From Candidatus Woesearchaeota archaeon (lineage in GTDB: Archaea > Nanobdellota > Nanobdellia > Woesearchaeales > GW2011-AR9), in the NCBI GenBank assembly GCA_018670095.1, contig JABHRR010000075.1, positions 1 to 52,154 of the forward strand: DNA of 52,154 nucleotides, in the 5' to 3' direction. Positions within the stretch are counted from its first letter, which is position 1. The number at the start of each line of letters is the position of its first letter. Made by a program: the position numbers and the translations under genes. The notes under the pieces were generated by a model. That model was not told the origin of the DNA, did not search any database, and worked only from the letters and a program-made list of their open reading frames with translations. Positions 1 to 52,154 of the stretch are shown one piece after another.

Positions 1-93
1 ATAGCTGTTTTTAGAGAAATAATTCCTTTAGAATATGTTTATCAGGGAGAAAAGATTCCTGTGATTATCTCTCCATCTTTATATCTGCTTTAA
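1..93 (+). CDS. 3' end of an unidentified ORF entering from the left edge (partial)
   Basis: Frame 1 is open from base 1 to TAA at 91-93 (IAVFREIIPLEYVYQGEKIPVIISPSLYLL*). No motif recognised. Confidence 0.25.
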   Translation: MAVFREIIPLEYVYQGEKIPVIISPSLYLL

Positions 94-137
94 TTTCAAT
101 CTTCAACTTTTTTAGAAAAAACGTTTAATAATCATTC

Positions 138-1088
138 CTAAAGATCTTCAACTTCTTTAAGTTTCTTTTTCTTATTCAACTTCGCGCCACATCTTCGGCA
201 ATGAATAGAATCTTTCTCATGCTCTTCCAATTTACATTTCTGGCAAACAATCTTTGTCTTCGTTGCTTCCATAAACAAAATCTTGATCAACTTACCTAAC
301 TGCCATGGGATTAAAGCTATTCCCGAAAGAATCATTAAGATGGTTACAATCTTTCCAGCAGGTGATAATGGGGTAACATCACCATACCCTACTGTAGTTA
401 AAGTTACGATTGAGAAATACATCGCATCCCAGATAGTGCCAACTTGTTCTGGGTTAACTTTACTTTCTACTGTCCAGATTAATCCGGAAGCGATTAAAAC
501 AATTGTAAAGACAGTCATTACAATTCTGATAATTACTAATTGTGAATCGCTAATCTTACCAAACATTGTATCTTGAGACCTGAACATTCTTTGGAATCTT
601 AACACCCGTAACATTCTAAACAATCTTAAGATTCTAAGAATTCTGAAGAAACCTAAATTCGTAGCAGAACTAAACATTGGTAAATAACTTAATATTGGTA
701 AAATTACAATTAAGTCAATTAAAGTGTAAATGTTAAAGAAATGCTTAACTTTCTTCTCTGCAACCCACATTCTGGCCGCATATTCAATAATGAAGATACT
801 AATTAATGTTATTTCAGAGATGGATAAGATTGTCCGATAAACTCCTGTTGGACCATGAGTTTCAACAATAAATAACACAATCGCTAGAAAATTGATTAAA
901 AATAATGTTCCTTCAATTAATCTTCCGTGGGTGGTAGCATAATTGTCTAAATGTAAATGTAAATATCCCTTTAAGGTGTTAACTCCTTTTTCTTCAAGTT
1001 TTTCACCTTTCTGCATGATCTTTAAATCAATAACATCTTCATCAGTAAGTTTAGAATTCTTTTTTACTACTTTTCTCCTCTTTGCCAT
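138..1088 (-). CDS. Voltage-gated-type K+ channel (6-TM, KvAP-like) with C-terminal zinc-ribbon-like tail
   Basis: ATG at 1088. S4-like Arg ladder FRILRILRLFRMLRVLRFQRMFR and pore signature TLTTVGYGD. C-terminal CQKC...CRRC. Confidence 0.85.
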   Translation of the reverse strand: MAKRRKVVKKNSKLTDEDVIDLKIMQKGEKLEEKGVNTLKGYLHLHLDNYATTHGRLIEGTLFLINFLAIVLFIVETHGPTGVYRTILSISEITLISIFIIEYAARMWVAEKKVKHFFNIYTLIDLIVILPILSYLPMFSSATNLGFFRILRILRLFRMLRVLRFQRMFRSQDTMFGKISDSQLVIIRIVMTVFTIVLIASGLIWTVESKVNPEQVGTIWDAMYFSIVTLTTVGYGDVTPLSPAGKIVTILMILSGIALIPWQLGKLIKILFMEATKTKIVCQKCKLEEHEKDSIHCRRCGAKLNKKKKLKEVEDL

Positions 1089-1103
1089 GTTATAGAAATA
1101 AAA

Positions 1104-2072
1104 TTATTTTTTCTTTTTTTTAGCTGGTTTTTTCTTAATAATTTTCTTAACAACCTTCTTTCCTTTACTTTTGCTTATCTTTTTAGGTTTATCTTTTTTT
1201 AATGGGATTATCGCTTTTCTACTAACTTTATTGAACTTTTCTAAATCTTCTAAAATGTCAGATGCAATAAAGCTGTAACCTTTTTTCTTTTTTAATAACT
1301 GATCGCCAACCCAACCATTAATGAATGATCCGGCAACAGCACTTTTGAACAAATCTTTGGTTTTAGCTAAAAAGCCAACAACTAATCCTGCCATTACATC
1401 TCCCGTGCCAGCTTTAGTCATTCCTTGATTACCTGTACGGTTGTAAGCAACTTTATTTCTGGAAATGATGATGTCTGTAGCACCTTTAACCAATAAAACA
1501 TTATTGTTTTGTAAAAAGTATCTTAAATTGCCTTGTAAAATTTCAGCTTTCTCTTTAGCATTTGCAGACTTTAATTTTGGTAATAAGAATTCTTTCCCAC
1601 TATTAACTAAAAGCATATCTAATTCTGCTTCGTGCGGTGTTAAAATTGAATTGTGGAAATCTTTGAATGACATTGATTTTAATGCATCTGCATCAACCAC
1701 TTTTAGTTTCATTGATTTTTTGATAAAGTATTGACAGAATTTATCGGCTTTTCTGGTAATTCCGTTACCTAAACAGATGGCATCAAACTTGTCGGAGTAC
1801 TTAACCATTTCTTTAGCGTTTTTAATATTGAAATTTGAACCTTTAATTTTATGAGTGATCAAATCAGTAGAGATTCTGTTAATCGTCCAGGAAACTTTTT
1901 CCGGAGCAGCAATCGTTACTGAATCACAGCCAGATCTTAATGCGGATAATCCTGCAAGTGCTACTGCACCAACATATTCTTCTGAACCGCCGATGATTAA
2001 TGCATAACCATTCTCGCCTTTGTGTGACGTTTTTTTCCTGTCCATTAACTTTTTTATTTGGTTTATATTCAT
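1104..2072 (-). CDS. ADP-dependent NAD(P)HX dehydratase / YjeF C-terminal-type carbohydrate kinase-fold protein
   Basis: GENGYALIIGGSEEYVGAVALAGLSALRSGCD and GTGDVMAGLV match the YjeF-C signature. About 45-aa Lys-rich C-terminal tail. Confidence 0.75.
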   Translation of the reverse strand: MNINQIKKLMDRKKTSHKGENGYALIIGGSEEYVGAVALAGLSALRSGCDSVTIAAPEKVSWTINRISTDLITHKIKGSNFNIKNAKEMVKYSDKFDAICLGNGITRKADKFCQYFIKKSMKLKVVDADALKSMSFKDFHNSILTPHEAELDMLLVNSGKEFLLPKLKSANAKEKAEILQGNLRYFLQNNNVLLVKGATDIIISRNKVAYNRTGNQGMTKAGTGDVMAGLVVGFLAKTKDLFKSAVAGSFINGWVGDQLLKKKKGYSFIASDILEDLEKFNKVSRKAIIPLKKDKPKKISKSKGKKVVKKIIKKKPAKKKKK

Positions 2073-2193
2073 TTTTTATCCATCTTTATAAACAACTCAT
2101 ATTTTTTATATTGTTATTTATAAAGCAGAGTTATTTTTGAGGTTTATTAATCTTTGTAATTATTGTCCGGTGAGAAATAGATGAATCCTCTCA

Positions 2194-2213
2194 TTTTCCA
2201 TAACAATTATAAA
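2194..2213 (+). promoter_or_regulatory. BRE/TATA promoter, copy 1 of an identical 20-nt module ttttccataacaattataaa
   Basis: Identical 20-mer recurs at 2741-2760. It ends 22 nt before ATG 2236. Confidence 0.6.
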
Positions 2214-2235
2214 CCTCTTTTAGATATCTAATGAT

Positions 2236-2736
2236 ATGAAACATACTTTTGCACTCATTGATGGGTTAGTGAATTTATTGAGTAAAGTTCCTCGCCAGAC
2301 TATAGAAACTGAGGACAGGAAGAGAAAAGCGTGGGAAATTTGCGAAGACTTAGTTTTACATGTTGAGGCACTTAAAAAATTAATCAAGAACCATAAAGAA
2401 GAAAAATATCTGAAAAGATTACATGCTGCTAATATCTCTAAAATCTCAGATTGGGCAGAACAAGTAACTGCGTTGTTTGACAAATTTGATTCTTTCTTAA
2501 ACACTTTAGAAAAAGATGTTAAAAAAGTGCAATACATTGTCGAAAATAAACCTGATCAATGGCAAATTCATATCCATGATCTGGCTTTTGGAGTTTATTT
2601 GTCTGGATTGCATGATGAAGAAGAAGAAATGAAAAAGTTCAGAGAAATTGCCATCTTTGAGATGCACGAACTAAACGGGATTATTTCAGCAAAACATATA
2701 GCAGAAATAGAATCAGTCTTACAATTATTAGAATGA
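2236..2736 (+). CDS. Hypothetical protein (helical, charged)
   Basis: ATG-started 166-aa ORF with its own promoter. The antisense ORF 2220..2537 is low-complexity. No motif recognised. Confidence 0.6.
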   Translation: MKHTFALIDGLVNLLSKVPRQTIETEDRKRKAWEICEDLVLHVEALKKLIKNHKEEKYLKRLHAANISKISDWAEQVTALFDKFDSFLNTLEKDVKKVQYIVENKPDQWQIHIHDLAFGVYLSGLHDEEEEMKKFREIAIFEMHELNGIISAKHIAEIESVLQLLE

Positions 2737-2740
2737 GCTT

Positions 2741-2760
2741 TTTTCCATAACAATTATAAA
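2741..2760 (+). promoter_or_regulatory. BRE/TATA promoter, copy 2 of the 20-nt module
   Basis: Identical to 2194-2213. It ends 21 nt before ATG 2782. Confidence 0.6.
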
Positions 2761-2781
2761 TAATTCTGAAATCAAAATAGT

Positions 2782-3321
2782 ATGAAAGAATATGCTTTTG
2801 ATAATGGAGAAGAAGTTAATTGGGATCTATTAGATACGGGTTTTGATTGGAACAATCCTCAAAATGCTAAGATGAATAAAGAAAGTTATCTTGATGCCCA
2901 TAAAAATTTAGTTCTCTGTTGTCATGACGTTTTGATAAATTATCGTGGTGGGATTCTTTTCGTAAAAAGAGACAACCTTCCAGCAAAAAATATTCTCTGG
3001 CCGATGGGTGGTCGTGTCTTAAAGGGCGTTCCTACTAAAGAATCTCTGAAACGAAAAGTCAAAGCAGAATGTAATTTAGAATTAGAAAATATCAAATTTC
3101 TAGGTTCTAGTAGAGTAATATTTTCTACAGATCCTTTCGGACATGGAAAAGGAACGGACTGTTTTGCATTAATGTATTCTGCTGATGGCGTTGGTGAATT
3201 GAAGTTGGACCAGTTGCATAAAGATCCAATCTTTGTAACTAAAGAAATGTATGTTGACTTGAGAGATACTCTACATCCTTATATTAGAGACTTCATGGAT
3301 AAAGTCTATACTCCAGAATAA
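2782..3321 (+). CDS. Nudix-like hydrolase (degenerate Nudix box)
   Basis: GGRVLKGVPTKESLKRKVKAECNLEL only partly keeps the Gx5Ex7REUxEExGU pattern. Confidence 0.45.
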   Translation: MKEYAFDNGEEVNWDLLDTGFDWNNPQNAKMNKESYLDAHKNLVLCCHDVLINYRGGILFVKRDNLPAKNILWPMGGRVLKGVPTKESLKRKVKAECNLELENIKFLGSSRVIFSTDPFGHGKGTDCFALMYSADGVGELKLDQLHKDPIFVTKEMYVDLRDTLHPYIRDFMDKVYTPE

Positions 3322-3357
3322 TAATACTTTTAAACTCTTCTCGGTTTTTGCTACTCT

Positions 3358-4338
3358 ATGGTTAAAAAAATAGCTACTTTAGCAGCTTTACTCGTAGGTT
3401 TATCTTCTTCTGCAATGGCAGAATCTCCTAGAGTTAATGAGTCTGGTGTTAAAGAATCTCCTTATACTATTGGCTTAGGATTTAATCTTGCTCATATTCC
3501 GGAAAGCGATGGTACAAAAGAATTTCTTACTGAAGATCGAGAAATGTTTAACAAAAGTATGCCTGTGGGAGATGACCATACTGCTTTCGGTAAATTCTTA
3601 GAAGTTGGTAATATTAAACCTTCTATAGAACTTAACGGTTCAGTAGATCTCTTTGAATTATTGGATGCGCATTTATTACCTCGGGATGGTTTGAAGATTG
3701 GTCCCTATTTTGGTTTCGGCAGTTCTCATATCTTTGGTGATGTTGTTAGCAAAAAAACTTTTGATGCTGAGATTGAACATGTCTTGTTATCTGAACCAGC
3801 TCAATTGGGTGATACACCAACAGAATGGACCCAACATTTAGATTATTTAGTTCAGTTTGGTTTGGACATGGCCTATAAAGTTCATGATTTTGGTGCAGTA
3901 GATTTTAAGTTTGGGGTTAAAGGGGGAGCGTTTTATATCAAGAGTTCATCTACTTTGGATATCTTTGTAGAATCTGAAGGACCATTTTCAGGAAAACTTG
4001 AACAAGGTGGAGAGTTATCATTAGATTGGTCACAGATGAACACTATCGCTAACACTTATCAAAGTATTATTACTGAAGCTACTAGTAAAGGTTGGGGTGG
4101 AGAAGTTTTCCCTTACGTTTCTGTGGAAACTAAGTTTGGCCCTTTCGGAATTGAATTGAAAGTAGGTTATCAACTCCAATTCCAACCAGATTTAGAAATT
4201 TCTAAAAAAAGTTCTTACGATCCTGAACGTGTTGATAAGAATGGTAAATTAACTGGTAAAGTTGAAGAGAGTACTTCTACTATTAACAATGATACTGTGG
4301 GTATTGCTGGTACTATTATGTTTAATTATCGACTTTGA
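3358..4338 (+). CDS. Secreted beta-rich protein of unknown function
   Basis: Signal peptide MVKKIATLAALLVGLSSSAMA. Gly/aromatic-rich alternating segments. Ends ...GTIMFNYRL. Confidence 0.65.
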   Translation: MVKKIATLAALLVGLSSSAMAESPRVNESGVKESPYTIGLGFNLAHIPESDGTKEFLTEDREMFNKSMPVGDDHTAFGKFLEVGNIKPSIELNGSVDLFELLDAHLLPRDGLKIGPYFGFGSSHIFGDVVSKKTFDAEIEHVLLSEPAQLGDTPTEWTQHLDYLVQFGLDMAYKVHDFGAVDFKFGVKGGAFYIKSSSTLDIFVESEGPFSGKLEQGGELSLDWSQMNTIANTYQSIITEATSKGWGGEVFPYVSVETKFGPFGIELKVGYQLQFQPDLEISKKSSYDPERVDKNGKLTGKVEESTSTINNDTVGIAGTIMFNYRL

Positions 4339-4416
4339 TGAAAATATTTATAAACAACCCTTTATATTTAATATTAAAAGAGTTTTCTGTGATAGATTAT
4401 TGAGGTAAAATAAAAA

Positions 4417-4776
4417 ATGACAAACATTGCTCAAATCTTACTTAACGAATCTGGAATTAGAGAAGCTTTAAGAGAACAATTCCCTCATCTTGATCAGCTT
4501 GAAAGTTTAGATGGCATTCAAGATTTGAGATTAACAGGGATGAAAACTCGTGCTCAGTCTTTTATTGGATTAGATTATGAAGCAACTGCTACTGAAGATT
4601 TCTATCCTCATGTTAGATCTAAACTTATTGAAAAAGGAATTGGAAGTAAAAATTCTGTCTTTGTAGATACAATTGGTTGTAAAGGAACAACTAATGAATA
4701 CGAAAAAGTTTTACTTTCATTTAGCGGTATTCATACCTCTCTAAAAGTTTACAACCCTGAATACAATAAAAAATGA
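4417..4776 (+). CDS. Hypothetical protein
   Basis: SD gaggt about 10 nt upstream of the ATG. Stop overlaps the next start (ATGA). No motif recognised. Confidence 0.55.
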   Translation: MTNIAQILLNESGIREALREQFPHLDQLESLDGIQDLRLTGMKTRAQSFIGLDYEATATEDFYPHVRSKLIEKGIGSKNSVFVDTIGCKGTTNEYEKVLLSFSGIHTSLKVYNPEYNKK

Positions 4777-5363
4777 TAGATAAACTATATCATTTCACTT
4801 CCGCTGACTGTTGGGAGCAGATCCAAAAAGATGGAGTTCTTAAACCGCTTACAGAAGTTAGTGCTGGAAAGTTATCTGATAGAGTAAAAGATGTCATTAC
4901 TGATTCTCCTTATCTTGTTGGCATACCTCCTTCTAAAGTAGAAGCTTGGAAAAAGTATGATTTAATGGAAAATCTTCTTAATCATGTTGGTAGAGGTTTT
5001 GGTATGTTTGTTGCGATCTATAGTGAAAGAAAAGAGGACCTTGTCCTTTTAGAAGTTCCCATAAATAATCCTGAAAACGCTTTTGTTAGGGAACACAAAT
5101 TCATTTCTCCAAAATATACTGCTAAGTTTGATTCTCGTTTGTTTTCTGAAATTGAAGGGATGTATGCTAGTTCAGGAATGTCTATGGCGAGTGATGAACA
5201 AATGGAAATGTGGGACCGTTTCTCTAAAGAATGGCTTGATTCTGCAGTAAGATTAACAGATTACGATGGGTCTTTTAAAGTTCCTGAACTCTATTTACAT
5301 CAAGAAACTCCGCTTGAACAAGTTGAGTTAATTAAACAGTTCAGAGCAAAAGATTTTTTTTAA
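4773..5363 (+). CDS. Hypothetical protein
   Basis: Translationally coupled to 4417..4776. 196 aa with no secure motif. Confidence 0.6.
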   Translation: MIDKLYHFTSADCWEQIQKDGVLKPLTEVSAGKLSDRVKDVITDSPYLVGIPPSKVEAWKKYDLMENLLNHVGRGFGMFVAIYSERKEDLVLLEVPINNPENAFVREHKFISPKYTAKFDSRLFSEIEGMYASSGMSMASDEQMEMWDRFSKEWLDSAVRLTDYDGSFKVPELYLHQETPLEQVELIKQFRAKDFF

Positions 5364-5402
5364 TCAGAAACATTTATTTACCCTTAAATTATTCTTCTTG
5401 AT

Positions 5403-5675
5403 ATGTCTGAAAGAACTGAAGCTTTAATGCGGATTGTTGTGGGAATAGTTTCCGGAATAATTATTGGTGTTTGGAAAATTTTTATAAAAATTCTTGTAAT
5501 TGTAAATGTCTTAATTGCTTTATTTACTGGGAAAAGAAATAAAGACGTCGCGGAATTGTGCGAGATTTGGAATACGCAATTTTATATTTTTTTAAGATAT
5601 ATGACTTTTGTTTCTAATAAAAGACCATTTCCGTTTAGTTCGTTGGAAAAGAATTTGAGCAAGTTCGGTAAATAA
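5403..5675 (+). CDS. Small membrane protein (DUF4389-like, from memory)
   Basis: Two hydrophobic helices followed by ...FVSNKRPFPF. Confidence 0.5.
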   Translation: MSERTEALMRIVVGIVSGIIIGVWKIFIKILVIVNVLIALFTGKRNKDVAELCEIWNTQFYIFLRYMTFVSNKRPFPFSSLEKNLSKFGK

Positions 5676-5734
5676 TTTTTTTAATATATGCCCACTAGAC
5701 ACGTTAATTTTAAGTTTATTTATTCGGCACTGGA

Positions 5735-5766
5735 CACACTGGTCAGGTGCGGACAAAATATATAAA
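5735..5766 (+). promoter_or_regulatory. Copy 1 of a conserved 32-nt promoter/operator module (ACTGGTCA-N4-CGGACAAA-N-TATATAAA)
   Basis: cacACTGGTCAggtgCGGACAAAaTATATAAA. Near-identical copies at 17798-17829 and 38077-38108. The TATA ends 22 nt before ATG 5789. Confidence 0.7.
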
Positions 5767-5788
5767 TAAGTTATTCTATTAAGTTTAT

Positions 5789-6661
5789 ATGGATAAAGAA
5801 ATTGTTCCAAACGATTTGATTAAAAACAAGATTTATACTATTCGTGGTTTACAAGTAATGCTTGATTTTGATCTTGCTGAACTTTACAATGTTGAAATAA
5901 AAAGGTTAAATGAGCAAGTTAAACGAAATATTGGTCGATTTCCTGATAATTTCATGTTCCAATTGACTTTTTCAGAGTATAATTCTTTAAGGTCGCAATT
6001 TGCGACCTTAGAAAGCAGAAGAGGGGAACATCGAAAATATCTTCCTTTTGCTTTTACTGAACAAGGTGTTGCCATGCTTTCAGGAGTTTTAAGAAGCAGT
6101 ACTGCTGTAAATGTGAGCATTCAGATCATGAATACTTTTGTTGCCATGCGAAAGTTCCTGCTAACTAATGCTCAATTGTTTCAAAGAATTGATCAGACTG
6201 AACAAAAGCTTTTAGAGCATGATCATAAATTTGAACAAGTTTTTAGTTTAATTGAAGATAAAAGTATAAAACCAGAGAAAGGAATATTTTTTGATGGACA
6301 AATATTTGATGCATACAAATTTGTATCTGATTTAATTAGAAGTGCTAAGAAATCAATTGTATTGGTTGATAATTACGTTGATGATTCTGTTTTAACATTA
6401 TTTAGTAAACGGGATAAAGATGTTGAAGTAAATATTTATACTAAAGAAATTTCTAAACAATTAAAATTAGATTTAACCAAATATAATTCTCAATATCCTC
6501 TGATTACTATTAAAGAATTTAAGAATTCTCATGATCGTTTTTTGATAATTGATGATAATGTTTATCACTTCGGCGCTTCATTAAAAGATCTAGGAAAGAA
6601 ATGGTTTGCTTTTTCTAAGTTTGATAAAGAAGCGTTTGGATTGTTGGAGAGGTTAGATTAA
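5789..6661 (+). CDS. ORF6N/KilA-N-type DNA-binding protein with PLD/Nuc-like C-terminal domain
   Basis: IYTIRGLQVMLDFDLAELYNVEIKRLNEQVKRNIGRFPDNFMFQLT is a typical ORF6N domain. The C-terminal HDRFLIIDDNVYHFGASLKDLGKKWFAF is assigned to a PLD-like fold by inference. Confidence 0.75.
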   Translation: MDKEIVPNDLIKNKIYTIRGLQVMLDFDLAELYNVEIKRLNEQVKRNIGRFPDNFMFQLTFSEYNSLRSQFATLESRRGEHRKYLPFAFTEQGVAMLSGVLRSSTAVNVSIQIMNTFVAMRKFLLTNAQLFQRIDQTEQKLLEHDHKFEQVFSLIEDKSIKPEKGIFFDGQIFDAYKFVSDLIRSAKKSIVLVDNYVDDSVLTLFSKRDKDVEVNIYTKEISKQLKLDLTKYNSQYPLITIKEFKNSHDRFLIIDDNVYHFGASLKDLGKKWFAFSKFDKEAFGLLERLD

Positions 6662-7251
6662 TTCTCTAATATTTTCTTTTTACCTAATCTTTCTGGAATA
6701 ATCATGGGGATATATTTATAATCTAATTCCCACGATTCTAAAAAATCTCTAAATAATTCAATTTTATCTAAAGGGATAAGAATAATTTGGTCTGATAATT
6801 TTATTCCTTCCAACTGTTGAAATATTCCTTTTGCTGAACCACGACCATTTAACGCATAATAAAATTTAGTTTTTTGTAATTTATTCCAATTAGAAAAGTT
6901 ATATTTAAACATCCCAAAGGGGATAAATCCATATTTTTTTGCTAGATTCTCATTTGTAAGTAAACTGATTGCTTCAAACAAAACACTTTCTCGGGCATCA
7001 AAAGAATCTTCTAAAATGGTGTTTTTGGTTTTAGAAACTATAGAAATATTATTAAAATATTTTTTTAATATTTCTTTAATTTCATGTTCTTGTTCTTTGT
7101 CAACTTTATTATTAAAAATGACTAAAATATCTAAATCATTTGGTTTTTCTTTTCCTTTCACTGTAGAACCAAATACTAAAATGTCATTTATTTCTTTTCC
7201 AGAAACAAATTTCTTTAGTTCATTCTTTAATTTTGTATTCTTTAAGATCAT
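6658..7251 (-). CDS. Pol-beta-type minimal nucleotidyltransferase domain protein
   Basis: ILVFGSTVKGKEKPNDLDILVIF (GS...DxD). Convergent 4-nt overlap with 5789..6661. Confidence 0.7.
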   Translation of the reverse strand: MILKNTKLKNELKKFVSGKEINDILVFGSTVKGKEKPNDLDILVIFNNKVDKEQEHEIKEILKKYFNNISIVSKTKNTILEDSFDARESVLFEAISLLTNENLAKKYGFIPFGMFKYNFSNWNKLQKTKFYYALNGRGSAKGIFQQLEGIKLSDQIILIPLDKIELFRDFLESWELDYKYIPMIIPERLGKKKILEN

Positions 7252-7439
7252 TTTCTAAACCCCTAAATCTGGCTTTGTGTAGGGTGTCTGCCGATTTTTT
7301 AAATACTAAAATTTGCTCTTTTGTAATCATGTTATACTAGCTAACGTAGGGCTTATATTTAAATCTTTCTGTTAGATGGGGTAACCAATGGCTTTCAGAA
7401 CAATAACACTTTTATATAACTTCATTAATTCTTTTTATT

Positions 7440-7652
7440 ATGGAACTAGATATGATTTTATTCCCCAGTGGAGCGAACTTAAAAGAAACCGAGAAACTGA
7501 TTAAGTATGTTGCTGCAGAATTAGATCGAAAGAACATTTCAGACCTCGGTAGAAATTATAGTAGGGATGTAATTGATCGTCTTATTGCCGGTTATGAACA
7601 TCAATCCGGAAAGGAATATGACCGCTCTAGACTGGATGTTTTAGGTTTGTGA
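7440..7652 (+). CDS. Hypothetical small protein
   Basis: 70-aa ORF with a house-type promoter (aacacttttatataac) upstream. Confidence 0.4.
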   Translation: MELDMILFPSGANLKETEKLIKYVAAELDRKNISDLGRNYSRDVIDRLIAGYEHQSGKEYDRSRLDVLGL

Positions 7653-7698
7653 TAATTGTTACATTAACTTTATATATTTCTTTATCTTTCTACTTATT

Positions 7699-7851
7699 AT
7701 GGATCTAGAAGAATCAATACGAAAAGCAAGAATGGATTTCTTAAATAAACTCCCTAAATCTAAAAGAACAGACTACGTTGAAAACATGAAGATGAGAACA
7801 GCTTTTTCTAAAGATATTTATGAACAGACTAGGTATATCAAGCAAGATTAA
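7699..7851 (+). CDS. Hypothetical small protein (50 aa, below ORF-track cutoff)
   Basis: ATG 7699 lies about 22 nt downstream of a ctttatatattt TATA. Product MDLEESIRKARMDFLNKLPKSKRTDYVENMKMRTAFSKDIYEQTRYIKQD*. Confidence 0.3.
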   Translation: MDLEESIRKARMDFLNKLPKSKRTDYVENMKMRTAFSKDIYEQTRYIKQD

Positions 7852-7922
7852 TTCAGTTTATATTCTCAAATCTCTATTTTATAGATAACATTTATATATT
7901 ACTGCTTCTCTTCAGTAGTAAA

Positions 7923-9008
7923 ATGTTAGAAAAACTAGTGAGTATGGCCATTGCAGGTTTTACTTTTTTTACACTCTCTGCTTGTGAAGATACTATTGTG
8001 AACAATTATTTTCCTGCACCGGGAAACGATATTTCTAAAGAAGAACCTTATGAAATAGATTTGCAACTAGAGGCTCATATTGATCCAGAAATTTCTTGTA
8101 TTTTAAAGACATTCATTCCAGATAAAGATAATGACGGTTATGGGATTAAAGATAATCCAAAAGAATCTTGCCAACAACTAGAAGGCTTTGTAGAATATAA
8201 AGGAAAAGTAGATTGTGATGATACTAATGAAAAAATTCATCCTGGCGGACTAGAAGTTTGTGATGGTTTAGATAATGATTGCGATTGTTTAAACCTGCCT
8301 TTAAAAGACCAAGACAGTAATGGCGATGGAGAGAAATGTTCTTTTGAAGATAATAATGTTGATGAAGGTTTGGACTGCTGTGAACCTGGAGACATAAAAG
8401 ATATGATCTATTGTCCACCTTATGATTTTGTTTTTGTAATAGATAATTCTGGTAGCATGGATTATAATGATCCCGGAAAGATTAGGTATGATGGATTACA
8501 TGAATTTGTTAATAAAATGGAAAATGATGATAGGGGTTTAGTAATTCCTTTTGCATCTTCTTACAAAGTTATAAGTTACTTCACCAATGATAATGTCACA
8601 TTACACCAATTCATCACAGAAGCTCAAGGTTCTGACGTAGGAGAATTTACTTTCATTGGTAAAGCAGTTAATGAAGCCATCTCCCAATTAATTGGTGGTA
8701 ATAATGGGAAAGCAATAATTTTACTGACTGATGGAATAACTGATGATAATGATTCTCCTGGCCCAATTGCTTTGAGTAAAGAAGCCACACAAAAAGGAAT
8801 TAGGTTATATGCACTTGGACTTGGAGAAGGGGTTGATATGGGTTACTTAGAAGATTTAGCAACATATAGTGCTGGACACTTTTTTATTAAAACTGCTAAA
8901 CAAATACCTCAAATTTATGATTCCATTTTTGAAGGTTTAAAATACAAAGAATGGAAATCCTGTACTGAGAATCATCTTTGGGTTCAAAAACTTAATGATT
9001 GTGAATGA
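7923..9008 (+). CDS. Lipoprotein with Cys-rich metal-binding-type repeat and von Willebrand A domain
   Basis: Lipobox-like FFTLSAC. DCDDTNEKIHPGGLEVCDGLDNDCD repeat. MIDAS FVIDNSGSMDYND and LLTDG. Confidence 0.8.
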   Translation: MLEKLVSMAIAGFTFFTLSACEDTIVNNYFPAPGNDISKEEPYEIDLQLEAHIDPEISCILKTFIPDKDNDGYGIKDNPKESCQQLEGFVEYKGKVDCDDTNEKIHPGGLEVCDGLDNDCDCLNLPLKDQDSNGDGEKCSFEDNNVDEGLDCCEPGDIKDMIYCPPYDFVFVIDNSGSMDYNDPGKIRYDGLHEFVNKMENDDRGLVIPFASSYKVISYFTNDNVTLHQFITEAQGSDVGEFTFIGKAVNEAISQLIGGNNGKAIILLTDGITDDNDSPGPIALSKEATQKGIRLYALGLGEGVDMGYLEDLATYSAGHFFIKTAKQIPQIYDSIFEGLKYKEWKSCTENHLWVQKLNDCE

Positions 9009-10681
9009 AAATGTTAGAAAAAATACTTAATTGGAAAAATGTACTTGCAACCGGAGTAATGCTTGTTGGGTTGCCTAGTTGTGGTGGAGAAATAATTAAT
9101 AATTATTATCTTGATGCGGAAACTTATTCAACAGAAGAAATTACTGAACAAGAAGAGAAGGAAATAGAACTGGAATGTGAGAAAAAAGTTCTTTATGAGG
9201 ATAAAGATGGAGATTTGTTTGTTAATTGCAAGAATAAACCAAAGATTGTATGTCAAGGAGAATCACTTCCTGGCTATATTAAACTTTTTGCAGATTGTGA
9301 TTGTGACGACGAAGATCCTGAAGCAAATCCTAGTAAAACAGAATTATGTAATGGTTTAGATGATGATTGCAATGGGATTATTGATGGATCTGATGCAGGA
9401 CAGTCTTGTGAATCACCTTGTGAGCCTCCAGGCGTAAAAGCACTTAGAAATTGTATTGATGGAAAATTAGAAGAGTGTTCATTACAAATGCCTGCTCCCT
9501 ATGAAGTTTTAAATGGCGAGGATGACAATTGTGATGGTTCCTATGATGAAGGCGTTATCCTTTGGCAATTTTTAATTGATAAATGTACCCCAAATTCTAT
9601 TTCTGTTGCTCCTGAAGGAAATGTGTTGGTTCGAAGTGGAAAAGGTTGGCTATTCTCTTTAAACCCAGAAGGAGCAGATAGTGATAGAATTTTATGGGAA
9701 GCAAAAACTTATGGTTTGGGTAAAGACATGAATTTACCTTCCCCAATTGTATCTGGTGATGGAAGTGTTTATGTTGTTGGTGAAGACATTAAATTATTTG
9801 ATTCTTTAGGAAACCAAAAAGGGGAAAATAAAAAAACATATCTCTGTGCAGATGACGGCCCTTTTAGTCCTGAATTAAAAGGGGACATTTACGCTTCTCT
9901 TACTTTAGATAATTCTATTCTAATTGCTATGAGCTTATGGGAAGATGATCCAGTATTTGAAGATTATTGTGGTTATCTTGAGAAAGTTGTTGTTTCTGGA
10001 GATGGATGGTACAAAAACATGGGTTATGGGGTTAGGGGACCATCAATTGGTCAAGATAGCATGATTTATACTAGCAAAGGCACTTATGCTTTTGCCATTA
10101 ATCCAAACAATGGGGAAATAGCATGGCAAGTGAATCTTGGATTAGCTCCAAGCAGTGCTCCAGTTATTGGATTAAATGGTGCAATTTATTTTAAAAGTGG
10201 GAAAAAACTGATTGCTTTGAATTCAATACAAAAAGAAATTGGTTGGGAATTTCTTGCTGGAGGGAACATTGGGGATCCAGTAGTTGATTCTCAAGGAAAC
10301 ATTTATTTCGGTTCTGAGGACGGGAACTTTTATGCTATTAGCCCACAAAAACCAGATGAAACTATTTGGACAATCCCAAAACTGTTTACATTGAGGCCAG
10401 GGGTTATAACTGAAAGTGGATTGATTTATTTAAGTAAAGAGAATGGTCTTTTTGCCTATGATTTAGAAACTGGTGAGAAGCAATTTAAATTAACTGAAGG
10501 GAAAAATAATGAAACCTTAAATCCTCTTGCTTTAACAGTTGGTCCAGAAGGCAATATTTATTTTTGTAATCAAGATAATAATAGTGTTTATGCGGTAAAG
10601 GGGGAATCTCCTTTAGATAAAAACGCAGCTTGGCCGACTTGGCAACATGATTCACAACATACTGGGAATTTTAATAAATAA
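9005..10681 (+). CDS. Lipoprotein with Cys-rich repeat and PQQ/BamB-like beta-propeller
   Basis: ATGA overlap with the upstream gene. VGLPSCGG. DCDDEDPEANPSKTELCNGLDDDCNG. Repeated G.IY..S.DG..YA blades. Confidence 0.8.
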   Translation: MKMLEKILNWKNVLATGVMLVGLPSCGGEIINNYYLDAETYSTEEITEQEEKEIELECEKKVLYEDKDGDLFVNCKNKPKIVCQGESLPGYIKLFADCDCDDEDPEANPSKTELCNGLDDDCNGIIDGSDAGQSCESPCEPPGVKALRNCIDGKLEECSLQMPAPYEVLNGEDDNCDGSYDEGVILWQFLIDKCTPNSISVAPEGNVLVRSGKGWLFSLNPEGADSDRILWEAKTYGLGKDMNLPSPIVSGDGSVYVVGEDIKLFDSLGNQKGENKKTYLCADDGPFSPELKGDIYASLTLDNSILIAMSLWEDDPVFEDYCGYLEKVVVSGDGWYKNMGYGVRGPSIGQDSMIYTSKGTYAFAINPNNGEIAWQVNLGLAPSSAPVIGLNGAIYFKSGKKLIALNSIQKEIGWEFLAGGNIGDPVVDSQGNIYFGSEDGNFYAISPQKPDETIWTIPKLFTLRPGVITESGLIYLSKENGLFAYDLETGEKQFKLTEGKNNETLNPLALTVGPEGNIYFCNQDNNSVYAVKGESPLDKNAAWPTWQHDSQHTGNFNK

Positions 10682-10726
10682 TAAATTCCCGTTAATTATT
10701 TAAAAAAACAAACCATCTTAATAAAA

Positions 10727-11989
10727 ATGAGAAAAACTCTTACTACTTTATTATTTGCAGCTTGTGCAGCTTTGCCGTCATGCGATCTAGATAATAATTC
10801 TCCTCAAAATTATGATGAGAAAATAGCTCAGTTAGAACAACGTGTTGAATATTTAGAAAATCAAACTCCTTTAGTTGGTGAGCAAGGTCCTATTGGTTTA
10901 CAAGGAATACCTGGTTCTAAAGGAGATACTGGTTTGCAAGGAGAAACTGGCCCTCAAGGAACACCTGGTTCAGAAGGAGAACAAGGAATTCAGGGATACA
11001 AAGGTGATACTGGTTTACAAGGAGTTCCTGGGGAAAAAGGAGAAACTGGATTAACTGGTCCGCAAGGTCCAATGGGACTTATGGGTTTACAAGGGATTAA
11101 AGGGGATACAGGATTACAAGGATTTCAGGGAATTCAAGGACTTAAAGGTGATGTTGGTTCTCAAGGAATACCTGGTGAAAAAGGAGAACAAGGTATTCAG
11201 GGATACAAAGGTGATACTGGTTTGCAAGGAGAAGTAGGTCCGAAAGGTATTGCTGGAGAGATTGGTCCGAAAGGTGAACAGGGTTATCAAGGAATCCAAG
11301 GTCTAAAAGGAGATGCTGGATTACAAGGTCCTAAAGGAGAACAGGGATTAGAAGGTTTGATGGGCATTATGGGTCCACAAGGAATCCAGGGAGAAACTGG
11401 TATTCAAGGTCCACAGGGAGAACAAGGAATCCAAGGTTTAACTGGATTGACTGGACTAAAAGGAAACGCCGGACCTCAAGGGATCCAAGGAGAAATGGGA
11501 CCAACCGGACCATCACTAAAAATTTATGATTCTACAGGAGAACATATTGGATATATTCTTGGATGGAAAGATAGACTTGCAGGAAGTCCACTTACACCTG
11601 CTTTAGCTACCGTGTTTGATACAAATATTGACAGAATATATTACTTGGATATGTTATCTGGGAAACCAACTCTTGGTGTAAATGATGCGTGGACAGGTTT
11701 TTGGACGCAAATGCTTTATTATGTCTCTGATGATTGCACTGGTTCACCATTAATGGCAATAAATAATATTTATGATGTTTTTGCATTTGGACCTGATAGT
11801 AGTACTTTATTTACAATTAAACAAGATGCACAAATAGCAGACACTGTTGTTGGAAGTTATTTCTTAAAGAGTGGGGAACCAGGTATTTGTACACCATATG
11901 GTCCTAATGAGGTTTTAACAAATGCTGCTGAAATTGAACAAATCGTTTTACCAGAATACGTTGGTCCTTTACTTATTGTAGAAGAATAA
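10727..11989 (+). CDS. Collagen-like triple-helix repeat lipoprotein
   Basis: Lipobox AALPSCD, heptad coil EKIAQLEQRVEYLEN, 71 uninterrupted G-X-Y triplets, then a non-repetitive C-terminal domain of about 157 aa. Confidence 0.85.
   Translation: MRKTLTTLLFAACAALPSCDLDNNSPQNYDEKIAQLEQRVEYLENQTPLVGEQGPIGLQGIPGSKGDTGLQGETGPQGTPGSEGEQGIQGYKGDTGLQGVPGEKGETGLTGPQGPMGLMGLQGIKGDTGLQGFQGIQGLKGDVGSQGIPGEKGEQGIQGYKGDTGLQGEVGPKGIAGEIGPKGEQGYQGIQGLKGDAGLQGPKGEQGLEGLMGIMGPQGIQGETGIQGPQGEQGIQGLTGLTGLKGNAGPQGIQGEMGPTGPSLKIYDSTGEHIGYILGWKDRLAGSPLTPALATVFDTNIDRIYYLDMLSGKPTLGVNDAWTGFWTQMLYYVSDDCTGSPLMAINNIYDVFAFGPDSSTLFTIKQDAQIADTVVGSYFLKSGEPGICTPYGPNEVLTNAAEIEQIVLPEYVGPLLIVEE
10877..11515 (+). repeat. Coding G-X-Y triplet repeat (71 units), with about 48-nt near-identical internal DNA repeats
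   Basis: GEQGPIGLQG...GEMGPTGPS. The block GEQGIQGYKGDTGLQG occurs twice (about 10976 and about 11183) with near-identical DNA. Confidence 0.9.
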
Positions 11990-13558
11990 CCTAATTTTAT
12001 ATTTATTATTGTATCTTTTGACTTTGATAATTTTTTCTTTTCTTTTTTTATTACCAACTTTGATGGATATCTCTTTTCTTGGAATTTTGTCAAAAGTAAC
12101 TAATCCTTTATTGTTGGTTTTCAATTCCACCAACAATTTAGAATGATCATATAATGATACTTTGGTGTCTTTTTTCGGTTTATTGAAAAAATTAATTACT
12201 TCCACTTCTATTTTAGCTAATTCTAAAAAATTAGAATATTTCTCCTCTAAACCAAACATATTAAATTTTTTTTTAACATCTACTAAAAATTTTTCAATAG
12301 TTTTTGTTATTTTATCCTCTTGTTCTTGATTCTGTTTAATTAAATTAATCATGATATCAAGTAAATAATCAAATATTTCTTTTTGATTATTTTTTTTATC
12401 TTTTTCTTGGTATAATTTTATTAGGTCTACATGTCTACTTGGTTCCATTATTTCTTTGTTAATTTTCTTTAAACTTTCATACCATCCCCGGATATATCCC
12501 TTAATCATTGTATTCTCTTCTCTAATATTCATTATTTCTTCTTTTATTATTTTAGTTTTAGAAATTTGTTTTTTCTGGGAATCAGTGAAGAATGTAGTTG
12601 TTTTTTCTTTCCAAACTATTTTAATTTTATCTGATTTTTCTTTAATTTCGTCAAAATATAATGGGTTCTCGTGAAGTGAATTAATTATTGATTTAGAAAT
12701 TTCAGAAATAATCTCTTCAGTCAATTTATTTAAATTTTTATTCTTATCAAACTTAAGAAATTTAGAACTTATCTCTTCATTATTAACTTTAATGTGATGA
12801 GGTGTTTTAAGAATACTAATGGTATCTATTGTTAAATCTTTAATCAGTCGAAAATCTTCTATTTTGTTTATCTCTTTTTGTTTTTCTTTGTTAATTAGAT
12901 TTATATATTTTAATTCAGAAATTTCTTTAGTAAACTGATTTAATTCTTTTTTTATTTCGTTGATCTCATCCATATTGTTCCACATTGTTGTGATAAAATA
13001 ATCTGTAATCAAGATAATTATCTTATTAAATTCTTTTTCTAGTTCAGAAACAGTTTCAGTTTCAGGGTTAATTCTAAATTCATTAACATTTTTATTTTCA
13101 TCAAAATAATTTAAATAATCAATTGCTTTATTAATCAATGGAATTATTTGTTTACTACTTTTAAATTTTTCAAATTCATGAATTAAAATTTTATTTTCAA
13201 GTAAAGAATCAGCATTTTTACAATAATTTTCAATCTTATTAAGAATATCTTTTCTAGCACCATATTCAAAGTAACAATAAGTTGAAATTTCAAAGACATA
13301 AAGAAGTTCATTAATTACTTCTTTCATTGTCATTCCCCTTTCAAAACGATTTCTAATTCCTTGTATTCCAAAAGAAACCCTAGGGATAAATTCTGAACCT
13401 TCAATATTAATCTCTGCAAAGTCTCTCCAGTGCTTACAAATACCTAAAACCCATTCGTGAACAAGAATTTTCTTTCTGTTATCACTAATTACAGAATCTA
13501 CTAAGTCGTGTAAATGAGAAATCACTAGTTTTTTAATTTCATTGTAATTTTCTGCCAC
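11969..13558 (-). CDS. Hypothetical Lys/Ile/Asn/Glu-rich coiled-coil protein
   Basis: The only long ORF here. GTG start at 13558. 3' end overlaps the collagen-like gene by 21 nt. No motif recognised. Confidence 0.6.
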   Translation of the reverse strand: MAENYNEIKKLVISHLHDLVDSVISDNRKKILVHEWVLGICKHWRDFAEINIEGSEFIPRVSFGIQGIRNRFERGMTMKEVINELLYVFEISTYCYFEYGARKDILNKIENYCKNADSLLENKILIHEFEKFKSSKQIIPLINKAIDYLNYFDENKNVNEFRINPETETVSELEKEFNKIIILITDYFITTMWNNMDEINEIKKELNQFTKEISELKYINLINKEKQKEINKIEDFRLIKDLTIDTISILKTPHHIKVNNEEISSKFLKFDKNKNLNKLTEEIISEISKSIINSLHENPLYFDEIKEKSDKIKIVWKEKTTTFFTDSQKKQISKTKIIKEEIMNIREENTMIKGYIRGWYESLKKINKEIMEPSRHVDLIKLYQEKDKKNNQKEIFDYLLDIMINLIKQNQEQEDKITKTIEKFLVDVKKKFNMFGLEEKYSNFLELAKIEVEVINFFNKPKKDTKVSLYDHSKLLVELKTNNKGLVTFDKIPRKEISIKVGNKKRKEKIIKVKRYNNKYKIRLFFYNK

Positions 13559-13636
13559 TTCTTTTAATAATTGTGCTCTTTTTATTAATATTTCTAAAAA
13601 ACACCGAAAAGTTTATATATAATCTCTTGTAACACC

Positions 13637-13813
13637 ATGTTACAAATGGTAAAGATACTAATTAACTTGTCAGAACAGGAAGATAAGATTGTGGAAATTT
13701 ATAAATTAGTCCACAACTTGAACACGAAACAGGAAGCAGTTAAACAAATGGTGAAGTTCTTTGAAGCAGAGGTCATACCAACTAAACTAAAAAATAAGGA
13801 GTATTTCAAATAA
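13637..13813 (+). CDS. Small ribbon-helix-helix/DUF2683-like protein (58 aa, below ORF-track cutoff)
   Basis: MLQMVKILINLSEQEDKIVEIYKLVHNLNTKQEAVKQMV... shows a strand plus two-helix pattern. House promoter aaaagtttatatataa upstream. Confidence 0.45.
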   Translation: MLQMVKILINLSEQEDKIVEIYKLVHNLNTKQEAVKQMVKFFEAEVIPTKLKNKEYFK

Positions 13814-13814
13814 A

Positions 13815-14747
13815 ATGGCGGGTTCTAGATGTAAGGAATGTAATCGATTCATTAAAGCAAAATATGCTTATGGTACTGGTTTATGTTATAGGTGTTATAA
13901 ACAAAGTGGGGGAAATACAATGATTAAAAAAGTTAATACAGGATTTAGAAAAGTAGTACATACACCAAGAACTGTAAGAGAAAATCCATCTATGCAAGGG
14001 AAATTATCTGGTAGAGATAACGCCATATTCTTAAAAAATAGGTATCAACAAGAACTAGATGCTACTTGGACTGCAATTATTAATATGGTTCATTGGTTAG
14101 AAAGAAGAAATAGTGAACTAAAAAAACAATATTCAAAAGTTCCTAAATTAAAGAAAGATATTGAAGCACACGAAGAAGAACGTGCGAAAGCTTATACTAA
14201 TTTAGGGAACGTTCTAAAGAAAGAAACAGATTTTGAAGAAAAGATGTGGGATAAGACACTGAAGGGAAGGAAGGTAAAGTCAATCACAGTAAAGCAAAAG
14301 TTTAAAGATTCTGATATTGATGAAATGCGATACGATTCAATGATGGATTATCTTAAAAGTTATCCAGAATATGCTTCAAAATCTACTTTCAAAAGAGTTC
14401 TTGATAAAATTGATAAAGTTGAATCTGAAATTAGGGATATTAAGAAAAAGTATAATGAAGCAGTCTCTGAGTATAATGCTAATTTGTATGAGTTTGAAAT
14501 TACTATCAAGAAAGTGGATGATAAGTTTGGTGCTTATGACCATTTGAAGAAAGAAGCTGAAGAAAAATTATATAGGACTCGTTATAATAAAGGTTTTCTT
14601 AGCAAACTGAGGTCAGAACAAAAGAAAGCAGAGGCTAATATTGATATAATTAGTCATCGAACAGAACAGTTTAGAAATACATTAAACATTATTAAAAGTG
14701 AACATTCTGGAACTCAAAGAACTCAGTTTAAAGAGGTTGAGTATTAA
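13815..14747 (+). CDS. Zinc-ribbon plus coiled-coil protein
   Basis: CKEC...CYRC at the N-terminus, then a long charged helical region. TAAAATG junction with the previous ORF. Confidence 0.6.
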   Translation: MAGSRCKECNRFIKAKYAYGTGLCYRCYKQSGGNTMIKKVNTGFRKVVHTPRTVRENPSMQGKLSGRDNAIFLKNRYQQELDATWTAIINMVHWLERRNSELKKQYSKVPKLKKDIEAHEEERAKAYTNLGNVLKKETDFEEKMWDKTLKGRKVKSITVKQKFKDSDIDEMRYDSMMDYLKSYPEYASKSTFKRVLDKIDKVESEIRDIKKKYNEAVSEYNANLYEFEITIKKVDDKFGAYDHLKKEAEEKLYRTRYNKGFLSKLRSEQKKAEANIDIISHRTEQFRNTLNIIKSEHSGTQRTQFKEVEY

Positions 14748-14748
14748 A

Positions 14749-15708
14749 ATGGTAAGAAGAATAATTCATTCAACCCAATCTCAAGAATATGGTAATCGAT
14801 ACAGCATGTACAAAGTTTTATCTTGGGTAACAATTATGTTTATTTTGTGGTATTCATTAAGTAAAATTAGTTTATTTAAAGAACATGCTGGATGGTTTGC
14901 TTTAGGTTTTTTAGTTTTACTGTTTGTTTCTGATTTATCTTCTAACGATAAATTAAAAGCCTATTCAAAATTAGTTCTTTCAATTCCATTATTTTATGTT
15001 GGTTATAAAATTTTGGCTTTTGCTCTTGAAGGTTATTCTAAAATCGATAGTGACTTTGGTATATTTGTCTCAATATTTGGTTTTATTATAATAGGATTTG
15101 CTATATTTTATGTTAAGAAAAATAAATGGGTACTAGGAGAAAAATTTGGTTTTAGATTCAATTTTAGAAGGTTAGGGTCCAAAAAAAGAATAATAGTAAT
15201 CACTTTGGCAATTATTGGAGTGGTTTTATTATGGAACTTCTTTACAGCTGAAGATTCAGATTCATTTGATAGTTTTGATTCTTTTTTTGATAGTGAAACA
15301 ACTTTACCAGAACTAAAAAATCCTGAAATCATACAAACACCTGAAATTGTTTGTAATAAACCATACATTCGTTTTGAAACTAATTGTTGCTTGGATATGA
15401 ATGATAATAAAATTTGTGATGATGATGAGCTAGTTATAACGGAAATTGATAAACCACAACCAATTGTAGAACCTTTAATTGTTGAAGGTTCAAAGACAGA
15501 AGTAATTATCACAAATAATCAAAAGAAACCAGTAAAATTAAGTGTAACTTATTTAATATCTTCAAAATGGTTTGGTAAGAATTCTCAAGAAACAAATATT
15601 TTTGATGTGGATGCTAATTCCAAACAATCATTTTTAGTTTATGATAATACTGGATGTAGAAATCATCCTTGTTCTGTGGGGATTATTAGTTTTACAGAAA
15701 TTAATTAA
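14749..15708 (+). CDS. Multi-pass membrane protein with Cys-containing C-terminal domain
   Basis: ATG 14749 at a TAAAATG junction. 4-5 hydrophobic helices and a DSDSFDSFDSFFDSE linker. Confidence 0.6.
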   Translation: MVRRIIHSTQSQEYGNRYSMYKVLSWVTIMFILWYSLSKISLFKEHAGWFALGFLVLLFVSDLSSNDKLKAYSKLVLSIPLFYVGYKILAFALEGYSKIDSDFGIFVSIFGFIIIGFAIFYVKKNKWVLGEKFGFRFNFRRLGSKKRIIVITLAIIGVVLLWNFFTAEDSDSFDSFDSFFDSETTLPELKNPEIIQTPEIVCNKPYIRFETNCCLDMNDNKICDDDELVITEIDKPQPIVEPLIVEGSKTEVIITNNQKKPVKLSVTYLISSKWFGKNSQETNIFDVDANSKQSFLVYDNTGCRNHPCSVGIISFTEIN

Positions 15709-15709
15709 A

Positions 15710-15934
15710 ATGAAAAAACTAATTATACTTACTTTATTGATTGGAATAATATTTCTAATTGGTTGTAATACTGATTCTTTAATAGAAGAATGTGTAGATT
15801 CTTGTAACTGTGGTTCTGATTCAGGTTCTAGTTACCAACAAGAATGTGAAGAAAAATGTTATGATATTAGCGATGAGAAAGCTCTAAAAATTAGCATTCA
15901 GATTAATAAACAACTTTGTATGCCTCTAGGATAA
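15710..15934 (+). CDS. Small Cys-rich lipoprotein
   Basis: TAAAATG junction. Signal MKKLIILTLLIGIIFLIGC. 74 aa. Confidence 0.5.
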   Translation: MKKLIILTLLIGIIFLIGCNTDSLIEECVDSCNCGSDSGSSYQQECEEKCYDISDEKALKISIQINKQLCMPLG

Positions 15935-15960
15935 AACACAACAACCCCCACTCCCAACCA
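15934..15960 (+). repeat. Partial copy (C-rich half) of the post-stop-codon element
   Basis: aaaacacaacaacccccactcccaacca starts at the stop codon. It matches the 5' halves of the elements at 17727 and 18696. Confidence 0.5.
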
Positions 15961-16023
15961 TTCTCAAACAACCATTATATCAAAATAACAAAACTTATAT
16001 ACCTCCATCTGAGTTTTATCCCT

Positions 16024-17724
16024 ATGAAATTATTATTAAAAAAACATTTTGGTTATGATAAGTTTAGACCGATGCAATTAGATGTTATTAATCGTGTTCT
16101 TCAGAAGAAAGATTCATTGGTCCTCATGCCCACTGGTGGAGGGAAATCATTATGTTATCAAATACCTGCTCTTCAACTTGAAGGACTTACTATTGTCATT
16201 TCACCTTTAATTTCTTTAATGAAAGATCAAGTTGATGGCTTAAAAGCAAATGGCATTAAAGCTGAATTTATTAATTCTACTCTCTCTAGAAATGAAATTG
16301 AAAATATTAAAGAAAGAATTAAACATAATGAAGTTAAAATCCTTTATGTTGCTCCTGAAAGATTAGCGGTAGAAGATTTTAAAATATTTTTATTAAAACT
16401 TAACATCAGTTTAATCGCAATTGATGAAGCGCATTGTATTTCTGAATGGGGACATGATTTTCGTAAAGATTATCGAGATTTAATATTTTTAAAAACTATG
16501 TTCCCTAAAACGCCTATTATGGCTTTAACAGCAACTGCGACAATAAAAGTCAGAGAAGATATTCTAAAACAATTAGCATTAGTAAACCCGCAAACGTTTA
16601 TTTCAAGTTTTAATAGAGAAAATCTAAATTTAATTGTTACTGAGAAAAAGAAGACCTTTAACAAAATCTTAAATTTAATTAAAAAGCATAATGGAGAACC
16701 TACCATCATTTATTGTTTCTCTCGTAAAGATACAATGAAAGTTGCTCAACAGTTAAGGGAAAGTGGATTTAAAGCGTTACCATATCATGCCGGCCTTTCT
16801 AGCGATTTAAGAAAAAAGAATCAAGATTTATTTATTAAAGATGAAGTGAATATAATTGTGGCTACAATTGCTTTTGGGATGGGGATAGATAAACCTGACG
16901 TTCGATTGGTAATTCATCATACCTTCTCAAAATCAATTGAAGGATATTATCAAGAGATTGGTAGAGCAGGACGTGATGGACTTTCCAGTGATTGTGTCTT
17001 ATTTTATTCAAAAGGTGATATTATAAAACATAAATTTTTTCTTAAAAATATTTATGATCCTTTAATGAAAAGTACGGCATTAAACAAATTAAATAGAATG
17101 ATGAGTTTTTGTGAGAATTCATCCTGTAGAAGAAAGAGTATCTTAGAATATTTAGGAGAATCATTTTCAGAACAAAATTGTAATGGGTGTGATGTATGTA
17201 AAGATAGCATCAAGATCACAGAACCTACTTCTCGTATAAAATCATTTAATGAAAAGGTAAGACCAATCTCAAATCATGATAATGGTTTATTTGAAAAGCT
17301 AAGAGCTTTAAGATTAAAAATTGCAAGAGGAAAAAATTGCCCTCCTTATATTGTATTTGGAGATGTTTCTTTGCGAGAGATGGTTTCATACTTGCCAAAA
17401 AATAATGAAGAATTTTTAAGAATTAAGGGTGTTGGCCATAATAAATTAAGTGATTATGGAGAATCATTCTTAGAAGTAATTAATGATCATGTTAGTATTG
17501 CTCCTATAAAAAATGATCTAGACAGAAAGAAAATAAATTATCATCAAAGGTTAAAACAAATACAAGAAACATCTCCAAATGCTTATGCTAACTGGAATGA
17601 AGATGAAGATGATAAATTAAGAAGGTTATCAAAACTATCTGTTTCAGTTGATGAAATTGCTCTAATTTTAAAGCGGCAACCGAGTGCCATCCAGTCTAGA
17701 TTAAAAAAGTTTGAATTGATTTAA
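16024..17724 (+). CDS. recQ: ATP-dependent DNA helicase RecQ with HRDC and an extra Myb/SANT-like C-terminal helix-turn-helix
   Basis: MPTGGGKSLCYQIPA, DEAH box IDEAHCISEWGHDFR, RecQ-Ct Cys cluster and an HRDC-like region. Tail WNEDEDDKLRRLSKLSVSVDEIALILKRQPSAIQSRLKKF. ATG 16024 preferred over the TTG at 15916. Confidence 0.9.
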   Translation: MKLLLKKHFGYDKFRPMQLDVINRVLQKKDSLVLMPTGGGKSLCYQIPALQLEGLTIVISPLISLMKDQVDGLKANGIKAEFINSTLSRNEIENIKERIKHNEVKILYVAPERLAVEDFKIFLLKLNISLIAIDEAHCISEWGHDFRKDYRDLIFLKTMFPKTPIMALTATATIKVREDILKQLALVNPQTFISSFNRENLNLIVTEKKKTFNKILNLIKKHNGEPTIIYCFSRKDTMKVAQQLRESGFKALPYHAGLSSDLRKKNQDLFIKDEVNIIVATIAFGMGIDKPDVRLVIHHTFSKSIEGYYQEIGRAGRDGLSSDCVLFYSKGDIIKHKFFLKNIYDPLMKSTALNKLNRMMSFCENSSCRRKSILEYLGESFSEQNCNGCDVCKDSIKITEPTSRIKSFNEKVRPISNHDNGLFEKLRALRLKIARGKNCPPYIVFGDVSLREMVSYLPKNNEEFLRIKGVGHNKLSDYGESFLEVINDHVSIAPIKNDLDRKKINYHQRLKQIQETSPNAYANWNEDEDDKLRRLSKLSVSVDEIALILKRQPSAIQSRLKKFELI

Positions 17725-17726
17725 TA

Positions 17727-17778
17727 AACACAAACAACCCCATCCCTACCCACTCGCTCCAATTGTTTCTAAGAATCT
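17727..17778 (+). repeat. Post-stop-codon conserved element, full copy A
   Basis: aaacacaaacaaccccatccctacccactcgctccaattgtttctaagaatct begins 3 nt after the recQ stop. Confidence 0.75.
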
Positions 17779-17797
17779 AAACTGATATGACCCACTA

Positions 17798-17829
17798 CCC
17801 ACTGGTCAACCCCGGACAAAATATATAAA
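17798..17829 (+). promoter_or_regulatory. Copy 2 of the conserved 32-nt promoter/operator module
   Basis: cccACTGGTCAacccCGGACAAAaTATATAAA. It ends 23 nt before ATG 17853. Confidence 0.7.
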
Positions 17830-17852
17830 CCCCCTTACATTTTAAGTAATTG

Positions 17853-18695
17853 ATGGAAAATGCGATAAAAATCTTTAATCATCAAAAGATCAGAACTAAA
17901 TGGGATGAAGATGAAGAAAAGTGGTACTTTTCTATTATTGATGCTGTTGCAATTTTAACTGAAAACGATTTTCAAGGGGCAAGAAATTATTGGAAAGTGT
18001 TAAAACACCGCCTAAATAATGAAGGAAACGAGTCGGTTACAAATTGTAACCAACTGAAATTATTAGCTTCTGATGGGAAATATTATAAAACAGACGTAGC
18101 AGATACTGAACAATTATTACGTTTGGTACAATCAATTCCTTCTAAGAAAGCAGAACCTTTCAAAGTTTGGCTAGCTCAAGTTGGTTCTGAACGTATTGAA
18201 GAAATTGAAGATCCCGAATTAGCATTTAACAGAGCAATGCAAACTTATTTGCAAAAAGGTTATTCAAAAGATTGGATTAATCAAAGATTAAAGACTATTG
18301 AAGTTAGAAAAGAATTAACAGATGAATGGAATCGTGTAGGAATTGATAAACAAAACGATTATGCAATTTTGACTAACGAGATCACTAAAGCCTGGTCAGG
18401 AAAAACTGTTAAAGAATACAAACAGTTTAAAAGTTTGAAAAAAGAAAATCTAAAAGACAATATGACTAATATTGAATTAGTTCTTAATATGTTAGCAGAA
18501 GCAACAACAAAAGAGTTCTCTGGAAAAGAAAATCCTAAAACATTTTCTCACAGTAAAAGTATTGCTAAAAAGGGAGGGACAGTTGCTGGTAATACTAGAA
18601 AAGACATTGAAAAGAAATTAGGAGAGAAAATAGTAACTAAAAAAAATGCAGAAGAAATACATTTCAAAAAGAAAAAAAAGTTAGAACATGAATAG
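17853..18695 (+). CDS. Bro-N/KilA-N-family DNA-binding protein
   Basis: IRTKWDEDEEKWYFSIIDAVAILTE...ARNYWKVLKHRL. First ATG is 17853; the track start at 17850 is TTG. Confidence 0.75.
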   Translation: MENAIKIFNHQKIRTKWDEDEEKWYFSIIDAVAILTENDFQGARNYWKVLKHRLNNEGNESVTNCNQLKLLASDGKYYKTDVADTEQLLRLVQSIPSKKAEPFKVWLAQVGSERIEEIEDPELAFNRAMQTYLQKGYSKDWINQRLKTIEVRKELTDEWNRVGIDKQNDYAILTNEITKAWSGKTVKEYKQFKSLKKENLKDNMTNIELVLNMLAEATTKEFSGKENPKTFSHSKSIAKKGGTVAGNTRKDIEKKLGEKIVTKKNAEEIHFKKKKKLEHE

Positions 18696-18752
18696 AAAAC
18701 ACACAACAACCCTCTCTTCCCACCTACTCGCTTCAATTGTTTCTAAGAATCT
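18696..18752 (+). repeat. Post-stop-codon conserved element, full copy B
   Basis: aaaacacacaacaaccctctcttcccacctactcgcttcaattgtttctaagaatct starts immediately after the stop at 18695. Confidence 0.75.
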
Positions 18753-18835
18753 GAAAGAACTAAAGAAAATAGGATAAAGTTTATATTGTATCTTTAATTT
18801 CAATCAAATTGAGGGATAGGTTGGAGATTTTTTAA

Positions 18836-20446
18836 ATGAAAAAATATATTATTTTAATCACTATCTTATTATTACTTGTAATTAGTTCTAGTGGAGCTCT
18901 TGCAGGAAGTTATTCTGAATTGGAACCAATACAAAAACAATTTTATTGGAGTTGTATTAAAAGTGATTGTTTAGATTTTATTTATGCTAAACAATATGGT
19001 AAATGGAAAACTTGTGTCTCTGATTGTATCTCTAAAGCTGAAACAATTAAACCTATTCCTGTAGAAGAATTATTTTGTGAAGATACTGATAAAGGAATTG
19101 ATTACAAAAATTTCGGATCTGTAACTTCAAATAAATATCCTAACGGTAAAGATGATTTTTGTTATTCCGGAAATGGTAAGAGTTATGTTTTTGAAAGTGC
19201 TTGTAAAAATAATAAATATGTTCGTTATCAAAAGAATTGTAAAGAGTTAGGTCAAGCTTATTCTTGTATTGAAGGAGCTTGTGTGAATTCAGTTTGTGAT
19301 CTTCAAAATGTTGATAATGGGGTAGTGGCTGAGTTTCCAGATTGTGCCATTTCTTGTAATGAAGGTTATATTTTAGAAGATAATGTTTGTGTGAAACCCA
19401 ATGTTCCCCCGGTATTCGGATTATTTGATGTGACTCATGAAATTGCTGTAGCTGGAGAATTCACTATTGAAATAATTGCTACCGATGATGAAGTTTTAGA
19501 ATATTCTGCTGAAAATTTACCTGCAGGAGCAGAACTGAATGGAAATATCTTTACTTGGACTCCAGGAGAGAACCAACTTGGACTTTTTCAATTTAAGTTC
19601 ATTGTTACGGATGGAGAATTTACTATTGAAAAAACTGCTAAGGTTGAGGTGTTTCCTAATTTAGGATGTGACGGAATTGCTAAAAAGAAAGATTATTTTG
19701 GTTTAGATGGTCATTTATTCAAGTATCTGGATTCTGATAAAATATTTAATTCTAACCCTCAAGTAAAATTTAAAGATATTAATACGGGAGAACATATTGA
19801 ACGTGTAATTGGTGGGAATATAGATCAAGCATATTTTGATTTTAAATTTTATGGGAAAAAATACAATTTCGTAAGTGCTTCAGATCCAAGTATTAATGAT
19901 TGGGACATCATGTACAAATGTAATCATGCTCCTGTTTTAGATCCTATCGGAAACAAAAAAATTAAATTCGATCAAGAATTAGTTATTGAATTATCTGCAA
20001 CTGATGAAGATGGCGATCCGTTACAATATATTGTTGCTACAATGCCAGTGGGTGCAGAGCTTAATGGAAATATATTTACTTGGACACCAACAAAAGATCA
20101 AATAGGTGAATATCATGTCATGTTCATAGTTAGTGATGGAGAATTAGAGGATAGTGAAGTTGTTAAGATCTCTGAAGATTTAGAATGTGATGATATTGTT
20201 AAAGATAATGAATATTTTGTTTTGGACAACATTTTGTTACAATATAAAGGTGCAGATAAAAATACCGATACTAGTCCAAAAATAAAATTTAAAAATCTTA
20301 ACACAGGAGAAACTTTGGAATATTCCGTTAGTTTTGTTAATCAACAAGGATCTGTTACTTTAAAACTTGGTGGAAAAGTTTATGGGTTTGTAAGTGCTTC
20401 AGATACAGGCGTAGATGATTTTGACATCATGTACAAATGTGGTTGA
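18836..20446 (+). CDS. Secreted adhesin-like protein with Cys-rich N-terminus and two tandem repeats of about 174 aa
   Basis: Signal peptide. Repeats carry Ig/cadherin-like AELNGNIFTWTP...F(I)V(T/S)DGE and a module ending FVSASD...D(W/F)DIMYKC. Confidence 0.75.
   Translation: MKKYIILITILLLLVISSSGALAGSYSELEPIQKQFYWSCIKSDCLDFIYAKQYGKWKTCVSDCISKAETIKPIPVEELFCEDTDKGIDYKNFGSVTSNKYPNGKDDFCYSGNGKSYVFESACKNNKYVRYQKNCKELGQAYSCIEGACVNSVCDLQNVDNGVVAEFPDCAISCNEGYILEDNVCVKPNVPPVFGLFDVTHEIAVAGEFTIEIIATDDEVLEYSAENLPAGAELNGNIFTWTPGENQLGLFQFKFIVTDGEFTIEKTAKVEVFPNLGCDGIAKKKDYFGLDGHLFKYLDSDKIFNSNPQVKFKDINTGEHIERVIGGNIDQAYFDFKFYGKKYNFVSASDPSINDWDIMYKCNHAPVLDPIGNKKIKFDQELVIELSATDEDGDPLQYIVATMPVGAELNGNIFTWTPTKDQIGEYHVMFIVSDGELEDSEVVKISEDLECDDIVKDNEYFVLDNILLQYKGADKNTDTSPKIKFKNLNTGETLEYSVSFVNQQGSVTLKLGGKVYGFVSASDTGVDDFDIMYKCG
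19400..20443 (+). repeat. Intragenic tandem duplication (2 x about 522 nt)
   Basis: Residues 189-362 align with residues 363-536 along their whole length. Confidence 0.8.
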
Positions 20447-20466
20447 ACCCGCTTCAATTGTTTCTT
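20447..20466 (+). repeat. Partial copy (3' half) of the post-stop-codon element
   Basis: acccgcttcaattgtttctt directly follows the stop at 20446. Confidence 0.5.
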
Positions 20467-20537
20467 TCATTAAATCCAAAAACATTCCGGATTTATTGAA
20501 ATAACATTAATAAATCCCTACAACTTCTATCAATAAA

Positions 20538-21047
20538 ATGGAAGATATACATGATCGATGGCCACACCGTTGGATTACTGATAAAGCTAAATCTTCGATA
20601 TCTGAAGTTGAGGGCCTTGGTGTTTTTGCAACGGAACCTATTAGAAAAGATGAATTAGTCGCTATTATTGGTGGAGTGATAGTTCCTTGCTCCGAGATGC
20701 CGGAGTACATCAACTTAGTTTGTCCTGCAGGTATACAGTTGAATGAGGATTATTTCATTGTTCCAACAACTCGGAAAGAGTTAGAGGACACCGGAGTGTT
20801 TAATCATTCATGTAATCCCAATGTTGGTTTTTCAGGCGATATTCAATTAGTAGCGATGAAAGATATTTGTCCTGGTGAAGAATTAGCCTTTGATTATGCT
20901 TTTAATATAACTCTTATTGAAGATCTCCAATGTAAATGTGGATATGAAAAATGCAGAGAGATTATTACAAAAGATGATTGGAAGATTAAAGATATCCAAG
21001 ATAGATATGGTCAATACTTTTCACCTTACCTAAAAAAAAGATTATAA
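20538..21047 (+). CDS. SET-domain protein (putative protein lysine methyltransferase)
   Basis: VFNHSCNPNV, GEELAFDY, and Cys-rich post-SET CKCGYEKC. Confidence 0.8.
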   Translation: MEDIHDRWPHRWITDKAKSSISEVEGLGVFATEPIRKDELVAIIGGVIVPCSEMPEYINLVCPAGIQLNEDYFIVPTTRKELEDTGVFNHSCNPNVGFSGDIQLVAMKDICPGEELAFDYAFNITLIEDLQCKCGYEKCREIITKDDWKIKDIQDRYGQYFSPYLKKRL

Positions 21048-21095
21048 CAGACTCATTCCATAACCTTTTTAAAAAAACACTCTTCCCAACTCAAC

Positions 21096-22655
21096 ATGAG
21101 ACCTTTATATCGAGCATCATTTAATCTGGGAAATAAGAAATCTGATTTGTCTTTAGATGAAATTGTTGAAGTAGTAAAGTCTTGGTCCGTAAAAACTTCT
21201 CATAAACTTGCTAGGGTTAGGAATAAATCTTTCGATAATTTCTCAACAGGAATGGCTTTGTCACAAAAGAATTTAGAAGTTGATACTGTTAGATTTGTAT
21301 CTTCTGGAAAGGACTATTTTGCTTTAGCTTTAAAACATCCAGATAAAAATAATAAAAATCTTAAATGGAAAACTACGTTCGCTTTTGGTGAACATGATAA
21401 TAATAGATACCATGCAGAAATCATGGTTTCTAATGGTTGGGATGATGGTCGGTTAAGTCCAGTAAAATTTTCTTTTGGCAGGCCCGGTTTGGTTCCTAAA
21501 CTAATTAACCAGTTTGGCGCTTCCAGAAAATTTGAATTAAGTGATTCTTCAAACATTCTTACTATTGATAATGTTAATGACTTTGCTCAAACAATATTCA
21601 GCCAGAAAAGAACTTTGCCAATTGTTTATGTTAGTGCAAACAACTTTTATGATGAACCAATAAAAACTATTAACCCTGAGAGAATAGCTGTTAACCTTGC
21701 TGGTGTTGCTCATGTCTTTGTAGCCGATTCCAGATTTCCTTCATTTAAATTAGAAAAAATTGTTGGTAAATCAATGAGTTGTTATGATGGTGCTGTAAGA
21801 TTATATTGGCCAATTCAGGCTGAAAATTCTGGGAGCATGTTTCATCCTTTGTGGGCACCTCAAAGAATAACAGATATGGGCAATTTTGAAGATGAACTTT
21901 TCAAAACAATTGCTTTCTTTTCTACTGGTATTAAACCAAAGATTGGTTATGAAGAAGTAAGAAGACTTAAACTAACAGCAGATATTGAAACTCTTAAAGA
22001 AAAGAATGAAATTGCTGAATTGGCAGACCTTTTTGCTCTAGAGAATGATAATTTGAAGAAACAAGTAGTTTCATTGGAAGATAGAGAAATGGATCATCTT
22101 GAAAGAATAAAAGAGTTGGAATACAAAAATTCTAGTTTGATTTCTGTTATCCAATCTTGTAAAAAACCTGAAGAAGAAAGTTGTCAACCAGTGATTGGTG
22201 ATTTTGATTCTGTTGAAGAGGCAGTTGAAAAATTCACCGAATTGTACCCTAAAAGTTCTCTGGAAATTCTTGGCCGGGCCTATAAAAGTGCTCGTGAATG
22301 CCAATATGATAAACCTGAACATGTTTTCAAAACTTTAGAATGGTTAGAAAATGCTTATTTAGAAATGAGAACTTCTGGAAATGATAAAAAGAAAAAGAAC
22401 GGTTCAACTACTCTCGAAGAATCTTGTAAAGAACAGACCGGGATGACCTATAAAGCTAACCAAAGCGAAGTAACTATGGGTAGAAACAAACAAGATTATT
22501 TTACTACTTGGGGCGGTAAAAATATTTGTCTTGAAGAACATATTGGTAAGGGCAGTTCTTTTGATCCTAAGTCAACTTTACGTATTGCCTTTCATTATGA
22601 TTCTGATTCTAAGAAAGTTGTCGTTGGGTATATTGGAATGCATCAAAAGAATTAA
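21096..22655 (+). CDS. Hypothetical 519-aa protein: unknown N-domain, central coiled coil, C-terminal domain ending in a RelE/ParE-like strand pattern
   Basis: Own promoter ttccataac-ctttttaaaaaaa at 21056-21077. Heptad-rich ADIETLKEKNEIAELADLFALENDNLKKQVVSLEDREMDHLERIKELEYKN. C-terminus LRIAFHYDSDSKKVVVGYIGMHQKN. Confidence 0.65.
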   Translation: MRPLYRASFNLGNKKSDLSLDEIVEVVKSWSVKTSHKLARVRNKSFDNFSTGMALSQKNLEVDTVRFVSSGKDYFALALKHPDKNNKNLKWKTTFAFGEHDNNRYHAEIMVSNGWDDGRLSPVKFSFGRPGLVPKLINQFGASRKFELSDSSNILTIDNVNDFAQTIFSQKRTLPIVYVSANNFYDEPIKTINPERIAVNLAGVAHVFVADSRFPSFKLEKIVGKSMSCYDGAVRLYWPIQAENSGSMFHPLWAPQRITDMGNFEDELFKTIAFFSTGIKPKIGYEEVRRLKLTADIETLKEKNEIAELADLFALENDNLKKQVVSLEDREMDHLERIKELEYKNSSLISVIQSCKKPEEESCQPVIGDFDSVEEAVEKFTELYPKSSLEILGRAYKSARECQYDKPEHVFKTLEWLENAYLEMRTSGNDKKKKNGSTTLEESCKEQTGMTYKANQSEVTMGRNKQDYFTTWGGKNICLEEHIGKGSSFDPKSTLRIAFHYDSDSKKVVVGYIGMHQKN

Positions 22656-22694
22656 AATCTAAACATTTATATCATTCATTAAATTCTTAACATT

Positions 22695-22901
22695 ATGAAA
22701 TTATCTTTTATTAAGATGTTAGCTTTGGTAACTATTTTCGCAACTATCTTAGGTTTTCTTTCTAGTATCTATCCTTTCCTAAAATGGATTTCTATAATTC
22801 TAATCCTCATCGTCGCAGTTATCTTTTTGATTATCAGACATAAAGCAATGAAACTTCTTCGAGAACGATTGAAAACTATTTTTGAACGTAAACATTTATA
22901 A
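22695..22901 (+). CDS. Small two-TM membrane protein
   Basis: 68-aa hydrophobic ORF with a house promoter (aaacatttatatc) upstream. Confidence 0.45.
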   Translation: MKLSFIKMLALVTIFATILGFLSSIYPFLKWISIILILIVAVIFLIIRHKAMKLLRERLKTIFERKHL

Positions 22902-23070
22902 ATGACCCCTAATATTAACTAAATATTACCAATGAGTTGGTGAATGCTTAGAAAAGAAATTTGTCTTTTCTAGCATGTTTAAACCTAGTGGTTTGAAACA
23001 CAACACAACGAGGTAACATTGATAATTCTTTGTTACTATTAAAATTTAAATAAAACTTGGAGAAGATAAA

Positions 23071-23388
23071 ATGGCTGATGAAGCAAATGTATTGGAAATT
23101 ATAGAAATCGCTCGAACTAGTGGTAAAATTAGTAAGGGCGCTAATGAAGTAACTAAAGCAATTGAGAAAGGCAACGCAAAATTAGTAGTTTATGCAGGGG
23201 ATGTAAATCCTAAAGAAGTTGTAATGCACTTACCTTTGTTATGTAAAGATAAAAACATCATTTGTGTAGAGATCTCAAAGAAGGAAGAGTTGGGTGCAGC
23301 AGCAGGATTAGCAGTTTCAACTGCCGCAGTAGCTGTTGTTAAAGAAGGAGACGCAAAAGGAAGAATCGAAGCTCTGAAGGGTGAATAA
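23071..23388 (+). CDS. rpl7ae: Ribosomal protein L7Ae
   Basis: [28 protein letters not shown]...ELGAAAG. SD ggag 8 nt upstream. Conserved L7Ae-S28e-L24e-ndk order. Confidence 0.85.
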
Positions 23389-23390
23389 AC

Positions 23391-23678
23391 ATGGCTAAAA
23401 AAATATTTGCTAAAAAGGGAGAGGGAGAATCTAAAGTAGATGGTGAAGTAAGATTTGTTCCTGCTGTCCCTGCCGAAGTTAAGGAGATTGTTATCCGAGC
23501 CGGTTCAAGAGGAGAAATTACGCAAGTAATGTGTAATGTTCTTGATGGTCGTGATAAAGGTAAATCCTTAAGAAGGAATGTTAAAGGTCCTGTAAGAGTA
23601 GGAGATCATTTAATGCTTATGGAAACAGAAATCGAAGCTCAGAGATTGGGCGGCGGTCGTAGAGGAGGTAAGAAATAA
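23391..23678 (+). CDS. rps28e: Ribosomal protein S28e (with N-terminal extension and RGG tail)
   Basis: [43 protein letters not shown]. Confidence 0.85.
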
Positions 23679-23872
23679 TGCCTAAATGCAACTTTTGCGG
23701 AACATCAATTGAGAGAGGAACAGGAAAAATTTATGTTTTCAGTTCAGGAAAAGTTTTTAATTTCTGTACTAACAAATGTGAAAAGAACCTTTTGAAATTG
23801 AAAAGAAAACCTTTGAAGATTAAGTGGACAGAAGCTTATCGTAAGGAACATAAGAAAGACACTAAAGAATAA
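23678..23872 (+). CDS. rpl24e: Ribosomal protein L24e
   Basis: CNFCGTSIERGTGKIYVFSSGKVFNFCTNKCEKN. TAATG overlap with S28e. Confidence 0.9.
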   Translation: MPKCNFCGTSIERGTGKIYVFSSGKVFNFCTNKCEKNLLKLKRKPLKIKWTEAYRKEHKKDTKE

Positions 23873-23926
23873 GTATTATCTTTTTTTACTTTTGATTAAA
23901 GTAAATCAATGAGGTGACAATATAAA

Positions 23927-24409
23927 ATGATTGAAAGAACATTAATTTTACTTAAACCGGATACAGTCCAAAGAGGTATCTGTGGAGAGATTATTTCTCG
24001 ATTAGAGAGAGCTGGCCTAAAAATTGTCGGGATGAGAATGGTCTGGGCAGATCGTGATTTTGCTAAACAACATTATGCTGAACATTTAGAAAAACCTTTC
24101 TATAAAGGCTTAGAAGATATGATCGTTATGGGTCCTGTTATAGCAATGGTTTTAGAAGGTGTTGAAGCGATTGAATTAGTTAGAAAAATGTGTGGCGCAA
24201 CAGAACCAAAATCTGCAAATCCTGGAACTATCCGTGGAGATTATGCTCAAGTAAGTTATGGCCATGCTGATAAGAGAGGTATTGGAATTAAAAATATTGT
24301 TCATGCCTCAGCTAATAAAAAAGACGCTCAAATAGAAGTTGGTCTTTGGTTTACACCAGAACAATTACACACTTACAAAACAGTACATGAAGTACATGTC
24401 TTTGAATAA
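23927..24409 (+). CDS. ndk: Nucleoside diphosphate kinase
   Basis: ERTLILLKPD, GATEP..A.PGTIRGDY, NIVHAS (catalytic His). SD gaggtga upstream. Confidence 0.9.
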   Translation: MIERTLILLKPDTVQRGICGEIISRLERAGLKIVGMRMVWADRDFAKQHYAEHLEKPFYKGLEDMIVMGPVIAMVLEGVEAIELVRKMCGATEPKSANPGTIRGDYAQVSYGHADKRGIGIKNIVHASANKKDAQIEVGLWFTPEQLHTYKTVHEVHVFE

Positions 24410-24410
24410 A

Positions 24411-25055
24411 ATGAAACTAATCGCATTAGGAAGCCCAGGAGTGGGGAAAGGAACTTACGCTAAAGAAATCACTAAAAAATATAACATCCTTCACCTCTCT
24501 ACTGGAGATATGTTCAGAGAAAACATGAAGAATAACACCGAGCTAGGAATTAAAGCTAAGGAGTTTATTGATCAGGGAAAACTTGTTCCTGACGAAGTTA
24601 CTATTGGTCTGGTTAAAGAAAGACTTGCCAGAGAAGATACAAAAGATGGTTACTACTTGGACGGTTTTCCAAGAACAATTCCGCAAGCAGAAGCTTTATC
24701 TGAATTTGCAGATATTGACCGGGTAATTAATTTCAAAGCCGATCATGAAGTTATCATTCAACGTCTTAGTGGGAGAAGAATTTGTAAAAAATGTGGAGCA
24801 ATTTTCCATACTATTAACATCATCCCAAAACAAGAGGGTATCTGTGATAGTTGTGGTGGCGAATTGTACCATCGAGATGACGATCAACCTGAATCAATAA
24901 AAAAAAGACTACAAGTCTATGAGGAAGAGACAAAACCTTTAATCAACTTTTACAAAGAAAAAGGTATCCTAAAAGAAGTTCAAGTTAACGAAGATTTTGG
25001 TAAAAATAAAGAATTGATGTTAAACAGAATCTTTACCGCAATTGATAACAATTAA
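24411..25055 (+). CDS. adk: Adenylate kinase, bacterial/long type with zinc lid
   Basis: P-loop GSPGVGKGT, LDGFPRT, lid CKKCGAIFH...CDSCGGEL. ATG 24411 (TAAAATG junction) preferred over the TTG at 24339. Confidence 0.9.
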   Translation: MKLIALGSPGVGKGTYAKEITKKYNILHLSTGDMFRENMKNNTELGIKAKEFIDQGKLVPDEVTIGLVKERLAREDTKDGYYLDGFPRTIPQAEALSEFADIDRVINFKADHEVIIQRLSGRRICKKCGAIFHTINIIPKQEGICDSCGGELYHRDDDQPESIKKRLQVYEEETKPLINFYKEKGILKEVQVNEDFGKNKELMLNRIFTAIDNN

Positions 25056-25078
25056 AATTTAATGAGGTATAAATAAAA

Positions 25079-27277
25079 ATGGCAGAAAAAATGGTTGAAA
25101 AGGTTATGAGGTTAGCTCATAAACCAGATCAAATTAGAAATATCGCTATCTGTGCACATATTGATCACGGGAAGACAACTTTCTCTGATAATTTATTAGC
25201 AGGAGCAGGAATGATGAGTGAAGTAGACGCAGGTAAAGCTTGTAAACTTGACTTTCATGAGGACGAACAGGAACGAGGAATTACAATTGACTCAGCTTCC
25301 GTATCAATGGTTCACGTCTTAAATGATAAAGAATACTTGATCAATTTAATTGATACTCCTGGCCACGTAGATTTTGGTGGCGACGTAACTAGAGCAATGC
25401 GAGCAGTTGATGGAGCAGTAGTTTTAATTTGTGCTTCTGAAGGAGCAATGCCGCAAACAGAAACTGTTTTACGTCAAGCTTTGAAAGAAAGAGTTAGACC
25501 AATTCTTTTCATCAACAAAGTTGATAGACTAATTAAAGAATTAAAACTTACTCCTGAACAAATGCAGCAGAGATTTATTAAACAAATTGCTGACGTTAAT
25601 AAGATTATTCGAAACGTTGCTCCAGAAGAGTATAAAGAATTGTGGCAAGTTGGTATTGAGAAAGGTACTGTTGGTTTCGGTTCTGCTTTTCATAACTGGG
25701 GAATTAGTTTACCTTACATGCAGAAGAAAGGGATTACTTTCACAGAAATAATTAACGCTTACTCAGGTACTGATGAAGAGATTAAAGCAAACGTTATAAC
25801 TTTGGCAAAAAGAGCACCAATTCATGAAGTTGTTTTGGACATGTCAGTTTTGCATCATCCTAATCCTGTCCAGGCTCAGAAATATCGGATTCCAAAATTA
25901 TGGCAAGGCGATTTAGAATCTGCTGACGGGAAAACGTTAATGAACTGTGATCCTAACGGAAGATTATTTTTTGTAATTACTAAAGTAGTTGTTGATCCGC
26001 AAGCAGGAGAAATTGCTGCCGGAAGATTGTTCGGTGGAACAATGAAGAAGGGAGAAGAAGTTTGGTTGAACATGTCAAAATCTGCAGGAAGAATTCAGCA
26101 AGTATACATTTACAACGGAGCAAAGAAAGAAATTGTTGATAATGTTCCTGCTGGAAATATTATCGGTGTTGGCGGTTTAAGAGCTGGTATGCCTGGTGAA
26201 ACTGTTACTTCTGGTGGAAAAACTGAACCTTTTGAAAAGATTTCTCATCTTTTTGATCCAGTAGTTACTAAGGCTATTGAAGCAAAGAGACCTTCAGACC
26301 TACCAAAACTTATTGAAGTTTTGCGTCAAGTACAAAAAGAAGATCCGACTATTGTTGTTGAGATTAACGAAGAAACTGGCGAGCATTTGTTGCACGGAAT
26401 GGGCGAATTACATTTGGAAGTTATTGAAAACAGAATTGTTAAAGAGAAAGGTGTAGAAGTAAAAACATCTCCTCCAATTGTTGTTTATCGTGAAGCGATT
26501 ACTAAAGAAAGTCCCCAAATTGAAGGGAAGTCTCCTAATAAACACAATAAGCTTTATTTCAGAGTTGAACCTTTGGACGATGAGATTGTTAAAGGTATTA
26601 AAGCAGATAAAATGGGCCATGGCCGATTCAAAAAGAAAGATGAACATGTAATGTCTTTCTTGAGAGATGAATGTGATTGGGATACAAAAACTGCTCAAAG
26701 TGTTAGAGCAGAATGTAACGGTAATATTTTCATGGATAACACTCGTGGTATTGTTCACATTAACGAAATCATGGAACTTTTACTTGATATGTTTGAAGAT
26801 GTTATGAAAGCTGGTCCTTTAGCAAAAGAACCTTGTGTTAATGTTAAAGTTCGATTGATGGACTGTACTTTGCACGAAGATGCAATTCATCGTGGTCCTG
26901 CGCAAATGTACCCTGCAATTAGAGAAGGTATTCGGGGCGCAATGATGGAAGCTGGTCCTTTACTTTACGAACCATTGCAAGTAACTAGAATTGAAGTTCC
27001 TACCGAGTATGTTGGTGAAATTTCTAAATTGGTTTCCAGTAAAAGAGGACAATTATTGGAAATGAATCAAGAAGGCGACATGACTGTAATTGTTGCTAAG
27101 TTACCTGTTGGTGAATTGTTCGGTTGGAGTAACGCTTTAAGATCTGGAACTGCTGGGCGTGGAAATTCTTCATTAGTTGATCAGAGTTTCGAAATGTTAC
27201 CAAGAGAATTACAGGATAAAGTCCGATCTCAGATTGTTGAGAGAAAAGGATTGACTGCTGGTAATCTAGGGGCTTAG
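25079..27277 (+). CDS. fusA: Translation elongation factor aEF-2
   Basis: AHIDHGKTT, DTPGHVDF, INKVDR. 732 aa, full length. Confidence 0.95.
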   Translation: MAEKMVEKVMRLAHKPDQIRNIAICAHIDHGKTTFSDNLLAGAGMMSEVDAGKACKLDFHEDEQERGITIDSASVSMVHVLNDKEYLINLIDTPGHVDFGGDVTRAMRAVDGAVVLICASEGAMPQTETVLRQALKERVRPILFINKVDRLIKELKLTPEQMQQRFIKQIADVNKIIRNVAPEEYKELWQVGIEKGTVGFGSAFHNWGISLPYMQKKGITFTEIINAYSGTDEEIKANVITLAKRAPIHEVVLDMSVLHHPNPVQAQKYRIPKLWQGDLESADGKTLMNCDPNGRLFFVITKVVVDPQAGEIAAGRLFGGTMKKGEEVWLNMSKSAGRIQQVYIYNGAKKEIVDNVPAGNIIGVGGLRAGMPGETVTSGGKTEPFEKISHLFDPVVTKAIEAKRPSDLPKLIEVLRQVQKEDPTIVVEINEETGEHLLHGMGELHLEVIENRIVKEKGVEVKTSPPIVVYREAITKESPQIEGKSPNKHNKLYFRVEPLDDEIVKGIKADKMGHGRFKKKDEHVMSFLRDECDWDTKTAQSVRAECNGNIFMDNTRGIVHINEIMELLLDMFEDVMKAGPLAKEPCVNVKVRLMDCTLHEDAIHRGPAQMYPAIREGIRGAMMEAGPLLYEPLQVTRIEVPTEYVGEISKLVSSKRGQLLEMNQEGDMTVIVAKLPVGELFGWSNALRSGTAGRGNSSLVDQSFEMLPRELQDKVRSQIVERKGLTAGNLGA

Positions 27278-27278
27278 A

Positions 27279-27300
27279 TTTTTCTTTTTTTTCTTTTTCT
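27279..27300 (+). terminator. Oligo-T archaeal terminator after aEF-2
   Basis: tttttcttttttttctttttct directly follows the stop. Confidence 0.55.
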
Positions 27301-27398
27301 TAATACTACTTCTACAACATACATGTTAGAATATATAGAAAGCTTTATAAAAGAATTCGGGCAAAAACACTTTCGCCCTTTAAAAAAGGACATAAATT

Positions 27399-28532
27399 AT
27401 GTCACCTACAAATACAACTGGAATAGAACAAATGTTTGATTCATCTAGAACACCTTATCAACTTCCTGATCCTACAAGCATTCTTGATCCAGATGTATTT
27501 AGGGCTGTGTTTGGACGTTCTCTTGATTCTGGTTCATTTGGCACTATAACCCAAAGTCCTAATGGAGGTGTCCGTAAAGTTTTAGCATTTAGTGAAACAC
27601 CGCTAGTTGATTTAGAAGGAATTCATCAAAATGTTAAAATATCTCATTTTAATGACAAAAATTACATCTTACAAAAAGATGACATTTCATTAAAATTCTC
27701 CCTTTCAGAAAGAAACCATTTGCATGTTGTTGGTGGTATTATCGAGGGAGTAATTTTACGTTCATTGCAAAATATTGAAGGTGTGGTTTCTTATCATGAT
27801 CGAACTTTTACTGTTGTTAATGGACACATTTTCATGTCTACAGAAATGGACAAAGCTCCTGGAAAGACTACTGATGAACTTGCGAAAGAAGGGATGACTT
27901 TGGAATCCGCATTAAAGATTTCTTATGATACTGCGTCAACTCTTCAACAAATTCATGGTCAAGATATTATTCATGGCGATATCACCCCTAAAAATATCAT
28001 GTCTGATGGCCAAACAACAACTCTTACTGATTTTGGCAATTCACGAGTTATTGGGTTAGATTTGTACCCTAGCCTTCCTTATCGTGAGGATAATGAAAAG
28101 TCTTATGTTGTTAGTTTTGCAAATGACCTTCCTCTGGTTGGTACTCCTGATTATTTTGCTCCTGAAACATTTTTTACTGGTTCTTCAGTTTCTGGCGATA
28201 TTTATTCTATGGTTACTACTACTCTTGATTGGACAACTGGTGTGGTTGTTGCCCCTAAAATTAGAGAAGAAGGATGGTCTACCGAAATTTATCAATCAAC
28301 TAAAAAAGCAATGATTGAAAGTGATGTTCCTCGGCCTGTTCGTCAAGCAATTTTATTTAACCTATCTACAAATCCTGAAAATAGAAATTTAGAACTTTTT
28401 ATTTCTGCTTTAGGTACTTCTTTGGGTGCAGAATTACCCGCCGGTGTTAGGCCTTATTCTTGTCCTTCCGTTTTTGCCCAGACACAACTGTCAGAATATT
28501 CTCGTGAACTAGCAAAAACAATAATCTTATAA
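27399..28532 (+). CDS. Hanks-type (eukaryotic-like) Ser/Thr protein kinase
   Basis: VRKVL (Lys), IIHGDITPKNIM (HGD in place of HRD), LTDFGNS, VGTPDYFAPE, DIYSM. Confidence 0.75.
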   Translation: MSPTNTTGIEQMFDSSRTPYQLPDPTSILDPDVFRAVFGRSLDSGSFGTITQSPNGGVRKVLAFSETPLVDLEGIHQNVKISHFNDKNYILQKDDISLKFSLSERNHLHVVGGIIEGVILRSLQNIEGVVSYHDRTFTVVNGHIFMSTEMDKAPGKTTDELAKEGMTLESALKISYDTASTLQQIHGQDIIHGDITPKNIMSDGQTTTLTDFGNSRVIGLDLYPSLPYREDNEKSYVVSFANDLPLVGTPDYFAPETFFTGSSVSGDIYSMVTTTLDWTTGVVVAPKIREEGWSTEIYQSTKKAMIESDVPRPVRQAILFNLSTNPENRNLELFISALGTSLGAELPAGVRPYSCPSVFAQTQLSEYSRELAKTIIL

Positions 28533-28577
28533 TTTTCTTACACAAAATTAATAAATAAAACTCATCCTTGACTAATT

Positions 28578-28808
28578 ATGAAATACTTAGTATCATTGAC
28601 GGCAGCGGCAACAATTCTTTTAACACAAAGTTGTTTAGAACAGAGGGTTGACGAATATCAAGTTCCTCCACAATTAAATACGGACGCGAAAGGAATGGTT
28701 CTTACTTCTGAACAACCCGATGTTGAACCTGTTGTTAGTCCTCAGACAGAAAAAGATCTTAAATTGCTTCTTTATAGTATTACTCCTGTTCATGATAATT
28801 ATTATTAG
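28578..28808 (+). CDS. Small lipoprotein-like protein
   Basis: MKYLVSLTAAATILLTQSC signal with Cys. 76 aa. Confidence 0.4.
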   Translation: MKYLVSLTAAATILLTQSCLEQRVDEYQVPPQLNTDAKGMVLTSEQPDVEPVVSPQTEKDLKLLLYSITPVHDNYY

Positions 28809-28920
28809 GGTAGATTCTTAAAAAATTTCTCTTATTTCTAACCAAAACCTTTATAAATAACCTCAATAAAAAACTATTAAACTAATCATCCTAATTATAG
28901 GAAGAAATTGGAGGAATAAA

Positions 28921-30213
28921 ATGGCAAAAGAAAAAGAACATATTAATTTAGTATTCGTTGGTCACGTAGATCACGGTAAATCAACTACTGTAGGTAGATT
29001 ATTGTTTGACTCAGGTAATGTAGACGAGCAAGCAATGAGAAAATTAAAAGAAAAAGCTGAACAACTTGGTAAGAAAGGTTTCGAATTTGCTTTCGTTATG
29101 GATAATCTGAAAGAAGAACAGGAACGTGGAGTTACTATTGACTTGGCTCATAAGAGATTTGATACTGATAAGTATTACTTTACAATTATTGACGCACCTG
29201 GTCACAGAGACTTTATTAAAAACATGATTACTGGTGCTGCTCAAGCAGACTGTGCAGTTTTAGTTGTAGCTGCTAATGACGGTGTTAACGCACAAACTAT
29301 TGAGCATTTGAAATTAACAAAAATTTTCGGTGTTGGACAATTAATCGTTGCTGTTAACAAGATGGATATTTCTGGAGTAGACTACTCTGAAGACAGATAT
29401 AAAGCTGTTGTAGAAGAAGTTAAGAAAAACGCAACTCAAGCTGGTTGGGACGTTTCAAAAGTAGCTTTCTTACCTATTGCTTCTTTACCTGGGGATAATA
29501 TTGTTAAAGGTTCAGATAAGATGGCTTGGTGGACAGGCGACTCTTTATTACAAGCAATTGATAAGTTTGAAGTTCCTCAAAAACCAACTGACTTACCATT
29601 AAGACTTCCTTTACAGGATGTTTACAATATTACTGGTATCGGAGTTGTTCCTGTTGGAAGAATCGAAACTGGTGTTATGAAGATTGGTGACAAAGTTATT
29701 GCTGTTCCTGGAAGAGAAGGTAAAGGCGTTCCTGGAGAAGTTAAATCTATTGAGATGCATCACGAACAAGTTAAAGAAGCTGGTCCTGGTGACAACGTTG
29801 GATTTAACGTACGTGGATTCGGAAAGAAAGATATTGCTCGTGGAGATGTTATCGGCCCTGCTGACAATGTTCCAAGTGTAGCTACTGAATTTACTGCTCA
29901 GATTGTTATCATGTCGCATCCAAGTGTTGTAACTGTTGGTTATACTCCGGTATTCCATATTCATACAGCTCAGGTTGCTTGTCAGTTTGTTGAGATTATT
30001 AAAAAATTAGATCCTGCAACTGGTAACGAAGTTACTGAAAACAAAGACGTTTTAAGAAACGGAGATGCAGCAATCGTAAGATTGAGACCTGTACAACCTC
30101 TTGTAATTGAGAAAAACTCAGAAATTCCGCAAATGAGTAGATTTGCAATCCGGGATTCTGGTGTTACTGTTGCAGCTGGGATGTGTCAGGAAATAACTCT
30201 GAAAGAAATGTAA
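28921..30213 (+). CDS. tuf: Translation elongation factor aEF-1alpha
   Basis: [23 protein letters not shown] ggagg upstream. Confidence 0.95.
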
Positions 30214-30239
30214 TTTTTTTTTTTTAACCCTTTTTTTTT
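30214..30239 (+). terminator. Double oligo-T terminator after aEF-1alpha
   Basis: T12-aaccc-T9 starts at the stop codon. Confidence 0.6.
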
Positions 30240-30325
30240 CTTTAGGGGAAAAGCTTATAAATGACCCGAAACCCGGGTTAATAGAAGCATGGTGAAGAAA
30301 TTTACCCTGTAATAAATATATAAAA

Positions 30326-30640
30326 ATGGCGCAAAGAGCAAGAATAAAATTAGCAAGTATTGATATTAGTAAAATCAATCGAATTTGTACTGATATTAAA
30401 GAGATAGCTGATAAAACAGGAGTTGAATTACGCGGACCTATTCCTTTGCCCACAAAAAAATTAAAAGTTACCACTCGGAAATCTCCTTGCGGTGATGGAA
30501 AAGCTTCTTGGGAACGTTATGAAATGCGGATCCATAAAAGATTAGTTGACATTTCTGCCGATGAAAGAACTTTGAGATTGGTTATGAGAGTACCAATTCC
30601 AGAAAATCTTAATATCGAGATTGAAATGGTTGATGTTTAA
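30326..30640 (+). CDS. rps10: Ribosomal protein S10
   Basis: ARIKL.S.D...L...C..I...A.KTGVELRGPIPLPTKKL...RKSPCGDG..SWERYEMRIHKRL. Confidence 0.9.
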   Translation: MAQRARIKLASIDISKINRICTDIKEIADKTGVELRGPIPLPTKKLKVTTRKSPCGDGKASWERYEMRIHKRLVDISADERTLRLVMRVPIPENLNIEIEMVDV

Positions 30641-30681
30641 AATTAATTCTAAAATTTTTATGAAAGAATAAAAAAACAATT

Positions 30682-31470
30682 TTATATTGTTCGTTGATCT
30701 AAGTGAGAATTAACTTTTCCTGCTAAATAAGTATACAATGGTCTCATTTTTTTAATATCTTCTTCTTGATGTCCAATTAAAGCTTCTGATAAAGTTTCAA
30801 TATAATGTGTTCTTTCTCCAATAGGAACCGTAGCTGGTGGCAAATTATTTTCATATAATATTCTGTTTTGTAACAATCTTGACGTTCTTTTATTACCATC
30901 ATATTTAAGTGGTTGAATTCCGGCAACTCTTAAATGTAAATATATTGCTGCTTCTATGGGATTACTTATTGTTTTTACTTCTTCAAATAATTTTGTCATT
31001 AACTCTGGAACTTTTCTTGCATTTGGAGGTGTATATCCTGGGATTCCTAAAGTAACAGAACCAGTACGATATCCTTCATTATTACCAAGTACTAGGTTTC
31101 CTAAATTTTGAGCTTGTTCATTATCTGGTTCAACAATATTACCTAAATCAACAATTAATTTATGGTTTAAATTATCTGATAATTGTGGATATGCTCTTAG
31201 AAATTTCCAAGCAAGTTTAACTCTTTTTGCTCCTGATCTGGATTCTCTTTTTAATGCTCTTTTTATCTCTCTTTCACTTTTTCCTATTGTAAAAATCTTT
31301 CTTTTTAAAGCAGGAAATTCTAACCACCAAGAATGAAGATTTGTTAAATCTATTAAATCTTCTTCGTGTTTTTTTTCCATACCTAAATTATACTCTTGAC
31401 TTTTTTCTTTAAGAGCTAATTTTTGATAGATCTCTTCGCATAATTCCGGAATGATATTATCAAGCATCAT
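30682..31470 (-). CDS. Fic/Fido-domain protein with degenerate active-site motif
   Basis: AAIYLHLRVAGIQPLKYDGNKRTSRLLQN aligns to HPFx(D/E)GNGRxxR, but His is replaced by Gln and GNGR by GNKR. Confidence 0.6.
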   Translation of the reverse strand: MMLDNIIPELCEEIYQKLALKEKSQEYNLGMEKKHEEDLIDLTNLHSWWLEFPALKRKIFTIGKSEREIKRALKRESRSGAKRVKLAWKFLRAYPQLSDNLNHKLIVDLGNIVEPDNEQAQNLGNLVLGNNEGYRTGSVTLGIPGYTPPNARKVPELMTKLFEEVKTISNPIEAAIYLHLRVAGIQPLKYDGNKRTSRLLQNRILYENNLPPATVPIGERTHYIETLSEALIGHQEEDIKKMRPLYTYLAGKVNSHLDQRTI

Positions 31471-31537
31471 AACTGGTTATGGATATTTACAGTTTATAAA
31501 TCTTTCTATTGTTTTGTCACTTTATAGTAAAGAAAAG

Positions 31538-31643
31538 CGCCACCACCCGGATTTGAACCGGGAATTCCATAAGGAACTGGTTATCAAGACTTGCTATAAA
31601 CAAGTTTCAAGACCAGCGCAATACCGGATTATGCGACAGTGGC
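31538..31643 (-). tRNA. tRNA-Ser(UGA) with 23-nt intron
   Basis: Acceptor GCCACTG/TGGTGGC. Anticodon stem CTGGT/ACCAG, loop CTTGAAA. Long variable arm TTCCTTATGGAATT. T-arm CCCGG-TTCAAAT-CCGGG, G73, then CTTTTC. No encoded CCA. Confidence 0.8.
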
Positions 31644-31680
31644 AATAAAGTAATAAAGAATTAAAGTAATTTATAAACGT

Positions 31681-31962
31681 TTAGGTTTTATTTAACAGTT
31701 CAAATGCTTGATACTCAGGAGTTTCTAAAGAATAAGATTCTTCTCCTAAAACTAAAATCCCAAAATGAGTAGCACCAACTTTATTCCAAGTATTATTATC
31801 TTTCTGATAATGAGAATACATCCTTTTCCCATCAACAACTGCTGTTAAAGTTAGAATCTCTTCTACAAAGGCATGAGCAGAATAATTTATTGTGTCTCCT
31901 TGATCAGGAAGTTTTATTTTTCTTCCGTTTTCATCATTCTCTATTCTCAGTTCTAATTTCAT
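31681..31962 (-). CDS. Hypothetical protein
   Basis: 93-aa ATG-started ORF. No motif recognised. Confidence 0.5.
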   Translation of the reverse strand: MKLELRIENDENGRKIKLPDQGDTINYSAHAFVEEILTLTAVVDGKRMYSHYQKDNNTWNKVGATHFGILVLGEESYSLETPEYQAFELLNKT

Positions 31963-32006
31963 TTTACTATCTAATATAATAAAGAATATATAAATTTAAT
32001 GAAAGA

Positions 32007-33896
32007 TTACCTTATCCTTATAGTTTCCAGATTCTTTGGAGCGGTAGTTTCAATCCTGTATTGTTTGTGAATGCTACTTGCTAAATCTAAACATCTACTA
32101 GATTCACCGTGCATTAAAATAACTTTTCTTGGATTAGGATTACATCTCTTGACATAATTCATCAACTGTTTTCTATCAGAATGGTTAGTAATCTCTACTT
32201 TGTGCACTTCCATATTAATTTTCAGAACTTGTTGTTTACCTTCTTCTCGCATCATAATTTCGGTTTCTCCACCTCTGACTCGGTGTCCTAAACTGCCTGG
32301 TGGTTGATAACAAGAAAAGATTAAACTGTGCTTTTTTCCTTCAGCTAATCTTTTAAGATATTCTACTGAAGGTCCACCTTGTAACATTCCCGATGTAGCC
32401 AGAATTAAACATGGTCCTTCAGAATTAATAACTTCTTCCCTTTCTTTCTTTGATCCTACTTTCTTAAATATTTCAGATAAGAACGGATTGTTTTCTTTAT
32501 GGAAAATTTGTTGTCTAATGTTTCTGTTTAAAAATTCAGGATAAGCAGTATGAATTGCGGTAATGTCATAAAGCATTCCATCCAAATAAACTGGACAGTT
32601 TGGAATCTTTTTTTCTCGCATTAACCTTTCAATAATAATCATTACTTCTTGTGCTCTTCCAGAACCAAGTACGGGCATTAGTGCTTTTCCGCCACGTTCA
32701 AAAGTTTTTTTAATTACATCAATCATATAATCATCGGCTTCCTGTTCGTTCATGATATTATCTCTACCACCATAAGTAGATTCCATGATTAAGGTTTCTA
32801 CTCTAGGGAATTGAGTATTAGCAGCTTCTAAAACGTTTGTTCTACCATACTTTAAATCGCCAGTGAAAACAACGTTGTGTAACCCATTTCCAATGTTTAA
32901 ATGAACTAAAGAACTGCCTAAGATATGTCCAGCATTGTAAAATGTTAATCTCACATCAGGAGTGATATCTGTTACTTCATCATAATCTACACAGACAGTA
33001 TGTAAAACAGTATTTCTAACTTCTTCACTAGAATAAATTGGTTCTTTCCCTTCATTTCTTTGAATTTTAATCATGTCTAATTGTAATAAAGACATTACAT
33101 CTCTTGTTGGTAAAGTACAATAAACTGGTCCTTTATATCCGTACTTAAACAGATATGGGATTAGTCCTGAATGATCTAAATGTGAATGGGTTACAATTAC
33201 TGCATCAATTTCAGAAATGTTAAATTCCGGTGCATCTAAGTAAGGATAAGATTCTGGTCCATCCTGACTAGGATCAATACCACAATCCATAATAATTCTT
33301 GATTCTGGTGTTTGTAATAATAAACATGCTCTTCCTACTTGTCTTGCTGCTCCTAAGAATGATATTCTTACCCATTCATGTTTCTTTTCTCTTAACCAGC
33401 CATCATAAATTCGATGTCCAGTTGTATCTAAAAACTTTTTACGATAATCTGCATTTTCGTATAGAACAGAACGAATACTTTCAGTTAATTTTGATCTTAT
33501 TGGCGGGTTTCTTTTGATTAATGGTACCCACATCGTTTTAGCTTTAATTTCTTTAAGAATTTCTCCTTGTTTGCCAATAACTACTCCTGGCTTGTCAGCA
33601 TGAATGATTACTTGTGATCTTGGTGCATCAAAAATGAATTCTTGTGCTCCAGCTTCATCTGGAATAATCTTTTTGATTGCTTTTTTAGCTTTTTCCATTT
33701 CCATACATACTGATGGGTCTGGCCTTAACTCAATTCTTTTCTTGAACTGTTTGACTGCTTCTCTGATTGTTCCTTTATTATTCAGGAAGTAATCTTTATC
33801 TTTAGTGTAAAGTACAATGTTTGCTGCTTCATACGCAGCATCAGAAATCTTACCTGCTGGTAAAATTTTGATTATTTCTTTTAATATATCTGCCAT
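32007..33896 (-). CDS. aCPSF1-type KH / metallo-beta-lactamase / beta-CASP ribonuclease
   Basis: KH-like N-terminus, HSHLDHSG and a beta-CASP region. About 630 aa, as in archaeal aCPSF1/FttA. Confidence 0.9.
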   Translation of the reverse strand: MADILKEIIKILPAGKISDAAYEAANIVLYTKDKDYFLNNKGTIREAVKQFKKRIELRPDPSVCMEMEKAKKAIKKIIPDEAGAQEFIFDAPRSQVIIHADKPGVVIGKQGEILKEIKAKTMWVPLIKRNPPIRSKLTESIRSVLYENADYRKKFLDTTGHRIYDGWLREKKHEWVRISFLGAARQVGRACLLLQTPESRIIMDCGIDPSQDGPESYPYLDAPEFNISEIDAVIVTHSHLDHSGLIPYLFKYGYKGPVYCTLPTRDVMSLLQLDMIKIQRNEGKEPIYSSEEVRNTVLHTVCVDYDEVTDITPDVRLTFYNAGHILGSSLVHLNIGNGLHNVVFTGDLKYGRTNVLEAANTQFPRVETLIMESTYGGRDNIMNEQEADDYMIDVIKKTFERGGKALMPVLGSGRAQEVMIIIERLMREKKIPNCPVYLDGMLYDITAIHTAYPEFLNRNIRQQIFHKENNPFLSEIFKKVGSKKEREEVINSEGPCLILATSGMLQGGPSVEYLKRLAEGKKHSLIFSCYQPPGSLGHRVRGGETEIMMREEGKQQVLKINMEVHKVEITNHSDRKQLMNYVKRCNPNPRKVILMHGESSRCLDLASSIHKQYRIETTAPKNLETIRIR

Positions 33897-33995
33897 TTTG
33901 TTTATTACCTTTTGTTTGTATATGTTTTCTTAAAATGTTTCTAAAAATTTGTTTATGATTAATATGAAAATAAATAAAATATAAAAATTAAAGAA

Positions 33996-34625
33996 TTATA
34001 AATTATAATCTAATTCTTTGTTCATCACCCGCTTGATTTCTTTGTTCTTAACAACGATAACATCAATTCCATTACCTGAACAAGAATCACGTTTTAAAGC
34101 AGTGTTAATTGCTTTAACAGCCATTTTAACTGCTTCATCTGTAGTCATGTCTGCTCTATATTGTGTTTCTAATACACCTAATGCAAAAACGCTTCCAGAT
34201 CCAGATGAGACAAAGTCTCTAATTGGTGTTACGCTTCCATCAGGGAAAAGATCGTATAAGTGTGTTCCTTTTTTATCTCTGCCACCTAATAAAAAATGAG
34301 CAATTCCAGGAATCATGCTTGGTCTTCTGATGTTTGAATATAATAAACCACCTAAAAGATTTGCTGCTTCTTTTGCAGTTGCTTTTTTGTTAGTTTTAAC
34401 TTCTTTCAATTTAAGTTCTGCTCTGATAAGTTTGATTAATAGTTGAGCGTCAGACACTCCACCTGCGATAGTTACCGCAAAATCATCATTTATCACATGA
34501 ACTTTTTCTGCTCTTTTGTCAACGATCATTGTTCCTGCAGTAGCTCTTTTATCTGCTGCTAAAACAATTCCATCTTCACAAGCTATTCCTACTGTTGTAG
34601 TACCAGTTTTTAATTGTTCTTCCAT
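33996..34625 (-). CDS. psmB: Proteasome beta subunit
   Basis: Propeptide MEEQLKTG followed by TTTVGIACEDGIVLAADKRAT. ATG 34625 is preceded by aggtg; the track start at 34634 is GTG. Confidence 0.9.
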   Translation of the reverse strand: MEEQLKTGTTTVGIACEDGIVLAADKRATAGTMIVDKRAEKVHVINDDFAVTIAGGVSDAQLLIKLIRAELKLKEVKTNKKATAKEAANLLGGLLYSNIRRPSMIPGIAHFLLGGRDKKGTHLYDLFPDGSVTPIRDFVSSGSGSVFALGVLETQYRADMTTDEAVKMAVKAINTALKRDSCSGNGIDVIVVKNKEIKRVMNKELDYNL

Positions 34626-34763
34626 ATTAGACACCTTCTATTAGAATGCATTATCACATCTATCATTTATTATAAGTTTAAAATAGTTAGGGTATATATA
34701 AAAGTTTCTGAAGGAAACCCCAGAAAAATTACATTTTTCTATATGATTTCTAAAATATAACAA

Positions 34764-35042
34764 TTAATTAAGCTGACCGTTAGAATCAGCTTCAAGTCCA
34801 GAATCATATTCTTCTTGTTTTCTTAATATGTGATATGCAAATACAGTCGCACTAACTGCAAAACCGTGATGTTCTTTTGGAAATGTAGCAATATAACTCT
34901 CTAATAAATCAATTAATAAAGGGTTGTTGCTCTTCATTTCTTCTCTTGTACAATCTAATTCTCTACCAACAAGAGGTTCTTTTGTTAATAAATCTACAAT
35001 CTCTTCAGTTACAATTGGTATTCTTGTTTTTTTAGGAGTCAT
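34764..35042 (-). CDS. Hypothetical protein (last gene of the small-protein operon)
   Basis: 92-aa ORF, 6 nt downstream of the previous stop. Confidence 0.5.
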   Translation of the reverse strand: MTPKKTRIPIVTEEIVDLLTKEPLVGRELDCTREEMKSNNPLLIDLLESYIATFPKEHHGFAVSATVFAYHILRKQEEYDSGLEADSNGQLN

Positions 35043-35048
35043 TATTAT

Positions 35049-35357
35049 TTATCTTTGTTCTTGTTGTTTTTGTTGTTTTAATACTACTTCTACCATAGCA
35101 TTATACTTACGTTCTTCTGCATCAGGTTCCATACTTTTATACTTATGATATAAATCCATTACATTCCATTCTTCTGCTCCAGTTTTGTAAATTGGTTGAT
35201 TAGTCATATAATCAGTTCCAACTTTGTCAGAAACAATCTTTTTCCCTTCTATTCTTCCATATAATTCTTCTTCTCTAAAACTTAAAGATTTGTTTCTAGC
35301 TTCCATTACTTCTAAAGCATCTTGAACTTTTATGTGTGTATACATTCTTTTTACCAT
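35049..35357 (-). CDS. Hypothetical protein, paralog of 35361..35717
   Basis: Shares ALEVME..N.SL....EE.....E......K(V/I)GTD(Y/F)(M/I)TNQP(I/V)Y with its neighbour. Confidence 0.55.
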   Translation of the reverse strand: MVKRMYTHIKVQDALEVMEARNKSLSFREEELYGRIEGKKIVSDKVGTDYMTNQPIYKTGAEEWNVMDLYHKYKSMEPDAEERKYNAMVEVVLKQQKQQEQR

Positions 35358-35360
35358 TTT

Positions 35361-35717
35361 TTATTTACCTTGATCACAATAACCAATGTTCTGTATTTGT
35401 TTTAAGTTTTCTAAACCCCTCATTTCTCTTAAAGGATTTGAATGAGGGATCCCATGCATTTTTATACTATAAACGGGTTGATTAGTTATGAAATCAGTTC
35501 CAATTTTCTTAACAACGGTTCTGCTCTCATAATTTCCGAAAAAAGTTTCTTCTTCTTTTTCTTCTACTAAATTACCTAAAGAAGGATTCATTACTTCCAT
35601 TAATCCTAAAGCTCTATCTAATCTTTCTTCTTCAGTTTCTCTTATTAATCCATTTGAAGTTAATTCATTTGGATCATAATTAATTGTTAATCCTTTTATT
35701 GTTTGTTCTTGTGTCAT
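35361..35717 (-). CDS. Hypothetical protein, paralog of 35049..35357
   Basis: KIGTDFITNQPVY aligns with KVGTDYMTNQPIY in the neighbouring gene. Confidence 0.55.
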   Translation of the reverse strand: MTQEQTIKGLTINYDPNELTSNGLIRETEEERLDRALGLMEVMNPSLGNLVEEKEEETFFGNYESRTVVKKIGTDFITNQPVYSIKMHGIPHSNPLREMRGLENLKQIQNIGYCDQGK

Positions 35718-35732
35718 TTTTTATTTACCTCA

Positions 35733-36161
35733 TTATCTAGCAGTTTGATGATCTTCTTTAACCAAATTTCCTTTAGGATCATATTCTGTATGTTCCATTT
35801 TCCATCTGCCACCGAAAGGTTCGAAAACTCCATCGTTGTAACATCTTACTTCAGTTTTAGAACCATCAGAATGAGTTTCTCCGAATAATTGTTCTTCAAA
35901 CATACCATCTCCATCGTAATCCATTCTTACAAATCTTTTTGAACCATCTTCAATTCTAACGTAAGTGTTTTTTATTCCTCGATTATCAACGTTTACTACA
36001 CCTTTTGTTAAAATTCCATTTTCAATTGGATTAGTTCCACAGAATTGATTTACATCGTAAGTTGCAGTTGTTGCACAGCCACCTAAAGCAGTTAAAGCTG
36101 TAATTCCAACTAGTAATCTTTTTCCATTATTAACAATATTTTCTAACATTTTCATTTTCAT
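35733..36161 (-). CDS. Lipoprotein of unknown function
   Basis: Signal ...GITALTALGGC. ATGA-type 4-nt overlap with the upstream gene. Confidence 0.55.
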   Translation of the reverse strand: MKMKMLENIVNNGKRLLVGITALTALGGCATTATYDVNQFCGTNPIENGILTKGVVNVDNRGIKNTYVRIEDGSKRFVRMDYDGDGMFEEQLFGETHSDGSKTEVRCYNDGVFEPFGGRWKMEHTEYDPKGNLVKEDHQTAR

Positions 36162-36424
36162 TCATCCTCGTCAATTCGATTATTTCTAAAATATGAACCA
36201 TCAACACGATTATTAAATCCTTGATCCAATAATTCTTGTGGGTCTGGTTCAGCAGCAAAAAATCCAACGCCTAGTTGTTGATAAGTTGTACTTGAATTAA
36301 CTGCACCATTATATGGATTTGTCCAAAGTTCTAAATCTTCGATAACTTCATTAGCTAAATCTTTTTCACGCTTTTCAGCAATAGCGATTTTTTTCATTTC
36401 TTCCAATTGATCAATAGTTACCAT
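36158..36424 (-). CDS. Hypothetical acidic protein (first gene of the small-protein operon)
   Basis: 88 aa. House promoter aaacatttataaatga (reverse complement of 36471-36486) and SD gaggga upstream. Confidence 0.5.
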   Translation of the reverse strand: MVTIDQLEEMKKIAIAEKREKDLANEVIEDLELWTNPYNGAVNSSTTYQQLGVGFFAAEPDPQELLDQGFNNRVDGSYFRNNRIDEDE

Positions 36425-36526
36425 TTTAATATATCCCTCATTTAGGTTAATATTACTCTAGAAGAAACTTTCATTTATAAATGTTTCGCTTATTTCATCA
36501 CTTCAAAGTAACAAAATATAAAAAAG

Positions 36527-36644
36527 AGCCCCTGGTGGGAATTGCACCCACGACCTTCAGCTGTCTGAAATCAAAAATTTCTGAGCAAATCTCACTCAGT
36601 TCGATTTTACAAGGCTGACGCAATAGCTACTATGCTACAGAGGC
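36527..36644 (-). tRNA. tRNA-Thr(UGU) with 45-nt intron at 37/38
   Basis: Acceptor GCCTCTG/CAGGGGC. D-arm GCAT-AGTAGCTA-TTGC. Anticodon stem TCAGC/GCTGA, loop CTTGTAA. T-arm GTGGG-TGCAATT-CCCAC, U73, then CTTTTT. Confidence 0.8.
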
Positions 36645-37250
36645 ATTAATCCTTTTGATATGATAAGGGTTAGAAGATCCAATTAATTCTCTCCATTTTA
36701 AAACTTTCTGTTTTCCGAAGATTGTTACCCTAAAAGCATCTTGGATTTCTCCTTTGCTTTTACAAATATAAGCACCAAAATCAAACTCATTTAGTAGTTC
36801 TTGAACTTGAAGTGCCAAATTTTTACTAATAGTAGTTATTGCAATAACAGGATACTTGTTTCTTTGTAAGTGAATACTTCCATCAGTATCAAATATACCT
36901 TTTATCAATCCTAATTTGCATTCTTTAGTTGTGATTAATGATTTTGGAATTGTAATTTGGCCTTTTTTTCCTACTGGAAAATTAAGTTGATTTTTCAATG
37001 TTTCAAAAATCTCTTTAGAATAGATTGTTAATCTCAAACAATTCTTTTGTTCATAAATATGTGTTTTTGTTTTAAATATATTATTAATTAGGGGTTCAAG
37101 ATGTTTATAATAATATTCTTTATCATTAATTTTATGGCCTGTTATTTGAATCATTTTTGTTGTTCTTCCATAAGAACCAATAAAACCATCTCCAATAAGA
37201 ACACCAATAAACTCAGCAAGTTTTGGACATTTTAGGTTTAAATTTATCAT
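36630..37250 (-). CDS. Double-motif LAGLIDADG homing endonuclease (free-standing)
   Basis: LAEFIGVLIGDGFIG and LIKGIFDTDGSIH. The last 15 nt, including the TAG stop, are positions 1-15 of tRNA-Thr. Confidence 0.8.
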   Translation of the reverse strand: MINLNLKCPKLAEFIGVLIGDGFIGSYGRTTKMIQITGHKINDKEYYYKHLEPLINNIFKTKTHIYEQKNCLRLTIYSKEIFETLKNQLNFPVGKKGQITIPKSLITTKECKLGLIKGIFDTDGSIHLQRNKYPVIAITTISKNLALQVQELLNEFDFGAYICKSKGEIQDAFRVTIFGKQKVLKWRELIGSSNPYHIKRINASVA

Positions 37251-37394
37251 TTTATCAAATCATAATTTATGATGATACAATTTAAAATTAATATTGCACT
37301 AAGCCACTGGGGCAATATCTACTCTTTTATTTACTCTATTTATTAAGTTTTTGGCTGGAAACATTTAAATATTTAATCTCGCCCCAAATTTATA

Positions 37395-38012
37395 ATGGCT
37401 CAATCTATAGATTTCTTATTTTTGGACGATCAAGAATGTATCTTGGAATTACTAGAAGCAAAAGCAGATTTATTAGAATTATCTTACAAATCTTTTGCTA
37501 AAGGAAAAGACGCATTACTTTACTTATCTTCAACAGAAAATTTTCCTAAAGGAGGATTTTCAGACATGAGGCTTCCCGATGTTTCTGGTTATTTAGAAGA
37601 AGGGAGTACAGAATCTTTAGCTCCTGAACAAATGGGTGTTCTATTTCGTAAAAATGAACGACAAATGAATTTTAGATATGTTACTGGCCATATCTCTGAA
37701 AGAGACCGTCAAGTTGCTGATAGAACCGGTTGTAAAATTTTGTGGAAAGGTAGTGCTTTGTTCTTAACAAAAGTTGAATCTATCATGAGTTCTGTTTACG
37801 TTCAAAAGTTGATTGAAAATAATTTATCACTTGTAGCTAATCGAGATGAACCAACTCATTTTCCTCTTAAAACTTTAAACTATTTTAATCGCCATTTAAC
37901 TCCTGAACGTTTAGAAGAAGTTTGTGATAATCTTGTTGAAATTGCTTTTTTAGAAGGGGTTCAGAAAGTTGAAGAAGACAAATATTACTGTTTAAGAGAC
38001 CATTCTAAATAA
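37395..38012 (+). CDS. CheY-like receiver-domain protein (orphan, divergent)
   Basis: LFLDD acidic pair and FSDMRLPDVSG phospho-acceptor context. No kinase partner or clear output motif seen. Confidence 0.45.
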   Translation: MAQSIDFLFLDDQECILELLEAKADLLELSYKSFAKGKDALLYLSSTENFPKGGFSDMRLPDVSGYLEEGSTESLAPEQMGVLFRKNERQMNFRYVTGHISERDRQVADRTGCKILWKGSALFLTKVESIMSSVYVQKLIENNLSLVANRDEPTHFPLKTLNYFNRHLTPERLEEVCDNLVEIAFLEGVQKVEEDKYYCLRDHSK

Positions 38013-38076
38013 TTAATAATCACTTTTGAGACAATAAGATTTAAAAATAACTCTTTCTGACTTTTTTGTCGCACAA

Positions 38077-38108
38077 CCCACTGGTCAAGTGCGGACAAAG
38101 TATATAAA
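38077..38108 (+). promoter_or_regulatory. Copy 3 of the conserved 32-nt promoter/operator module
   Basis: cccACTGGTCAagtgCGGACAAAgTATATAAA. No ATG at the expected +23; the next ORF starts 215 nt downstream. Confidence 0.65.
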
Positions 38109-38283
38109 TTAGTTCCACTACTAGGATCATAAAAAAGAGGTAACGCAAAACCATACAAAAAAACAAAGATTTTTTTGGGGTTCCAGAAAAGTAAAGCTTT
38201 TCTCAGAACCCTCAATAAAATTATTTTGGTAAAACCAATAAGAAATTTAATGGGTTTCGCTAAATTGACTCTTTTTTTACAAA

Positions 38284-38313
38284 CTCTTTGTTTTAATGAA
38301 TAGAAACAAAGAG
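38284..38313 (+). promoter_or_regulatory. Perfect 10-bp hairpin whose 3' arm overlaps the SD of LAGLIDADG gene 2
   Basis: ctctttgttt-N10-aaacaaagag. SD gaggtga at 38311-38317, ATG at 38323. Confidence 0.5.
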
Positions 38314-38322
38314 GTGATTTAA

Positions 38323-39000
38323 ATGAAAATGTCTGGTTTTAAAATGGATGCAGAAATTGCTTACTTTATTGGAGTTCTTCACTCCGATGGTTGTATTTAT
38401 CGTTTTAATGATAAAAAAAGAAAGAGGATACAAATACGGTTAAACTTAACCATTGGTCAGAAATCATTACCTATGGCTTCAGAATTTAAGAGAATATTAT
38501 TTAAGCGATTTGGTAGGACAGTTAATATCAGAAAAGTCCCTAACAAGATTTCTTATATGGTTCAAACATCTATTAATAGGCTTTATTGGTTATTTAAACA
38601 ATGGGAAGACAAATCTATTCCTTTCATTATTTCAAATGACTCCGTTCTTTTTGGATCTTACTTGGCAGGAATCATAGATGGTGATGGTTATGTGAAGCTT
38701 AAGAAACGAGATGGTAAAACTTTCGCATGTCAAATTAAAATATCTGCTGGTTATATTCACTATCAATTATTGGAACAAATAAAATTCCACTTGGGTTGTG
38801 GAGCACATATAGAAAAAGATGTTAATAAAAAAGGGATGGGTTACAGCCATTGTTTTCTTATTTCAAAAAAGAATTATCGATATATTCAGCATTTAATCTT
38901 GCCTTACATAAAAATGCCTTATAAAAAAGAAAGAATTAAAGAATATATAAAAAAATGGGCCTACAGGGATTCGAACCCTGATTTCGGCCATAATCAATAA
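38323..39000 (+). CDS. Double-motif LAGLIDADG homing endonuclease (free-standing)
   Basis: IAYFIGVLHSDGCIY and YLAGIIDGDGYVK. The last 45 nt are antisense to the 3' part of the tRNA gene at 38956..39097. Confidence 0.75.
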   Translation: MKMSGFKMDAEIAYFIGVLHSDGCIYRFNDKKRKRIQIRLNLTIGQKSLPMASEFKRILFKRFGRTVNIRKVPNKISYMVQTSINRLYWLFKQWEDKSIPFIISNDSVLFGSYLAGIIDGDGYVKLKKRDGKTFACQIKISAGYIHYQLLEQIKFHLGCGAHIEKDVNKKGMGYSHCFLISKKNYRYIQHLILPYIKMPYKKERIKEYIKKWAYRDSNPDFGHNQ

Positions 39001-39097
39001 ATGATTATGTCAACCGGTCCGAAGCTTCGGCAACACTTACGTGTTTCGGCCGCACTTTCCGGAGTTTCAGGAACTATCCAGGTTATGCTATAGGCCC
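38956..39097 (-). tRNA. tRNA gene (142 nt) with at least two non-canonical intervening sequences; anticodon not assignable by eye
   Basis: Perfect acceptor GGGCCTA/TAGGCCC, T-arm CAGGG-TTCGAAT-CCCTG and A73. D-arm GCAT-AACCTGGATAG[about 19 nt]GTGC. About 60 nt of hairpins sit where the anticodon arm should be. Confidence 0.55.
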
Positions 39098-39131
39098 AAT
39101 AAAAATGTAAAAGAAAGGGTTATTTTTAAAG

Positions 39132-39584
39132 TTAATGCTTATTTTCAAACTCTTCTAACAATTTCCCGGAATCCATACCCATCGAATATTCCAGATTATC
39201 AATATTTTTACTTGCTACAAAAGAAATAAATTTTTCTTGTTTCTCAGAATCCCAAGAAGCGAACTTTCTTGCCGTACCACATAAATGTTTGATATCGCAA
39301 TGATTCTCTCTTAAATCAGAATCGTGTAATGTTGGATGTAATGGACAAAAAATATTACCATCTTTCTCAATCAAATTTCGACAAACTCCGTGTCTTAAAT
39401 CACTAGGATGTGCTCGATCTCTAAACGAAAGAAATTGTGCTTTCACTCGCGGACTTTTATTTTCAAATTCGATAGTGTTCAATCTAATCGCTTCTTTGAT
39501 TTTCTCCCTAGAGATGAAATCGTGTCCACAGCAGCCCATGCATCCACCGTTGATTTGGCAGAGTGGTGTTAAGTTTTCTGTCAT
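39132..39584 (-). CDS. Cys-rich YkgJ/UPF0153-like zinc/iron-chelating domain protein
   Basis: CQINGGCMGCCGHDF plus CPLHP and HCDIKHLCG. Confidence 0.6.
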   Translation of the reverse strand: MTENLTPLCQINGGCMGCCGHDFISREKIKEAIRLNTIEFENKSPRVKAQFLSFRDRAHPSDLRHGVCRNLIEKDGNIFCPLHPTLHDSDLRENHCDIKHLCGTARKFASWDSEKQEKFISFVASKNIDNLEYSMGMDSGKLLEEFENKH

Positions 39585-39756
39585 TGTTGTACTTTTACTA
39601 GATTTTTTTTTAAAGTTTTTGTTTGTTTATGTGTGATTGTATTTAACATCGCGTTGTTAAATCCCCCGGACGAAGTGAGAGTGCAATGTGGTGCGGAGTG
39701 AAAAGAAGCAAGTTTTTTGTGACCTTGCATAGAAGTTGGCGCCCTCACCTAAGAGA

Positions 39757-40512
39757 TTATTTTTTAGCCTGACTCCATAAAAGATTAAAGAACACTTTGT
39801 AAGTTTGTGCAAAGTTTTCGTCTTTGATTAATAATCCATAAGGTTCTTTTCCGTAAGTAATGAGGAAAATGTAATCATTTAAAACCCCATACTCCGTTCT
39901 CGTAGAAATATCAAGATATCGTACTTCCGTGTGAGGCATTTTCGCACGAACAGAACCCCATTTCTTACTATTATTGTTTATGATTATTTTTAATTTAATT
40001 TTGTCTTTTATTCTTTTTTTATGAACAACATCAAGAAAAAAGCCCTCGATTTTACTAAATGATTCTAGAGGAGCAGAAGCGATGTAATATTCATCTCCAC
40101 TTTTCCACGAATTAATTATTTCTGTGTAGAGAGATTTTATTCCTCTAATACCAGAGTAATATTTGAAATCGCTTAATTTAGATAATTCGGTTGGTTTAAC
40201 TTTAAGTTTGGAAATGAAACCTAGCAAATGCTCTTTTTCTTCCTCTATTTGTTTTTCTTTTTCTTCAAATAGATTAGCTAAGGAATCCGGATCAGAAGCT
40301 CTGAAGACTTTAACGTTATTGACAATCTTAAAATTTACCAAGCCTTTCTTTGAGAGGCTGTTTAAGATAGTATAAATCTGAGAACTTGGAATTTTTGTTC
40401 GTTCACATATTTTTCCTGTTTGACTTTCTCCATGTTGTTGGAGATCTAAATAGGTTAAAGCTTCTCGTTCTGATAATCCTGCTGATTTAAGGGCTTCTAG
40501 GTTATTGTTCAT
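39757..40512 (-). CDS. TrmB-family transcriptional regulator
   Basis: wHTH LEALKSAGLSEREALTYLDLQQHGESQTGKICERTKIPSSQIYTILNSLSKKGLV. Confidence 0.8.
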   Translation of the reverse strand: MNNNLEALKSAGLSEREALTYLDLQQHGESQTGKICERTKIPSSQIYTILNSLSKKGLVNFKIVNNVKVFRASDPDSLANLFEEKEKQIEEEKEHLLGFISKLKVKPTELSKLSDFKYYSGIRGIKSLYTEIINSWKSGDEYYIASAPLESFSKIEGFFLDVVHKKRIKDKIKLKIIINNNSKKWGSVRAKMPHTEVRYLDISTRTEYGVLNDYIFLITYGKEPYGLLIKDENFAQTYKVFFNLLWSQAKK

Positions 40513-40516
40513 ATTA

Positions 40517-40535
40517 CTACTAATGCCGTTAGTAG
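40517..40535. promoter_or_regulatory. 7-N5-7 inverted repeat CTACTAA-tgccg-TTAGTAG, candidate TrmB operator
   Basis: Lies between a shared TATA (aatatttataaac, 40538-40550) and the trmB-like ATG at 40512. A second palindrome GGTTGCAACC lies at 40556-40565. Confidence 0.5.
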
Positions 40536-40594
40536 CGAATATTTATAAACTTTGCGGTTGCAACCACATAGTAAGAAAATGGAGTTAAAAGACA

Positions 40595-41095
40595 ATGACA
40601 AAAAAACAAAATATCAAAACACTGAACGAAATGTTAGAAGAACTGCAACCAACAGGGGTGTTATCAGTAAGATCGCCTTTAGTGAAAGGACGGGACTATG
40701 AGAACTACGAGGCTGAGATAAAGGCACTTTCTCTGTATGCTTCAAAAGGGATTCCCTTTGTTTCAACAACTCCAATGTGGAGTAGAACCACTGATTATTG
40801 TTCTGAGCCAGAATCTGGTGATCTTCCCAAAGTTATAGAAGAATTAAAAGAACAAGGCAGATTGGATGGTATAGACACTGTTACTTTACTTCATGGTTGT
40901 TTATGTTGCTCACAATATGAAGTTAGAAACATATTAGAATTTCTTGATAAGGGATTTGGTAGAGGAAATGTATATGTTGCTGTTCGTGATGATTCTACTT
41001 TAGTATCCAATGTAGAATATGCAGGATATGGAATTTACGGAAATGTAGGGGCATGGGAAGATTTACAAATAGTGGAAAGATTGGTGAGAGTTTAG
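40595..41095 (+). CDS. Hypothetical protein
   Basis: 166-aa ORF divergent from the TrmB gene. No motif recognised. Confidence 0.55.
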   Translation: MTKKQNIKTLNEMLEELQPTGVLSVRSPLVKGRDYENYEAEIKALSLYASKGIPFVSTTPMWSRTTDYCSEPESGDLPKVIEELKEQGRLDGIDTVTLLHGCLCCSQYEVRNILEFLDKGFGRGNVYVAVRDDSTLVSNVEYAGYGIYGNVGAWEDLQIVERLVRV

Positions 41096-41313
41096 TATTG
41101 GGTTTTAGTAGTAGGAGTCAGGCTCTTCGCAGAAGGAAATAATGTCAAGCCGCCAACTTTAAAGTTTTTGTTTTTTTCAACAAAATATTTCAATCTCAAA
41201 ACTGCAAATCGATAAAAAATCTTCTCGGCATGTTTATCATTTAATTGCACTATCCTAATGAGTATAAGTCAGAAAGATAAACAAAAAAAATGAGGGTACT
41301 TCCTCATCAAAAT

Positions 41314-41324
41314 CTCGCTAAAGG
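41314..41324 (+). promoter_or_regulatory. CTCGCTAAAGG box 1
   Basis: Exact 11-mer 19 nt upstream of ATG 41343. Hairpin ATGAGG-N6-CCTCAT at 41290-41307. Confidence 0.65.
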
Positions 41325-41342
41325 GGGAAGTTCTAAAATATC

Positions 41343-41810
41343 ATGTTGGGGTGGAAAGAGAAGCTAAATCAAACAGAGGAAAATGTTTCCTTAGAAACAA
41401 TTGCAACTCTCCAAGATCGGAAGTATGAGCGGTTAGCAGTTTATTCAGATATCGCTGCCGCTGGAGGATTTACAGTTGCTCTAGCTGCTTGTGACACTTT
41501 CCCCTATAACATTTTCTTGGGATTGGGTTTAGCTGTTTCCGGAATGAGTGCAATCATGGGGGACAAATATTCTAACCAAGACTCTGTTGAAGTTATTAAA
41601 AAATTTCAACCTGTAGCAGGGACATTAGCAGCATGTCTTGCAACAGGATATTATTTCCTCGGTGATAATCAAATGGGTACAGTCATGGCTGGCTTGTCTT
41701 TAGCTTGCTATACTTCAACTCTTGCTAATATTCTTCGGGGAAAAAAAGAAACTGATGACCCTCAGTATCGGGGACTAGTGGGGATCCTAAATAAAAATGA
41801 CCCAGATTGA
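41343..41810 (+). CDS. Gly/Ala-rich membrane protein
   Basis: 3-4 hydrophobic helices. 155 aa. Confidence 0.55.
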   Translation: MLGWKEKLNQTEENVSLETIATLQDRKYERLAVYSDIAAAGGFTVALAACDTFPYNIFLGLGLAVSGMSAIMGDKYSNQDSVEVIKKFQPVAGTLAACLATGYYFLGDNQMGTVMAGLSLACYTSTLANILRGKKETDDPQYRGLVGILNKNDPD

Positions 41811-41846
41811 AACTAAAGTTCGGATGTTAATCCATCATTAATATAA

Positions 41847-41857
41847 CTCGCTAAAGG
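41847..41857 (+). promoter_or_regulatory. CTCGCTAAAGG box 2
   Basis: Exact 11-mer. Its 3' end runs into aggtgat (SD-like), 9 nt before ATG 41866. Confidence 0.65.
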
Positions 41858-41865
41858 TGATTTGA

Positions 41866-42750
41866 ATGAAAAAAAAACTAATTAACTTAATTGCGGCAAC
41901 AACACTTCTTTCTGCTACAGGATCTGCTTGTGTGCCTATGCAATTTGTTTCTGTAGATAATTATGGTTCTGCTCAATATTCTGAAGAAAATATAACTTTA
42001 GAAAATCTTATTTCTTCAACGTACTGTTTGCTTTCAGAGAGAGATTATAGTGATAACGCTGGCAATACTTTTAATGAGGGTGGATACGGTTCCAGTTTTG
42101 CTTTTCGCCAAGTTGATGGCTATTCATATTTAATTACTAATCAACATGTTGTTGGAGAGTTAGAACAAAATCTTAATGGGAAAATATACAATCGAAATAA
42201 TGTCAATATCAAAATAATCGATTCAAAATTTGACAATAATAAAGATGATGATATCCCTTTAGAAATTGTTTTTGAATCAAAAGAGTTAGATATGGCTATT
42301 CTCAGAACAGAACAGAAACTAAATTTCCTTCCTGAAAAAAATATTCAATTAAGTTCCGATTTAAAGTACGGCGAAGAAGTTTATTTGGTTGGTTACCCTT
42401 TAGGAATGTTTCCTGCCGTAACTGAAGGTATTGTTTCCAATCCGGGACTTTACCCTTTCCATTATGAATTTGAAGATAAAGTAAATGGTTTAACCGTACC
42501 AAATTCTTCCAGAAAAGTTTTGGACCTTTCAGCAAATCCCGGAAATTCTGGTGGCCCTTTATTTGTAAAAAAAGATCATCAATTATACTGGGCAGGAATT
42601 ATTAGTGCTTATTTTATTCACGGTGCCGGCGGTCCTTTCTATAAAGAAAACTCTGGACTAGCCATTGCGATGGACTCTAACATTATCAAAGATATTGCCG
42701 ATTATATAATTATGAATATTGATGACTACATTGGGGAATGTAAAATGTAG
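41866..42750 (+). CDS. Secreted/lipoprotein trypsin-like (S1) serine protease
   Basis: LLSATGSAC. Triad contexts TNQHVV, LDMAILR and GNSGGPLF. No PDZ seen. Confidence 0.8.
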   Translation: MKKKLINLIAATTLLSATGSACVPMQFVSVDNYGSAQYSEENITLENLISSTYCLLSERDYSDNAGNTFNEGGYGSSFAFRQVDGYSYLITNQHVVGELEQNLNGKIYNRNNVNIKIIDSKFDNNKDDDIPLEIVFESKELDMAILRTEQKLNFLPEKNIQLSSDLKYGEEVYLVGYPLGMFPAVTEGIVSNPGLYPFHYEFEDKVNGLTVPNSSRKVLDLSANPGNSGGPLFVKKDHQLYWAGIISAYFIHGAGGPFYKENSGLAIAMDSNIIKDIADYIIMNIDDYIGECKM

Positions 42751-42756
42751 ACTTTG

Positions 42757-42805
42757 GTCCTGCCGTTTTATCCCACCCTGGGAACGCTAAAGGTTACGGC
42801 AGGAC
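42757..42805. repeat. Perfect 10-bp GC-rich inverted repeat GTCCTGCCGT-N29-ACGGCAGGAC followed by T5
   Basis: Read directly. The spacer contains CCCAcccTGGG and a degenerate box aCGCTAAAGG (42784-42793). Confidence 0.7.
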
Positions 42806-42813
42806 TTTTTAAT

Positions 42814-42824
42814 CTCGCTAAAGG
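42814..42824 (+). promoter_or_regulatory. CTCGCTAAAGG box 3
   Basis: Exact 11-mer 3 nt before ATG 42828. Confidence 0.65.
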
Positions 42825-42827
42825 AAA

Positions 42828-43064
42828 ATGACTCTAGACAAAAAGTTTGAGCAACAGTTAACTGATTTTCCTAGATTCTACAAAATAAATTGTAACGGGT
42901 GCGAGGGAGAAATTGAGTATGTGCAGCAACTAAGAAACGAATCGGAGAAATATAATTTTCGTTATGAGTATGCTTGCACTGATTGTGGTTTGATAACTGA
43001 TTATCGAGAAATGAAAAACGAACTGCAATCAAAATGGCCGTATAACATTATTTGGGGGAAATAA
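42828..43064 (+). CDS. Zinc-ribbon protein (operon gene 1)
   Basis: CNGCEGE...CTDCG. Confidence 0.55.
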   Translation: MTLDKKFEQQLTDFPRFYKINCNGCEGEIEYVQQLRNESEKYNFRYEYACTDCGLITDYREMKNELQSKWPYNIIWGK

Positions 43065-43065
43065 A

Positions 43066-43884
43066 ATGGGAGAACTATCTGATAAAATTAAAGAATGGGA
43101 ATCAATGAAAAAGGCTGCTGCAAAAAATGAGTTAAAGCCAACACTGAATTATCAAAAGTTTGATGTTGATAAACTAAGTATCATGCTTCTTGGAGACGAA
43201 CATATCGGTTCAAGATATTATGATAAAGATATGCATCAAGAAGTTTTGGAACATTGTTTTGAGAACAAAATTCCAATAATCTTGATGGGTGACCAATTAG
43301 AAACTGCTACCAGAGATTCTGTTGGTTCTGGAGTTTATGAACAAGACGAAATACTTGAACAACAATTGGAACATTTTATGCATCTTTACAAGCCGTTAGC
43401 AGAAAATGGATTAGTTCTTGGCTTGCATCCCGGGAATCATGAAAATCGTGTTTATAATCAAGCGGGATTAAATCTATCTAAAATCATGGCTAAACAATTA
43501 GACGTGCCATATTTCGGTTGGGGAAAGATGCATTATTTCCTTGTAGGAAAGCAGGGTTATACTATCTACACCACGCATGGTGCTTCTGGCGCAAGAATGC
43601 CGCACACCAAAATTAAAGGGGTAATAGATCTTGCCAATTTAGCGGAAGCAGAAATTTATGCGATGGGCCATTTGCATCAGCTGAGTCATCATGTGAAGAA
43701 CTTCTACTCTGCAGATTTAAGAAATAAAAAAGTTATCGAAGCGCAGAAACATTTCATTCTTACTGGTTCTTACTTGAACCATTGGGGAAGTTATGCGCAT
43801 ATGAAATCTCTGGAGCCGATGCGAAAAGGTAGTCCAATATTGAAACTAAATGGAGATAAACATGAAATCCGGGTGAGTTTATGA
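43066..43884 (+). CDS. Calcineurin-like metallophosphoesterase (operon gene 2)
   Basis: GDEHIG, GDQLE, GNHENR, TTHG, GHLHQ. TAAAATG junction. Confidence 0.8.
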   Translation: MGELSDKIKEWESMKKAAAKNELKPTLNYQKFDVDKLSIMLLGDEHIGSRYYDKDMHQEVLEHCFENKIPIILMGDQLETATRDSVGSGVYEQDEILEQQLEHFMHLYKPLAENGLVLGLHPGNHENRVYNQAGLNLSKIMAKQLDVPYFGWGKMHYFLVGKQGYTIYTTHGASGARMPHTKIKGVIDLANLAEAEIYAMGHLHQLSHHVKNFYSADLRNKKVIEAQKHFILTGSYLNHWGSYAHMKSLEPMRKGSPILKLNGDKHEIRVSL

Positions 43885-44180
43885 GCAGAGAAAAAACTAA
43901 AAGAGAGATAGAAGAACCTTTAACTACGCGCTTAACAGAAGGGATTACTAATTGTCTCGTTAAAAAGAATTATCAGGGTGATGGTTATGATAAACAAGGG
44001 AATTTGGTACATTATTGTGCTTTCTTTAATGTTAGTAACCAATATCAACCAATGGATTGTGGTTTTCGCGGCGAGCAATTAGAAATTCTTGTTGGTGATA
44101 AAAGGGAACTGAACCATCATTATCTTTCTTTTTACAAATGTTGTAACATCAAAAATAAAAAAAAGAGGTGGCGTAGATGA
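43881..44180 (+). CDS. Hypothetical Cys-containing protein (operon gene 3)
   Basis: ATGA overlap with gene 2. 99 aa with a basic tail KNKKKRWRR. Confidence 0.5.
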   Translation: MSREKTKREIEEPLTTRLTEGITNCLVKKNYQGDGYDKQGNLVHYCAFFNVSNQYQPMDCGFRGEQLEILVGDKRELNHHYLSFYKCCNIKNKKKRWRR

Positions 44181-44386
44181 ACGAATACAAATCTTTGCAA
44201 GAAGTTGTTGAGGAGTTTCATTACCTTAACGTTCCTGTAAAAACTGAACTTGGAGAAATGGATGTGTCTTTGGATTATGATGAATTTACAACTTACCTTT
44301 TTAGTGAAGAAAAAGGCTGTCAATATTTTCCTGATGGCAACGTCTACATTTTCTCTGCTAAAAAGTATTTGGAGAATGATCATTAA
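44177..44386 (+). CDS. Hypothetical acidic protein (operon gene 4)
   Basis: ATGA overlap with gene 3. 69 aa. Confidence 0.45.
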   Translation: MNEYKSLQEVVEEFHYLNVPVKTELGEMDVSLDYDEFTTYLFSEEKGCQYFPDGNVYIFSAKKYLENDH

Positions 44387-44388
44387 AA

Positions 44389-44493
44389 ATGGGACGTAAA
44401 AAGAAATGGATGCAATGGTACGACTACTTGTCTCCTGCAGAAGAAGGTAAAAGAAAAAAAAGGGTGAAAAAAAATGACTCGCAAAAAGAATAA
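44389..44493 (+). CDS. Possible 34-aa basic peptide (operon gene 5, below ORF-track cutoff)
   Basis: ATG 2 nt after the previous stop. MGRKKKWMQWYDYLSPAEEGKRKKRVKKNDSQKE*. Overlaps the next start by 20 nt. Confidence 0.3.
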   Translation: MGRKKKWMQWYDYLSPAEEGKRKKRVKKNDSQKE

Positions 44494-44791
44494 ACATGAC
44501 CAAGCTGTAGATGAACTTGAACTTTTAGTTAGAGACCAATACCAAATTGTGATGAAAAATGTTGTTTATCGCATGCCACCTTCTCGAAGAGATTCCGGAG
44601 AATTAGATTTGGTAGGAATTAACGGTGATTGTTGGGATATTTATGAAGTAAAATCTAATGATGGTTATCAGAAAGCAGTAAGTCAAATGGAACGTGCTTA
44701 TTTGTTATTAAGTGATTGTGCTCAAATTTGTACGTTTTATTATTCCGGTAAGGAGAAAAAAATTATTCCTATACATTATTCTAAAAACTAA
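44474..44791 (+). CDS. PD-(D/E)XK-like (Hjc/YraN-type) nuclease-fold protein (operon gene 6)
   Basis: GELDLVGINGDCWDIYEVKS gives an E..D...E.K pattern. Weak assignment. Confidence 0.5.
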   Translation: MTRKKNKHDQAVDELELLVRDQYQIVMKNVVYRMPPSRRDSGELDLVGINGDCWDIYEVKSNDGYQKAVSQMERAYLLLSDCAQICTFYYSGKEKKIIPIHYSKN

Positions 44792-44794
44792 AAA

Positions 44795-45919
44795 ATGGCT
44801 AACTCTAAAAAGAAGAGAAAGAAAAAGAACAAAGAAAAAGAGGAAGAAGACTTAGAAGATTTAGGGGATTTAGATGATTTATTTATAGAAGAAGATGATG
44901 AAATGTCAGATGAGGAAGCGAAAAAGTTTGTTAAAAGTATTGCCGATAAATTATACGTTCAAGAACAGGTTATTGAAGGACAAAGAAAAATTATTGAAAA
45001 ATACCAACAACAAATTGATCAATTATCTCAACCCTCTTCTTCATTAAAAATTGCTTTAAGTCAAGAAGAAACTTCTTATGCAGACATTGGTGGGTTAGAT
45101 TCAGTTTTAGAAAAAATAAAACATTTTGAGTATGGGATTGATTGCCCTTATGCTTATTCTTCATATGGGATTGATCCTCCGAAAGGATTGTTGATGTATG
45201 GCCCTCCCGGTACTGGGAAAACGATGATTGCTAAAGCGATGTCGAACGAACTTGGTTGTTGGTTTTTAGAATTGCCGTTAAGTTTGATTATCAGCAAATA
45301 TGTGGGGGAGGCAGAACAAAATTTGGAAGCGGTAATAGAATCTGCGAAAAAGAAATATCATCAAACAGATCGGAAAGTAATGTTGTTTGTTGATGAAGCA
45401 GAACAGATGTTTAGAAAGAAAGGTAGCCATAATGGCCACGAAGTTGTTGATCGCTGTGTTAACGTTTGGCTGAGAACAATGGATGGCATGGGCAGTAATG
45501 AGGGATTGATCTTTGTTGCCGCTACTAATTACTTAGAAAAGATTGACGACGCTTTACTTCGTGCAGGAAGATTTGATTATGTTGTTGAGATACCTAAACC
45601 TAACTTATCTGGAGTAGAAGATATTTTTATGAAACAAATAAACATTAAAGAAAAGAAAGCGAATAGAGAAATCTATTCTCTTACTAATTTAGAAGGTTTA
45701 TCTGAAATGATGTATGCTTGCAGAATGACCGGCGCAGATATTGCCAATGTTTTGAAACAAGCATCATTTAACCAAATTCAATATTTCATGCAATCTGCTG
45801 CTAGTGGCAAACCAATGTGTAAAGAAGAATTAATGATTCGTGACCAAGATTTGATTAAAGTCATTAGTTTATATGATCGAGTTAAAGAAGAGAAGAAGTT
45901 CGTTGGCTTTAACGTTTGA
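44795..45919 (+). CDS. Classic-clade AAA+ ATPase, single module (operon gene 7)
   Basis: GPPGTGKT, MLFVDEAE, ATNYLEKIDDALLRAGRFD. Highly charged N-terminus KKKRKKKNKEKEEEDLEDL. Confidence 0.85.
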   Translation: MANSKKKRKKKNKEKEEEDLEDLGDLDDLFIEEDDEMSDEEAKKFVKSIADKLYVQEQVIEGQRKIIEKYQQQIDQLSQPSSSLKIALSQEETSYADIGGLDSVLEKIKHFEYGIDCPYAYSSYGIDPPKGLLMYGPPGTGKTMIAKAMSNELGCWFLELPLSLIISKYVGEAEQNLEAVIESAKKKYHQTDRKVMLFVDEAEQMFRKKGSHNGHEVVDRCVNVWLRTMDGMGSNEGLIFVAATNYLEKIDDALLRAGRFDYVVEIPKPNLSGVEDIFMKQINIKEKKANREIYSLTNLEGLSEMMYACRMTGADIANVLKQASFNQIQYFMQSAASGKPMCKEELMIRDQDLIKVISLYDRVKEEKKFVGFNV

Positions 45920-46121
45920 TTTACCTTTCCGCTACAAATCCCACCAATTCTGCGTTATAATAAAAATACCCATCAACAAGTTTATATCATTCTTTCACTT
46001 ACCTCTCAGTATTAGTAAGAAGAATATATTTTAGCGGGGTATAAGGGGTGGTAATACTAATCACTTCTTTTGCAGTTTAGAAAGTTAGAAAGGAGAAACA
46101 AGTTTCTCCCCCTAACAAAAC

Positions 46122-46132
46122 CTCGCTAAAGG
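46122..46132 (+). promoter_or_regulatory. CTCGCTAAAGG box 4
   Basis: Exact 11-mer 2 nt before an ATGGTT that stops after 2 codons. The real ORF, also starting ATGGTT, begins 64 nt later. Confidence 0.6.
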
Positions 46133-46198
46133 TTATGGTTTAGAAATCAAATTAATATTTAAATTTTTCGTAACAATTGTATATACCATCACTTTCGT

Positions 46199-48472
46199 AT
46201 GGTTCCCAGACAAAAAAGACAAAAAAGAATAAAACATCTAGATGAAATAATTTTAGATTCATTAAAAGATTTATCCAGGACCTTACCTCCGGAACCTCAT
46301 CCAAAATTAATCCAAATTTTTGATTATGCTGCTACTCATCCGCCAAAGAAAAGATATAATGATTATTTTTCTTCTGTTAATCAGTTAGCAATTAATCTTT
46401 CTGATTACGAACGGTTAAAGAACGAGTTTGCCGAAAGTGTTGATTGGGCTTATGGTATTTTTTTATCTTGGGTTCATGATGCTGAGGATTCAAAAGTAAA
46501 TTATGATTCACAATCTTTGGTTAATGATATTGATTCATCTTTAGAGGGAATAAAGAAAGCGTTAACTTTACAGGGAAATTCTGAGGAAGTACAATCATTC
46601 TTAACAGAAATAAATGGCAGATTAAAAAATCCTATTTTTCCGCCCCAGTTTACTCGCCTGGGAGAGATTGCTACAGAAACTTCTTATGTCTACAGAAGTT
46701 GTGTTGTTGAGAAAGGTAATCCAGAAACTTATCAATTATGGGAACAATTTCGGAGAAAGTTTGTCATGGGAACATACCCAGAAGTAGTTTCTGCTTTAGC
46801 AAAATTGCCCCGTTATGTGCCCTCATCACTAACAACATTTATTTCTGATGCTATTGAAAATATTGGTGATGCTGAACATTTAACAGAACTAATGAGGACC
46901 ATATCTGAACATTATCATTTGTTTAACAATAAAGAGATTAACAATTTCCTAAATGGAATCAATAAACAATATCCTGCCACTGCTGAAATGGCAGTTAAAC
47001 AACTTAATCAAAGAATGCAATTTCGCGCTTCTGAGAAAGAAATTCTTGCTAGAGAAATCGAAGAAACTAGTGAAAAAATTTATCTTTTAGAATTGGATGA
47101 TCCAGAACCCTACATCCGTAAAAAAGAACATGATATCTCTCTTAGTTTAGGTCCAGAGAAAGCATACGAATTTAAAAAAAATGTTAGGATCTTTGAAGAT
47201 GTTGGTATTGGCAGTTTAACTACTTTTATGAACCTTTATTGTAAATTTTTAGAGAAAAAACTTTCTGAAGAAGATGAACGACATTTTGGTTCGATGTTGG
47301 GAAGTTTAAGTGTTTATTCTAAAAGGAAACAAGAAAATAAAACTATCCTAGATAATATTTTAAGTAAAGGCCCTACTAAAATAAATTCTTCGTTAAGAAA
47401 GAAACTTAAAACAGAATACGATGCAGAAATAACTCATGTTTGGGATTTAAGACCATTACAAGCAAATCTTTATTCAACTTATCATGCTTTTGCTAATTAT
47501 CAAGAGGTAGTCAATCGGAAATTTGAAAATAAGAAATATACTGGGTTTCTTGATTTCTTATTAGAAAAAGATTATTTAGAAGAAGATATTTTAGTTGTTG
47601 CTGGCGGTTGTGGTTTGGCTAAAAAGGAAAGTTTGTTAGTTAAACGACTTAGAGAAGAAGACAATCGTCAAGCAGAACTTTTATTGATTGACAGAAATGA
47701 ACAAGTTACAAATTTGGCTTTGTTACATTGTGTTCAAGAAGGACTTTATGATCTTTCCGATTTGCCACCGGTACTTAACATTGATCTCACTAAAATTTCT
47801 CCAGAACATTTCAAAGAACTTCGAGATTTAATGGATCGACAAATCTTGCTTACTATGTTTGGTGGAACTCCATTTAACCAACCGAACATGTGGGAAATGT
47901 ATGCCCGGGAAAGAGACATTTTTGCACTGCGAAAGTATGGTCCTCATTATGACCAAAATATCTTCACAAGAACATCTGCCTGGATAAAAAGTTTAATCGC
48001 TGAAGAAAGATGGATGATTAAAGTAAGAGAACATGCCAATAAACCAGATTTGTTAATCACAGAAGGAGATTCACGAAAAGATTTGAGTTATTATTGTCAG
48101 CCATCTTCAATTGAATTTTTGAATAAAGGTATCGCTAATCGTTATCAAATCTATCCAGACGATTTGTTATCAAAAAACCCTTTAATTACAATTGATGATA
48201 GTGAACAAAAAATGAAATCGTTTTATTTGGTTCGGGAAGATCACCATTTAAACAAGAATATTCATCCTAACGCTCAAGCCATTTTAGTTATTGATTCCGG
48301 AACTTTAGATGAAGATAAATTTAATAGCATGATGGCCAACATTGGCTGGCAGAATGATTTCTTTTATCATGAAAATTCAATTATTGCTGTTAGTCAAGTA
48401 GCTAAACCAGTGAGGCCATATTTGGGATTGAGGCATTTCGTTTCAGATCATGATTTAATTAGCAGAACTTAA
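46199..48472 (+). CDS. 757-aa protein: unknown N-terminal part of about 440 aa plus SAM-methyltransferase-like (EgtD/Methyltransf_33-like) C-terminal half
   Basis: VVAGGCGLAKKESLL, ELLLIDRNE and LTMFGGTPFNQPN recall ELGxGxxxK...GSTIGNF. Confidence 0.65.
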   Translation: MVPRQKRQKRIKHLDEIILDSLKDLSRTLPPEPHPKLIQIFDYAATHPPKKRYNDYFSSVNQLAINLSDYERLKNEFAESVDWAYGIFLSWVHDAEDSKVNYDSQSLVNDIDSSLEGIKKALTLQGNSEEVQSFLTEINGRLKNPIFPPQFTRLGEIATETSYVYRSCVVEKGNPETYQLWEQFRRKFVMGTYPEVVSALAKLPRYVPSSLTTFISDAIENIGDAEHLTELMRTISEHYHLFNNKEINNFLNGINKQYPATAEMAVKQLNQRMQFRASEKEILAREIEETSEKIYLLELDDPEPYIRKKEHDISLSLGPEKAYEFKKNVRIFEDVGIGSLTTFMNLYCKFLEKKLSEEDERHFGSMLGSLSVYSKRKQENKTILDNILSKGPTKINSSLRKKLKTEYDAEITHVWDLRPLQANLYSTYHAFANYQEVVNRKFENKKYTGFLDFLLEKDYLEEDILVVAGGCGLAKKESLLVKRLREEDNRQAELLLIDRNEQVTNLALLHCVQEGLYDLSDLPPVLNIDLTKISPEHFKELRDLMDRQILLTMFGGTPFNQPNMWEMYARERDIFALRKYGPHYDQNIFTRTSAWIKSLIAEERWMIKVREHANKPDLLITEGDSRKDLSYYCQPSSIEFLNKGIANRYQIYPDDLLSKNPLITIDDSEQKMKSFYLVREDHHLNKNIHPNAQAILVIDSGTLDEDKFNSMMANIGWQNDFFYHENSIIAVSQVAKPVRPYLGLRHFVSDHDLISRT

Positions 48473-49459
48473 TTATTTGATTTTCTTAATCTCTGGGAAA
48501 TAATCTACAACATATTCTTTATTAACAACAACTGTTCTGTAATGTCTAATTAATTGCCCAAAATTTCTTCTTAACTCTTTTAGATTTTTTCTTAACTCGC
48601 TACTACTTCTAACCTGAACTTCAAACTCTAAATCTGACCTCCCAATCGCTTCCGTAACGTAAGTTACGTTTCTGTTCAGTTTCAGATATTCTTTTAATCT
48701 TAATCTTACTCTGGGATTAACGTCAGCCAATTTTATAAATATTTTATAATTCTGATAACCTAATTGGCCAGTATCAATCTTTGGCCTGAAACCCACAATA
48801 ACCTTCTTTTCTTTCAAGTTTTTTATTCTCTGCTTGATTGTGTTTGGGGCTACGTTAAGTTTGTTAGCCATGTTTAATAGCGGTTCTCTGGCGTTCTTAG
48901 AAAGAAACCATAATATTTGCAAGTCTGTGTTATCTAAACAAACAGTTTTAGTTTTACCACCAATAACTCTCTCTAAAAGATCATTCTGATCATAAATGTA
49001 ATTGTTCATGTAATGATGAATTTGTGTTATAATGGTAACAAAACTATCTTGGAAATAACTGCCGTGCTTTTCTAAAATTTGATCAAAAATTTCTTTGAAC
49101 TCAAAAACATTTTTTGCCCAAATTAATACTGCTAAATCGTACGTTTCTTCTAGAAGAATTACCCATCCTACAGATTTTAAATTTCTAAGAAAATGTAAGA
49201 TTTCTTTTTCTTTCTCAATGTCAACACCTTGAAATCTGATAAAAACTCGAAAGACCATATATCCTAATTTTGAATTGTCAATGATTGCATAAAAACTTCT
49301 GATAATTTTTTGGTCAACTAACCTTTTAATTCTGTAATTGACCACTTCTTTTGATAATCTTGTCTTTTTAGCGATGATTGAGTTTGCTTGTCTGGCATCT
49401 TGATCGAGGCAGTACAAAATAGCTTTATCTTTTGCATCAAGACTAGAAGTAGTGGGCAT
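48473..49459 (-). CDS. Tandem (fused double) Lrp/AsnC-family regulator
   Basis: Two HTH units, DKAILYCLDQDARQANSIIAKKTRLSKEVVNYRIKRLVDQKII and DLQILWFLSKNAREPLLNMANKLNVAPNTIKQRIKNLKEKKVI, each followed by a RAM-like region. Confidence 0.8.
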   Translation of the reverse strand: MPTTSSLDAKDKAILYCLDQDARQANSIIAKKTRLSKEVVNYRIKRLVDQKIIRSFYAIIDNSKLGYMVFRVFIRFQGVDIEKEKEILHFLRNLKSVGWVILLEETYDLAVLIWAKNVFEFKEIFDQILEKHGSYFQDSFVTIITQIHHYMNNYIYDQNDLLERVIGGKTKTVCLDNTDLQILWFLSKNAREPLLNMANKLNVAPNTIKQRIKNLKEKKVIVGFRPKIDTGQLGYQNYKIFIKLADVNPRVRLRLKEYLKLNRNVTYVTEAIGRSDLEFEVQVRSSSELRKNLKELRRNFGQLIRHYRTVVVNKEYVVDYFPEIKKIK

Positions 49460-49525
49460 ATTTAGTAGAATAATTTTGGATTATTTAATTATTACTATCA
49501 AAAACTGCAAAAAAAGAGAAAATAC

Positions 49526-50119
49526 TTATTTTAACTTATATCCCATAGCGCTAGGAACTTTATATAATCCCGGACCATCTTCATTTCTTTGTTCTTCTGC
49601 TTTTAGATCCCAATCTGCGTTAATCTTTAGGTTTATCCTGTTAATAAATCTTCCAAAATTAATTATTAGATTATTAGATTCTTCATTTGTTGGATCTCTC
49701 GGTTGATAATTATTGTTTCTCCAGAAATGAGGATTGCGTACACCAATTGGTGGACGATCTTTTCGATCAATATAATGAGTGCGATTTATTGTTTGCATTA
49801 TTATTGCTTCAGTAAACCAGTTCTTTTTCAAGTAAGATAAAGCGACCATTTCAAAAGGAAGCACATAATTCATCCTCCATCCAACAATTTCTATTTTTCC
49901 TCCATTTTCAAAAAGAATTTTATCATATTGGCCAGCTTTTAAACCTTTCAAACCTTCTCTAATTTTTTCTGCAGGGATTTCTTCTCTTAAAACAACATCA
50001 GATAAATCTTCTACCTCTAGTAAAGCTCTAATTTGTCCATGATAAACTTTATTTTTCCATTTCAATTCTTCTAGGGCATTTTCCATTATAAAAAGATTTA
50101 TTTGTTTATTAATAAACAT
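49526..50119 (-). CDS. Hypothetical protein
   Basis: 197-aa ORF (alternative ATG at 50086). No motif recognised. Confidence 0.5.
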   Translation of the reverse strand: MFINKQINLFIMENALEELKWKNKVYHGQIRALLEVEDLSDVVLREEIPAEKIREGLKGLKAGQYDKILFENGGKIEIVGWRMNYVLPFEMVALSYLKKNWFTEAIIMQTINRTHYIDRKDRPPIGVRNPHFWRNNNYQPRDPTNEESNNLIINFGRFINRINLKINADWDLKAEEQRNEDGPGLYKVPSAMGYKLK

Positions 50120-50141
50120 TTATCTCTTATAGAAGTTATTT

Positions 50142-51818
50142 CTACATCTCGTCCGGAGCTTTAATCCCTAACAATCCTAAGCCATTCTCAAGAACTTGCC
50201 GTACAGAATCTACTAACAGCAGACGAGCTTTCATTTGTTCATCTCTCTCAGAAATAACGGGACATTTATGATAGAATTCATTAAATGCTTGACTTAAAGT
50301 AATTAAATGATTTGCAATGTGATGTGGTTTGTAATCTTTAGCTGCTTTTTCAATTGCTGCTGGGAAATCGTACAATAACCTAATTACTGCTAATTCTTCT
50401 TCATTGTTTAACAACGAATAATTTACTTTTGTAAAACTCTTCTCAGCTTTCCTTAAGATGCTACAAGCACGAGCATGAGTGTATTGGACGTAAGGTCCTG
50501 TTTCTCCTTCGAAACTTAACATTCTATCCCAATCAAAATCAATGTTTCTAGTCCTGTCATTACTTAGATCTGCAAAAATTATTGCTCCCACTCCTATTTG
50601 GATTGCAACTTCTTTTTTATTTTTTAAGTTAGGATTCTTCTTTTCAATAATTTTTTCTGTTAATTTAATTGCTTTATCTAAAACTTCTTCTAAGAATATG
50701 ACTTTTCCTTTTCTAGTAGACATTTTTCCTTCTGGAAACCTGAATAATCCAAAATCAACATGAGTGAATTTACTAACATCTTCTCCTGATAGTTCTAATA
50801 CTTTAAACAATTGTCTGAAATGTAATTTTTGTTCGCTGCCAACTACATAAACTAATTTTATTGGTTTGTATTGTTTTAGACGATAATTGGCTGCTGCTAA
50901 ATCTCGGGTATGATAAGTTGTAGCACCATTTGATTTCTCTAATAAAATAGGAGGCATTTTATATTTTTCTAAATCAACAATTAATGCTCCCTGAGAAAGT
51001 TCAGTTAACTTTTTCTTTTTAAGATTATTAATTACTTTTTCCATCTTGTCATTATAGAATGCTTCTCCATGATAAGAATCAAATTCAATTTCAAGGACTT
51101 GATATATCTTTTTGAATTCTTTTAAACTTAATTCTTTAAATGATTCCCAGAGAGACAAATATTTTTCATTTCCTTCTTCTAATTGTTTGAAAGCTTCTCT
51201 TGCTTCATCATTTAATGTATCATCTTTATCAGCTTCTTCATGAAACTTAACGTACAATTTCAATAAATATTTGATTGGATCTTTTTCTAACTCTTTTTCT
51301 TTACCCCACTTATTAAAAGCGACAATCAATTTTCCGAATTGTGTGCCCCAATCTCCAAGATGATTAACTCCAACAGATTTGTACCCTAAAAAGTTGTGTA
51401 CTTTGTATAAACATGAACCAATAACTGTACTTCTTAAATGGCCAATGCCAAATGGTTTAGCAATGTTAGGGGATGAAAAGTCAAATACTACTTTCTGTTT
51501 TTTTCCAATATCTTGTTTCCCATAATCTTCTTTATTTTTAGTAATCTTGCTTAACGTTTCTTCTGTAATTACTTCATTTTTCACGTAGAAATTTAAATAT
51601 GGACCAACAACCTGCACTCCAGAAAGAAATTTTGGCAACTTTAATTTCTTCTTAAGCATTTCAGCAGCTTCTTTAGGATTCTTACCTAACTTGAAACAAG
51701 GGAAAGCGTAATCGCCTAACTTTGGATCTGGCGGTACTGAGATCAGATTTTCTAACTCTGCTTTCTTCAATTTAGTTTCTTTTACTAAAAGTTTAATTAT
51801 TTCCTGTTGGAAGTTCAT
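50142..51818 (-). CDS. argS: Arginyl-tRNA synthetase
   Basis: PFGIGHLRS (HIGH), MSTRKG (KMSKS variant) and an ArgRS-type C-terminus. ATG 51818 (MNFQQEII) preferred over the track start. Confidence 0.9.
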   Translation of the reverse strand: MNFQQEIIKLLVKETKLKKAELENLISVPPDPKLGDYAFPCFKLGKNPKEAAEMLKKKLKLPKFLSGVQVVGPYLNFYVKNEVITEETLSKITKNKEDYGKQDIGKKQKVVFDFSSPNIAKPFGIGHLRSTVIGSCLYKVHNFLGYKSVGVNHLGDWGTQFGKLIVAFNKWGKEKELEKDPIKYLLKLYVKFHEEADKDDTLNDEAREAFKQLEEGNEKYLSLWESFKELSLKEFKKIYQVLEIEFDSYHGEAFYNDKMEKVINNLKKKKLTELSQGALIVDLEKYKMPPILLEKSNGATTYHTRDLAAANYRLKQYKPIKLVYVVGSEQKLHFRQLFKVLELSGEDVSKFTHVDFGLFRFPEGKMSTRKGKVIFLEEVLDKAIKLTEKIIEKKNPNLKNKKEVAIQIGVGAIIFADLSNDRTRNIDFDWDRMLSFEGETGPYVQYTHARACSILRKAEKSFTKVNYSLLNNEEELAVIRLLYDFPAAIEKAAKDYKPHHIANHLITLSQAFNEFYHKCPVISERDEQMKARLLLVDSVRQVLENGLGLLGIKAPDEM

Positions 51819-51940
51819 AGAAGTAAAGAATATTATATTATTTATATAAGTAACGGTAAGAAAGTTAATTGTTTTTGTATACAATCATACTTCTATACTA
51901 AACAAATTATTAAATAGTAATTAACTATTTCAATCTTAAA

Positions 51941-52154
51941 ATGAAAAAATTACCAGATGCTTTGGAAATATTAGCAGATTCTGAGTGTGGTTTAGGAATC
52001 AAAGCAATTGGATTTAGGGGGAGTAAGTATCCTTTAGAATTTAAAGTTGCTAGATATCAATCTGAATATCTTGTTGGCCCAGCACATGATGATCAAGCTA
52101 TTTTTTGTTTTTACCCTAACCCCAATATTAGACATTTAGATATGCGTCATAACC
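51941..52154 (+). CDS. 5' part of a hypothetical ORF running off the right edge
   Basis: MKKLPDALEILADSECGLGIKAIGFRGSKYPLEFKVARYQ... is open to the end of the window. Confidence 0.4.
   Translation, partial: MKKLPDALEILADSECGLGIKAIGFRGSKYPLEFKVARYQSEYLVGPAHDDQAIFCFYPNPNIRHLDMRHN

Follow-up and report, generated by a model that had tools for sequence, protein, structure and literature searches.

A free-standing LAGLIDADG endonuclease gene that ends inside a tRNA-Thr gene: a probable mobile cassette carrying a rescue tRNA in a woesearchaeal archaeon

Introduction

Much work has been done on free-standing homing endonucleases in phages and organelles; the homing endonucleases of archaea are familiar mostly from rRNA introns and inteins. 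In fungal mitochondria, mobile endonuclease ORFs (mORFs) become fused to a host gene at one end and bring along a second copy of that part. A nuclease and a replacement gene have also been paired by design in synthetic 'cleave and rescue' drives, in which Cas9, engineered into insects, is directed against an essential gene and is accompanied by a divergent working copy of it. The phage T4 endonuclease SegB recognises a conserved tRNA motif (PMC2330249).

Here we analyse a LAGLIDADG gene, ORF1, in a 52,154-nucleotide stretch of DNA (the window) from a Candidatus Woesearchaeota archaeon (contig JABHRR010000075.1). The host is a tiny marine archaeon. Like SegB and the 'intronless homing' of the Seg and Mob enzymes, ORF1 is a free-standing endonuclease gene placed among or against tRNA genes, and, as with SegB, it is missing at the same locus in close relatives and its flanking tRNA markers are co-inherited, replacing those of the recipient (PMC2330249). 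SegB, unlike ORF1, is a GIY-YIG enzyme of a phage that acts in phage co-infections, has no overlap with a tRNA gene and has no duplicated stub, whereas ORF1 is a LAGLIDADG gene of a cellular archaeal chromosome that ends inside a tRNA and is associated with one tRNA species. The locus recalls the mORFs in that a LAGLIDADG ORF is joined to the end of a host gene, a replacement segment is brought along and the displaced piece lies nearby. It departs from them in that the host gene is a tRNA rather than a protein gene, there is no in-frame protein fusion, the segment duplicated is the 5' end (nt 1-17), which also provides the stop codon, and the displaced piece keeps its promoter, now facing the endonuclease gene. 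Fold, size and the possession of two LAGLIDADG motifs with a catalytic Asp are shared with I-DmoI, I-Tsp061I and PI-PfuI (Foldseek TM 0.65-0.78), but these enzymes lie inside rRNA introns or inteins, where splicing restores the host product, whereas ORF1 is free-standing and the host gene copy is duplicated or replaced. The likeness to 'cleave and rescue' drives is one of logic only, the ORF1 cassette being natural and its cutting and immunity putative.

Results

ORF1 encodes an intact LAGLIDADG protein

ORF1 (36630..37250, minus strand) encodes an intact, single-chain LAGLIDADG endonuclease of 206 aa, an identification that draws on Pfam, AlphaFold2, Foldseek and dN/dS. The protein matches Pfam LAGLIDADG_3 at 7.5e-16 (58.6 bits against a cut-off of 22.5) and contains two LAGLIDADG motifs, ..GVLIGDGFI.. 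and ..GIFDTDGSI.., each closing on a catalytic acidic residue; across an alignment of 24 sequences D123 is invariant and D21 nearly invariant. The AlphaFold2 model (pLDDT 93.8, pTM 0.90) predicts a pseudo-dimer of two alpha-beta-beta-alpha-beta-beta-alpha halves, which Foldseek matches to PI-PfuI (5e-11), I-Tsp061I (TM 0.71) and I-DmoI (TM at most 0.78), and the profile also matches intein nuclease domains. Comparison of the copies in the window genome (G000) and in a second genome of the family (G024) gives a dN/dS of 0.10 at a dS of 0.71, which indicates that ORF1 has been under purifying selection.

The insert that contains ORF1 is about 665 nt long, with the LAGLIDADG protein as its sole coding content, and its surroundings are chromosomal, comprising a proteasome subunit and tRNA genes. 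ORF1 lies outside the 45-nt intron of the adjoining tRNA, and group I intron models gave no match in the 30-41 kb part of the window at E values up to 10. The domain is LAGLIDADG, not GIY-YIG or HNH, and the setting is not a phage genome; ORF1 behaves like the free-standing Seg/Mob class of T4 without belonging to those protein families. The ORF call, the Pfam match and the Infernal tRNA model together bear out a sequence-only reading of this DNA, which had described a free-standing LAGLIDADG gene joined to the 5' end of a tRNA.

The end of ORF1 is the beginning of a tRNA gene

Immediately downstream, and on the same strand, lies a complete tRNA-Thr(UGU) gene, which we term type A (36527..36644, minus strand); its position 37 is followed by an intron of 45 nt (about 36563..36607). 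Infernal scores it with Rfam RF00005 at 52.3 bits (gathering score 29), covering model positions 1-71, and sees a 47-nt insert in the anticodon loop; ARAGORN, with introns allowed, reports tRNA-Thr(tgt), i(38,45), and so places the 45-nt intron at position 38. By default ARAGORN called no tRNA anywhere in the window, the intron option being required. In the Infernal model the tRNA is complete by itself and has a perfect acceptor stem.

The two genes overlap by exactly 15 nt (36630..36644, minus strand), as defined by the ORF and Infernal calls and by a conserved ...ASVA tail. ORF1 ends ATT AAT GCC TCT GTA GCA TAG, so that tRNA nt 1-15 double as its last five codons and TAG stop, the stop itself being nt 13-15; together with nt 16-17, the overlap forms the duplicated tRNA segment at the 3' end of the cassette. 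The sequence-only reading had proposed that the ORF ends in the first 15 nt of an intron-containing tRNA-Thr, and both tRNA programs agree with it, Infernal accepting the tRNA and placing its 5' end at 36644. The junction is also covered with zero mismatches by independent metagenome contigs (X1, 36440-37552; X8, 36297-36670).

An ORF that is read into a tRNA often stops at U13-A14-R15, so a single overlap of this kind could be chance. The overlap at ORF1 is not chance: of the 22 homologs (57-99% identity) whose sequence extends to the C-terminus, 21 end in, or read through, the tRNA-encoded A-S/L/T-V/I-A. The same docking register is found at locus L007, where the protein is 37% identical to ORF1, and ARAGORN places a tRNA-Thr(tgt) over the ORF end at L001-L004 as well.

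Type A and the tRNA that adjoins the ORF1 ortholog of G024 are 99% identical (117/118 with the intron); a copy in G045 that has no ORF is 96% identical to type A. A shared intron family and 77-80% identity are suggestive of descent from the CGU isoacceptor, a relationship blurred by mosaic alleles. The anticodon-loop intron was considered as the target of the enzyme or as protection against it and was dropped, since in G072, G066 and L002-L004 the tRNA-Thr(UGU) gene has no intron and the orthologous ORF is nevertheless docked on it in an unchanged register.

A fragment of another tRNA-Thr allele lies upstream of ORF1

On the far side of ORF1 is a 17-nt stub, GCCCCAGTGGCTTAGTG (37297..37313, minus strand), which comparison with G043 and G044 identifies as nt 1-17 of a displaced resident tRNA-Thr(UGU) of a different type, type B. 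Sixteen of its 17 positions agree with the first nucleotides of the intact type-B tRNA that occupies the same locus in those two genomes. Homology to G043 (98%) begins exactly at 37297, the position from which metagenome contigs continue into type-B sequence. Equivalent stubs are present in G024 and G072.

The stub is preceded by the native tRNA-Thr promoter, now upstream of ORF1 (37314..37353, minus strand), which can be aligned with the promoter found immediately before tRNA-Thr in G045, G043 and G044. Its TATA element, CTTAATAAAT (37338..37347), ends 24 nt before stub nt 1, a geometry shared with the other tRNA promoters of the window genome, as compared by eye across its tRNA genes. Between stub and ORF1 lies a 46-nt cassette leader (37251..37296, minus strand), homologous between G000 and G024, in which a TATA-like TTTTAAATT can be read ending 28 nt before the ORF1 ATG. 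The usual -35..-25 region before the type-A tRNA has no TATA box. A TATA-like AAAGTTTTAAAATGG within ORF1 (36693..36707, minus strand; codons K-V-L-K-W), about 49-63 nt upstream of the tRNA +1, resembles the genome's tRNA promoters and is a candidate internal promoter; its DNA is identical in 5 orthologs, in which adjacent codons vary synonymously. This internal element could give the tRNA its own transcript and so decouple it from ORF1.

The locus exists in filled and empty forms

The window thus reads, in order, native promoter, 17-nt type-B stub, leader, ORF1 and complete type-A tRNA. ORF1 orthologs occur in only 4 of 113 genomes of the same family, G024, G072 and G066 being the only ones besides G000, and the three same-genus genomes all lack one. 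All of these genomes are metagenome bins, and G000 is 84% complete. The sequence-only reading had called for tRNA-Thr loci with and without the ORF to be compared; the comparison yielded orthologous alleles of both kinds, filled in G000, G024, G072 and G066 and empty at the homologous loci of G043, G044, G045, G025, G058 and G065.

In G043 and G044, which belong to the genus of the window genome, homologous flanks on both sides (85-98% and 80-81%, respectively) enclose no ORF, and the tRNA-Thr(UGU) is type B, with two introns. Infernal alone missed this two-intron tRNA in both genomes; it was confirmed after a 33-37-nt T-loop insert had been removed by script. Within the family type B is the usual allele, found in about 40 genomes. 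The contrast recurs elsewhere: G024 has the endonuclease gene, the stub and type A where its same-genus relative G025 has type B between homologous flanks, and G072 and G066 contrast likewise with G058 and G065. The layout of stub, ORF and type A is found in three genera, in each of which the tRNA allele beside the ORF differs from that of ORF-less same-genus relatives. G071 keeps only a decayed, 30-aa remnant of the ORF.

Both alleles coexist within one metagenome. Contigs from X8 and X9 join a flank identical to the window at 337 of 338 positions with type-B sequence, and X8 additionally yields mismatch-free contigs across type A and the end of ORF1. What is new at this locus, and absent from the sequence-only reading, is the stub together with the replacement of the tRNA allele between the same flanks, an arrangement that indicates that the cassette came with a substitute tRNA and overwrote the resident one.

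Several genomes complicate this scheme. G045 carries type A without ORF or stub, which needs an extra step in the form of a clean loss or an ORF-less conversion. In G025, which has no ORF, 86 nt separate a stub from a complete type B, an order for which the scheme gives no explanation. Mosaic tRNA-Thr alleles in G042 and G112 mean that the division into A and B is simplified. A recent transfer between G000 and G024 was also considered and was dropped, since the two copies diverged long ago (dS 0.71) and their 86% DNA identity is within the range of other shared genes (73-89%).

A second cassette and related loci dock at other tRNA genes

The window contains a second LAGLIDADG gene that, as the sequence-only reading had remarked, adjoins another tRNA. 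ORF2 (38323..39000, plus strand; Pfam LAGLIDADG_3/_1) runs into a tRNA-Arg(UCG) gene with three small introns (38956..39097, minus strand; Infernal 32.9 bits, supported by alignment with the G043 and G045 alleles), overlapping it by 45 nt so that the ORF2 tail reads the 3' 45 nt of the tRNA in antisense. Once spliced, this tRNA is called tRNA-Arg(tcg) by ARAGORN; in ORF-less relatives tRNA-Arg(UCG) has one intron, at a position that is different in each. The cassette, a 285-nt conserved leader plus the ORF2 body (38038..38942, plus strand), is inserted just past the tRNA-Arg 3' end. It does not occur in G043 at the same junction, and it is missing from a contig of depth 21 in run X9 that joins 38037 to 38943.

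Across DPANN archaea a tRNA gene lies at the ORF 3' end in 57 of 78 related loci, against about 2 expected, and this is so for five of the six LAGLIDADG genes of the window genome. Each clade keeps one tRNA species, and the protein tree shows 25 changes of tRNA identity, compared with 37-45 in shuffles. The suggestion that tRNA genes, or their introns, serve as landing sites thus holds for the genes across the whole family and is not supported for the introns, given the orthologs on intronless tRNA-Thr.

Stubs ending at about nt 16 are found in other clades (L022, L031, L054, L030, L016 and L024); that of L030 is A-like, hence the stub is not always type B. Many same-strand loci, for example those of the tRNA-Ile clade, have no stub, and a simple 16-mer search over all same-strand loci returned stubs in 14%, a modest excess over the 6% of a control that is not free of stubs itself. 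On these comparisons the stub is recurrent across loci, and to call it universal would go beyond the evidence. Literature searches for tRNA-docked LAGLIDADG genes in archaea returned nothing specific, a blank that is no proof of novelty.

Discussion

Empty and filled alleles, a stub and an allele replacement, all at one locus, argue that the ORF is mobile and was inserted. From these comparisons we consider it probable that ORF1 is a free-standing homing endonuclease gene inserted at the D-loop of tRNA-Thr(UGU) (nt 16/17) and carrying a rescue tRNA. On this view a small mobile cassette, about 665 nt long and with ORF1 as its nuclease gene, would home into the D-loop of tRNA-Thr(UGU) genes at nt 16/17; it would have a leader, equipped with a TATA-like box, in front of the ORF and a copy of tRNA nt 1-16/17 behind it. 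An ORF standing free at that position would by itself destroy the tRNA; the fresh 5' segment at the end of the cassette would save it and at the same time supply the last five codons and stop of the ORF. In the lineage of the window, the entire downstream tRNA would also have been converted to the donor's type A. The enzyme is predicted to cut endonuclease-free tRNA-Thr alleles near nt 16/17, with the stub junction and the type-A allele escaping, and to spread through double-strand-break repair. Both the cut site and the immunity of type A are deduced solely from the point at which the stub ends (nt 16/17). The displaced tRNA promoter may drive ORF1 and the tRNA jointly in at least some transcripts; RNase P, by cutting at G1, would then remove the stop codon from the ORF1 mRNA, and each transcript might yield just one of the two products, as the sequence-only reading proposed. 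The promoters send mixed signals here, the position of the native tRNA promoter upstream of ORF1 and the lack of a TATA box close to the tRNA favouring a joint transcript and the TATA-like element inside ORF1 a separate one.

ORF1 might instead be a domesticated LAGLIDADG protein, kept by the host as a DNA- or RNA-binding factor, for example in tRNA gene transcription or pre-tRNA handling, its place beside the tRNA then being due to function and not to homing. Such a role would accord with the strength of purifying selection across a deep divergence (dN/dS 0.10, dS 0.71) and with the near identity of the tRNA and its intron between G000 and G024. Relatives of about 320 aa carry an N-terminal region absent from ORF1, some family matches of this 320-aa class have Pfam HTH domains, one being named an XRE-family regulator, and WhiA-type LAGLIDADG domains match weakly. 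Yet both catalytic aspartates are invariant or nearly so, only 4 of 113 family genomes and none of three same-genus genomes have the ortholog, presence and absence occur in one sample, G071 retains a decayed remnant, and the stub and allele replacement indicate insertion events rather than a stable host gene. We regard domestication as unlikely.

It is very unlikely that the insertion was the work of an integrase or of another recombination route, with the nt 1-17 repeat an att-like duplication and the LAGLIDADG gene a passenger. tRNA genes are classic integration sites at which integration leaves duplicated tRNA segments, and imperfect 17-nt repeats do flank the insert. The repeats differ, however, at 5 of 17 positions and belong to different tRNA alleles, the insert codes for nothing besides the LAGLIDADG protein, and exchange of the whole downstream tRNA fits gene conversion better.

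Chance compaction, whereby an ordinary gene without any link to tRNA lost its stop and came to end at the first stop in the next gene, draws on the compactness of the window genome and on the fact that U13-A14-R15 and U8-A9-G10 provide stops in two of three frames in most tRNAs. It is contradicted by the tail that 21 of 22 homologs share in one register, even at 57% identity, and that recurs in this register at L007, by the frequency of tRNA association, by the tree shuffles with their clade-specific tRNA identities and by the old-tRNA stub upstream of ORF1, and we find it scarcely credible. Barely tenable, too, is an intron-encoded endonuclease, in which the stub, a tRNA 5' fragment with a promoter upstream of ORF1, would be the true 5' exon and everything from there to tRNA nt 17 a large bulge-helix-bulge D-loop intron, for the downstream tRNA is complete alone with its perfect acceptor stem, the stub mispairs with the type-A 3' acceptor strand (6:67) and D-stem (12:23), with similar mismatches in G024 and G072, and splicing stub to body yields a poorer tRNA than the intact copy.

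A homing cassette that carries a rescue tRNA would represent a third way to invade an essential gene without killing the host, one that involves no splicing and brings a working copy of the gene along. The first 15 nt of that copy are borrowed as the end of the reading frame, and the promoter of the gene is taken over. This reading predicts that cutting occurs near tRNA nt 16/17, that one allele resists it and that the two genes share a precursor RNA; the enzymes would be natural nucleases with defined, highly conserved targets.

A broader idea, which we put forward tentatively and hold to be possible though somewhat doubtful, is that tRNA-docked LAGLIDADG cassettes are natural 'cleave-and-rescue' drives, each clade cutting one tRNA gene and spreading in linkage with an uncuttable allele that replaces it. 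The difference between type A, with one intron, and type B, with two, fits this idea, as do the three introns of the tRNA-Arg(UCG) beside ORF2 against one in ORF-less relatives. If it is true, repeated rounds would overwrite resident tRNA genes together with their intron sets, which would explain why tRNA alleles and oddly placed introns turn over so fast in DPANN archaea, and tRNA introns and variants would be part of an arms race with nucleases. Since docking recurs over many DPANN lineages and tRNA species, it may be a major force behind fast-changing, intron-rich tRNA genes.

ORF1 ends inside a tRNA-Thr(UGU) gene

The LAGLIDADG gene ORF1 (206 aa; 36630..37250, minus strand) closes with the codons ATT AAT GCC TCT GTA GCA TAG, and Infernal places a complete tRNA on the same strand at 36527..36644 (52.3 bits, model positions 1-71, 47-nt anticodon-loop insert). 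A sequence-only reading had proposed that the end of ORF1, stop codon included, is the first 15 nt of a tRNA-Thr(UGU) with a 45-nt intron. ARAGORN, with introns allowed, returns exactly this tRNA and intron at 36527..36644 and, without the intron option, finds zero tRNAs across the window; the Infernal model, whose rejection or shift would have undone the proposal, keeps its 5' end at 36644. Because the two programs agree, the 15-nt overlap and the provision of the stop codon by tRNA nt 13-15 are real.

Comparison with homologs indicates that the overlap is conserved and not accidental. Among 22 homologs of 57-99% identity that reach the C-terminus, 21 end ...A-S/L/T-V/I-A or extend as ...ASVAQLVRA, which is what a tRNA 5' end translates to. 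At the four closest genome loci, tRNA-Thr(UGU) begins 11-15 nt ahead of the stop, with the intron present or absent (ARAGORN), and a 37% identical relative (L007) overlaps its tRNA in the same register.

A cassette replaces the resident tRNA allele

Among 113 same-family genomes, G024, G072 and G066 are the only ones with an ORF1 ortholog (at least 73% identity); none was found in the three same-genus genomes (G043, G044 and G045). In a 20-kb DNA comparison, G043 and G044 are collinear with the window on both flanks, between which lie about 132-155 nt in these genomes versus 764 nt in the window. Their short segment is a different tRNA-Thr(UGU), type B, which starts GCCCCGGTGGCTTAGTGG, carries two introns (anticodon loop and T-loop), and is called Thr(tgt) by ARAGORN after the T-loop insert is taken out. 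Type B with its intron is the common family allele, present in about 40 genomes. The comparison of tRNA-Thr loci with and without the ORF, which had been suggested earlier, thus yields filled and empty alleles between homologous flanks. G045 is a loose end: it has type A, the allele adjoining ORF1 (96% identical, same intron), immediately behind the promoter, with neither ORF nor stub. Mosaic tRNA-Thr alleles occur in G042 and G112.

Upstream of ORF1 lies a 17-nt remnant of a tRNA 5' end, the stub GCCCCAGTGGCTTAGTG (37297..37313), which matches type-B nt 1-17 at 16 of 17 positions and is preceded by the native tRNA promoter, whose TATA box CTTAATAAAT ends 24 nt before stub nt 1. Homology to G043 (98% identity) starts exactly at 37297 and spans the promoter and the neighbouring 205-aa gene; on the right, it picks up again within the 3' end that both have in common (GGGGCTC, then a T-run). 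The stub and the flanking homology therefore show that, in this lineage, a leader of 46 nt, the ORF and an entire type-A tRNA took the place of the resident type-B body. ORF1 ends where it does because the duplicated segment (tRNA nt 1-16/17) holds its last five codons and stop. A giant D-loop intron, with stub and downstream tRNA as parts of one gene, is disfavoured, as the downstream tRNA lacks nothing and pairing with the stub would introduce mismatches into its acceptor and D stems. An integrase-type origin is also disfavoured, since the insert is tiny and single-gene and a whole tRNA allele has been exchanged.

The replacement arrangement recurs outside the genus. In G024, from another genus, the promoter is followed by a stub (GCCCCGGTGGCTTAGTG), a leader homologous to that of ORF1, the ORF and a type-A tRNA, and G025, from the same genus as G024, has type B between homologous flanks (89% and 74% identity). 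In a third genus, the order in G072 and G066 is promoter, stub (matching type B of their relatives), ORF and type-A tRNA without an intron, and G058 and G065 have type B. Only the final 30 ORF codons remain in G071, ahead of a type-A tRNA. Stubs ending at about nt 16, followed by a TATA-like box and an ORF, are found in the Thr(GGU) clade (L022, L031, L054) and at L030, L016 and L024, the L030 stub being A-like. Many other loci lack a stub, so it is not universal, and the tRNA-Ile clade has none. At L096 (G025:C1, 1450-1760, minus strand), a promoter and a 16-nt tRNA-Thr stub are followed by an unrelated 86-nt stretch and then by a complete type-B tRNA-Thr, whose T-loop insert is long; there is no ORF, and a cassette may have been lost here, leaving this scar.

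ORF1 encodes a conserved nuclease

The ORF1 product matches Pfam LAGLIDADG_3 (7.5e-16) and contains two LAGLIDADG motifs, with catalytic Asp residues conserved in both. Its AlphaFold2 model is confident (pLDDT 93.8), with PI-PfuI, the intein nuclease of TliVMA, I-Tsp061I and I-DmoI as top structural matches; it is a single-chain LAGLIDADG enzyme. Comparison of the G000 (window genome) and G024 copies (dN/dS 0.10, dS 0.71) indicates that the protein has been kept functional through long divergence. A recent transfer between these two lineages cannot be claimed on these figures, and the 86% DNA identity of the copies is within the range of ordinary shared genes. Conservation of the catalytic residues, a patchy and polymorphic distribution and a decayed remnant all speak against domestication as a binding protein.

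The adjacent tRNA-Thr intron was compared between the window (36563-36607) and loci L089, L082 and L091-L093. Over its 45 nt, G000 and G024 show a single difference, beside an ORF with dS 0.71. Recognisable homologs of the intron are present in tRNA-Thr(CGU) (G003 and G066) and in the mosaic UGU alleles (G042 and G112). Constraint appears to act on the intron sequence itself.

A second cassette at tRNA-Arg

The second LAGLIDADG gene, ORF2 (38323..39000, plus strand), belongs to a 905-nt cassette (38038-38942) that is absent at exactly the same junction in G043 and in a metagenomic contig (run X9, depth 21). The last ~19 ORF2 codons and stop (38943-39000) are therefore native DNA, consisting of a tRNA terminator and then the antisense of exon 4 and intron 3 of tRNA-Arg(UCG). 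Small introns, about 19, 21 and 28 nt long, interrupt this tRNA (38956-39097, minus strand) at three places: D-arm, 5' anticodon stem and variable region; the ARAGORN parse as Arg(CCG) with one 55-nt intron was rejected. Its exons are identical to those of the G043 allele, which has a single 31-nt intron at 53/54, and G045 tRNA-Arg has a single anticodon-loop intron, giving three intron sets within one genus. The tRNA-Arg gene and promoter (38956-39143) are inverted in G044 (L088) and G045 (L082) versus G000 and G043; in G045 (L082, 1712-1813), tRNA-Arg is divergent from tRNA-Thr across a 91-nt spacer.

At least 10 copies of a ~50-nt hairpin (GTCGCAC..ACTGGTCA..GTGCGGAC) with a TATA box after it occur in G000 (window 38070-38124; C27:5734-5772; C27:17793-17829; at least 7 other contigs). 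In four LAGLIDADG cassettes (ORF2, C47, C65 and C58), this hairpin stands at the start of a conserved leader of ~250 nt. A second hairpin, at about 38146-38203, has three more copies.

Among sequencing runs, no RNA data set was found to contain the locus; Logan contigs from four DNA runs were aligned to 36000-39700. Contigs of X1 and X8 span the tRNA/ORF1 junction without mismatch, and other contigs of X8 and X9, with a flank 337/338 identical to the window, enter type-B sequence at 37297. The depth-21 contig of X9 joins 38037 to 38943, the form without the ORF2 cassette, and a salt-lake contig (about 90% identical) has ORF1 and lacks ORF2. In nature, very close relatives therefore differ in whether they carry each cassette.

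Promoters and possible read-through

Nearly all tRNA genes of G000 have a TATA box ending 24-27 nt before +1; the type-A tRNA of the window has none at this distance. The displaced native tRNA promoter now faces ORF1, a TATA-like TTTTAAATT in the ORF1 leader itself lies 28 nt ahead of the ATG, and no T-run of six or more separates ORF1 from the tRNA in the window. Taken together, these features make read-through from ORF1 into the tRNA plausible; on such transcripts, an RNase P cut at G1 would strip the stop codon from ORF1, in line with the sequence-only reading. Within ORF1, AAAGTTTTAAAATGG (36693..36707) resembles a house promoter, its DNA is identical in five orthologs, and as a candidate promoter it could give a separate tRNA transcript with a leader of about 25 nt.

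tRNA docking across the nuclease family

We retrieved 80 loci coding for relatives (29-87% identity) from Woese-, Pace-, Nano-, Aenigm-, Micr-, Iain- and Undinarchaeota and one or two CPR bacteria, 78 of them scorable, and counted an ORF as docked when a tRNA gene end lay at -120 to +100 nt from its stop. The proposal that tRNA genes serve as landing pads is borne out by 57 docked loci (44 same strand, 13 opposite strand), against about 2 expected from tRNA density elsewhere in the same loci. Chance compaction is excluded by these statistics and by the conserved overlap.

Five of the six LAGLIDADG_3 genes of G000 lie against a tRNA. The sole LAGLIDADG gene without a tRNA found downstream (C65:23254-23982, plus strand) falls by tree in a clade usually preceding tRNA-Ile. 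Two more G000 ORFs read into tRNAs (C47:19297-19998 and C49:11-847, both plus strand), one entering a class-II-like, intron-containing tRNA by about 63 nt and the other a tRNA-Pro by ~35 nt. At L098 (G058:C57), a distinct LAGLIDADG gene (834-1454, plus strand; 26% identical to ORF1) docks, on the opposite strand, at the 3' end of a type-B tRNA-Thr (1557-1651, minus strand), so different nuclease clades use both ends of tRNA-Thr genes.

Neighbouring-tRNA identity changes 25 times on the protein tree versus 37-45 in 300 label shuffles, with clean clades for Thr(UGU), Thr(GGU), 3'-docked Thr, Phe, Ala, Leu, Arg, His and Ile. Because related rows share labels by descent, the tree is read as showing only that a nuclease lineage passes on its tRNA partner, which would be expected of sequence-specific enzymes.

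Proposed mechanism

Fungal mitochondrial mORFs carry a duplicate of the gene end that they displace, and the ORF1 cassette is close to them in logic. Phage T4 SegB is similarly close: its cut is at a conserved tRNA motif, and neighbouring tRNAs are carried along with it (PMC2330249). ORF1 differs from the structurally nearest archaeal LAGLIDADG enzymes, which are intron- or intein-encoded; in Nawrocki et al., 39/39 archaeal group I introns are in rRNA genes (PMC6125680).

The anatomy most likely reflects a free-standing homing endonuclease inserting at the tRNA D-loop, at nt 16/17. We infer the cut site, the resistance of type A and of both junctions, and repair-mediated copying. The cassette would supply a new tRNA 5' segment and so restore the broken gene, and the whole donor tRNA could travel with it by co-conversion.

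Follow-up and report, generated by a model that had tools for sequence, protein, structure and literature searches.

The window, that is, the whole 52,154-nt stretch analysed here, is a Woesearchaeota-like contig from an uncultivated DPANN archaeon and contains a conserved, box-punctuated gene cluster at 41343-45919; its genes, boxes and hairpins all lie on the plus strand. The cluster opens with the gene for a 155-aa membrane protein, followed in order by those for a 294-aa lipoprotein (a secreted, trypsin-like protease), a 78-aa Zn-ribbon protein, a 272-aa metallophosphoesterase (MPE), proteins of 99, 69 and 105 aa, and a 374-aa AAA ATPase (44795-45919). The Zn-ribbon gene heads a seven-gene run that ends with the AAA ATPase. 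The 105-aa protein (44474-44791) has a PD-(D/E)xK nuclease fold in its AF2 model (pLDDT 80), with matches to the AddAB nuclease domain, the R2 endonuclease, the bunyaviral cap-snatching endonuclease, Cas4 and Hjc. The cluster is not in IMG/VR and is syntenic with argS/lrp; on sequence grounds, the locus is a stable chromosomal cluster.

The punctuation consists of an 11-nt word, CTCGCTAAAGG, present in four exact copies, all intergenic, all on the plus strand and confined to 4.8 kb: box 1 (41314-41324), box 2 (41847-41857), box 3 (42814-42824) and box 4 (46122-46132). The initial annotation had located these four, together with a degenerate box, ACGCTAAAGG (42784-42793), and an inverted copy, TTTAGCGG (46030-46037), and all of them were found. 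It had also judged that such a set could not be due to chance and had seen the word nowhere else, and this stands: 0.03 copies per 52 kb are expected under an order-2 Markov model against four seen, neither strand of the window has a further copy with 0 or 1 mismatch, and CTCGCTAAAGG is the sole non-low-complexity 11-mer there with at least four copies. In the 40 MPE-related loci with a length of 5 kb or more, an unbiased k-mer scan yielded no words besides this box and that of a sister lineage. No box precedes any of the approximately 50 other gene starts in the window. In the related lineages L009, L010, L012, L015, L030, L031 and L059, the flanks of the cluster have none besides two near-copies with one mismatch, single each (L010:18373; L059:2927, minus strand). 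Because no other gene start examined carries it, the box is not a generic ribosome-binding site.

Conservation of the word is at odds with that of its surroundings. Across six to eight lineages, the box has a mean pairwise identity of 0.97-1.00, whereas the 25 nt that precede boxes 1-3 reach only 0.40-0.50, and the identity of the proteins encoded at the same loci goes down to 36-57%. L015 keeps the box although its membrane protein is 36% and its protease 49% identical, and in some lineages the upstream sequence is wholly replaced with the box untouched. All six independent box positions are oriented like the downstream gene; in the 8 nt 5' of the box G is nearly excluded, and A is invariant at -2. 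With a word invariant at orthologous positions in eight lineages, amid diverged flanks and without copies at the other gene starts of the window or, near-copies apart, in the flanking genome of relatives, the earlier proposal of an element-specific cis signal, as opposed to a generic Shine-Dalgarno (SD) or initiator context, is borne out. Together, these results show that the word is real, unique and under strict purifying selection.

Individual boxes differ in their setting. Box 1, an exact match 18 nt 5' of ATG 41343 (membrane protein), is kept in L030, L031, L059, L012, L015 and, as CTCGCTAAAAG, in L010; a promoter-like conserved block lies 70-110 nt upstream, so that box 1 would fall in the 5' UTR. 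Box 2, 8 nt 5' of ATG 41866 (lipoprotein), prevails as CTCGCTAAAGGTGATNTGAATG in six of seven lineages, L012 having TTCGC... and ...TCAATG. Box 3, in front of ATG 42828 (Zn-ribbon protein), is near-invariant as CTCGCTAAAGGAAAATG, exact in six of eight lineages (an extra A in L030, TTCGC... in L012); boxes 2 and 3 keep a fixed distance to the ATG, which for box 3 is 3 nt in seven of eight lineages and 4 nt in L030. In L015, where a non-homologous gene lies downstream, box 3 begins 2 nt past the protease stop codon, and therefore cannot be placed between TATA box and transcription start. The 3' end of the box does double as a possible SD, as had been suggested, its final GG running into SD-like sequence (GGGGG at box 1; GGTGAT at box 2, overlapping the house SD). 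The companion claim, that the box abuts a start codon, is right for boxes 1-3 (3-18 nt to the ATG) but fails for box 4. There, ATG 46135 had been taken as the gene start, whereas it is followed by GTT TAG, a two-codon ORF that is not conserved in relatives. The next real ORF, encoding a 757-aa protein, starts at 46199, 66 nt past the box, and is served by its own TATA-like element of the house type, AAATTAATATTTAAA (46149-46163); box 4 thus adjoins no gene and lies about 17 nt 5' of that element.

Box 4 is not the only element in the spacer that separates the AAA ATPase gene from that of the 757-aa protein. Block I there includes a house-type BRE/TATA, AGTTTATATC (45979-45988), which matches house promoters and is conserved in six lineages; in L030 an extra convergent gene separates it from the AAA gene. 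Further on, an anti-box, TTTTAGCGGG (46029-46038), is complementary to CTCGCTAAAG when G-U pairs are allowed. No other site in the 52-kb window complements the box without a mismatch, and in the MFE fold the anti-box pairs with box 4. A hairpin, AAGGGGTGGT-N7-ATCACTTCTT, and a U-run (46043-46071) would then form the terminator-like 3' end of a candidate small RNA of some 60 nt (about 46011-46071) with the anti-box in its 5' part. The hairpin pairs in 60 of 60 cells across six lineages (slid controls, 40-78%), with one compensatory change from U-A to C-G and three invariant G-U pairs, possible on the sense strand only. Pairing of the anti-box is kept in L008/L059 and L030, comes down to a 7-nt core (TTAGCGG) in L031, has one mismatch in L010 and is lost in L011, where the anti-box is degenerate; Block I is absent from L015. 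Predicted duplexes of the anti-box with the box regions do not stand out in energy from those with other AU-rich 5' regions. As a consequence of this loss, this absence and these undistinguished energies, the small RNA cannot be the universal reader of the box. Directly 5' of box 4, Block II is predicted to fold into an extended hairpin, GTTAG-aaa-GGAGAAAC-aa-GTTTCTCC-cc(c)-CTAAC (46084-46116), and the identity of this flank across six lineages, 0.96, is above that of the neighbouring proteins.

A hairpin had been proposed before each box. The three hairpins listed at the time exist, but box 2 has only one of 4 bp. Upstream hairpins of at least seven pairs accompany 71% of 24 instances of the box in the lineages that carry it (clade A), against 45% of random windows, a modest enrichment, and folding of the instances revealed no uniform secondary structure among clade-A boxes. 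Before box 1, the predicted hairpin ATGAGG(G)-N-(T)CCTCAT (41290-41307) pairs in 88% of cells across six lineages, with G-U pairs on the sense strand only. Its 3' arm can pair instead downstream of the box, in a mutually exclusive stem (41298-41331) formed by ACTTCCTC (41298-41305) and GGGGAAGT (41324-41331), with box 1 in the loop; here 97.6% of cells pair, against 38-68% with the partner slid. The L030 version, GCTTCCTTAC/GTAAGGAAG, combines a matching change with an extension, and in L015 box 1 folds into a 13-bp enclosing stem. Covariation in the alternative stem is too sparse to serve as proof, and the clade-A counts are statistically weak. Before box 3, a 10-bp hairpin, GTCCTGCCGT/ACGGCAGGAC, followed by TTTTT (42757-42805; -29 kcal/mol), carries the degenerate box in its loop; L007 and L010 have unrelated hairpins instead, and L015 has none.

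A sister lineage (clade B: L025, L026, L055 and L058) has the same core genes with another box, GCAGACTTCCA, in four copies per cluster. All eight copies are inside hairpins, compared with about 9% of random windows; their stems, which include G-U pairs, vary from copy to copy. Upstream of the clade-B MPE gene, the stem that closes the hairpin covaries (AGAAAGAGC/GCUCUUUCU versus AGAAAAAGC/GCUUUUUCU) across an insertion of about 100 nt. Two copies touch or overlap the preceding stop codon. Gene order is shuffled between the clades, and every unit keeps a box; the small PD-(D/E)xK protein is core to both box classes and strongly diverged between them. No Rfam family matches either element.

We favour, with belief and doubt about evenly balanced, the view that CTCGCTAAAGG is a cluster-specific RNA operator, leader or intercistronic, which would act on translation or processing. 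Where the initial annotation had offered a transcription factor or an RNA-level signal, it is the second half that is now preferred, with a DNA operator as its main rival. Sequence comparison supports RNA through the helices round box 1 and the Block I hairpin, kept by wobble and compensatory changes that make sense on the sense strand only, through box positions without room for a promoter, and through the clade-B replacement box in its covarying sense-strand hairpin before genes of the same kinds; the extension from clade B to clade A is by analogy of gene context, not by homology of the elements. Against it, the geometry of box 2 is what a repressor operator between TATA box and leaderless start would show, and box 4, just 5' of a TATA box and without a start codon, has the typical position of an activator site. 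In metatranscriptomes from the same study, no reads of the locus are present.

As an RNA operator, the box would belong to the 5' leader in units one and two and to an intercistronic junction ahead of unit three, boxes 1-3 being set against the ribosome-binding region, with GG merging into SD-like purines 3-18 nt before the start. A dedicated trans-acting factor would bind the single-stranded box and act on every unit at once, either by controlling the access of ribosomes or by transcript cleavage. Its reader would preferably be a cluster-encoded protein, for example the PD-(D/E)xK protein, and in second place the candidate small RNA of Block I acting via the anti-box; no recognisable RNA-binding protein is found among the cluster genes. 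Box 1 has an anti-SD-like arm on one side (ACUUCCUC) and an SD-like arm on the other (GGGGAAGU); alternatively, the arm may be captured by the upstream AUGAGGG, plausibly creating a two-state switch that the factor could set.

The DNA operator would be bound as a duplex by a transcription factor associated with the cluster, either the tandem Lrp/AsnC protein (encoded at 48473-49459), the AsnC-type protein of L015 or a Zn-ribbon protein. From its site between an A/T-rich TATA-like tract and a leaderless start, the factor would repress recruitment of RNA polymerase at each unit, and at box 4 it would activate from 5' of the TATA box. We hold this to be possible but rather unlikely. An A-rich, G-free tract always abuts the box on its 5' side, and box 2 has the appropriate layout (A/T tract, box, 8 nt, ATG), with the tract centre some 24-25 nt from the ATG, the canonical TATA-to-start distance in Archaea. 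However, this order, initially put forward as a general rule, fits box 2 only: the tract of box 3 is just about 19 nt from the ATG, box 3 of L015 abuts the previous stop, box 4 is upstream of a separate TATA box, and the tracts are poly-A-like rather than of the house TTTATA type. Of the regulators suggested earlier, TrmB (39757-40512) is a poor candidate, since relatives do not keep it next to the cluster. The tandem Lrp fares better, in that an Lrp/AsnC gene adjoins the cluster in the window, L009, L010, L031 and L059, and a fused two-HTH protein could read an asymmetric site; TTCGCTAAAGG upstream of the AsnC-type gene of L015 looks like autoregulation. Yet L022, with no box found, has the Lrp328 homologue, and box-bearing L015 lacks it. 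Known archaeal repressor operators (TrmB/TGM motif; LrpA, Ss-LrpB; MDR1; Phr) also lie 3' of an A/T tract and 5' of a possibly leaderless start, and Lrp/AsnC family genes stand next to the cluster. By contrast, they are dyad-symmetric and located at promoters, while the box has no dyad symmetry, can be operon-internal without promoter room and has in clade B an RNA-hairpin counterpart, the variable stems of which a DNA operator leaves unexplained.

The remaining explanations have little chance of being right. A factor-independent translation enhancer, read by or pairing with the small ribosomal subunit (for example 16S rRNA outside the anti-SD) for efficient or coupled initiation without a dedicated regulator, would account for the fixed ATG spacing of boxes 2 and 3, the 3' GG merging with the SD (GGTGAT) and the intercistronic positions; it is very improbable, given that some 50 other genes of the window, SD-led operon genes included, do without the box, that box 4 is not beside a start codon, and that clade B uses an unrelated sequence, unexpected with a conserved rRNA partner. 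Very improbable too is a specialised promoter or initiator class, with the box as part of a core promoter that heads each transcription unit and is read by basal factors or a variant TFB/TBP. Every apparent unit has a single box, oriented alike, with a hairpin or terminator-like element before each in the window, but boxes 1, 3 and 4 lack a suitably spaced TATA, transcription starting about 25 nt past box 3 would begin inside the ORF, box 3 of L015 and the clade-B boxes are at stop codons, and an ordinary house promoter follows box 4. The PeSL (promoter-early stem-loop) cassettes of T4-type phages similarly have a repeated stem-loop and expression signal flanking genes of a virus-related, shuffled set, with gene swaps at the module; they are, however, bacterial sigma-70 early promoters in phage genomes, whereas the box holds no promoter consensus, the hairpins here are mutually non-homologous and the locus is a stable chromosomal one. 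Finally, a DNA-level junction, be it a cassette boundary for recombination and gene shuffling, in the manner of the regulatory cassettes of T4-type phages, or a target of the PD-(D/E)xK and MPE nucleases, is very unlikely: gene content does change exactly at boxes (as with the non-homologous gene after box 3 of L015), unrelated sequence is swapped in 5' of boxes 1 and 2, order is shuffled between clades with a box kept per unit and two nuclease-fold proteins are encoded in the cluster, but recombination alone would not preserve 11/11 identity over such divergence, orientation and ATG spacing point to expression, and the G-U pairs of the clade-B stems favour RNA.

The preferred RNA operator has its closest parallels in translational operators, the coat-protein operator hairpin of the RNA phages MS2/R17 and the T4 RegA and RegB sites. 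There too, several genes of one genetic element have a short, specific RNA word or hairpin directly at their ribosome-binding region, through which an element-encoded reader (here a candidate) tunes or shuts them off jointly. T4 RegB is an endoribonuclease that cuts GGAG in the ribosome-binding sites of early genes. The clade-B version is literally such a hairpin, with a conserved loop beside the SD; the clade-A box differs in being linear, not a defined hairpin, in having a putative action on translation and in belonging to an archaeal host with no homologue of the coat protein, RegA or RegB. Csr/Rsm regulons with decoy small RNAs are similar in that several leaders have one RNA word, of which a small non-coding transcript nearby carries a further copy or the complement (compare Blocks I and II), and nut/boxA-boxB antitermination in that a conserved single-stranded box comes after a hairpin, as in rrn boxB-boxA. 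In both cases the sequences are unrelated and CsrA, N and NusB have no homologue here, and, unlike a Csr/Rsm decoy, the candidate small RNA holds the complement of the box, not repeated copies of it. If the RNA reading is true, the cluster would be a small post-transcriptional regulon.

The box CTCGCTAAAGG, a word of 11 nt, was found by pattern search in four exact copies in the 52,154-nt window, at 41314, 41847, 42814 and 46122 (boxes 1 to 4), all on the plus strand, and neither strand of the window holds an additional copy with 0 or 1 mismatch. An order-2 Markov model predicts 0.03 copies by chance, and among 11-mers with at least four copies the box is the only one that is not of low complexity. 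It is asymmetric and keeps the same orientation in every copy. Aligned with one another, the four sites have in common the 11-mer and A at -2 and -3 within an A-rich 5' edge, and nothing further; the box is therefore not a longer repeat, and a mobile repeat of the MITE or REP type, or a duplicated segment, is likewise ruled out. Ordinary ('house') genes of the window use other signals, either a TATA of type AACATTTATAA about 26-35 nt before the ATG or a Shine-Dalgarno (SD) sequence of type GAGGTGA 8-10 nt before it. The word CTCGCTAAA precedes 0 of the approximately 50 other gene starts, and only the terminal GG of the box (with TGAT in box 2) is SD-like, which disposes of a generic SD or house ribosome binding site. 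In the flanking sequence examined in relatives (L-numbers designate the related loci and lineages compared) no exact box lies outside the cluster, and the only near-copies, with one mismatch each, are at L010:18373 and L059:2927 (minus strand). The initial annotation had considered the box element-specific; with none at those other starts and no exact copy in the flanks, a generic SD or initiator can therefore be set aside in the sequence examined. An unbiased scan of all loci of at least 5 kb for 8-mers common to at least three upstream regions recovered only this box, which defines clade A (the window and its box-bearing relatives), the different box of the sister lineage, clade B, and plain SD-like words. 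No third class was detected in the other loci (L020, L022-L024, L035-L109) that carry the 272-aa metallophosphoesterase (MPE) of the cluster. Rfam 15, at gathering and permissive thresholds (E<=1-5), gave no relevant match in the window or the clade-B loci, and no description of the motif was found in the literature.

The boxes punctuate a co-directional gene cluster coding for a 155-aa membrane protein, a 294-aa trypsin-like lipoprotein, a 78-aa Zn-ribbon protein, the 272-aa MPE (43066-43884; phrog_7339), proteins of 99 and 69 aa, a 105-aa protein with a minimal PD-(D/E)xK nuclease fold (predicted model, pLDDT 80) and a 374-aa AAA ATPase, whose top match in the defence library, IetA, lies far under the curated cut-off. 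The IetAS anti-phage system is a two-gene unit, made of the AAA ATPase IetA and the subtilisin-like protease IetS. The cluster is not such a unit: its ATPase matches IetA models with E 1e-29, but with 89 bits against an NCBIfam cut-off of 510, and its protease is a trypsin-like secreted lipoprotein that is not adjacent to the ATPase. The 105-aa protein is a member of a very small family, and its predicted fold resembles the AddAB nuclease domain, the R2 endonuclease, bunyaviral cap-snatching endonucleases, Cas4 and Hjc; PDB sequence searches with the 105-aa, 272-aa and 757-aa proteins gave no match. Homologues of the MPE, 57-67% identical, occur in viral contigs, one of which also has a Phage_Mu_F gene. 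These contigs are without any box, and the 17-mer of box 3 finds only 3 unrelated matches in IMG/VR, so that a viral origin of the locus was rejected. The MPE is 92-98% identical across lineages and the neighbouring genes only 57-90% (window; L030, L031, L059, L013, L014, L017); in L030 the values are 98% for the MPE, 64% for the Zn-ribbon protein and 83% for the AAA ATPase. This excess reflects either extreme constraint or recent exchange of the MPE gene alone. Further along, the 757-aa protein (46199-48472) has no match in Pfam or PHROG either, its function is unassigned, and its C-terminal half carries a GxGxG-like motif, VVAGGCGLA. Its gene is convergent with a tandem Lrp/AsnC gene (48473-49459), the product of which is 98-100% identical between lineages, and the pair is also present in a boxless MAG labelled Nanoarchaeota (L022:7739-12647). 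Intron-containing tRNAs are present in the window, and at 36527-39000 two LAGLIDADG-type ORFs (37395-38012 and 38323-39000) adjoin one of them (36527-36644, minus strand), with no connection to the boxes seen.

The window has its close relatives among Saanich Inlet MAGs that bear the label Candidatus Woesearchaeota. The cluster was recovered in eight further lineages (L006/L031, L007, L008/L009/L059, L010, L011+L012, L030, L032 and L015/L016/L021), with the box at equivalent places in all of them and TTCGCTAAAGG, CTCGCTAAAAG and CTCGCTAGAGG as its sole variants. In anchored alignments, mean pairwise identity is 0.97-1.00 for the box and 0.40-0.50 for the 25 nt upstream of boxes 1-3; in several lineages unrelated, partly GC-rich palindromic DNA has been swapped in up to the A-rich edge. 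L015 keeps the box, with a membrane protein that shares only 36% identity, and a protease that shares only 49%, with the window's counterparts; a non-homologous gene follows its box 3, yet CTCGCTAAAGGAAAATG is intact there. The pooled profile has a G-free, A-rich 5' edge, with A invariant at -2 and found at -3 in 24 instances out of 28, and an A at the third position 3' of the box in 26 out of 28. The conservation of the box is thus a clear phylogenetic footprint. In one lineage a fifth box with one mismatch, again CTCGCTAGAGG, precedes the MPE gene (L010:9981-9991, L032:1723-1733), which shows that boxes can arise at further cistrons. A GC-rich palindromic element (for example GCATGTCAGGGCACGGCGCC or ATGCGCCTCCATTGGCGC) stands upstream of either box 2 or box 1, depending on the lineage (L030:3060-3150, L012:8130-8220, L031:3620-3680, L010:8700-8760, L007:200-260); in a genome of 33% GC, it looks like a mobile hairpin of the REP/MITE type.

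Archaeal core promoters combine a BRE/TATA centred about 24-27 nt upstream of the transcription start with an initiator. The initial annotation had proposed the succession of a TATA, the box and a leaderless start. This fits box 2, which stands at a fixed 8 nt from its ATG, with an A/T tract directly 5' of it whose centre is about 24-25 nt from the ATG; it fails for boxes 3 and 4. Box 3 stands 3 nt from the ATG in 7 of 8 lineages (4 nt in L030), and the centre of its A/T tract is only ~19 nt from the ATG, so that a canonical start would fall within the ORF; in L015 it starts 2 nt after the protease stop codon, with no space for a promoter. After box 4, the ATG at 46135, which had been taken for a gene start, is followed by GTT TAG, a mini-ORF with no conservation in relatives. 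The next real ORF, from 46199, has its ATG 66 nt from the box and its own house-type TATA-like element (AAATTAATATTTAAA, 46149-46163), and box 4 lies ~17 nt upstream of this separate conserved house promoter. An archaeal core promoter is thus improbable, as only box 2 has the proper spacing. A coding sequence or leader peptide was rejected, with inconsistent frames, a TAA directly 5' of box 2, and an ATG in the box 1 hairpin that is not conserved. Box 1, 18 nt from its ATG, is preceded at 70-110 nt by a conserved promoter-like block, recognisable even in L015, that would put the box and its hairpin in a 5' UTR. This block (AAAACTGCAAATCGATAAAAAATCTTCTCGGCATGTTTATCATT, 41197-41243; TGCAAATCGATAAAAAT in L015) is likely the promoter of the first unit with a palindromic ATCGAT operator. 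Orientation matches the downstream gene in 6/6 independent box positions. Because of this fixed orientation, the spacing, the stop-codon position in L015 and the upstream block, we argue that boxes 1 and 3 at least would be transcribed, with a function linked to the start-codon region. Among the metatranscriptome reads examined, no transcripts of the locus were found. At 42748-42831 a frame stays open for 26 codons past the protease TAG, to a TGA overlapping the Zn-ribbon ATG, and spans the hairpin and box 3; this may be chance.

The hairpins reported beside the boxes, the degenerate copy at 42784-42793 and the inverted partial copy at 46030-46037 were all confirmed. The clade-A boxes do not all share one fold, no uniform hairpin-plus-box structure was found among them, and a structured RNA hairpin is not uniformly recognised at the clade-A box. 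Box 1 lies between ACUUCCUC (41298-41305) and GGGGAAGU (41324-41331), two arms that can pair and enclose it: 97.6% of cells pair in six lineages, against 38-68% with the partner slid. In L030 a matching change is seen and the stem is longer by three pairs (GCUUCCUUAC/GUAAGGAAG), and in L015 the region folds as a 13-bp enclosing stem. The 5' arm can alternatively be captured by AUGAGGG of the hairpin noted at the outset, a pairing 88% complete, with wobble substitutions. From these folds, a switch involving anti-anti-SD, anti-SD and SD-like segments is plausible at box 1, the covariation being too sparse for proof; clade-A covariation statistics are weak, as the sequences are few and closely related. 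The interval from the AAA ATPase gene to box 4 contains a segment, Block I (45979-46071), in which a house-type TATA (AGTTTATATC, 45979-45988) is followed by an AU-rich stretch and then by a hairpin (46043-46069) that leads into UUUU. The AU-rich stretch contains an anti-box, TTTTAGCGGG (46029-46038), the only perfect complement of CTCGCTAAAG in the window with G-U allowed. The hairpin pairs in 60/60 cells over six lineages, with one compensatory change from U-A to C-G and three invariant G-U pairs, and the promoter-like TATA is conserved as well as the hairpin. In L030 an extra convergent gene parts Block I from the AAA gene, and Block I is therefore an independent unit. It looks like a candidate small RNA of ~60 nt, the 5' part of which could pair with the boxes. 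By duplex energy the box sites rank 1, 3, 6 and 7 of 56 5' regions, but AU-rich decoys reach similar scores, so that these energies do not set the boxes apart. The anti-box pairs in cis with box 4 in the MFE fold, is degenerate in L011 and is missing from L015. No other non-coding stretch of the locus is as well conserved as Block II (0.96-1.00 identity), which consists of the extended hairpin at 46084-46116 and box 4. In L011 a MITE-like insertion of ~150 nt (L011:2920-3085) separates the two blocks, with GTTATTATAAAA/TTTTATAATAAC as terminal inverted repeats and GTGCTTATGTG/CACATAAGCAC as a long stem inside them.

Clade B consists of four loci: L025 and L026, on Woesearchaeota MAG contigs (250 and 636 kb) and with MPE identity of 56-59%, and L055 and L058, which come from metagenomes. 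Its core is reordered: a small PD-(D/E)xK protein, the MPE, an AAA ATPase, Zn-ribbon proteins and a membrane-anchored trypsin-like protease. The clade-A word is absent from all four loci. In its place stands GCAGACTTCCA(ACA), also found as GCTGACTTCCA and GCAGGCTTCCA, which occurs four times per cluster, always 18-40 nt ahead of a start codon. When folded as RNA, the L025 and L026 copies all (8/8) fall within hairpins. In 6/8, at least 12 pairs close around the core CUUCCA, which has no paired base, an arrangement that only ~9% of random windows drawn from these loci reach. The stems are unlike in every copy (AGAUGC/GCAUCU, AAGAGG/CCUCUU and AAAGAC/GUCUUU, for example) and include several G-U pairs, whose counterparts on the opposite strand would be C-A mismatches. 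In the orthologous element ahead of the MPE gene, the closing stem shows covariation, with AGAAAGAGC/GCUCUUUCU in L058 against AGAAAAAGC/GCUUUUUCU in L055, and it is kept across a structured insertion of ~100 nt in the loop. Two copies touch or overlap the preceding stop codon. A structured cis-regulatory RNA hairpin was recognised in L025, L026, L055 and L058 only. Hairpin placement, G-U pairs, covarying stem and stop-codon contact together identify this element as a transcribed, structured RNA leader. The loop insertion consists of extra hairpins, and the enlarged leader (L055:1614-1760, L058:27-175) may be an expanded regulatory RNA domain. A protease, the MPE, an AAA ATPase and the small PD-(D/E)xK protein are common to all box-bearing clusters of both classes. 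Each cluster also has a membrane protein, though no similarity was detected between those of clades A and B. The PD-(D/E)xK protein is only 26-32% identical between box classes, a divergence compatible with a change of specificity and not evidence for one. Extending the RNA reading from clade B to clade A would be by analogy, through this shared gene context.

The most economical explanation of the box, one over which our confidence is evenly divided, would be an RNA operator private to the cluster, placed where translation of the first three units is initiated, with a further, highly conserved copy next to the candidate small RNA. The rival that survives best is the DNA repressor operator of the initial annotation, favoured by the spacing of box 2. 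Operators of the Lrp/AsnC or TrmB type consist of dyad-symmetric half-sites at the promoter. The box has no dyad symmetry, its copies are co-oriented, and TrmB, suggested as a neighbouring regulator, is not a conserved neighbour in relatives (nor is a 166-aa protein upstream), all of which speaks against an operator of either type. In most clade-A lineages the cluster keeps the tandem Lrp as a neighbour. The Lrp gene also stands beside the 757-aa gene in L022, a locus that yielded no box; L015 lacks it and has in its place an AsnC-type gene with TTCGCTAAAGG upstream. On balance we deem a DNA operator unlikely. A factor-independent translation enhancer, for which the box form in question for 16S rRNA complementarity is CUCGCUAAAGG, appears very improbable. 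Least probable are a DNA junction or nuclease site and a special promoter class, the latter facing the lack of promoter space at box 3 of L015 and, at box 4, a separate house promoter downstream.

To return to the cluster-private RNA operator, among known systems it comes closest in mechanism to phage translational operators and RegB targets, in position to archaeal TATA-proximal operators, and in genome organisation to the PeSL cassettes of T4-type phages; membership of the box in any of these families is not supported. A more ambitious and rather improbable reading would see a self-contained RNA addressing system of DPANN archaea. An operator word (clade A) or hairpin (clade B) at the ribosome binding sites of most units of a virus-related cluster would be read by the cluster's own PD-(D/E)xK protein, a sequence-specific endoribonuclease or RNA binder in the manner of T4 RegB, and modulated in clade A by the anti-box small RNA, operator and reader having co-diversified into at least two specificity classes. 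To our knowledge, almost nothing is known of gene regulation in DPANN archaea, which are uncultivated and have minimal regulatory repertoires. With its cluster-private word and its sister's covarying hairpin, the present case offers a concrete example of coordinated control in these organisms, probably post-transcriptional. It adds two candidate RNA motif families absent from Rfam, and it delimits a conserved Woesearchaeal module of unassigned function, which associates a secreted protease, a metallophosphoesterase shared with viruses, a minimal nuclease and an AAA ATPase, and for which the boxes can be used as tracers in metagenomes.

Follow-up and report, generated by a model that had tools for sequence, protein, structure and literature searches.

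An uncultured marine archaeon of the Woesearchaeota (DPANN) carries seven tightly packed genes in its chromosome: what do they do, and do they belong to any described system? The window, meaning the whole stretch of 52,154 nt that was analysed, is cellular chromosome, and a sequence-only reading had proposed that seven plus-strand ORFs at 42828-45919 (78, 272, 99, 69, 34, 105 and 374 aa in order) act as one unit targeting nucleic acids, either in defence or as the core machinery with which a cryptic virus or plasmid replicates and recombines. All seven ORFs were located with the tight junctions and motifs claimed for them, and they form a genuine tight operon. The junctions are, in order, a 1-nt gap, two ATGA junctions, a 2-nt gap, a 20-nt overlap and a 3-nt gap; since 8 of 35 same-strand neighbour pairs elsewhere in the window are equally tight, six consecutive tight junctions are unusual (crudely 0.23^6, ~1e-4). 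Shine-Dalgarno-like motifs (GGTGA, GAGGTG or GGGGGA) lie 5-12 nt 5' of five of the six internal starts inspected, the AAA start being the one that lacks such a motif. With dN/dS values against orthologues of 0.03-0.25, all seven ORFs are under purifying selection and the small ORFs are therefore real genes; they are also predicted by public gene callers, the 34-aa ORF being missed on some contigs. Searches of PADLOC, Pfam and NCBIfam gave no known family or system explaining the gene set, in agreement with the earlier impression; the combination of nuclease, AAA and protease corresponds to no described system, and no known defence family fits. The features of the locus are listed in the table.

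Table. Features of the locus, with coordinates in the window
Feature	Coordinates	Strand	Remarks
Box copy 1, (AAY)CTCGCTAAAGG	41314..41324	+	19 nt 5' of membrane-protein gene; short hairpin before box
155-aa predicted membrane protein, family without name	41343..41810	+	First gene of conserved neighbourhood
Box copy 2, CTCGCTAAAGG	41847..41857	+	Runs into GGTGAT Shine-Dalgarno-like motif, 8 nt before protease start
Trypsin-fold serine protease, HtrA-like without PDZ	41866..42750	+	N-terminal signal peptide, predicted export
Hairpin GTCCTGCCGT ... ACGGCAGGAC then TTTTT	42757..42810	+	Protease-operon gap; read from sequence
Box copy 3, CTCGCTAAAGG	42814..42824	+	4 nt 5' of operon's first start codon
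78-aa CxxC...CxxC protein, probable zinc ribbon	42828..43064	+	Close relatives only
272-aa metallophosphoesterase (MPE)	43066..43884	+	Nuclease-type (Mre11/SbcD/PolD-DP1-like), phage family phrog_7339
99-aa uncharacterised protein	43881..44180	+	Variable presence among relatives
69-aa uncharacterised protein	44177..44386	+	Accompanies MPE
34-aa basic peptide	44389..44493	+	20-nt overlap with nuclease gene
105-aa minimal PD-(D/E)XK endonuclease (predicted)	44474..44791	+	Catalytic pattern E43, D45, E58-x-K60, Q71
374-aa single-module classic AAA ATPase	44795..45919	+	Walker A/B, KYVGE pore loop 1, SRH
Box copy 4, CTCGCTAAAGG	46122..46132	+	Hairpin before box; 67 nt 5' of 757-aa gene
757-aa protein, family without name	46199..48472	+	Box upstream; conserved VVAGGCG...LLIDRN (Rossmann-like) motif
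Double winged-helix AsnC-type regulator	48473..49459	-	Pfam HTH_24 / HTH_AsnC-type x2; converges on block

The MPE had been recognised as a calcineurin-type phosphoesterase by five motifs, and motifs I-V (D44/H46, G75/D76, G123/N124/H125, H171, G201/H202/H204) proved invariant in 20 homologues. A Pfam search gave no match; a PHROG profile search revealed full-length similarity to phrog_7339 (E 5e-39). The AF2 model (pLDDT 82) resembles Mre11 and PolD DP1, its best Foldseek matches in the PDB (E 1e-5, TM 0.57), and viral MPEs of BFVD (E 5e-16, TM 0.73-0.76); with TM values to Mre11 and DP1 of ~0.5-0.57, the substrate could be nucleotides or other phosphoesters, not DNA. No gene of the block is under tighter constraint (dN/dS 0.03-0.05). 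The 105-aa protein, taken for a nuclease because of its E..D...E.K pattern, has weak profile matches (Can2, VC1899, UPF0102, NucS, Cas4) and an AF2 model (pLDDT 94) with an alpha-beta-beta-beta-alpha-beta core, whose Foldseek matches are all PD-(D/E)XK proteins (R2 RLE, AddA, Cas4/ACE1, UPF0102, Can2). E43..D45...E58.K60 are invariant or nearly so across 50 diverse homologues, in a family of ~165 representatives of ~100 aa each, and judging by predicted fold and conserved catalytic residues we are confident in its assignment as a PD-(D/E)XK nuclease.

The AAA matched Pfam PF00004 (E 2.5e-33), as expected of a single classic module with Walker A, Walker B and SRH, every NCBIfam subfamily model remaining far under its cut-off. 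Its N-terminus is Lys-rich and then acidic, with a predicted coiled coil, and its orthologous group (41-97% identity) extends through Woesearchaeota/Nanoarchaeota. The best PDB matches were VAT/CDC48/p97 (E 7e-74, two domains summed) and PAN (3e-35), making it closest to the VAT/CDC48/PAN unfoldases and different from FtsK/HerA and RecA-type DNA translocases. The KYVGE pore loop marks it as a protein unfoldase rather than a DNA motor, and a module with such an ATPase is thus not purely nucleic-acid-targeting, as had been supposed. To our knowledge, a partnership of a classic AAA unfoldase with nucleases has never been established.

The protease, previously regarded as a mere neighbour, is encoded just upstream of, and outside, the seven-gene stretch and belongs to the conserved set, a homologue lying no more than ~1 kb from the MPE in 9 of 12 clustered cellular loci and in 8 of 58 viral contigs. 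It matched Pfam Trypsin_2 (E 2e-15), all matches to NCBIfam HtrA/DegP models being under cut-off, and its signal peptide ends in a lipobox-like Cys (LLSATGSAC). Homologues of the 155-aa membrane protein (dN/dS 0.04-0.15) are found 5' of the protease in L009, L014, L016-L018 and L026.

The zinc-ribbon and tiny ORFs are lineage-variable accessories. For the 78-aa protein (dN/dS 0.09-0.12), the CxxC...CxxC pattern of the proposed zinc ribbon is present, while its weak family matches (Zn_ribbon_8, Lar, FmdB) all stayed under cut-off; orthologues were found only in L014-L018 and L101-L108, and L009 and L022 carry an unrelated 103-113-aa gene in its place. The 99-aa protein (dN/dS 0.14-0.19) has homologues in L014, L015, L019 and L020 and, close downstream of the MPE, in the viral loci L044 and L053, and is missing from L016-L018 and L009. 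A homologue of the 69-aa protein (dN/dS 0.05-0.25; weak match to DUF6472, E 0.004) follows the MPE of L026 with 45% identity, and a 105-aa ORF 3' of the MPE in L022 has, by eye, a similar C-terminal motif. The 34-aa peptide (dN/dS 0.07-0.19) has a counterpart of the same length in the equivalent place in L009, where the MPE is 72% identical.

What recurs is a durable core consisting of MPE, ~100-aa PD-(D/E)XK nuclease, AAA and exported protease, usually together with an AsnC-type regulator. These core families co-occur in at least five gene arrangements in several Woesearchaeota/Nanoarchaeota lineages, which upholds the suspected association of MPE, small nuclease and AAA. The order protease-Zn-MPE-small ORFs-nuclease-AAA is shared by the window, L014-L019 and L101-L108, whereas L009 shows protease-113aa-MPE-90-192-34-nuclease-AAA, L026 protease-MPE-71-110-AAA, and L109 protease-nuclease-AAA without MPE. 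The commonest arrangement is protease-~800aa-AAA-x-nuclease-HTH (L030, L111, L112, L115), with variants in L114 (no nuclease-sized gene called) and L116 (no adjacent protease); its ~800-aa protein is a putative MPE, judged by the order of its motifs and by weak scores (hhalign E 0.003), and the gene overlaps the AAA start. The nuclease adjoins the AAA in the window, L009, L028, L030, L109-L112 and L115. That the seven genes form one indivisible unit did not hold, as relatives carry unrelated small genes in place of the zinc-ribbon and tiny ORFs and, in the L022/L028 genome type, AAA-nuclease lies 9 kb away from protease-x-MPE. The block retains the AsnC regulator and ArgRS as chromosomal neighbours where ArgRS is only 55% identical; DPANN genomes being small and slowly rearranging, conserved linkage may partly reflect inheritance, not function.

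The suspected link to viruses was borne out, core families lying beside terminase, portal, capsid or PolB in tailed-virus contigs of IMG/VR. Relatives of the MPE occur on 65 IMG/VR contigs (identity up to 60%), and TerL, portal or MCP could be recognised within 6 kb of it in 19 of 58. Gene orders include MPE-protease-80aa-AAA-156aa-TerL-164aa-portal (L037), TerL-portal-MPE-protease-x-MCP (L035), TerL-MPE-like-nuclease-portal (L100), MPE-nuclease (L039) and MPE-PolB (L033), the viral protease and AAA homologues being only 26-27% identical to their cellular counterparts. In an NJ tree the MPE clade of the window falls inside the viral radiation and, together with the adjacency of the families in head-tailed virus contigs, this argues for a DNA-processing module shared by virus and host. 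Going by these sequence comparisons, the block was probably captured from a virus and then fixed in the chromosome; since the NJ tree carries no support values, transfer may instead have run from cell to virus.

The CTCGCTAAAGG box claimed for this region occurs in four exact copies (0.39 expected), all inside 41.3-46.2 kb and at this locus only, and relatives have kept it at the orthologous sites. Copy 1 is kept in L009, L014, L016 and L017, copy 3 likewise stands ahead of the operon's first gene in L009 and L014-L018, and copy 4 is kept in L016-L019 and persists in L026 despite the 757-aa gene missing there. An AsnC/HTH_24 gene stands beside the block in L009, L022, L026, L030, L114 and L115, making the AsnC-type regulator a candidate controller of the box-marked genes.

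We therefore favour, tentatively, a virus-shared and probably virus-derived DNA-processing block, which would have become fixed in the chromosome and be co-regulated through a locus-specific motif; for its cellular role, we infer foreign-DNA exclusion, DNA salvage or repair. In such a block the small endonuclease would nick or resolve DNA and the MPE would trim the ends left by it, while the AAA hexamer would thread a protein through its YVG pore, be it a bound inhibitor, a small operon protein or a DNA-bound protein, and thereby gate the nucleases or clear their way. Membrane protein and protease would work at the envelope, and the AAYCTCGCTAAAGG box common to all units would allow joint switching, probably by the adjacent regulator. 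A virus would use the module for maturing its genome and for egress; the cell would most likely use it to break down or process DNA coming in from outside, viral or scavenged.

It is unlikely that the block is instead an undescribed anti-virus or anti-plasmid defence, with the AAA as sensor or switch, the nucleases as effectors that attack the invader's DNA or the cell's own (abortive infection) and a second effector in the protease. Two nucleases and an ATPase would be a typical composition, virus-shared genes often function in exclusion, and the variable small ORFs look like fast-changing accessory genes. In PADLOC, the AAA matched IetA best (1e-29) and the protease matched LmuA-protease and RT-protease models, but these are generic domain similarities, the AAA scoring only 89 bits against NCBIfam IteA (cut-off 510) and 159 bits against PAN or CDC48 models. 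Rather than staying in the cytoplasm the protease is exported, and its trypsin fold differs from the subtilisin fold of the IetS protease. The constant position beside AsnC regulator and ArgRS, where housekeeping proteins are only 55-60% identical, and the strong purifying selection on all genes suggest vertical, core-like inheritance, not a patchy defence-island distribution; nor is a defence island the context, no RM, CRISPR or other defence genes having been seen nearby.

The same stable synteny and strong selection would suit a lineage-specific housekeeping machine for DNA repair or recombination, a reduced analogue of the archaeal Mre11-Rad50-HerA-NurA end-resection operon, to which MPE, ring ATPase and small nuclease can be likened functionally. 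Mre11 and PolD DP1 are nearest to the MPE model, and DPANN genomes are reduced and may rely on minimal substitutes. We nevertheless consider this distinctly unlikely: homologues of Rad50/SbcC, HerA and NurA are missing from the block, its ATPase, a classic AAA, has a pore loop for threading proteins and is no FtsK/HerA or RecA-type DNA translocase, the MPE family is overwhelmingly viral, and the exported protease and membrane protein in the conserved, co-marked set would be left unexplained.

Improbable, too, is a mostly historical linkage, in which protease, membrane protein and AAA would constitute an envelope or proteostasis regulon and the nucleases would be unrelated viral passengers. The protease is HtrA/DegP-like, albeit under cut-offs, the AAA is an unfoldase by type, boxes also mark the genes of the membrane protein and the protease, and L109 dispenses with the MPE. 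Against this, nuclease-AAA adjacency survives inversions and separation from the protease (L028, L030, L109-L112), MPE-protease adjacency holds in cells and viruses, and in the ~800-aa arrangement the AAA start lies within the putative MPE gene.

That the block is a provirus remnant in decay, or forms the replication/recombination core of some cryptic virus or plasmid, is largely refuted and very improbable: although five of the eight genes from protease to AAA have homologues near the MPE in viral contigs and the GC of the region is slightly above its surroundings, the scanned parts of the window contain no integrase, terminase, portal, capsid, replication or replication-initiator gene or att-like repeat, the position beside the same AsnC regulator and ArgRS is constant across species and divergent genomes, dN/dS values of 0.03-0.25 are incompatible with decay, and in viruses the genes accompany packaging or replication modules as accessories instead of forming a replication core.

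Two further features flank the putatively virus-derived operon. The 757-aa protein had been called methyltransferase-like, for which Pfam, PHROGs, NCBIfam and the PDB lend no support, PADLOC likewise giving no match; homologues occur in L016-L019 and L102-L108, and also in L022 (26% identity), downstream of the MPE. The hairpin between protease and operon, which may be a terminator or attenuator, holds in its loop an additional 9-mer, CGCTAAAGG, at 42785-42793, and a similar hairpin is found in L014.

The operon at the centre of the block is real, under selection and part of a cellular chromosome, and the genes for its metallophosphoesterase (MPE), PD-(D/E)XK protein and AAA ATPase recur, together with that for an exported protease, in cells and in tailed viruses. 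Genes for EF-2, EF-1alpha, aCPSF1/FttA, ArgRS, RecQ and a TrmB regulator mark the window as cellular archaeal DNA; its GC content is about 32%. All seven plus-strand ORFs placed in the operon by the sequence-only reading were reproduced by the ORF list, and their junctions are as tight as claimed: a 1-nt gap (43064/43066), ATGA overlaps at 43881 and 44177, a 2-nt gap (44386/44389), a 20-nt overlap (44474-44493) and a 3-nt gap (44791/44795). Elsewhere in the window just 8 of 35 same-strand neighbour pairs lie within 3 nt of each other, so that six such junctions in a row are unusual. Before five of the six internal starts, GGTGA, GAGGTG or GGGGGA is found at Shine-Dalgarno distance; the AAA start has no such motif upstream, and its translation may depend on re-initiation.

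Measured against orthologues at 57-96% protein identity, every gene of the operon displayed a dN/dS of 0.03-0.25, the MPE being the most constrained (0.03-0.05). Since this holds also for the ORFs of 78, 99, 69 and 34 aa, the tiny ORFs of the earlier reading are true genes. The 78-aa product thereby stands as a gene product, though its claimed identity as a four-Cys zinc ribbon drew sub-threshold family matches only, as did the small ORFs. A 123-aa antisense ORF across the 99-, 69- and 34-aa genes is open in relatives too; it most likely arises from the codon usage of AT-rich coding DNA and is not a gene.

Coordinates of features in the window and in compared loci, with gene orders of viral loci
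Feature	Sequence	Coordinates	Strand	Remarks
Membrane protein	window	41343-41810	+	
Exported protease	window	41866-42750	+	Trypsin_2/HtrA-like, without PDZ; signal peptide ending in a lipobox-like Cys
Seven-gene operon	window	42828-45919	+	
MPE	window	43066-43884	+	272 aa
PD-(D/E)XK nuclease	window	44474-44791	+	105 aa
AAA ATPase	window	44795-45919	+	374 aa
757-aa ORF	window	46199-48472	+	
AsnC-type regulator	window	48473-49459	-	convergent on the block
Antisense ORF	window	44132-44503	-	123 aa
Box AAYCTCGCTAAAGG	window	41314-41324, 41847-41857, 42814-42824, 46122-46132		exact CTCGCTAAAGG copies at 41314, 41847, 42814, 46122
9-mer copy of the box	window	42785-42793		
tRNA gene	window	36527-36644	-	probably intron-containing
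tRNA gene	window	31538-31643	-	probably intron-containing
LAGLIDADG-type ORF	window	36630-37250	-	overlaps a tRNA gene by 15 nt
Second LAGLIDADG ORF	window	38323-39000	+	
Surface-type gene cluster	window	10727-11989, 7923-10681, 18836-20446	+	Pfam
~790-800-aa protein	L030	4613-6985		
~790-800-aa protein	L114	3596-6001		
~790-800-aa protein	L115	3620-6001		
~790-800-aa protein	L116	3083-5473		
~790-800-aa protein	L111, L112			
NrdD-to-MPE region	L033	3705-14410		MPE adjoins intein-containing PolB and NrdD
156-aa ORF	L037	5188-5658		
MPE with insertion	L050	5639-7453		product 604 aa
MPE with insertion	L051	6855-8669		product 604 aa
Viral gene order	L037			MPE-protease-80aa-AAA-156aa-TerL-164aa-portal
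Viral gene order	L035			TerL-portal/MuF-MPE-80aa-protease-91aa-331aa-capsid
Viral gene order	L050			protease-MPE-TerL-portal...capsid
Viral gene order	L039			MPE-nuclease
Viral gene order	L100			TerL, MPE-like, nuclease, portal
Small viral ORFs	L044			99-aa protein directly after MPE
Small viral ORFs	L053			99-aa protein two small ORFs further downstream of MPE

Near-identical and related loci come from MAGs labelled Candidatus Woesearchaeota or Nanoarchaeota, many of them from marine oxygen-minimum-zone samples. Close relatives (MPE 92-99% identical) retain the whole gene order, namely h150(-), membrane protein, protease, Zn-ribbon, MPE, (99), 69, 34, nuclease, AAA, 757-aa, AsnC(-) and ArgRS(-), the 99-aa gene being swapped for another small ORF in some of them. 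The cellular locus L009 (MPE 72%) reveals membrane protein, protease, an unrelated 113-aa gene, MPE, unrelated 90- and 192-aa genes, the 34-aa gene, nuclease and AAA. At the same chromosomal place, L026 (AAA 58%, ArgRS 55%) has membrane protein, protease, a divergent phrog_7339 MPE, a 69-aa homologue, a membrane-like 110-aa gene and AAA, without the nuclease. That 110-aa gene was rejected as a PD-(D/E)XK homologue, since its product looks like a membrane protein; the L026 MPE, missed by tblastn, was first a candidate for non-orthologous replacement and was recognised by hhalign and PHROGs as a divergent member of the same family. In L022 and L028, AAA-nuclease adjoins TruD and protease-x-MPE-...-757-aa homologue-AsnC lies 9 kb away, while L109 displays protease-nuclease-AAA. 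Finally, L030, L111, L112 and L115 carry protease, a ~790-800-aa protein, AAA, a small gene, the nuclease and an HTH regulator, with L114 (no nuclease-sized gene called) and L116 (no adjacent protease) as close variants. The sample of about 20 distinct loci, compared without a formal null model, thus holds at least five cellular arrangements in addition to the viral versions. Through these re-orderings MPE, small nuclease, AAA and exported protease stay linked, and the proposed co-occurrence of the first three was borne out; the Zn-ribbon and tiny ORFs do not stay linked in relatives, and the idea of all seven genes as one conserved unit has to be given up.

Pfam and PDB sequence searches with the MPE gave no match, so that PHROGs and structure were needed to establish its identity. 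It matches the phrog_7339 HMM with E 5.1e-39 (residues 6-267 against profile positions 3-255 of 263); the name of this profile, 'DNA repair exonuclease', is an annotation for which we know of no experimentally tested function. The complete five-motif calcineurin-type phosphoesterase read from the sequence is confirmed, as D44/H46, G75/D76, G123/N124/H125, H171 and G201/H202/H204 are invariant in 20 homologues and follow the order DxH, GD, GNH[DE], H, GHxH of the calcineurin-like metallophosphoesterase superfamily. A family-specific loop, T-x-RDSVGAGVYEQ, is invariant in the same 20 sequences, and divergent copies in L026, L100 and L113 also match phrog_7339. The AF2 model (pLDDT 82) agrees with MPE folds; its closest PDB structures are the PolD DP1 proofreading exonuclease and Mre11 (best E 1e-5, TM up to 0.57), and predicted viral MPEs are much closer (E 5e-16, TM 0.73-0.76). 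Fold similarity to the PDB structures (E 1e-5, TM about 0.5) suggests a nuclease-type, Mre11/DP1-like enzyme. Mre11/SbcD and DP1 have the five motifs in common with it and are its best structural matches (E 1e-5 to 1e-4), but at a TM of about 0.5-0.57 and 11-14% identity; unlike them, it has no Rad50/SbcC or DP2 partner, and no capping or OB domains are evident in its 272 aa. As no ABC/SMC ATPase (Rad50/SbcC) was found in the operon or the neighbours scanned, it was not accepted as an Mre11/SbcD nuclease proper.

The viral MPEs of L050 and L051 carry an in-frame insertion of about 300 aa in which Pfam detects no Hint domain. It is possibly an intein, since BFVD holds Hint-annotated phage proteins that structurally match the MPE model.

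The small PD-(D/E)XK-like protein proved to be well assigned to that superfamily. Its AF2 model (pLDDT 94) has the canonical alpha-beta-beta-beta-alpha-beta core (helix 7-22, strands 25-33, 40-50 and 53-60, helix 65-79, strand 84-91), and the top Foldseek neighbours are all PD-(D/E)XK nucleases, including the R2 restriction-like endonuclease domain, AddA, Cas4/ACE1, UPF0102, AF1548 and Can2. An exhaustive HMMER search gathered its family, ~100-aa proteins in about 165 representative clusters; in 50 diverse homologues D45, E58, K60, A68 and Q71 never vary and H8 and E43 almost never do. On the model and this conservation, it is a PD-(D/E)XK nuclease with intact predicted catalytic residues. No Pfam family reaches threshold: UPF0102 scored E 0.094 (13.5 bits against a cut-off of 23.6), Hjc (PF01870) did not match, and among 50 relatives UPF0102 was weakly matched by eight and Hjc by one. 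Membership in Hjc or YraN-UPF0102 (PF02021) was therefore rejected as below the curated thresholds. The ~100-aa core and the GE(I/L)DL...(Y)EVK pattern are common to these families, and 3fov (UPF0102) is a structural match, but the family of the 105-aa protein is separate from them. INPHARED phages gave no match to it.

The reading of the AAA protein as a classic single-module AAA+ was confirmed in all parts. One PF00004 module (E 2.5e-33, residues 132-267) carries Walker A, Walker B (hhhhDE), pore loop 1 and a second region of homology (SRH), readable as GPPGTGKT, FVDEAE, KYVGE and ATNYLEKIDDALLRAGRFD, preceded by a Lys-rich, then acidic N-terminus with a predicted coiled coil. VAT/CDC48/p97 and PAN are the best PDB structures, sharing the AAA module, pore loop and SRH, with the N-terminal coiled coil resembling that of PAN. 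NCBIfam scores stay far below their cut-offs (PAN, PRK03992, 159/500 bits; Pan1 129/750; CDC48, TIGR01243, 159/803; CdvC 116/650; IteA 89/510). With these scores and a C-terminus (...FVGFNV) that by eye lacks an HbYX tail, PAN was rejected; CDC48/VAT was rejected because the 374 aa hold a single module and no CDC48 N-domain, and CdvC, Iet and, for the block, Lamassu on scores and architecture. A search of phage genomes by tblastn returned FtsH-like genes only and was uninformative. Among classic AAA proteins, an aromatic-hydrophobic-Gly pore loop is the hallmark of protein-threading unfoldases, and because of KYVGE this part of the module probably works on protein. The earlier label of a nucleic-acid-targeting module accordingly fits the two nuclease-type proteins and not the AAA, which is of protein-unfoldase type.

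A comparison of protease N-termini (ORFs of L034-L037, L050/L051 and L023 against window 41866-41940) revealed twin-arginine-like RR(D/E)F(L/F) starts in the viral proteins and a Sec/lipobox signal in the cellular homologues. In a tailed archaeal virus, such an exported protease could be an envelope-breaching (lysis) enzyme. In the commonest arrangement of Woesearchaeota, the ~790-800-aa protein is translationally coupled to the AAA, its stop overlapping the AAA start. It has no database match, and BLASTP found no similarity to the 757-aa ORF, so that the two were rejected as homologues. Its N-terminal half spans about 450 aa; the C-terminal half holds, invariant and in order, SDEHIG, GGD, the TNDAMGGSVESM loop, GNH, H and GHTH, corresponding to the five MPE motifs and the family loop. 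With an hhalign E of 0.003 and colinear hmmsearch blocks of just 4-11 bits, this half is a probable, unproven MPE.

The block is also marked by a short box. Four exact copies of CTCGCTAAAGG were recovered against 0.39 expected, with none elsewhere in the 52 kb; they lie upstream of the genes for the membrane protein, the protease and the 757-aa protein and of the operon. Corresponding sites in L009, L014-L019 and L026 carry the box and L030 has it once; in L009 it also precedes the AsnC-like gene, and L026 retains it despite lacking the 757-aa gene. Several copies are preceded by a short GC-rich hairpin that varies in sequence from one copy to the next, and a hairpin with a 10-bp stem followed by T5 separates the protease gene from the operon. 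Since its copies in the window stand anywhere between 4 and 67 nt before the start codon, the box was rejected as a plain Shine-Dalgarno sequence or a standard TATA/BRE element; no Rfam family matches this region. Operator, leader and processing site are candidate roles, and the persistent adjacency of the AsnC-type regulator suggests that it may bind the box.

In deposited phage genomes, tblastn with the MPE gave 22 matches, among them Bacillus phages Slash, Stahl and Staley, Moorella phage MTATph1 (where it sits between TerL and portal), Marinitoga and Geobacillus viruses and archaeal Caudoviricetes; IMG/VR added 65 loci at up to 60% identity. After clustering of flanking ORFs and annotation of representatives, a TerL, portal or major capsid gene was recognisable within 6 kb of the MPE in 19 of 58 viral loci, and a trypsin-fold protease within 1 kb in eight of the 58. 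A viral family of ~780 aa in the MPE cluster turned out to be an artefact of single-linkage chaining, which Pfam resolved into portal and Mu-F. In a neighbour-joining tree without support values, the clade of the window MPE is nested in viral sequences, among which further cellular copies are dispersed. L011, a contig labelled cellular, has its MPE three genes after TerL amid dozens of tiny ORFs and is evidently a provirus. The viral contig L033 encodes NrdD (anaerobic RNR), an MPE with an ABC-type ATPase gene two genes upstream, an intein-split PolB and a second, divergent MPE copy. The 156-aa ORF between AAA and TerL in L037 has no family match and may be a small metalloprotease, given its HEASH (HExxH-like) motif.

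In line with the sequence-only reading, the set fits none of Mre11-Rad50(-HerA-NurA), SbcCD, IetAS, Lamassu, McrBC and the PADLOC v2 systems, and we found no description of it in the literature. Each part can be assigned to a known superfamily, and the MPE also to a named phage family. With its full-length match and similar size, the window MPE resembles the phrog_7339 MPEs of Bacillus Slash/Stahl/Staley, Moorella MTATph1, Marinitoga and archaeal Caudoviricetes vir520/vir249, whose genes in viral contigs often lie near those for terminase or portal; it differs in being chromosomal, in having no packaging genes beside it and in its coupling to a PD-(D/E)XK nuclease and an AAA. Our tentative interpretation is a module captured from a tailed virus, fixed in the chromosome and processing incoming DNA, with its biological role as the main uncertainty. 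T7 gp3 endonuclease I with gp6 exonuclease, and T4 gp49 with gp46/47, mature concatemers and break down host DNA; in established phage biology, these are pairs of a small PD-(D/E)XK-type endonuclease and an exonuclease (an MPE in T4) with uses around replication and packaging. By analogy, the endonuclease would open or resolve DNA and the MPE would trim it. The AAA would gate or assist the nucleases by unfolding a protein partner, and in the cell the module would handle incoming DNA. The sequence relationship to the phage pairs is at superfamily level only, and the window pair differs in its AAA unfoldase, its exported protease and its retention in a cellular chromosome. The package would then be a virus-derived nuclease module kept by a cell.

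A bona fide new defence system is unlikely. Like IetAS, the block has an AAA and a serine protease in one neighbourhood, and IetA is the best PADLOC match of its AAA; but the IteA score (NF042959) is 89 bits against 510, the trypsin-fold protease carries a signal peptide and lies six genes from the AAA, where IetAS needs an adjacent subtilisin-type IetS, and the window has two nucleases that Iet lacks. IetAS membership was rejected on the IetA score and the type and position of the protease. PADLOC-DB v2 returned generic domain matches only, to AAA (IetA, TRIP13) and Trypsin_2 (LmuA-protease, RT-protease), and none for the MPE, nuclease or small ORFs.

Similarly doubtful is a four-part machine of protease, phage-type MPE, PD-(D/E)XK nuclease and unfoldase common to Woesearchaeota, related DPANN archaea and their head-tailed viruses. 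In the virus, the protease with its Tat-type signal would breach a proteinaceous envelope as an archaeal counterpart of endolysin, and the nucleases would mature or scavenge DNA; in the cell, a domesticated copy would have one of two uses: opening the host archaeon's envelope and digesting acquired DNA to salvage nucleotides, or excluding superinfecting viruses as an unfoldase-gated nuclease.

A minimal repair machine analogous to Mre11-Rad50-HerA-NurA is quite improbable. The archaeal herA-mre11-rad50-nurA operon follows the same logic of MPE nuclease, ring ATPase and second nuclease, but the block has an AAA unfoldase instead of HerA, PD-(D/E)XK instead of NurA, no Rad50, and an exported protease and membrane genes attached. 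Very unlikely, too, is a proteostasis or envelope regulon with passenger nucleases, to which the unfoldase-type AAA and the box before membrane-protein and protease genes would be suited; through re-orderings the small nuclease stays beside the AAA and the MPE beside the protease. A decaying provirus or cryptic replicon is extremely improbable, synteny and selection having largely refuted it. Scans of 36-50 kb and of the other large ORFs (small ORFs being covered in part) detected no integrase, capsid, terminase or replication gene, and 35.5-50.2 kb holds no att-like direct repeat; with neither such genes nor repeats around the block an integrated provirus or plasmid was rejected; the suggested replication core of a cryptic virus or plasmid falls with it.

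Most of the conserved lineage-specific genes in the tiny genomes of DPANN archaea are uncharacterised, and very little is known of the viruses of these archaea. Here, a gene set with clear enzymatic parts is retained in several orders in cells and carried by tailed viruses too, a solid comparative signal in poorly known organisms and viruses, its function being conjecture. If the parts work together, they would couple a protein unfoldase to nucleases in a new way and offer a testable candidate for the handling of foreign DNA and the breaching of protein envelopes by such organisms or viruses. For the widespread phage family phrog_7339, the analysis adds a context of packaging or replication modules, with a protease as frequent and a nuclease as occasional partner.

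Some further features of the window and its relatives were recorded. MAGs with the L014, L015, L019, L020, L021 and L024 loci carry odd labels: their MPEs are 72-95% identical to that of Woesearchaeota and the label is 'uncultured Methanosarcinales archaeon', except for L024 (MPE 57% identical), which is labelled 'Ectothiorhodospiraceae bacterium'. Placeholder taxonomy or mis-binning of contigs is the probable explanation. Two probably intron-containing tRNAs of the window, with genes of 106-118 nt, are detected by Rfam and missed by ARAGORN; a LAGLIDADG-type ORF abuts one of them, and a second lies 1.7 kb away. A collagen triple-helix-repeat protein (Pfam E 4e-36) is adjoined by VWA/MopE-motif, beta-propeller and Ig-domain proteins; the group looks like a surface or adhesion cluster, which is unusual in an archaeon and may bear on an episymbiotic lifestyle.
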